From the NCBI GenBank assembly GCA_003133285.1, contig PKWR01000129.1:462-24521 (forward strand): a DNA stretch of 24,060 bases, written 5' to 3'. Made by a program: the position numbers and the translations under genes. The stretch's first letter is position 1, and every line of letters starts with the position of its first letter. Positions 1 to 24,060 of the stretch are shown piece after piece. The notes beneath the pieces are model-generated. The model saw only the letters and a program-made list of their open reading frames with translations, did no database searches and was not told the origin of the DNA. This stretch comes from Coriobacteriia bacterium. Lineage in GTDB: Bacteria > Actinomycetota > Coriobacteriia > Anaerosomatales > PALSA-660.

Positions 1-333
1 TGGAACCTCGACCGTGCGATCTGGATCCTGCAGGGCAGGACCCGCGACATGGAGGTGTTCAGCGACTACAACTACGACGTCGGCGCCGTGCCCGGCTACT
101 CGACCTACGAGGTCCCGTACGTGATGCCGGTCCACGAGAACGGCGAGTGGAAGTACAAGAGCGTCGCGGGCCGCAAGCTCGACCGCCAGAAGGTCGAGGA
201 CTGGAAGACGAAGTTCTTCACGCTCGAAGGCTGGGACACCAAGACGGGCTGGCCCACGCGCACGACCCTGTCCAAGCTCGGTCTCGACAACGTCGCAGAC
301 GAGCTCGAAGCGAACAAGAAGCTCGGAAGCTAG
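1..333 (+). CDS. Aldehyde:ferredoxin oxidoreductase family (W/Mo-pterin, YdhV-like), C-terminal fragment; 5' end lies outside the window
   Basis: Frame is open from base 1 (WNLDRAIWILQGRTRDM...). It ends with LDRQKVEDWKTKFFTLEGWDTKTGWPTRTTLSKLGL, the typical AOR C-terminal 'YY..RGWD..G.PT..TL..LGL' pattern. Stop TAG at 331-333. Confidence 0.8.
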   Translation, partial: WNLDRAIWILQGRTRDMEVFSDYNYDVGAVPGYSTYEVPYVMPVHENGEWKYKSVAGRKLDRQKVEDWKTKFFTLEGWDTKTGWPTRTTLSKLGLDNVADELEANKKLGS

Positions 334-347
334 TGGAGGCGCACGCG

Positions 348-764
348 ATGACAATCACGTTGGGCGAGCCGACGCCGGAATCGGCGGCAAGGCTTCTCGG
401 TGAGGTCGTGTTCGAGAAGCGCCTGGTCGGCACCAAGATGAGCGCCATGGGTGGAGCCAATCCTCTCCCGTTGTTCAGTCTGGAGGAAGTCACTGACTTC
501 ATTCACATAGACGACTACGAGACCGCGCTGATGAGCAAGTCGGCGACCGTGGGATACATAGAGCCTTCGGCGCTCGCTCGCTGGGTGTCGGAGGTCCTCG
601 GGGACGAGGGGCTCGCAGCCGCGATACTCGAGCGCGCCGCGGAGGGCGACAACTACGGCTCTGTTGCGATGCCGATCAAGGAACTGCTCCTGGAGCGTAT
701 CCAGCAGTGCCGCGAGGTGCTCGCACCTGTCGAACCCGGTCGGGACCGACCGGCGGACGACTAG
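348..764 (+). CDS. Hypothetical protein, 138 aa, downstream of the AOR gene
   Basis: GGAGG at 335-339, ATG at 348. Protein-like composition from MTITLGEPTPE onward; the upstream extension shown in the ORF track is the off-frame AOR tail. No family recognised. Confidence 0.75.
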   Translation: MTITLGEPTPESAARLLGEVVFEKRLVGTKMSAMGGANPLPLFSLEEVTDFIHIDDYETALMSKSATVGYIEPSALARWVSEVLGDEGLAAAILERAAEGDNYGSVAMPIKELLLERIQQCREVLAPVEPGRDRPADD

Positions 765-774
765 CACAGCCGAC

Positions 775-808
775 CGGGTGGCCACCGCCTCGAAGCGGTG
801 GCCACCCG
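775..808 (+). terminator. Perfect 14-bp GC-rich hairpin without U-tract (terminator or mRNA-stabilising stem)
   Basis: CGGGTGGCCACCGC (775-788), loop CTCGAA, GCGGTGGCCACCCG (795-808), 10 nt after the stop at 764. Confidence 0.55.
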
Positions 809-848
809 AGGCCCGGCTCCGCGCGGTCACCCGAGGGAGCAGCACGGA

Positions 849-2132
849 ATGGACGTCATCCTCTTCAACGCACCGGTCACGGTCCGCAACGAGCACGCGC
901 GGCTCTCGCCGCCGCTCGGGTTGGCCTACCTGGCTTCGGCCCTGCGGGCGGACGGCCGCACCGTCAGCGCGGTCGACTTCAACGTCAGCGGTCTGAATCT
1001 GCGACGCGTCGACTCGATCATCGCCTACGACAAGCCGGCGATCGTCGGCATCTCGGCGATGACGGAGACCTATCCCAACGCACTTGCGATCGCGCGACGG
1101 GTCAAGGAGCTCGCACCGAAGACCGTGGTGGTCCTCGGCGGCGCGCATCCGACGATCCTGCCGCAGGCGGTCGTTGCGGAGGACGGAGTGGACTACGTCA
1201 TCGCGGGTGCGGGCGAACAGGGGCTCGCGCGTCTCGCGGCCTTCGTGCTCGAAGGTGAGGGATCTCCCGGTGACATCCCCGGACTCGCGTGGCGCGACGG
1301 CGACACCGTCCGCGCGAACCCCCGGGCCGCGCTCTCGGATCCCGACGAGTTGCCGCGCCCCGCCCGCGATCTCTTCCCGACCGAGTTCTACCGCGACAAA
1401 TGGAACGTGCTCACGGCGACCGGCAGTTGTCCGTTCCGCTGTCCCTTCTGCTCCGCCGGTTCGTTGTGGCAGGGCCGCAGGCGCATGCGCAGTCCCGGGA
1501 GCATCGCCGCAGAGCTGCGGGACCTGTCCGCGGACCACGGCGTCGACCGCGTCTTCTTCACCGACGACCTGTTCACGATGGACAAGGCCTGGGTGCGCGA
1601 ACTGGCGCAGGAACTGCGCAACCTGGAGCGCCCCGTCGAATGGGGCTGCGCGACCAGGGTCGACCAGGTGGACGCGGAGCTGCTGCGCGTCATGGCGGAG
1701 GCCGGTTGCGACGGTATCCAGTTCGGCGTGGAGTCGGGTTCCCAACGGATCCTCGACTCGGTGAAGGGCATCGACAAGGCGGAGGTGCTCGAGGCGATTC
1801 GGTCGGCGGTGGCCGTCGGCATCGATACCGTCTCCTCGTTCATGGTGCCGTTCCCCGAGGACACGCGGGAGACGCTGGCGGAGTCCCACGCGTTCATGCG
1901 CGAGGTGCGCGACGCGGGCAGCCGCATCTTCCTCTCCTACACGTGCCCGTACCCCGGGACGGTCTTTCACGACAAGGCGGACGAGCTCGGCCTCCACATC
2001 CTGAGCGACCGCTGGGACGAGTACGACGCCAAGCACGTGGTGATGGAGACGCGCCATCTGAGCGCCGGCGAGATCGAGTCGATCGTCTCCGACATGGCCG
2101 GGGACCTGGGTCTGCTGAAGAGCGTGGGCTGA
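849..2132 (+). CDS. Cobalamin-binding radical SAM protein (class B methyltransferase-like), 427 aa
   Basis: N-terminal B12-binding domain motifs (PPLGLAYLASAL, IVGIS, VVLGGAHPT), radical SAM motif CPFRCPFC, then FFTDD.F, GVESGS and YPGT. GAGGGAG upstream of ATG 849. Confidence 0.9.
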   Translation: MDVILFNAPVTVRNEHARLSPPLGLAYLASALRADGRTVSAVDFNVSGLNLRRVDSIIAYDKPAIVGISAMTETYPNALAIARRVKELAPKTVVVLGGAHPTILPQAVVAEDGVDYVIAGAGEQGLARLAAFVLEGEGSPGDIPGLAWRDGDTVRANPRAALSDPDELPRPARDLFPTEFYRDKWNVLTATGSCPFRCPFCSAGSLWQGRRRMRSPGSIAAELRDLSADHGVDRVFFTDDLFTMDKAWVRELAQELRNLERPVEWGCATRVDQVDAELLRVMAEAGCDGIQFGVESGSQRILDSVKGIDKAEVLEAIRSAVAVGIDTVSSFMVPFPEDTRETLAESHAFMREVRDAGSRIFLSYTCPYPGTVFHDKADELGLHILSDRWDEYDAKHVVMETRHLSAGEIESIVSDMAGDLGLLKSVG

Positions 2133-2252
2133 GAGCCGCGTTCGAGCTGTATGAGCTGCCAAGAGGGCAGGGCGATCTCGTTCCTGCTGTGCCGGCACGG
2201 GGCGGCAAAACCCTCCTTGCGCGTTCTGCCCTCTTCTCAGCAGGCCGACGTT

Positions 2253-3308
2253 CTAGCCGGGGATCCTGCCCAGGCCGACCATGCCGATCACGATCAGCAC
2301 GAGCACGATGATCGAGTCGATGCCGACGCGCCAATGGTTCTTCTCGGGTCGCACGATCACGCTCGTCGCGTACACCATGGTGACGAGGATGCCGAGCCCC
2401 GCCAGCCAACTGTTCTGCGCGCCAGCCGCAGCCAAGGTCGCCTTTCCGGCCAGCACGTCGGCGAGCAGGAAGAGGCACACCTGGAAGGCGTTGCCCCCGA
2501 AGATGTCGCCCATCACGAGCTGGTTGTCTCCGAGGCGCGCCGCCGTGATGCCGGTGGCGATCTCGGGCAGGGCGCTCGCGATCGAAAGCACGGTCGCGCC
2601 GAAGATGACGCCGCCGATGCCGTAGTTGTTGGCCAGCTGCGCACCGCTCTGCATCAGCGCGACGCCCGCTCCCAAGGTCACCGCGGAGCCCGCGACGAAG
2701 ATGGCGACGATCCGACCGGTCACCAGCTTCGCGTACGGGTGGACGACGACGGGATGCGGGACCCTGCGGTGGGGACGCCCCGGACGGCTGCCCGGCATGA
2801 CGATCTCCCACTTCGGCGCGGTCCGCACGCGGTTGATCACGAGCATGCCGAAGAGCCACACGATCACGATGGCGATCGATGCGGGGCTGACCCCGAACAC
2901 GACCGTCGTCGGCGGCAGGAGCGCTCCGAGCATGGCGAGCGCGGTCACGCCGACCACGAGCGAGGCCTCGAGCACCGGGATGAGCGAGCCCACGAGGTAG
3001 CTGAGCGGCTTCTTCTCGGTCACGAAGTAGTCGCAGATGACGAGCACGGCCGTCTGGATCGCGATCCCGCCGAGCAGGTTGCCGGCCGCGATGTCCAGCC
3101 GGTGGGCGAGCGCGGCGCTGACGGTGATCGCGAGCTCGGGAAGGCTGCCGGAGATGGCGAGCAGGATCATCCCGCCGAACGCCTCGCCGAGCTTCCAGCG
3201 CTCGTCGAGCGCATCGGTGGCGCGCGAAAGGAACACGCCCGCGATCCACGTCGCCGCGGCGCCTGCCGCGAAGATGAGCACCAGCAGCGGGTTCGAGAGG
3301 GCGTTCAC
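2253..3308 (-). CDS. Cation/Ca2+ exchanger (CaCA, YrbG-like sodium:calcium antiporter family)
   Basis: About 10 hydrophobic helices with two alpha-repeats: SGSLPELAITVSAA...AAGNLLGG and ASALPEIATGITAA...GDIFGGN. GTG start overlaps the larE stop (GTGA). Confidence 0.85.
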   Translation of the reverse strand: MNALSNPLLVLIFAAGAAATWIAGVFLSRATDALDERWKLGEAFGGMILLAISGSLPELAITVSAALAHRLDIAAGNLLGGIAIQTAVLVICDYFVTEKKPLSYLVGSLIPVLEASLVVGVTALAMLGALLPPTTVVFGVSPASIAIVIVWLFGMLVINRVRTAPKWEIVMPGSRPGRPHRRVPHPVVVHPYAKLVTGRIVAIFVAGSAVTLGAGVALMQSGAQLANNYGIGGVIFGATVLSIASALPEIATGITAARLGDNQLVMGDIFGGNAFQVCLFLLADVLAGKATLAAAGAQNSWLAGLGILVTMVYATSVIVRPEKNHWRVGIDSIIVLVLIVIGMVGLGRIPG

Positions 3309-4126
3309 GCGCGGTCACGCTCCTCGAGCGTCTCGTTGAGGGACCCGGTCCGGTAGCCGTCGAGGTCCAGCGTCGCGTATGCGAAACCGGCCGACCTCAG
3401 GGCCGCCGACAGTTCGCGGCGCAACGTCCAGGCCGTCTCGAGCTCGCCGGGCTCGACCTCGAGGCGCGCGACGTCGCCGTGTGAGCGCACGCGGAACTGG
3501 CCGAGCCCCAGCGCGCGGACGCCGTCCTCGGCCGCTCTCACGCGCGTGAGCCCGACGCGATCGATCGGCGTGCCGTAGGGGAAGCGCGAGGCGAGGCACG
3601 CCATCGACGGCTTGTCGGCCGTCGGCAGACCCAGCTCCCGCGAGATCGCGCGGATGTCGTCCTTGGTCAGCCCCGCGTCCTGGAGCGGACTGACGACTCC
3701 CAGCTCCACGGCCGCGCGGCGCCCCGGCCGGTGGTCCGCCAGGTCGTCCGCGTTGCTGCCGTCCGCGACGAAGGCGAGGCCCCGGGTGCGCGCGACCTCG
3801 CACAGCAGCCCGAACACCTCCTGCTTGCAGTGGTAGCACCGGTCGGGAGGGTTCGTGGCGAAGGCGGGGGAGTCCAGCGCGTCCGTCTCGACCTCGAGAA
3901 GGTCCAGTCCCAGCTCCTCGGCGGTGGCGCGCGCGGACTCGGTCTCCGTGCGGGGGTAGATCTCGGACACGGCGAGGACGGCGAGCATGTGCTCGCCCAG
4001 CACGTCACGCGCGACGAAGGCCAGCAGCGTCGAGTCCACGCCGCCGGAGTAGGCCACGAGCACACTGTCCAGCTGCGCGATCCGTTCGCGCAGGGCGTCG
4101 TACTTCAGCGCAGCCGTAGGATCCAA
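3305..4126 (-). CDS. larE: LarE-family ATP-dependent sulfur transferase (PP-loop)
   Basis: VAYSGGVDS PP-loop, RCYHCK, DGSNADD...RPG, KPSMACLASRFPYG, RVRSHG, DLDGYRTGSLN. Start placed at TTG 4126, 7 nt after AGGAGGA. Confidence 0.88.
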   Translation of the reverse strand: MDPTAALKYDALRERIAQLDSVLVAYSGGVDSTLLAFVARDVLGEHMLAVLAVSEIYPRTETESARATAEELGLDLLEVETDALDSPAFATNPPDRCYHCKQEVFGLLCEVARTRGLAFVADGSNADDLADHRPGRRAAVELGVVSPLQDAGLTKDDIRAISRELGLPTADKPSMACLASRFPYGTPIDRVGLTRVRAAEDGVRALGLGQFRVRSHGDVARLEVEPGELETAWTLRRELSAALRSAGFAYATLDLDGYRTGSLNETLEERDRA

Positions 4127-4155
4127 GAGAAGGTCCTCCTCGGGAGGGTGGTGAG

Positions 4156-4707
4156 CTAGTACGTGGGGCGCTCGAGGTCGGGGTGCCAGGCGCACTCGCT
4201 GCCGGCCCCCACCCAGCGGGCGGCCACGTACAGCAGGTCGCTCGCTCGGTTCAGGAAAGCCAGTACCTCGGCGTCGACCGGGTCGGACTCGCTAAGCGCC
4301 ACCGCCTTGCGTTCCGCGCGGCGGACGGCCGCGCGCGCGACGTGCAGCCGCGCGGAGGCCTCGTCGCATCCGGGGAGCACGAAGCCGGCGAAGCCGCCGG
4401 TCCGGCGGCTGTAGTGGTCGATGGTAGCCTCGAGCGCTGCGACGTCGGCGGCGTCGACCTGAGGCGAGCCGCTGGGGGGCTTCGGGCCCAAGGCGCAGGC
4501 GGCGCAGTTGAACAGGCGGTGCTGCAGGAACTCCAGAGCGGTGTCCAGCCCGCTATCGAGCACATGGGAGCGCGCGAAGCCGATCAGGCAGTTCGCCTCG
4601 TCCAGAGCGCCGTAGAACTCGACGTGTGGGTCGGACTTCAAGACGCGCTTCCCGCCGACGATCGAGGTCGAGCCGTCGTCGCCTGTGCGCGTGTAGATGT
4701 CGGGCAT
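4156..4707 (-). CDS. pduO: PduO-type ATP:cob(I)alamin adenosyltransferase
   Basis: IYTRTGDDGST, YGALDEAN, GFVLPG, LHVARAAVRRAER, FLNRASDLLY are all PduO signature motifs. Confidence 0.9.
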   Translation of the reverse strand: MPDIYTRTGDDGSTSIVGGKRVLKSDPHVEFYGALDEANCLIGFARSHVLDSGLDTALEFLQHRLFNCAACALGPKPPSGSPQVDAADVAALEATIDHYSRRTGGFAGFVLPGCDEASARLHVARAAVRRAERKAVALSESDPVDAEVLAFLNRASDLLYVAARWVGAGSECAWHPDLERPTY

Positions 4708-4738
4708 GAGGGCTCCCGGTCGCTGCGTCGGATCGGTC

Positions 4739-4766
4739 GTGCGGTACGTTCACATCGTACCCGCAC
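4739..4766 (-). terminator. Hairpin immediately after glnD; also contains a TACGAT -10-like hexamer (4754-4759, minus strand) that could drive pduO
   Basis: GTGCGGTACG (4739-4748) pairs with CGTACCCGCAC (4756-4766) with one bulge, 7 nt downstream of the glnD stop. Confidence 0.4.
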
Positions 4767-4773
4767 GCCGCCG

Positions 4774-7083
4774 TCAGCGCGTGGTGGCGGCGACCTGGAT
4801 GCGCTCCCTGATACGCATCGCGAGGTGTCCGAGCGCTCCAGCGTCGGTGACCGGCTCCCCGGACTCGTCGGTGGCGTGGAACACGTCGTTGGCGACGCCG
4901 CTCCGGGTGACGGCGCGCGCCCACGTGAGACGCAGGCCCGTGTCGGCGAACGCGCGGGAGATGTCGTAGAGCAGGCCGGGCCGGTCTGCGGCGCGCACGC
5001 GGACCGCGGTGGCGTAGGCGCCTGTGTCTTCGACCCGCACCAGCGTGCGCGCACGTGCGCGCGGCGGATAGTGGCGCTTGCGCTCGGCCAGGCGGGTCGC
5101 GAGCCCGGCGGGATCGGCCAGGCCTGCGCCCAGATGGCGCTGGAACGCGGCCCACGTGGACGTGTCGATCCCGGCGCGGGTGTCCGAGCGCACCACGAAG
5201 ACGTCGAGCGCGACCCCGCCGTGCGCGTCCCATGCGTCGGCGGCATGGATGTCGAGTCCCGACAGGCACAGGGCGCCGCACAGCGTCGCGAAGAGGCCGG
5301 GACGGTCCGGGGCGGCGACGCTGACGCGCCACGTGCCGGACGTGGGCCCGCCGGCAACGGCGACCGCGAACGCGTTCGGAAGCCCGCTGCCCGCGACCTC
5401 GGCGACGAGCCCGGCGTGGCTCACCACGGCTTCGGGCGCGACCGCGGCGAGGTAGCGCAGCGGGGCCCGGAGGACGAAGGCGGCTGCGCGCGCCGACGGC
5501 TGTTCACCCAGGAGGGCCAACGCGGCGGCGCGTGTGACCTCCGCCCTGTCGACCGTACCGGCGCTCGCGAACGAGCCCGAGAGGGAGGCGCGCAGGCGGT
5601 CGGCCAGCTCGCCGACGAGCGCCGCGTGCCACGCACTCCAGGCGCCCGGTCCCGTCGCCAACGCGTCGGCCGCGGTGAGCACGAACAGGGAGTCGACGAG
5701 GTCGCGGCGTGGGACGAGCGCGGCCGTGCGCACGATCACGTCCTCGTCGTGGATATCGCGCCCCGCGGCGGTCTCGGCGAGCAGCAGGTGCTCGCGCACG
5801 AGCAGGGCCGCGTCGTCCACCTGCTCGGGCGCGAGACCGAAGCGGACGCCGAGGGTGCGGACCGCGGCCTCGCCGCGTTCGGCGTGACCCGGGCCGCGCT
5901 GCGACTTGCCCACGTCGTGCAGGAAGGCCGCGGTCAGGAGCGGGCGCCGGTCCCCCGTGCCCTCGAGCGCTCGCATGATGTCGGGCTGGGTGCTCGCGCT
6001 CGCGATCGTGGTGGCGCACCGCAGGCAGTGCGCGCCGACGGTGAAGGCGTGCGACAGCGCCGGCCGGCGCACGTGCATGAGCTCGCCGAAGGCGGGTGCG
6101 AGGTCGTCGAGCAGTCCCGCCCACGCGGCCTCCTCCAGCGAAGGCAGCGCGTCATCGCCGCGGTCGAGCAGGCCGAACAGACCCTCGCCCTCGATTGCCG
6201 CCGGCGCACCCAGGCGCGGGTCGAAAGCGGTCGGTTGGCCGGCGAGCCTTCCGCGGACCCGGCGCGTAAGGTGATGCACGTCGGCCAGCGCGCCCTGCAG
6301 CGCCTCGGCGTCGAGCCCGGACTCCTCCGCCTCCTCGATCGTGAGCGTGGCGGACGCGCGCGGCGCCGCGCGATGCACCACCCAGCGGCCCGCGTCCAGC
6401 AGACCGGCAGCGCGGTCGAGCGCCTCGACCTCGCGCTCGCCCAGCAGGCCGAGCCTGCACAGAGCGGCCGGTCCCGGCTGCGGCGCGCCGCTGAGAACGG
6501 CTGCGAGCCACGTGAGCTCGTCGAGGTCGCGCCGCCCGCCCGCACCGTCCTTGAGGTCGGGCTCGAGCAGGTAGGGGGAGCTCGGGCGTTCGCGGGCGGT
6601 CAGCGCGGGGACGAGCTTGCGCGAGCGCTTGTACGCGCCGGCTGCAGCCTCCGCCAGCACCCGCTGCCCGAGCGCCGCGTCGCCGCACAGCACGCGGCCG
6701 GTCAGCGTGGCGGTGAGCGTCTCGAGGTCGTCGCGGACCGCACGCTCGTGATCGCGACGCGATCGCACCTGATGGCCGACCGAGAGGCCTGCGTCCCACA
6801 GCGGGTAGAGCACGCCGGTCAGGGCGGGCCGCAGCTCGTTCGCGGGCGCGTCGGTCACCACCAGGAGGTCGAGGTCGGAGTGCGGCAGCAGCCGGTGCGC
6901 GCCCCAGCCGCCGAGCGCGAGCACGGCCCACGGCGAGCGAAGGGGAGACAGGGCCGTCTCCGCGAGCGCGGAGACGGCCCTGTCGGTCAGGTCGCTGAGA
7001 GCACGGGCGGCGTCGCTCCCCGGTGTCGCCGAGGAGACGAGCTCCGTCCTCTGCGCGAGGAAGCCCGCGACGTCGGCGCCCAC
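4774..7083 (-). CDS. glnD: [Protein-PII] nucleotidyltransferase / removing enzyme
   Basis: NT domain ALGGWG...PHSDLDLL, EPDLKDGAGGRRD, HD domain (TVGAHC...FLHDVGK...GHAERG), and two C-terminal ACT domains (APDRPGLF; AADRPGLLYDI). Follows amt and P-II. Confidence 0.92.
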   Translation of the reverse strand: MGADVAGFLAQRTELVSSATPGSDAARALSDLTDRAVSALAETALSPLRSPWAVLALGGWGAHRLLPHSDLDLLVVTDAPANELRPALTGVLYPLWDAGLSVGHQVRSRRDHERAVRDDLETLTATLTGRVLCGDAALGQRVLAEAAAGAYKRSRKLVPALTARERPSSPYLLEPDLKDGAGGRRDLDELTWLAAVLSGAPQPGPAALCRLGLLGEREVEALDRAAGLLDAGRWVVHRAAPRASATLTIEEAEESGLDAEALQGALADVHHLTRRVRGRLAGQPTAFDPRLGAPAAIEGEGLFGLLDRGDDALPSLEEAAWAGLLDDLAPAFGELMHVRRPALSHAFTVGAHCLRCATTIASASTQPDIMRALEGTGDRRPLLTAAFLHDVGKSQRGPGHAERGEAAVRTLGVRFGLAPEQVDDAALLVREHLLLAETAAGRDIHDEDVIVRTAALVPRRDLVDSLFVLTAADALATGPGAWSAWHAALVGELADRLRASLSGSFASAGTVDRAEVTRAAALALLGEQPSARAAAFVLRAPLRYLAAVAPEAVVSHAGLVAEVAGSGLPNAFAVAVAGGPTSGTWRVSVAAPDRPGLFATLCGALCLSGLDIHAADAWDAHGGVALDVFVVRSDTRAGIDTSTWAAFQRHLGAGLADPAGLATRLAERKRHYPPRARARTLVRVEDTGAYATAVRVRAADRPGLLYDISRAFADTGLRLTWARAVTRSGVANDVFHATDESGEPVTDAGALGHLAMRIRERIQVAATTR

Positions 7084-7088
7084 GGAGG

Positions 7089-7454
<366 letters not shown>

Positions 7455-8684
7455 CTAGAACTCGTACCCGGTTTCCGCGTGCTCCGCGACGTCCAGGCCC
7501 GTCGCCTCGGACTCCTCGTCAACACGCAGGCCGATCGTAAGGTCGATACATTTCAGGATGATTGCGGATGCGATAAGGGAGAAAGCTATCGTCGCGCCGA
7601 CGCCGACGAGCTGCTTGCCCAGCAGTGCCAGGCCGCCTCCGAAGAGCAGGCCGTTGGCTCCGGCGGAGTTGACCGTGACGCTCGCGAAGACGCCCGTCAG
7701 TATCGCCCCGGTCGCGCCGCCCACCCCGTGGACCCCGACGACGTCGAGCGCGTCGTCGAAGCCGAAGCGCGACTTGAGGCGGAGGCCGAAGTAGCACAGG
7801 CAGCCGGTGATCGCGCCGATCGCCAGTGCGGGCATCGGCCCGACGAAGCCCGCGGCGGGCGTGATGCCCACGAGGCCCGCGACGGCGCCCGAAGCCGCGC
7901 CCAGGACCGTCGGCTTGCGTCCGGTGAGGACCTCGGCCGCGGTCCACGCGAGCATTCCGGCGGCCGCCGAGAGGTTGGTCGCCAGGAACGCGGAGCCCGC
8001 GAGCTGGCCGGAGCCGAGCGCGGAGCCAGCGTTGAAGCCGAACCACCCGAACCACAGGATCCCGGCGCCGAGCACCGACATCGGCACGTTGTGCGGTCGC
8101 AGTTCCTCGGTGCCGTAGCCCTTTCGCTTGCCGAGCATGAGCGCCGCGGCCAGCGCCGCCGCCGCCGACGCGATGTGGACGACGGTGCCGCCGGCGAAGT
8201 CGAGCGCGCCGAGCTTCTGGAGCCAGCCGCCGCCCCAGACCCAGTGGGCGAGGGGGCTGTAGACGAGCAGCGACCACAGGGCGGCGAACGCGACGAAGGC
8301 CTTGAACTTCATCCGCTCCGCGACCGCGCCGGAGATGAGACCGACCGTGATGATGGCGAACATGCCCTGGTACATGGCGAAGACGCTGGTCGGGATCGCC
8401 GATGGGCCGGTACCTGTCACCGCACCGACCACGCCGTCGAGGCCGAGGTGGGAGAGCCCGCCGATCACTCCGCCGTGGTCGCCTCCGAAGGCGAGCGTGT
8501 AGCCGATCGCCGCCCAGATCACCGAGACCAAGCCCATCGCGAAGAGCGAGTGCATGGTCGACGACAGCACGTTCCTGCTGCGCACCATCCCCGCGTAGAA
8601 GAGCGCGAGCCCGGGGGTCATGAACAGCACCAGGGCTGTGGAGACGAGCATCCAAGCGGTGGAACCGGTGTCGACGGCCGGCAT
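7455..8684 (-). CDS. amtB: Ammonium transporter, 409 aa
   Basis: DTGSTAWML...LFMTPGLALFYAG, HWVWGGGWL, DFAGGTVVH, WFGWFGFNAGS, FDDALDVVGVHG. AAGGAGG precedes ATG 8684; the ORF-track extension to 9077 is not real. Confidence 0.95.
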   Translation of the reverse strand: MPAVDTGSTAWMLVSTALVLFMTPGLALFYAGMVRSRNVLSSTMHSLFAMGLVSVIWAAIGYTLAFGGDHGGVIGGLSHLGLDGVVGAVTGTGPSAIPTSVFAMYQGMFAIITVGLISGAVAERMKFKAFVAFAALWSLLVYSPLAHWVWGGGWLQKLGALDFAGGTVVHIASAAAALAAALMLGKRKGYGTEELRPHNVPMSVLGAGILWFGWFGFNAGSALGSGQLAGSAFLATNLSAAAGMLAWTAAEVLTGRKPTVLGAASGAVAGLVGITPAAGFVGPMPALAIGAITGCLCYFGLRLKSRFGFDDALDVVGVHGVGGATGAILTGVFASVTVNSAGANGLLFGGGLALLGKQLVGVGATIAFSLIASAIILKCIDLTIGLRVDEESEATGLDVAEHAETGYEF

Positions 8685-8756
8685 GAGGGCCTCCTTCATC
8701 GGGAACGGCGAGGGCGGCCTTCCTTGCGCCGCCCACAGACACCCTAAGGGCCGCAT

Positions 8757-8815
8757 GTTTCGCCGGTGTTTCTGCACCGTGACGCTGCGAAGAACCTCCG
8801 AAACACGGGGGAAAC
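8757..8815 (-). promoter_or_regulatory. Actinobacterial GlnR-type boxes upstream of amt
   Basis: The minus strand reads GTCAC-n6-GAAAC-n6-GAAAC (8783 to 8757), fitting the gTnAc-n6-GaAAc consensus. A second GAAAC-n6-GAAAC lies on the plus strand at 8800-8815. Confidence 0.7.
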
Positions 8816-8847
8816 GAACGGCCCTTGGTGTAGAGTGGCCCGAGGTA

Positions 8848-8861
8848 CGAACACGTGTTCG
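8848..8861. promoter_or_regulatory. LexA (SOS/Cheo) box upstream of uvrA
   Basis: Perfect palindrome CGAACACGTGTTCG matching the Gram-positive CGAAC-N4-GTTCG consensus. TACAAT -10 at 8876-8881 places the -35 region within the box. Confidence 0.85.
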
Positions 8862-8937
8862 ATTGCCCGTGTGCGTACAATGAAGGTTCGTGAGAAACCG
8901 CTCCTGAAATCGGCGCGACAGGAAGGACCCCGGAACC

Positions 8938-11826
<2,889 letters not shown>

Positions 11827-11983
11827 CCCCGATATACAGCGAAAAGCAGATGCTATGCAGCGAGAATGCTTGGCATGCGATTCGCAAGTCGGGCGTGGGG
11901 CCCCGCTGGAGACCCTGGGATACCGTTCGGCGGCGCTGAGCGCCCACTCGGCGGATTGGTGTCAGAGACGGCTCGAAGGTGCA

Positions 11984-12025
11984 TTGACACGCCCGATTGC
12001 GGGCGCATACTCGGAAACGTTTTCC
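11984..12025 (+). promoter_or_regulatory. Sigma70-type promoter for the TPR-NHL genes with two dyad elements
   Basis: TTGACA (11984-11989), a 16-bp spacer that is itself an inverted repeat (CGCCCG-ATTG-CGGGCG), CATACT (12006-12011), then GGAAACGTTTTCC (12013-12025). Confidence 0.55.
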
Positions 12026-12083
12026 ACTGCGAGTCGGACAAATCCCCGGCAGGACCGGCCCCGCAAAGAGCTCTTGGAGACAA

Positions 12084-13184
12084 ATGGATCCGGTCGACAC
12101 CGTCGAGGCCGCCTCGTCGTCACACGCTCCTGCACCCATCTCCACCGATACCGATCCCGCCCGCTCAGCCAAGCTCGACACCTGGCTGACTGTCGGCGTA
12201 TGGGTCGTGGGCGCCTCCCTCGTGCTGTTCGCCGGGTTCTTCGGGTGGAGTGTCTACGCCCAGGCGCAGGCGGCGCGGCTCTCATCGCCCGCGATGCAGG
12301 TCATCGACGCGCTCCAGAAGCAGGTCGACGCCACTCCCAAGGACCCCACCCTGCATTCCCGACTCGCCGAGGCCCTTGGCACCGCCGGTATGTTCGACCG
12401 GGCGACGGCCGAGTTGATCATCGCCGTGAAGCTGGATCCGACCTTCGCGGGCGGCTACGAGAACCTCGGCGCCATCGCGATGACCCAGAAGAACTACTCC
12501 GACGCGGAGAAGTACTTCAACAAGGTCCTCGAGCTGACCTCGACCGGTGACTACCAGAACGTCAACCAGCGGCGTGACGAGGCGTACTTCTACCTGGGCG
12601 AGATCGCGCTCATCCAGAAGCGCTACGAGGACGCCGTGGGCTACTTCAATGCCGCGATCCGCGTCCGCAAGGACGCCTCCGACTCGTACCTGCGCCTGGG
12701 CCAGGCATACGCCGGGCTCGGTCAGAAGGACCAGGCCAAGGAGCAGATCAACATCGCGCTCGCGTTCGACCCTCACTTCGCCGAGGCGCACTACGAACTC
12801 GGCAAGCTGCTGATCAGCGAGGGTGACAAGGTCAACGCCGCGTGGGAGTTCCGCGCCGCGCTCGACTCGATGCCCGACCAGCCCGACCCGCAGGCGGCGC
12901 TCGACGCCCTCGGTCCCTATGAGGAGTGGTATGCCGCAGCGTCGAAGGCATGGCTCGCGGGAGACGAAGCCGCGGCCCTCGACGACGTCCGCATCGCGCG
13001 GGCGATCAGCCCCGATAGCTACGACGCGGCCATGCTGAACGGCCGCATCCTGGACAAGATACGCGATTTCGCCGGGGCCGCTGACGCCTATGCGGTCGCG
13101 TTCAAGGTCGATTCCTCGAGCAAGGAAGCCACGTCGGCGTTTGCGCTTTCCGTGGAAGCCAGCCGGACAGCGGGCGCGAAGTGA
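12084..13184 (+). CDS. Membrane-anchored tetratricopeptide-repeat protein, 366 aa
   Basis: One N-terminal TM helix (WLTVGVWVVGASLVLFAGFFGWSVY), then multiple TPR units (e.g. AYFYLGEIALIQKRYEDAVGYFNAAI; AHYELGKLL...A). GGAGA before ATG 12084. Confidence 0.85.
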   Translation: MDPVDTVEAASSSHAPAPISTDTDPARSAKLDTWLTVGVWVVGASLVLFAGFFGWSVYAQAQAARLSSPAMQVIDALQKQVDATPKDPTLHSRLAEALGTAGMFDRATAELIIAVKLDPTFAGGYENLGAIAMTQKNYSDAEKYFNKVLELTSTGDYQNVNQRRDEAYFYLGEIALIQKRYEDAVGYFNAAIRVRKDASDSYLRLGQAYAGLGQKDQAKEQINIALAFDPHFAEAHYELGKLLISEGDKVNAAWEFRAALDSMPDQPDPQAALDALGPYEEWYAAASKAWLAGDEAAALDDVRIARAISPDSYDAAMLNGRILDKIRDFAGAADAYAVAFKVDSSSKEATSAFALSVEASRTAGAK

Positions 13185-14689
13185 GGCGACGCCAGAAGCG
13201 CAAGATCGCCGCACTCGTCATACTGATCGGGCTGCTCGCCCTCCTCGGCGCATGGTTCGTGAACTTCCAGGCGACCAAGAGCCTCACCATCGACCTGAGG
13301 GCCCCGGCGGCGGACTCGCTCGACCCCCCGACCTACATGTTCTCGTTCACGGGCGCCGGCGCGAATCATCTCGAGCAGCCGATCGGCGTGCTGGCGACCG
13401 ACACGGTCGTGTACGTCGCCGACTCACGTCTCGGGCAGGTGGACGTGTTCAGCGAGAACGGGACCTTCCTCCGCGCGTTCGGCAAAGGCCAGCTGGTCAC
13501 GCCGCTCTTCCTCGCGAAGGACCCGAAGGGCGGCAACCTCTACATCGCCGACCGGCGCAAGCGCGAGGTGCTCATCTTCAAGCCGTCGGGCGAGTACGTG
13601 GGCGTGTTCGATCCCAAGCTCCCCAAGGACCAGCTGCCGACGTTCAAGACCAAGGGCATCCAGTGGGCTCCGATCGCCCTCGACTTCGCCCCTGACGGCT
13701 CGATGTACGTCCTCGAGATCCTGAACGGCCATCGGATGCTGCAGTTCGGGCCGGACGGGTCGTTCATGCGCTCCATCGGCGGGAGCGGGGCGGTGTCGAC
13801 CGCGGACGAGATGGCCGGCAAGTTCCAGTTCCCCAACTCCGTGAAGGTGTTCAAGGGCGGGGTCTACGTCGCCGACAGCAACAACCGCCGCATCCAGGTG
13901 TTCGACCTTCAGGGGAACTTCAAGCGTCTGATCAAGACACTCGGTCTCCCACGTGGTATCGCGTTCCTTCCGCGGCCCGCCGGCGCCGGAGTGGGGGTCA
14001 CCGACAAGTTCGTCGAGGTCGACACACTGAGCCACGACGCGACCATCTTCACCACCGTCGGCCAGCAGGTCGTCAAGTTCGGGGAGCGTGGCGTGCTGGA
14101 CGGGCAGTTCAACTACCCGAGCGACGTCAGCGTCGGAGGCAAGTCCGTCATCTACGTCACCGACACGCAGAACGCGCGCGTGCAGGCGTGGGGCTGGCCG
14201 CAGGACGTCAGCCCGCTTCCCAAGGTGCTCCCTCGCAACCCGTGGTGGCTCCTGCTGCCGCTCCCGCTGCTGCTCCTGCCGCTGCTGTACCGCAAGAAGC
14301 GCTTCTTCGCCACGACGGACTTCGTCGAGGCTGTGATAGCGGACGGCGGGCTTGAGACGATGCTGGACCCTCGCCGGAAGTGGCTCATGACCGAGAACGG
14401 CTATGCGACCCTGAAGGACCGCGTCGAGAGCTCCCACAAGCTGGGCGAGGTCCTGGAGCCGACCGAGCACTCCGACAGCGACGCTCGTTCGCTTGTCGAA
14501 CGCATGGCTATCGACTTCGACTCGGCCGTCGTCCTCTCGTCGGCCAAGCGCACCAAGGCCCTGTGCACGGAGGACCCGGAACTCCGCCGCATGGCGAACC
14601 TGCTCGAGATCCCGGTCTACAACGCGGCCGAATTCGTGGAGAAGTTCCGGAAGCCGGGCACGTCCGCCGGCCCCGTTGCGAGTGAATGA
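13181..14689 (+). CDS. NHL-repeat beta-propeller membrane protein with a C-terminal PIN-like domain
   Basis: Basic N-terminus plus TM, NHL repeats (LEQPIGV, VYVADS, FQFPNSV..VYVADSNNRRIQVFD, GQFNYPSDV..IYVTDTQNARVQ), second TM (WWLLLPLPLLLLPLLY), then a ~125-aa tail. GTG start overlaps the TPR stop. Confidence 0.85.
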   Translation: MRRRQKRKIAALVILIGLLALLGAWFVNFQATKSLTIDLRAPAADSLDPPTYMFSFTGAGANHLEQPIGVLATDTVVYVADSRLGQVDVFSENGTFLRAFGKGQLVTPLFLAKDPKGGNLYIADRRKREVLIFKPSGEYVGVFDPKLPKDQLPTFKTKGIQWAPIALDFAPDGSMYVLEILNGHRMLQFGPDGSFMRSIGGSGAVSTADEMAGKFQFPNSVKVFKGGVYVADSNNRRIQVFDLQGNFKRLIKTLGLPRGIAFLPRPAGAGVGVTDKFVEVDTLSHDATIFTTVGQQVVKFGERGVLDGQFNYPSDVSVGGKSVIYVTDTQNARVQAWGWPQDVSPLPKVLPRNPWWLLLPLPLLLLPLLYRKKRFFATTDFVEAVIADGGLETMLDPRRKWLMTENGYATLKDRVESSHKLGEVLEPTEHSDSDARSLVERMAIDFDSAVVLSSAKRTKALCTEDPELRRMANLLEIPVYNAAEFVEKFRKPGTSAGPVASE

Positions 14690-14740
14690 AGACAGCGATC
14701 GATTGGATAGAACGCACGCAGTGCGTATGCGCATGACCGC

Positions 14741-14754
14741 GTAACACGTGTTAC
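14741..14754. promoter_or_regulatory. Perfect 14-bp palindrome, candidate operator of the hydrogenase operon
   Basis: GTAACACGTGTTAC, flanked by ATGAC (14733-14737) and GTCAT (14762-14766). Regulator unknown. Confidence 0.5.
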
Positions 14755-14805
14755 AGGACGCGTCATCGGGCGCGGTCTGTACGGCGGACAACCGAATAGC
14801 ACGAA

Positions 14806-15007
14806 GAGATATCCCACGGGTCGGAGCCGGCACTCCAAGACCCTCGGGAGTCCGGTGCGTGATTCCGAAATCACGCCCCGATACTCACGAGACACGCTTG
14901 CAACGCCATCTCCACCCGTTTGCCAGGGAGACCTGACCGACGAGAAGGAGGTGGCGTTCTTTCGTGTTACCCCGAGTCTTCCTGGGGGGCTTTTGATTTC
15001 GGGCACA
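14806..15007 (+). ncRNA. Candidate structured cis-regulatory leader RNA, family not recognised
   Basis: Hand-folded: three-way junction 14806-14886, 12-bp stem 14902-14913/14947-14958 enclosing a GAGA-tetraloop hairpin, and a third hairpin 14964-15007. Confidence 0.4.
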
Positions 15008-15045
15008 CCAGTCACGAGTCATGTATGAGGGAGGTTTGAAGGGAT

Positions 15046-16464
15046 ATGGCAGTAACCAGACGTGAATTCGTCACGACGCTGGGCATGCTTGGTGTGGCCG
15101 CGGGGATGAGCCAGTCGAACCTGGCCAAGATCACCGAGGCGTTCGCGCACGGTGGGGCATGGGCGGCCGGCGGCAGCTTCACAAGCAAGCCCAAGGTTAT
15201 CTGGGTGCACGGGGCAGAGTGCACCGGATGCTCGACGTCGCTCCTCAGCCTGTATGAGGACGCGGCCGGCGTAGCGGTCCCGGGTGCGACGGCAGACAAG
15301 AACATCTCAACGGCTGCGGCGCTCGGCATCCTCACCGGTTCGACGCTGACCGATCCGGTCGCGCAGCTCTCCGACACCGCGGTCGCGGGTCACCCGTACG
15401 GGCATCGGACGCTCGCGACGACCGGTCTGAACGTCGACAAGAGCGCGTATGCGGTCAACATCGCCGACGTGCTGATCGACTTCATCGATCTGCAGTACCA
15501 CGAGACGGTCATGGGCATGGGCGGGGACCAGGCGTACAGGTACCTGAACGCCGCCATGCACGCCAACGACGCGGTCCCGTACGTGCTGGTCGTCGAGGGC
15601 GCCGTTCAGGACAAGCTCAACAAGGGCTACTGGAACAAGTCCGGCGCCGCGTCGTGGTGCTCGATCGCCATGGACGGCACCGCGGGCGAAGAGACGGAAC
15701 TCAGCTTCGACGACGTCGTGGCCCATCTTGCCGCGCGCGCCGACTGCAAGGCAGTCATCGCCATCGGCCAGTGCGCCAGCTACGGCGGCTACCCGGCCTG
15801 CATCGGCCCCGACCTTGTCGCCCACGCGGGCGTCACGACCAAGAGCCAGACCGGTGCCCAGGGTGTCGCTGACTTCCTGAAGTCGCGCGGACTGGTCGAG
15901 GGCGCAACGGCACTGCAGCAGGGCGCCAGCGCGAAGGTCATCAACGTCCCCGGCTGCCCGGTCAACCCGTGGTGGTTCACGCTGACGGTCGTTGCCTGGC
16001 TCGTCGACGCCGTGTGCCAGACATCGGCCACCCCGAGCGCCCCGCTCGGTCTTCTCAACCACGATCTCTCACTCACCGGTGCCGGAGTCGACACGCAGGG
16101 CCGCCTTACCGCGGTCTACGGCGACCTTCTCCACGGCAAGTACTGCCCCCGCTACAAGTACTACGTGCAGCGGCAGTTCGCGACGAAGCCCGGCGAGCTC
16201 GGCTGCATGCAGAACATCGGCTGTAAGGGTCAGTCCACGATGTCGTCCTGTGGCCGCCATGGCTGGAACAACGCTCAGCCGCAGAACGAGGCAATGAACC
16301 TTGCCGCCGTCGGCACCTCGCTGGCACAGCTCGCACCGCTCCATGAGCTGGCCGACAACTCGCACGACACGATGGGCGGTTGTTGCCTGACCGCCGGCGC
16401 TCCCTGCATGGGCTGTACCGAAAAGGGCTACCCGGACGCATTCACGCCGTTCGTGGTCCGCTAA
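15046..16464 (+). CDS. [NiFe] hydrogenase small subunit, Tat-exported, group 1a-like
   Basis: Tat signal VTRREFV. Proximal cluster ligands ECTGC, GQC, PGCP; distal H..CPR...GCMQNIGCKG; medial SC...CCLTAGAPCMGC. No C-terminal TM anchor. Confidence 0.93.
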   Translation: MAVTRREFVTTLGMLGVAAGMSQSNLAKITEAFAHGGAWAAGGSFTSKPKVIWVHGAECTGCSTSLLSLYEDAAGVAVPGATADKNISTAAALGILTGSTLTDPVAQLSDTAVAGHPYGHRTLATTGLNVDKSAYAVNIADVLIDFIDLQYHETVMGMGGDQAYRYLNAAMHANDAVPYVLVVEGAVQDKLNKGYWNKSGAASWCSIAMDGTAGEETELSFDDVVAHLAARADCKAVIAIGQCASYGGYPACIGPDLVAHAGVTTKSQTGAQGVADFLKSRGLVEGATALQQGASAKVINVPGCPVNPWWFTLTVVAWLVDAVCQTSATPSAPLGLLNHDLSLTGAGVDTQGRLTAVYGDLLHGKYCPRYKYYVQRQFATKPGELGCMQNIGCKGQSTMSSCGRHGWNNAQPQNEAMNLAAVGTSLAQLAPLHELADNSHDTMGGCCLTAGAPCMGCTEKGYPDAFTPFVVR

Positions 16465-16487
16465 GAGACCTGAGAGGAGGAAACTAG

Positions 16488-18434
16488 ATGGCTACTATCG
16501 AAGTCGACCCGATCTCACGCATCGAGGGACACCTCGGCGTGAAGGTCACCACCGACGTCACCGGGAAGATCACCGAAGCCGATGCTCACGGCAACCTGTG
16601 GCGCGGGTTCGAGAACTTCCTGATCGGACGTCGGGCGAACGACGCGATCACGTTCACGCAGCGTATCTGCGGCGTCTGTCCGGTCCCGCACGGCACGGCA
16701 TCGACCTTCGCCGCTGACAGCGTGCTCGGCGTCAGCAAGGGCTATGCGACGTTCAAGTGGAACGGAGTCGTCGGGACCGAAGGCGTTCCCGAGGCCGGGC
16801 TCCACGTCCGCAACATGATCCTGGCTTCCGAGTTCCTGATGTCCAGCATCACGCACTTCTACCACCTGGTCGCCCAGGACTACGTCCAGGGCCCGCCGAT
16901 CCCGCCGTGGATTCCCTACTTCCGCAACGCGGACTACGCCAGCCAGCTGCTTCTGCCCGCTGAGCGCGTCGTCCCACTGAAGAACGTCGAGGGAGACCCG
17001 AACTTCGGAACCTACCCGGGCCTCTCCAAGAAGCTGTGGGATGCGGTCATCACCCAGTACGTCAAGGCGCTGCGCATCCGTCGCCTCACCTTCGAGGCCG
17101 GCGCGATGTTCGCGGGACGCATGCCGATGGTCTCCGCTCTGGTCGCCGGTGGCACCACCAACACCTTCGAGAGTGCGCAGGAACTTCGGGAGAAGCTCGA
17201 CGTCTTCCGGGCCCTCATGACGGAAGTCGGCGACTTCGTCGTCAAGGAGTACATCCCGCTGGCGCTCGCGCTCGGCGCGCTGTACCCCAAGGACGACAAC
17301 AAGAACAACACCGCTCTCGGTGGCAATGGCGCAGGCCTCGGGAACTTCCTCGCCTGGGGTGGCTTCCCGCAGGCTGACGTCGGCGAGACCATGGCCGTCA
17401 AGGGCGGCTGGGTCATCGACGCGGCCGGCGCGGCCGTCAAGGGCGTGCTGTTGGAGTCCAAGGCAGGCGGCGTCGGCGGCGTCGGCGGTCTCGATGACGC
17501 GATCGCCAAAGTCCAAGCCAACATCACCGAGAGCATCGCGCGTTCGCACTACACGGCTTCCTACGGCTACACCGACAAGGCCACTGCCGAGTACCCCGGC
17601 GACATCACGATGACCGAGCCCGATCGCACCAGTGGCTACTCGTGGATGAAGGCTCCCCGGTGGGATGGCTATGCGATGGAGGTCGGCCCGTTCGCCCGCA
17701 TGGTCGTGAACGGCAAGTACCCGGCGACCAACACGAACGTCGTGACCGATGGCTACGCGGACATCTACGTGAAGGCCGGTGCTCTCGACGCTGCAGTGCT
17801 CTCACCCGATCTGGTGTCGGGCCTCGCCGGCGATGGCCTTGTCGGCACGGTAGCGGGCTACATCGCGGGCATGAAGGGCGGTCTGTCCACCCTCGACCGT
17901 ATCCGCGCACGTGCGCTCGAGTCCTACTGGATGGTCACGTACCTGATCGGCGCGCCGTCCAAGGACCCGGAAACCAGCGCCATCAGCTGGCCGGACGCGA
18001 CGAGCGGCGCCGGCTGGGCGGGTGCGCTCCGCACGATGGCCGCATCGACCGTGCCGAAGTTCTACCGCGACACCACAGCCCCTGTGGGCGAGGTCCACGG
18101 CTTCGGTCTGGTCGAGGCGCCCCGTGGCGCACTGGGCCACTTCGTCACCGCCACCGGCGGCAAGATCAAGTCGTACCAGTGCGTCGTTCCGACCACCTGG
18201 AACGGCTCGCCGAAGAACGGCACGGCCGCAACGTCCGCCCTCTACGAGGCGAAGAAGCACCTCAACGACGGCCCGAACCGCGGCGCCATCGAGCAGGCGA
18301 CGATCGACGTGGTCTACAACGACACCCCCATGAACGGCAGCGATCCGCACACCATCGCGGGCGCTCAGAGCGGCGTCGAGGTCATGCGTGTGGCCCATTC
18401 CTTTGACCCGTGCATCGCGTGCGCGGTCCACTAG
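16488..18434 (+). CDS. [NiFe] hydrogenase large subunit, group 1a-like, no C-terminal extension
   Basis: DPISRIEGH, RGFE, L1 QRICGVCP..H, HFYHL, EAPRGALGH, VVPTTWN, L2 DPCIACAVH followed directly by a stop. Confidence 0.96.
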   Translation: MATIEVDPISRIEGHLGVKVTTDVTGKITEADAHGNLWRGFENFLIGRRANDAITFTQRICGVCPVPHGTASTFAADSVLGVSKGYATFKWNGVVGTEGVPEAGLHVRNMILASEFLMSSITHFYHLVAQDYVQGPPIPPWIPYFRNADYASQLLLPAERVVPLKNVEGDPNFGTYPGLSKKLWDAVITQYVKALRIRRLTFEAGAMFAGRMPMVSALVAGGTTNTFESAQELREKLDVFRALMTEVGDFVVKEYIPLALALGALYPKDDNKNNTALGGNGAGLGNFLAWGGFPQADVGETMAVKGGWVIDAAGAAVKGVLLESKAGGVGGVGGLDDAIAKVQANITESIARSHYTASYGYTDKATAEYPGDITMTEPDRTSGYSWMKAPRWDGYAMEVGPFARMVVNGKYPATNTNVVTDGYADIYVKAGALDAAVLSPDLVSGLAGDGLVGTVAGYIAGMKGGLSTLDRIRARALESYWMVTYLIGAPSKDPETSAISWPDATSGAGWAGALRTMAASTVPKFYRDTTAPVGEVHGFGLVEAPRGALGHFVTATGGKIKSYQCVVPTTWNGSPKNGTAATSALYEAKKHLNDGPNRGAIEQATIDVVYNDTPMNGSDPHTIAGAQSGVEVMRVAHSFDPCIACAVH

Positions 18435-18457
18435 CCGAACCCACGGAGGTGAATACT

Positions 18458-19741
18458 GTGAAGAGAATCGCATTCGTACTGATCGCGACCTGCGCGTTCC
18501 TGTTCGCCGCAACCGGCGCCGCGTACGCGAACTTCGGCCCGCACGGTTCCTACGTCCAGGACACCGACGCCTGCGCCGGCTGCCACCGCGCGCACACGTC
18601 GTTCTCCACGCTCGGATGGACGGGCAAGGACAACGTCGTCCGTTCCAGCGCCTTGCTGATCTCGAACGCGTCGAACATGACCGACTTCTGCTATGCGTGT
18701 CATGGTGACGGCGCTCCCGGCGCCTCGACGAACGTCCAGATGGGCGTCTTCGACTCCGGCCCCGCCGGCAGCACGGGCACGGGCACGAACTCGACCTTCA
18801 ACGCCGCGCTCAACGGCGGCGGATTCGAGAAGGTCGGAGGGACCGCCACGGTCATGTCCGCACACGACATGCAGGGGTCCAAGGTCGGACCCGCCATTCG
18901 CTGGGGCTACGTCGATCCCGGCACCGGCAACTCGAACCTTGCCCCGATGGCGGCCTTCGGTTGCACGGACTGCCACGATCCCCACGGCAGCTCCAACTAC
19001 CGTCTGCTCAAGGACAGCGTCAACGGCGTGACGGTCGGCGGATACCTCGCCGGAGACGTCCCGAACCCGTGGGTCCTCTCCAACGAGCAGGGCTTCCCGA
19101 CGGGCGGCTTCAAGAAGGGCGCTGCAGGCGTTGCCGACGCGGTCCTCTACAAGCCGAACTACACGTCGCCGCAGTACGCCAAGAACTCCGGCAGGGCGAT
19201 GTCGGCATGGTGCTCCGCGTGCCACACGGCCTATGCGACCGCCAAGGACACAGGCGCCGGCTACGACTACAAGCAGTACGAGACCGTGCCGGTCTCGATC
19301 AACACCACGACCCCGACAACCGAGGTCGGCGCCAAGGTCCGCTATCGCCACCTGGTCGACATCCCTTTGACGACGGGTCAGGGCGCAGGACGCGCGCTGA
19401 ACATCCCGGTCCTGGACGACAAGGGCCTGCCGCTCGAGATGGGCATCGGAGACAACAGTGGCGTTGCAGCCAACAGCACCGCTCCCTACTGGGACAACAG
19501 GGGCAACATCTCGTGCCTGACCTGTCACTACGCTCACGGCTCCGCCGCGAAGATGACGGGCTGGGCGGTCGCCGAGCTCACGACCACGACAGTGGGAGCT
19601 GCTCCGAAGGAGACCACCGCGACGGCCAACCCGCTGCTTCCGGCGAACCAGGCCAACCAGATGGGCGTGAACCCGAACTTCTCGCAGGCGCTTCTGCGGT
19701 ACGACAACCGCGGGGTGTGCGAGCGTTGCCACAACAAGTAG
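18458..19741 (+). CDS. Secreted hexaheme cytochrome c, OmcS/CwcA-like, 427 aa
   Basis: Sec signal peptide (MKRIAFVLI...AAYA). Six CXXCH motifs (CAGCH, CYACH, CTDCH, CSACH, CLTCH, CERCH) plus exactly six other His. GGAGGT 7 nt before GTG 18458. Confidence 0.92.
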   Translation: MKRIAFVLIATCAFLFAATGAAYANFGPHGSYVQDTDACAGCHRAHTSFSTLGWTGKDNVVRSSALLISNASNMTDFCYACHGDGAPGASTNVQMGVFDSGPAGSTGTGTNSTFNAALNGGGFEKVGGTATVMSAHDMQGSKVGPAIRWGYVDPGTGNSNLAPMAAFGCTDCHDPHGSSNYRLLKDSVNGVTVGGYLAGDVPNPWVLSNEQGFPTGGFKKGAAGVADAVLYKPNYTSPQYAKNSGRAMSAWCSACHTAYATAKDTGAGYDYKQYETVPVSINTTTPTTEVGAKVRYRHLVDIPLTTGQGAGRALNIPVLDDKGLPLEMGIGDNSGVAANSTAPYWDNRGNISCLTCHYAHGSAAKMTGWAVAELTTTTVGAAPKETTATANPLLPANQANQMGVNPNFSQALLRYDNRGVCERCHNK

Positions 19742-19786
19742 GGCCGCGGCACCCCCGTACCGCTCTCTGAGTGCAGGGGATCCGAA

Positions 19787-19816
19787 GGGGGCCCCGGACG
19801 TGTGTCCGGGGCCCCC
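19787..19816 (+). terminator. Perfect 13-bp GC hairpin after the cytochrome gene, no U-tract
   Basis: GGGGGCCCCGGAC (19787-19799), loop GTGT, GTCCGGGGCCCCC (19804-19816). Confidence 0.6.
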
Positions 19817-19894
19817 GGCTCGACATTCGAACACGGCACGCAGGGTGCTGTGGAACACAGCGCGACCCCGGACGTACGACCACAGGAGGAGATC

Positions 19895-21277
19895 GTGACC
19901 GAGCTCGAGACCGAGGACCGTCCGGCGGACTATGCAGCGCTCGGCTACGTCGCGAATCCCTTCCCGCCTGTCGAAGAGACTGCGGGGCCGCTCTGGAGGC
20001 ACCTGACGACGCACGCAGCAGCCAACGCGCTGCTGTCGGCCGCTCGGCGGGCGGCGGACACCGTGCCGTCGGACGTGGTCGTGGTGACCACGGACGACAA
20101 CGTCCCGGACGACTACCCGCGCGCGGCGCTCAACGACTTCCTCCGTCGCAGCGCGAACGACACGCACCTCGGGATGATGAGCTTGAACATCCCGCTCACG
20201 ATGATGCGGCTCGGTCGCATCCGCGGGACGCTTGCTGCGATGGCGGAACTGGTCGCCGCCGTCGACCTGGAGAAGACCGTCGCGGCCTATCTTGTCTCGA
20301 CCGCAGCGGATCCCGACGCGGACCTCGCTCACGAAGCCGGTGTGACCGAGGAGGAGATCGCCGACGCGATCGCAGGGTTCGCATGCGAACCAGTGGGAGC
20401 TGTCGCGCGCGTCTTCGGGCGCCGTGAGGAAGTCCCCGAACCCAGCCGGGACGAGGAGTCCGAGGCACTGCATCGGATCTACCTGCGGGGCACCGGGCTC
20501 GACCCCGACCCGTCCGTGGATCAGGAGGGTGTCGAGGCGGTGGCCGAGATGGTCCTCCCGGAGCCGGCCACCGGGGAGGTCGAGGTCCTCACCGGCGAGG
20601 GCGAGGTCTTCGACGCGAATGCGGCGCTGCGCGACTACTTCCTCGCATACATGCGGGTCAATCTGTCGACTCTGGTCGCTCGCGCGCTCGCTTCCTACCG
20701 TGACTACGGCTCCTCGGTCTTCGCCCAGGAGCTGAAGATCACGAAGGCGCCGCGCAAGACGCTCGGCGCCGTGCTGCGTTTCATGCAGCCGCGCTGGCCT
20801 CGTGTCGTCGTTCTGTACGACGGCTTCGAGGTCTGGAACATCCTCGACGAGACGACCAAGGCCGACATCGTCGACGGCATGAACGAACTGAACGGGATCA
20901 TCGGGCGGACCGGAGTCATGGGGCTCGTCCTCGTCGACGGTCAGACACCCGAGTTGGCTGAGGCGTTCGCCGGCGGGGTGCCGGTCGACTGGAAGATGGG
21001 CGAGATCGCCGCGCTGCAGCAGGGCGCAGCCGCCTTCGATGTCGCGCTCGTCCAGCGGTGGCTCGACGCGGCCGCGTTCTCCGGCGTATCGAGGCTTCGC
21101 GCGGACGGCCCGCAACTGGCGCCGCTGGTGGACGCGTGCGCGGATGATGTCTTCCACTTCGCATGCATGGCCGAGGCTGCGGTGCGCGACGCGGCCGAGC
21201 GCGGCGTCTCGACGCTCGACCCGGTCGGCATCGCCGCCGGCATCGCGTCGGTCACCGTCACCGAGGCGGACCGGTGA
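19895..21277 (+). CDS. Hypothetical cytoplasmic protein, 460 aa, possibly a degenerate P-loop NTPase fold
   Basis: AGGAGGAG before GTG 19895. The CDS itself is well supported. The fold guess rests only on YAALGYVANPF and a Walker-B-like VVVLYDGFE; no GxxGxGKT/S is present. Confidence 0.7.
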   Translation: MTELETEDRPADYAALGYVANPFPPVEETAGPLWRHLTTHAAANALLSAARRAADTVPSDVVVVTTDDNVPDDYPRAALNDFLRRSANDTHLGMMSLNIPLTMMRLGRIRGTLAAMAELVAAVDLEKTVAAYLVSTAADPDADLAHEAGVTEEEIADAIAGFACEPVGAVARVFGRREEVPEPSRDEESEALHRIYLRGTGLDPDPSVDQEGVEAVAEMVLPEPATGEVEVLTGEGEVFDANAALRDYFLAYMRVNLSTLVARALASYRDYGSSVFAQELKITKAPRKTLGAVLRFMQPRWPRVVVLYDGFEVWNILDETTKADIVDGMNELNGIIGRTGVMGLVLVDGQTPELAEAFAGGVPVDWKMGEIAALQQGAAAFDVALVQRWLDAAAFSGVSRLRADGPQLAPLVDACADDVFHFACMAEAAVRDAAERGVSTLDPVGIAAGIASVTVTEADR

Positions 21278-22047
21278 GCGCACGGCCGCCACGTCACACA
21301 CGTGCCCGATCCGGCCGGTCGCACCGGACCCGGTGGTTCGTCGGGTCCGTGCTGGCCGTCGCAGCCGTGATCGTGGTCTTGGGCGCGTTCTCGAGGCCGG
21401 CGCCGGCCGCGCCTTCGTCCCGCACTGCGGGCTCCATCGAGGCGACCCGCGCGCCCGGCCAAGCCGCGTACGAGGCGGGGCTGCGGTCCTTGGCGTCCGG
21501 GGAGACCACGAGCGCGGTCGCGTTGTTCGAGGCGGCCGCAGCAGCGGGCAACGCGGCCGCGAAGGCGAAGCTGGACGAGACGGCGAACGCCGCGAAGCCG
21601 TCGACACCGGCGTCCGTTCCGCCCGACACCGCCTACTTCACCAAGGTGGACGACCCGGCGACCCTGCTGCCCACCGCGCTTTCGGGATACACGGTCTCGA
21701 GCGTCGAGAGGAGCGCGTTCGGCGCCATCGTTGCACTGCAGCCGACGGCGGAAGGTCCCGCGGGCAAGGTCACGCTGGTCGTCCTCACCACCTTGGACAA
21801 GAAGACCGAGGCCGGTGCGCGCTCATACGTGAACGGCATCACCAAGGCATTCCCGAAGAACCTCGCGACGGTCACGGTCGGGTCGCGCGCGGGGCGGTTC
21901 GGTACCGATGGCGCGCGGCTTGCGTCGGTCGTGTTCAGCCGCGGCCGCTACGCCTTCGAGGTGGTCGCCACGGCCTACCGCGTGGCCCCGCTCGAGGTCA
22001 AGGACGTAGTGGTCGCTGCCGCCGCCTCGTTCCCGGCGGCGCACTGA
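21274..22047 (+). CDS. Membrane-anchored hypothetical protein, 257 aa
   Basis: GTG start overlaps the previous stop (GTGA). Basic N-terminus, one TM (WFVGSVLAVAAVIVVLGAF), a helical segment, a Pro/Ala linker and an alpha/beta C-terminal domain. Confidence 0.75.
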   Translation: MSARPPRHTRARSGRSHRTRWFVGSVLAVAAVIVVLGAFSRPAPAAPSSRTAGSIEATRAPGQAAYEAGLRSLASGETTSAVALFEAAAAAGNAAAKAKLDETANAAKPSTPASVPPDTAYFTKVDDPATLLPTALSGYTVSSVERSAFGAIVALQPTAEGPAGKVTLVVLTTLDKKTEAGARSYVNGITKAFPKNLATVTVGSRAGRFGTDGARLASVVFSRGRYAFEVVATAYRVAPLEVKDVVVAAAASFPAAH

Positions 22048-22087
22048 CCGCCGTCGGCGGTCCGATGTCTGGAAGGTCTGATAGCGC

Positions 22088-23866
22088 ATGAGATCGACAC
22101 CGCGAGTCCTGACCCTGCTCCTTCTCGGAGCGGCGCTTCTGTTCCTCCCGTCCGCCGCGTTCGCGGGCGCCCCCACCATGGCGCCTGCGGAGATCCGTTC
22201 GGAAGGGTTCGAGACCGCGCCCGCCGCGGACTGGCTGATCGAACCCGTCGGGGGCCAGTTCCCGCCGCCGGCGGCATGGTGGGGGCGGGTGACCCAGCGC
22301 GCCTACTCCGGATCGTACGGGCTGTGGTGCGCGGGATCGCCGAACGGGTGGGGGACGGGCCTGTACCCGAACTTCGCAGGTGGGCTCGCGACGCTGAACC
22401 TGCCGCAACTCGCGGACTACTACTCGGCGACGCTCTCCTACGAGTACACGATGCCGTCGCTCGGCTCGGATGATGGCCTCTCGCTGAACATCCTGTGGGA
22501 CTCGACTCCTCACACGGAGTGGGACTATCACTACGCTTGTCCACTCACTGCCGCGAGCACGTGGAGGACCGACACTTGGGACATGTCGGCCCCGGGAAAC
22601 GCCGTCAACATCTCAAGGCAGCCGGGCCGTGTGCGGTTCCAGTTCCTCGACTTCTACGGCAACACCTATGAGTCGCCGAAGGCCGGCGAGGGCGCGACGA
22701 TCGACGACGTTCTGGTCACCGGGTACAAGTACGGTCCCGTGCGCGGCCTGGCCGCCACCACCACCGGCTCCGACGTGCAGTTGTCCTGGGCCGCACCCGC
22801 CCGCTCTACCGCGACCGGTGCCATTCCCGAGGAGCGCTCCGTCACGTACCGCGTGTGGCGGGCTCCGAACGTCGTGCCGTACGTCTGGAGTGAGCTGACA
22901 ACGGACCGCACGGCGGCCACGGCGTTCACCGACACGGACACGGCCGCCCTGCGCGGTCCGTATCGCTACGTCGTCCAGACCTGGGACCCGGGCACTGGAG
23001 GCGGATACGGCGTGCTGGATCCGACCGCGACAGGCCAAAGCGTGACCCGCACCTTCGTTGCGGATCCGCTTGCACCCGCGTTCACCATCACAGGCATCCC
23101 GTCCTCCCCGACTCCCAACGCGGTTCTGCCGGGCGTGTCAACGACCGAGACGCCCCGGCCGGCGGTTTCCGCGATGTTGGACGGCCTCCCGTTCACGATC
23201 GGCTCGAGCATCACCGCCGAGGGCTTCCACGGGCTCGTCGTGCGCATCACGACGCTGGACGATCGCGTAGCCGAGCAGGTGGTCAGCTTCACCATCGACA
23301 GGCACGCGCCATCTACGACGAGCGACGCGCCGAGGAGCACTGTGCTGGCGCCCGTGACCGTACATCTCTCGGTCGTCGACGGGCCGGCGCCGAACCCTGC
23401 GGGAGTCCGCGCCACGTACTACTCGCTGGACGGCGCCGCATACAAGACGTACGCGGGGAGCATCTACGTCTCGAGCTATCGGGACCACACGCTCAGCTAC
23501 TACTCTGTGGACAACGCGGGCAACAAGGAGTCGACGCACAGCGTCACGTTCTCGAACCGCTTCCGGGAGACACTGTCGGTCAAGTCCTCGGTCACGACCG
23601 GACGGTACCGCCACTCGTTCACGTTGTCCGGATACCTCTACAAGGGGTACGCGGGCGATCACGTCTACCTGAAGTACCAGAGGCCGGGCAGCTCGACGTG
23701 GTACTCGGTCACGCGACATGCGACGGCGGCAAGCGGCACGCGCGGCAGATGGAGCTACTCGTTCTTCCCGACCAAGAAGGGCACGTACCACTTCAAGGCG
23801 TACTTCGGCGGGACGACGGCACGCTACAAGGTGACGTCGCCCACGATCTCGGTGGTCGTGAAGTAG
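22088..23866 (+). CDS. Secreted multidomain cell-surface protein (jelly-roll/MAM-like, FN3 and Ig-like domains)
   Basis: Signal peptide ending AFA. GEGATIDDVLV jelly-roll end, FN3 (VRGLAAT...VQLSWAAP...YRVWR...FTD...YRYVV), and an Ig-like repeat (TYYSLDG...HTLSYYSVDNAGNKE). Basic, Tyr/Ser/Thr-rich C-terminal domain. Confidence 0.8.
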   Translation: MRSTPRVLTLLLLGAALLFLPSAAFAGAPTMAPAEIRSEGFETAPAADWLIEPVGGQFPPPAAWWGRVTQRAYSGSYGLWCAGSPNGWGTGLYPNFAGGLATLNLPQLADYYSATLSYEYTMPSLGSDDGLSLNILWDSTPHTEWDYHYACPLTAASTWRTDTWDMSAPGNAVNISRQPGRVRFQFLDFYGNTYESPKAGEGATIDDVLVTGYKYGPVRGLAATTTGSDVQLSWAAPARSTATGAIPEERSVTYRVWRAPNVVPYVWSELTTDRTAATAFTDTDTAALRGPYRYVVQTWDPGTGGGYGVLDPTATGQSVTRTFVADPLAPAFTITGIPSSPTPNAVLPGVSTTETPRPAVSAMLDGLPFTIGSSITAEGFHGLVVRITTLDDRVAEQVVSFTIDRHAPSTTSDAPRSTVLAPVTVHLSVVDGPAPNPAGVRATYYSLDGAAYKTYAGSIYVSSYRDHTLSYYSVDNAGNKESTHSVTFSNRFRETLSVKSSVTTGRYRHSFTLSGYLYKGYAGDHVYLKYQRPGSSTWYSVTRHATAASGTRGRWSYSFFPTKKGTYHFKAYFGGTTARYKVTSPTISVVVK

Positions 23867-24030
23867 CGGACCTGAGGCAGACGGCGGACGACGGCACGCG
23901 GCCGACGAGGACCGTCTTCATGTCGAGGAGGCCTTGTGTGCGGCAGTGCTTCTGCTCGCGGCGGCCCTCACCGAGGACATGCCGGACAGAGGCGCATTGC
24001 AGTTGCCTCGACCGCTAGAATCGACCCACC

Positions 24031-24060
24031 ATGACTCCCCGCTACGGCAGCGACCACATA
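24031..24060 (+). CDS. Possible start of the next gene (MTPRYGSDHI...), truncated by the window edge
   Basis: ATG at 24031, 9 nt after a TAGAAT -10-like hexamer (24016-24021), with no SD, so possibly leaderless. Too short to verify. Confidence 0.25.
   Translation, partial: MTPRYGSDHI

Follow-up and report, generated by a model that had tools for sequence, protein, structure and literature searches.

We propose that the flagged region at positions 14806-15007 of the window, the whole stretch of 24,060 nucleotides analysed here, is probably a lineage-specific transcription attenuator in the leader of a [NiFe] hydrogenase / multihaem-cytochrome operon. A GC-rich stem-loop followed by a U-rich tract was found between the promoter and the start codon, and an alternative helix was found that uses one arm of this terminator and excludes it. 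The coordinates of all features are collected in Table 1.

The open reading frame at 15046-16464 matched the Pfam models Oxidored_q6 and NiFe_hyd_SSU_C, and multihaem Pfam matches were obtained in the same operon. The leader is ~300 nt long and lies 5′ of this [NiFe] hydrogenase / multihaem-cytochrome operon. No sigma-70-like site was detected in the window by consensus scan; the promoter given in Table 1 resembles the family consensus TTGACN-N17-19-TAnnnT in a weaker form. Among 53 orthologous leaders, 46 have the strict consensus, with a palindrome after it, ahead of the whole element, and 51 have the operator-like palindrome. Because its stem sequence is invariant while N4 varies across leaders, TGTAAC-N4-GTTACA looks more like a protein-binding site in DNA than like an RNA hairpin, and it is treated here as a putative site of this kind. 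The palindrome occurs once in the window's own genome and 1-3 times per genome in five relatives, and the extra copies examined precede Moco-riboswitch leaders. Rex sites have the layout TTGTGAA-N4-TTCACAA; read as a Rex-type site, a palindrome with 1-3 copies per genome would not mark a global regulon. A sigma-54 promoter with GGCAC of the conserved block as the -24 element was also considered and was rejected, as there is no GC at the distance expected for the -12 element and the flanking sequences are paired in the RNA.

Table 1. Features of the hydrogenase leader and its surroundings (window coordinates).
Feature	Position	Strand	Basis or remark
Upstream NHL gene	13181..14689	+	Pfam NHL, translation
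PIN-like domain, ~130 aa, C-terminal in the upstream NHL protein	encoded 14294-14686	+	AF2 and Foldseek
Inferred promoter: -35 TTGGAT (14703-08), 17-nt spacer, -10 TATGCG (14726-31)	14703..14731	+	Family consensus
Operator-like palindrome CGTAACACGTGTTACA	14740..14755	.	Follows the -10 box closely; family consensus TGTAAC-N4-GTTACA
Region 1, 5′ switching strand ACGGGUCGGAGCCGGCA	14816..14832	+	Columns invariant or nearly so in alignments of 25 and of 50 sequences
5′ hairpin (1:2, anti-antiterminator): GGGUC/GACCC plus GGAG/CUCC, hexaloop CCGGCA (14827-32)	14818..14843	+	Part of the MFE structure
Variable middle hairpin, holding the P3 stem of the first-pass annotation (14857-76)	14844..14892	+	MFE structure; sequence and length not conserved
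Region 3: terminator 5′ arm AACGCCAUCUCC (14902-13) plus ACCCGU (14914-19)	14902..14919	+	14905-14919 alternatively pairs with region 1
Terminator inner hairpin CCAGG-GAGA-CCUGA	14923..14936	+	MFE structure; 14923-32 can also pair with region 5
Region 4: terminator 3′ arm GGAGGUGGCGUU (14947-58), SD-like, plus U-rich tail CUUUCGUGUU (14959-68)	14947..14968	+	3:4 stem
Region 5: GUCUUCCUGG, complementary to 14923-32	14976..14985	+	Within the third hairpin of the first-pass annotation and the terminator-like hairpin 14970-92
True Shine-Dalgarno GAGGGAGGU of the hydrogenase small subunit	15027-35	+	SD column invariant in the alignment
Start ATG of the hydrogenase small subunit	15046	+	ATG column invariant in the alignment

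The first-pass annotation had described a densely structured leader and had named dinucleotide-shuffled controls as a check on it. The flagged region folded at -90.1 kcal/mol, compared with -70.3 ± 4.2 kcal/mol for 200 such shuffles (z = -4.73), and the description holds in this respect. The annotation had further drawn a three-way junction of stems P1, P2 and P3, with a suggested pseudoknot or alternative fold between TCGGA (14821-25) and TCCGA (14864-68). The three complementarities are indeed present with standard pairs only, and the two pentamers are reverse complements of each other. However, the junction was not the best fold over 14806-14886 (-29.5 versus -36.5 kcal/mol) and was not conserved; the outer P1 showed no covariation in 50 relatives, the observed value being reached by 1198 of 5000 permutations, and the region of P3 and the pseudoknot varied even between the nearest relatives, in length as well as in sequence. 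The aptamer fold proposed from these parts is thus neither the MFE structure nor conserved, and the nucleotides of P1 and P2 belong to a conserved element with different pairing. What stands of the suggested aptamer plus expression platform is a platform of the terminator type, with an architecture like that of an attenuator or a riboswitch. The 12-bp stem AACGCCATCTCC/GGAGGTGGCGTT (14902-13/14947-58), which encloses CAGG-GAGA-CCTG and is followed by CTTTCGTGTT, was found as drawn and is a conserved intrinsic terminator (14902-14968). The SD-like AAGGAGGTG, taken in the annotation for a buried ribosome site, is the 3′ arm of this terminator; 33 of 50 relatives have no start codon after it. Within the span given for the third hairpin, 14964-15007, a terminator-like hairpin lies at 14970-14992.

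The annotation had also named conservation and covariation in relatives as a check; the leader is conserved, and the terminator and antiterminator helices both covary. Across 50 related leaders, whose kinship means that shuffle-based significance is overstated, 88.9% of cells were paired in the 13-pair antiterminator (1:3) helix versus 42-57% with the partner slid, and double-change cells numbered 24 versus 11.1 ± 3.2 in shuffles (0/500); for the 3:4 terminator stem, 94% of cells were paired, with 29 double-change cells versus 11.9 ± 2.1 (0/500). The closing pair of the 1:3 helix occurred as CG (13), AU (11), GU (4) and GC (3). The 1:3 duplex energy was -22.4 for cognate strands versus -20.9 ± 0.26 for non-cognate strands (0/5000 permutations), and reversed controls were flat. 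In the window, the terminator hairpin reached -29.5 kcal/mol, and 6 of the 10 nt after it are U; the mean over the family was -28.6 kcal/mol, with at least 5 U of 10 in 33 of the 50 leaders and a modest tail of fewer than 5 U of 10 in a third of them (17/50).

Snapshots of the growing transcript were folded as well. When the RNA was cut after region 3, the 1:3 helix was part of the MFE structure in 48 of 50 transcripts; when region 4 was added, the 3:4 terminator was part of it in 39 of 50, and the antiterminator remained the MFE structure despite region 4 in 8 of 50. The corresponding snapshots of the window gave -49.2 for the antiterminator and, through the U-tail, -73.2 for the terminator versus -62.1 for the forced antiterminator.

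Region 1 has the near-invariant family form ACGGGUYGGAGCCGGCA, and the most conserved block of the leader is GGAGCCGGCA (14823-32). This strand has two partners, being able to pair either in the local GRCCC hairpin or in the 13-bp antiterminator helix. GGGUY/GRCCC pairing was possible in 90.8% of cells versus 28-74% with the partner slid; no two-sided covariation was found in the 5′ hairpin (1:2), for which the support is conserved pairing potential. CCGGCA forms a hexaloop in some genera only, and in a diverged subtype of the hydrogenase leader CCGGCA still sits in the loop of a covarying stem. C23, C24 and A28 of region 1 are invariant and mostly unpaired in the helix, the sole nucleotides of the domain with this property. 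Outside the switching strands, sequence and length are conserved almost nowhere in the domain, which has the shape of a rod and not of a junction of several helices. The flanks of the middle domain covary as an inward extension of the antiterminator (-16.9 versus -14.5 ± 0.39 kcal/mol, 0/5000 permutations). Covariation indicates that a further helix joins the terminator interior to a segment downstream of the U-tract: pairing of the interior with the 50 nt downstream gave -21.5 kcal/mol for cognate and -15.7 ± 0.44 kcal/mol for non-cognate combinations (0/5000 permutations), and when the 1:3 helix was forced, the inner:5 helix formed with a mean of 9.6 bp across the 50 leaders.

These helices suggest the following mechanism. 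Transcription would start near 14738, judging from the conserved promoter with its operator palindrome. Region 1, as the comparative analysis shows, can form the short local hairpin with GACCC (14839-43) or, instead, enter the antiterminator, in which its 13-bp helix with 14905-19 closes a long hairpin-like domain and makes the terminator (14902-58 plus the U-tail) impossible. At the point where region 3 has been made and region 4 has not, the antiterminator domain should be the most stable fold. Region 4, on emerging, would be thermodynamically able to invade it and to form the terminator, and premature termination would therefore be the default outcome. Read-through would need a factor that holds the antiterminator domain or stops region 1 from being caught in the 5′ hairpin; once the polymerase has read through, region 5 may pair with the terminator interior and lock the 'on' fold. 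Candidates for the effector are a small ligand or metal, or the PIN-like domain of the upstream membrane NHL protein, and a protein or another trigger is equally open because the switching helices account for almost all conserved nucleotides.

The leader RNA family is confined to one order of uncultured Coriobacteriia and is absent from Rfam. A covariance model of it (R1) gave 56 matches in 55 of 146 genomes of this order, one copy per genome, and all copies adjoined a [NiFe] hydrogenase small-subunit gene, ~200 nt upstream of it. R1 gave no copy in the 83 genomes searched from the other orders of this class. When 185,579 species genomes were searched with a two-block pattern, true copies were obtained only in MAGs labelled Coriobacteriia or Actinomycetes; 13 pattern matches in other phyla lacked the hallmarks and were rejected. 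A 14-mer of region 1 gave 68 matches in 58 of the 146 genomes versus ~15 for its reversed control, and every match that had the other hallmarks lay upstream of hydrogenase; the other genomic copies lay in coding-like DNA without any hallmark and were put down to chance. Model R1 was silent on Moco-type leaders, f3-family leaders and the second paralogue L008, with which short motifs alone are common, and homology over the whole leader was rejected on this result.

At the gathering score, Rfam gave no match on the window and 20 orthologous loci, in keeping with the first-pass annotation, which had called the leader unrecognised. At E <= 10, the leader and 15 further leaders gave nothing relevant, the matches being chance hits to miRNA models. 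The annotation had also found no fit to the GEMM, NiCo or cobalamin consensus, and the covariance models agree: c-di-GMP-I/GEMM (RF01051), NiCo (RF02683), cobalamin and Moco (RF01055) gave no match to the leader. As positive controls, Moco scored 68-69 bits in sister leaders and c-di-GMP-I 71.5 bits elsewhere in this genome; a whole-genome search with NiCo was silent, as it was on its control genomes. A 'hya' candidate motif was reportedly among those described by Weinberg and colleagues in 2017. The term 'hya' is absent from the main text of PMC5737381.

The gene upstream of the leader encodes a membrane protein. Its N-terminal TM helix is followed by an NHL beta-propeller outside the cytoplasm, by another TM helix and by a PIN-like domain in the cytoplasm. 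The AF2 model of this C-terminal domain (pLDDT 89.9) has the alpha/beta/alpha fold of PIN domains and matched the PIN folds of HARP, Nob1 and VapC in Foldseek (probability 1.0, TM 0.59-0.65) and PIN clusters in the Atlas (TM 0.65-0.73). No Pfam PIN model matched the domain at E <= 10, and no Pfam or NCBIfam family was matched by it. The first Asp of its acidic residues is nearly invariant and D63 is invariant, and the last Asp is replaced by N or S in 3 of 11 homologues. The NHL gene was found directly upstream in 10 of 10 other hydrogenase loci (11/11 counting the window). No paper on the domain content of GSU2505 was found in the literature searched.

What triggers read-through can be read in more than one way. 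The leader might be a true ON riboswitch, with the 1:3-closed domain as aptamer for a small molecule or metal ion such as Ni2+ or a signalling nucleotide, which we regard as possible though on the unlikely side; that a bound ligand shields the 1:3 helix from invasion by region 4 is put forward just as tentatively. Ni2+ is needed by the hydrogenase enzyme. The architecture is of the ON type, the 3′ strand of the closing helix being the 5′ arm of the terminator, and sister operons in these genomes, with the same upstream gene, promoter and operator, carry a Moco riboswitch (RF01055) at the equivalent place, so that by analogy the hydrogenase leader could sense the cofactor of its own enzyme. The invariant, mostly unpaired C23, C24 and A28 and the 8-23 GGDEF proteins encoded by the genomes point the same way. 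On the other hand, the near lack of conservation outside the switching strands, the rod-like domain and the silence of all known aptamer models argue against an aptamer, and canonical c-di-GMP-I riboswitches sit elsewhere in the genomes, so that c-di-GMP already has its RNA. It is doubtful, by our estimate, that the leader is instead a protein-dependent attenuator in which a trans-acting RNA-binding protein reads the loop (GGAG)CCGGCA and picks between the 5′ hairpin and the antiterminator. The best protein candidate, with a similarly low chance, is the PIN-like domain of the upstream NHL protein, through which a signal perceived outside the cytoplasm would act on read-through or on leader cleavage. 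The NHL gene is conserved in all 11 hydrogenase loci, and for 22 of 32 Moco leaders a paralogue of it ends 150-200 nt before the leader; only these paralogue-linked Moco leaders carry a second module, in which a hairpin, often with CCGGCA as its loop, is combined with a GGGGUAAGGGAGG box and a long terminator, and CCGGC[ATG] was present in 12 of 30, versus 3.5 expected. An invariant, partly unpaired loop common to otherwise different leaders is typical of a protein site, and the covarying stem kept around CCGGCA in the diverged subtype favours the same reading. However, the synteny can be explained otherwise, these operons all carrying an OmcS-type cytochrome; the lack of a Pfam PIN match and the replacement of the last catalytic Asp in 3 of 11 homologues count against this candidate; the loop of the window genus's own Moco leader is GACG, not CCGGCA; and we know of no precedent for a membrane-anchored regulator of nascent RNA. 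The stronger claim, that the NHL-propeller/PIN-like protein is a new type of one-component transmembrane regulator with the leader as its RNA target via the CCGGCA hairpin, is more doubtful still.

It is also conceivable that nothing is regulated here: the hairpin and U-tail may simply end transcription of the NHL gene or act as a leaky insulator, with the other structures serving to stabilise or process the mRNA; this we hold to be quite improbable, and no better chance is given to the variant in which the terminated RNA of ~230 nt itself acts as a small RNA. By sequence reading and terminator scan there is no terminator between the NHL stop (14689) and the promoter (14703), and upstream transcripts therefore run into the leader, as such an account would have it; moreover, the inner:5 helix is made too late to affect the termination decision. 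Against it, the conserved promoter lies upstream of the terminator, so that hydrogenase transcripts must pass it, a plain terminator has no use for a covarying, mutually exclusive helix, and the element occurs only before hydrogenase and once per genome. Highly improbable, finally, is ribosome-mediated attenuation, in which a leader peptide or a 30S subunit at the SD-like box of region 4 (AAGGAGGUG) would decide on termination. Region 4 is a 9-nt SD match, region 3 resembles the anti-SD, and in the Moco-type sister leaders a G-rich box is often followed 8-12 nt on by AUG, sometimes AUG-stop, right before the terminator. However, only 17 of the 50 hydrogenase leaders have an ATG, GTG or TTG 4-13 nt downstream of region 4, and the peptides were unrelated, on which grounds a leader peptide was rejected; the SD-like sequence is explained by its pairing with region 3. 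Accessibility of the true SD differed little between the two folds (0.41 versus 0.34, p ~0.03, a weak difference); a coupling of fold to SD accessibility, clear in the window (0.64 versus 0.21), was not general across leaders and was rejected too.

Read as an attenuator, the leader is a defined and testable switch whose two helices covary, exclude each other and have known coordinates. The operon behind it, which serves H2 oxidation and includes an OmcS-type cytochrome, belongs to a lineage of subsurface and peat that is widespread but has for the most part not been cultured. Neither Rfam nor the literature searched gave an example of a respiratory [NiFe] hydrogenase controlled at the RNA level, and no paper was found that deals with a leader or riboswitch of any [NiFe] hydrogenase. 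Should a ligand turn up, the leader would be the first of a new class of riboswitches, which may be the counterpart to the Moco riboswitch of the sister formate-dehydrogenase operons. Should the effector be the NHL/PIN-like protein, a new signalling route would lead from the cell exterior to nascent RNA, coupling an outside signal, for example contact with an electron acceptor or a mineral, to read-through of the hydrogenase and formate-dehydrogenase operons. In both cases, promoter, operator and leader modules together mark out a small regulon devoted to the oxidation of electron donors in these bacteria.

Several known systems can be compared with this leader. Protein-dependent attenuators include those of PyrR, TRAP, BglG/LicT (RAT) and ANTAR. 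They share with the leader a mutually exclusive terminator and antiterminator and a small conserved hairpin as a possible protein site; unlike their targets, the leader has no dual AxxGxx hexaloops, (G/U)AG repeats or RAT, and to our knowledge a PIN-like domain does not act as an attenuator protein elsewhere. The ANTAR target consists of two tandem hairpins whose hexaloops have A at position 1 and G at position 4; an ANTAR-type target was rejected here, the leader having a single hexaloop, CCGGCA, with C at position 1. GEMM-Ib (cGAMP) riboswitches lie upstream of omcS and other electron-transfer genes in Geobacter. Unlike them, the hydrogenase leader matches c-di-GMP-I neither in sequence nor in structure; like them, it is a terminator-bearing leader RNA before an operon with an OmcS-family cytochrome. 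ON-type terminator riboswitches are exemplified by the pbuE adenine, yybP-ykoY Mn2+ and czcD NiCo riboswitches. The hydrogenase leader differs from these in having no conserved junction or pocket, a freely varying middle and no Rfam match, and resembles them in its 5′ domain, closed by a helix whose 3′ strand is the 5′ arm of the terminator, and in that this closing helix comes first and needs protection from strand invasion for read-through. The Moco/Wco (RF01055) leaders before formate-dehydrogenase-like operons occur in the same order. Unlike these, the hydrogenase leader has no Moco aptamer (none at E <= 10), and the likeness lies in short motifs. Both kinds of leader follow the same NHL-TM-PIN gene, the TTGACN/TAnnnT promoter and the TGTAAC-N4-GTTACA operator, and both are long and end in a long terminator; many Moco/Wco leaders also carry a CCGGCA-loop hairpin and a GGGGUAAGGG box, each of which is found again in hydrogenase leaders.

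The hydrogenase leader was examined in its genomic setting (see table) in a metagenome-assembled genome of 1.87 Mb that is 82% complete. The same leader was found in public relatives labelled as Coriobacteriia or Actinomycetes MAGs. The order is presumably Anaerosomatales/OPB41, in isolates of which group 1i hydrogenases are present (PMC9686372). Past the cytochrome gene, an OmpL47-type beta-barrel (NCBIfam) in 22088-23866 was the single recognised domain among the ORFs of 19771-23866, and Pfam gave no match to ORFs on either strand of this interval.

Features of the leader and its surroundings (window coordinates unless a relative's locus, L, is named)
Feature	Position	Strand	Remarks
B12-binding radical SAM protein	798-2132	+	upstream neighbour
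GlnD-like uridylyltransferase	4774-7083	-	upstream neighbour
Ammonium transporter	7455-9077	-	upstream neighbour
UvrA	8938-11826	+	upstream neighbour
TPR protein	11997-13184	+	immediately before NHL gene
NHL-repeat gene	13181-14689	+	upstream of spacer
Spacer holding leader	14690-15045		356 nt
Promoter and palindrome copies	14703-14755		TTGGAT, TATGCG, CGTAACACGTGTTACA
Region 1	14816-32		ACGGGUYGGAGCCGGCA, nearly invariant
Region 2	14839-43		GRCCC, closes short hairpin on GGGUY
Middle domain	between regions 2 and 3		variable
Region 3	14902-19		GCCNCCUCC-ACCCGU
Inner hairpin	between regions 3 and 4		variable
Region 4	14945-68		AAGGAGGUGGC, then U-rich tail
Region 5	14976-85		just past U-rich tail; complementary to terminator interior 14923-32
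True SD and ATG	3′ of region 5
TAT-signal [NiFe] hydrogenase small subunit	15046-16464		first of three operon genes downstream
[NiFe] hydrogenase large subunit	16488-18434		second operon gene
Multihaem cytochrome c	18410-19741		third operon gene
Moco/Wco riboswitches	L100:1358-1480, L102:1335-1454	-	P3 missing in both

The small-subunit gene occurred in 63 of the 146 genomes of the order, and the same conserved blocks were seen by eye upstream of it at 30 loci. A covariance model of the main-type leader, built from 50 of the 54 distinct leaders gathered, matched 56 sites in 55 genomes. Each genome had a single match except one with two hydrogenase loci, which had two, and every match adjoined the small-subunit gene. 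No match was obtained in 83 genomes from other orders of the class, or in one family of the same order (f3) whose leader has diverged. A global scan of 185,579 species genomes with a two-block exact pattern yielded 37 matches; 24 came with the hydrogenase start, the palindrome described below or both, all within this lineage, and the remaining 13 lay in other phyla without any hallmark. The Rfam search proposed in the first-pass annotation returned no family that fits the leader. The leader is a new cis-regulatory RNA family of known kind, found in one order of Coriobacteriia only and dedicated to the hydrogenase operon. The f3 leader (L023, L026, L033, L034) is about 390 nt long; besides a terminator of its own and other conserved blocks, it has GGGGUAAGAGGGG followed by an AUG and an open frame of 60-80 codons of doubtful coding value.

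A predicted terminator/antiterminator mechanism for the hydrogenase leader is well supported by sequence comparison. In the long terminator hairpin made by regions 3 and 4, 94% of cells are paired, the mean energy is -28.6 kcal/mol and compensatory cells number 29, where shuffles gave 11.9 ± 2.1. The antiterminator complementarity of regions 1 and 3 spans 13 pairs, interrupted by a single bulge and a 2 × 2 internal loop; it was paired in 88.9% of cells of the MAFFT alignment versus 42-57% with the partner slid, showed 24 compensatory cells versus 11.1 ± 3.2 (reached in 0 of 500 shuffles), and its closing pair was distributed as CG 13, AU 11, GU 4 and GC 3. An independent duplex test set each leader's own strands against those of mismatched partners. 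Cognate strands were favoured for 1:3 (-22.4 versus -20.9 ± 0.26 kcal/mol), for its inward extension (-16.9 versus -14.5 ± 0.39) and for 3:4 (-18.1 versus -15.5), the cognate value being reached in 0 of 5000 permutations each time; the advantage was absent for the 5′ hairpin 1:2 and for a 1:3 control with one strand reversed. By these tests the 'on' fold is a single long irregular hairpin domain. In folding snapshots of transcripts cut just after region 3, 1:3 was in the MFE structure of 48 of 50 leaders (-49.2 in the window); adding region 4 brought the terminator into it for 39 of 50, and in 23 the 5′ hairpin returned. Through the U-tail, the terminator state of the window reached -73.2 versus -62.1 for the forced antiterminator. 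In the window's genus, an extra GGAG/CUCC pairing in the 5′ hairpin leaves a CCGGCA hexaloop.

The helix between the terminator interior and region 5 gave the strongest covariation signal of all leader helices (cognate -21.5 versus non-cognate -15.7 ± 0.44 kcal/mol; 0 of 5000 permutations). It is transcribed too late to influence the termination decision, and would lock the transcript in its read-through fold. With 1:3 imposed it formed in almost every leader, at a mean length of 9.6 bp, and it shrinks the gap between the two full-length folds (means -84.0 and -89.2 kcal/mol); together with 3:4 it would make an H-type pseudoknot. The probability of an unpaired SD differed clearly between the two folds in the window (0.64 versus 0.21) and weakly across the family (0.41 versus 0.34).

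All complementarities that the first-pass annotation listed are present at the positions it gave, and the segment it flagged is more stable than dinucleotide shuffles (-90.1 versus -70.3 ± 4.2 kcal/mol, z = -4.73; z = -3.6 for the entire spacer). Its 12-bp stem with an inner GNRA hairpin and T-run was confirmed, and proved the most informative part. The three-way junction proposed as an aptamer fared otherwise: the MFE fold of these 81 nt is 7 kcal/mol better, the junction's outer helix lacks covariation, and P3 with the suggested pseudoknot falls within a non-conserved segment. The observation is real and the reading as an attenuator or riboswitch-like leader holds, without the proposed aptamer fold.

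Upstream of the leader, a promoter consensus TTGACN-N17-19-TAnnnT (strict form in 46 of 53 leaders) is followed 4-22 nt further on by the palindrome TGTAAC-N4-GTTACA (51 of 53). As the palindrome's arms are invariant and its centre is variable, it looks like a protein operator just past the start site rather than an RNA hairpin, and it is probably the operator of a putative repressor, and it may resemble Rex sites. This arrangement just past the inferred start site was seen in the window, in L100 and L102 and in most of L005-L095. Each genome carries 1-3 promoter-palindrome copies, before the hydrogenase and Moco-riboswitch/formate-dehydrogenase-like operons. The relatives' second copies precede Moco/Wco riboswitches that lack P3 and score 67.6 and 69 bits against RF01055, so that upstream gene, promoter and operator are common to two donor-oxidising operons, one of them with a cofactor riboswitch. 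Downstream of these riboswitches lies a TAT molybdopterin oxidoreductase gene with a sub-threshold SECIS element, which suggests a selenocysteine formate dehydrogenase; the SECIS_3 matches inside it (L100:428-486 and L102:362-420, both minus strand) scored 38 and 34 bits, gathering threshold 63.

Moco/Wco riboswitches were found in 134 of the 146 genomes, several per genome and three in the window's own. The Moco leaders (L100, L102, L141-L170) fell into two types: one is a plain aptamer plus terminator, and the other has after the aptamer a second module in which a hairpin, often with CCGGCA(A/G) in its loop, is combined with a GGGGUAAGGGAGG box (G-box) and a long terminator. An AUG, sometimes AUG-stop, often stood 8-12 nt past the G-box, directly before the terminator.

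As to what triggers the hydrogenase leader, a leader peptide was rejected, a start codon following the SD-like region 4 in just 17 of 50 leaders. An upstream-encoded protein is a candidate: an NHL-repeat membrane protein is encoded upstream in 11 of 11 hydrogenase loci, and its conserved, PIN-like cytoplasmic C-terminus (AF2 pLDDT 89.9) gave Foldseek matches to HARP RNase P, Nob1 and VapC and, in the Atlas, matches to PIN clusters (TM 0.65-0.73). NHL/PIN-like paralogues end 150-200 nt before 22 of the 32 Moco leaders examined, and the second module was confined to leaders directly preceded by the end of a PIN-like ORF, being absent from all nine leaders without an upstream PIN match. In the f3 hydrogenase leaders the same CCGGCA loop is still enclosed by a stem that covaries, and the same G-box is present; about half of main-type leaders have this box in the middle domain, the window being without it. 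However, Pfam PIN models do not match the C-terminal domain, one catalytic Asp is not conserved, and the NHL and TPR proteins may just belong to an OmcS-type cytochrome kit. In the window the PIN-like domain is encoded at 14294-14686, unrecognised by Pfam and NCBIfam models.

A ligand is the other candidate, although the domain closed by 1:3 is almost devoid of a conserved core. A NiCo riboswitch search of five genomes found none, control genomes being equally silent. c-di-GMP-I riboswitches occur elsewhere in these genomes, which encode 8-23 GGDEF proteins each, so cyclic-dinucleotide signalling is active and already has its canonical RNA; it is heavy for so small a genome as the window's own, where GGDEF gave 15 matches above the family cut-off and a single c-di-GMP-I riboswitch scored 71.5 bits (e.g. 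C88:10287-10760; C74:3547-3639). In favour of a ligand, C23, C24 and A28 are invariant yet largely unpaired, the leader is laid out as an ON-riboswitch, and there is a striking parallel in the Moco/Wco riboswitch that gates the sister donor-oxidising operon.
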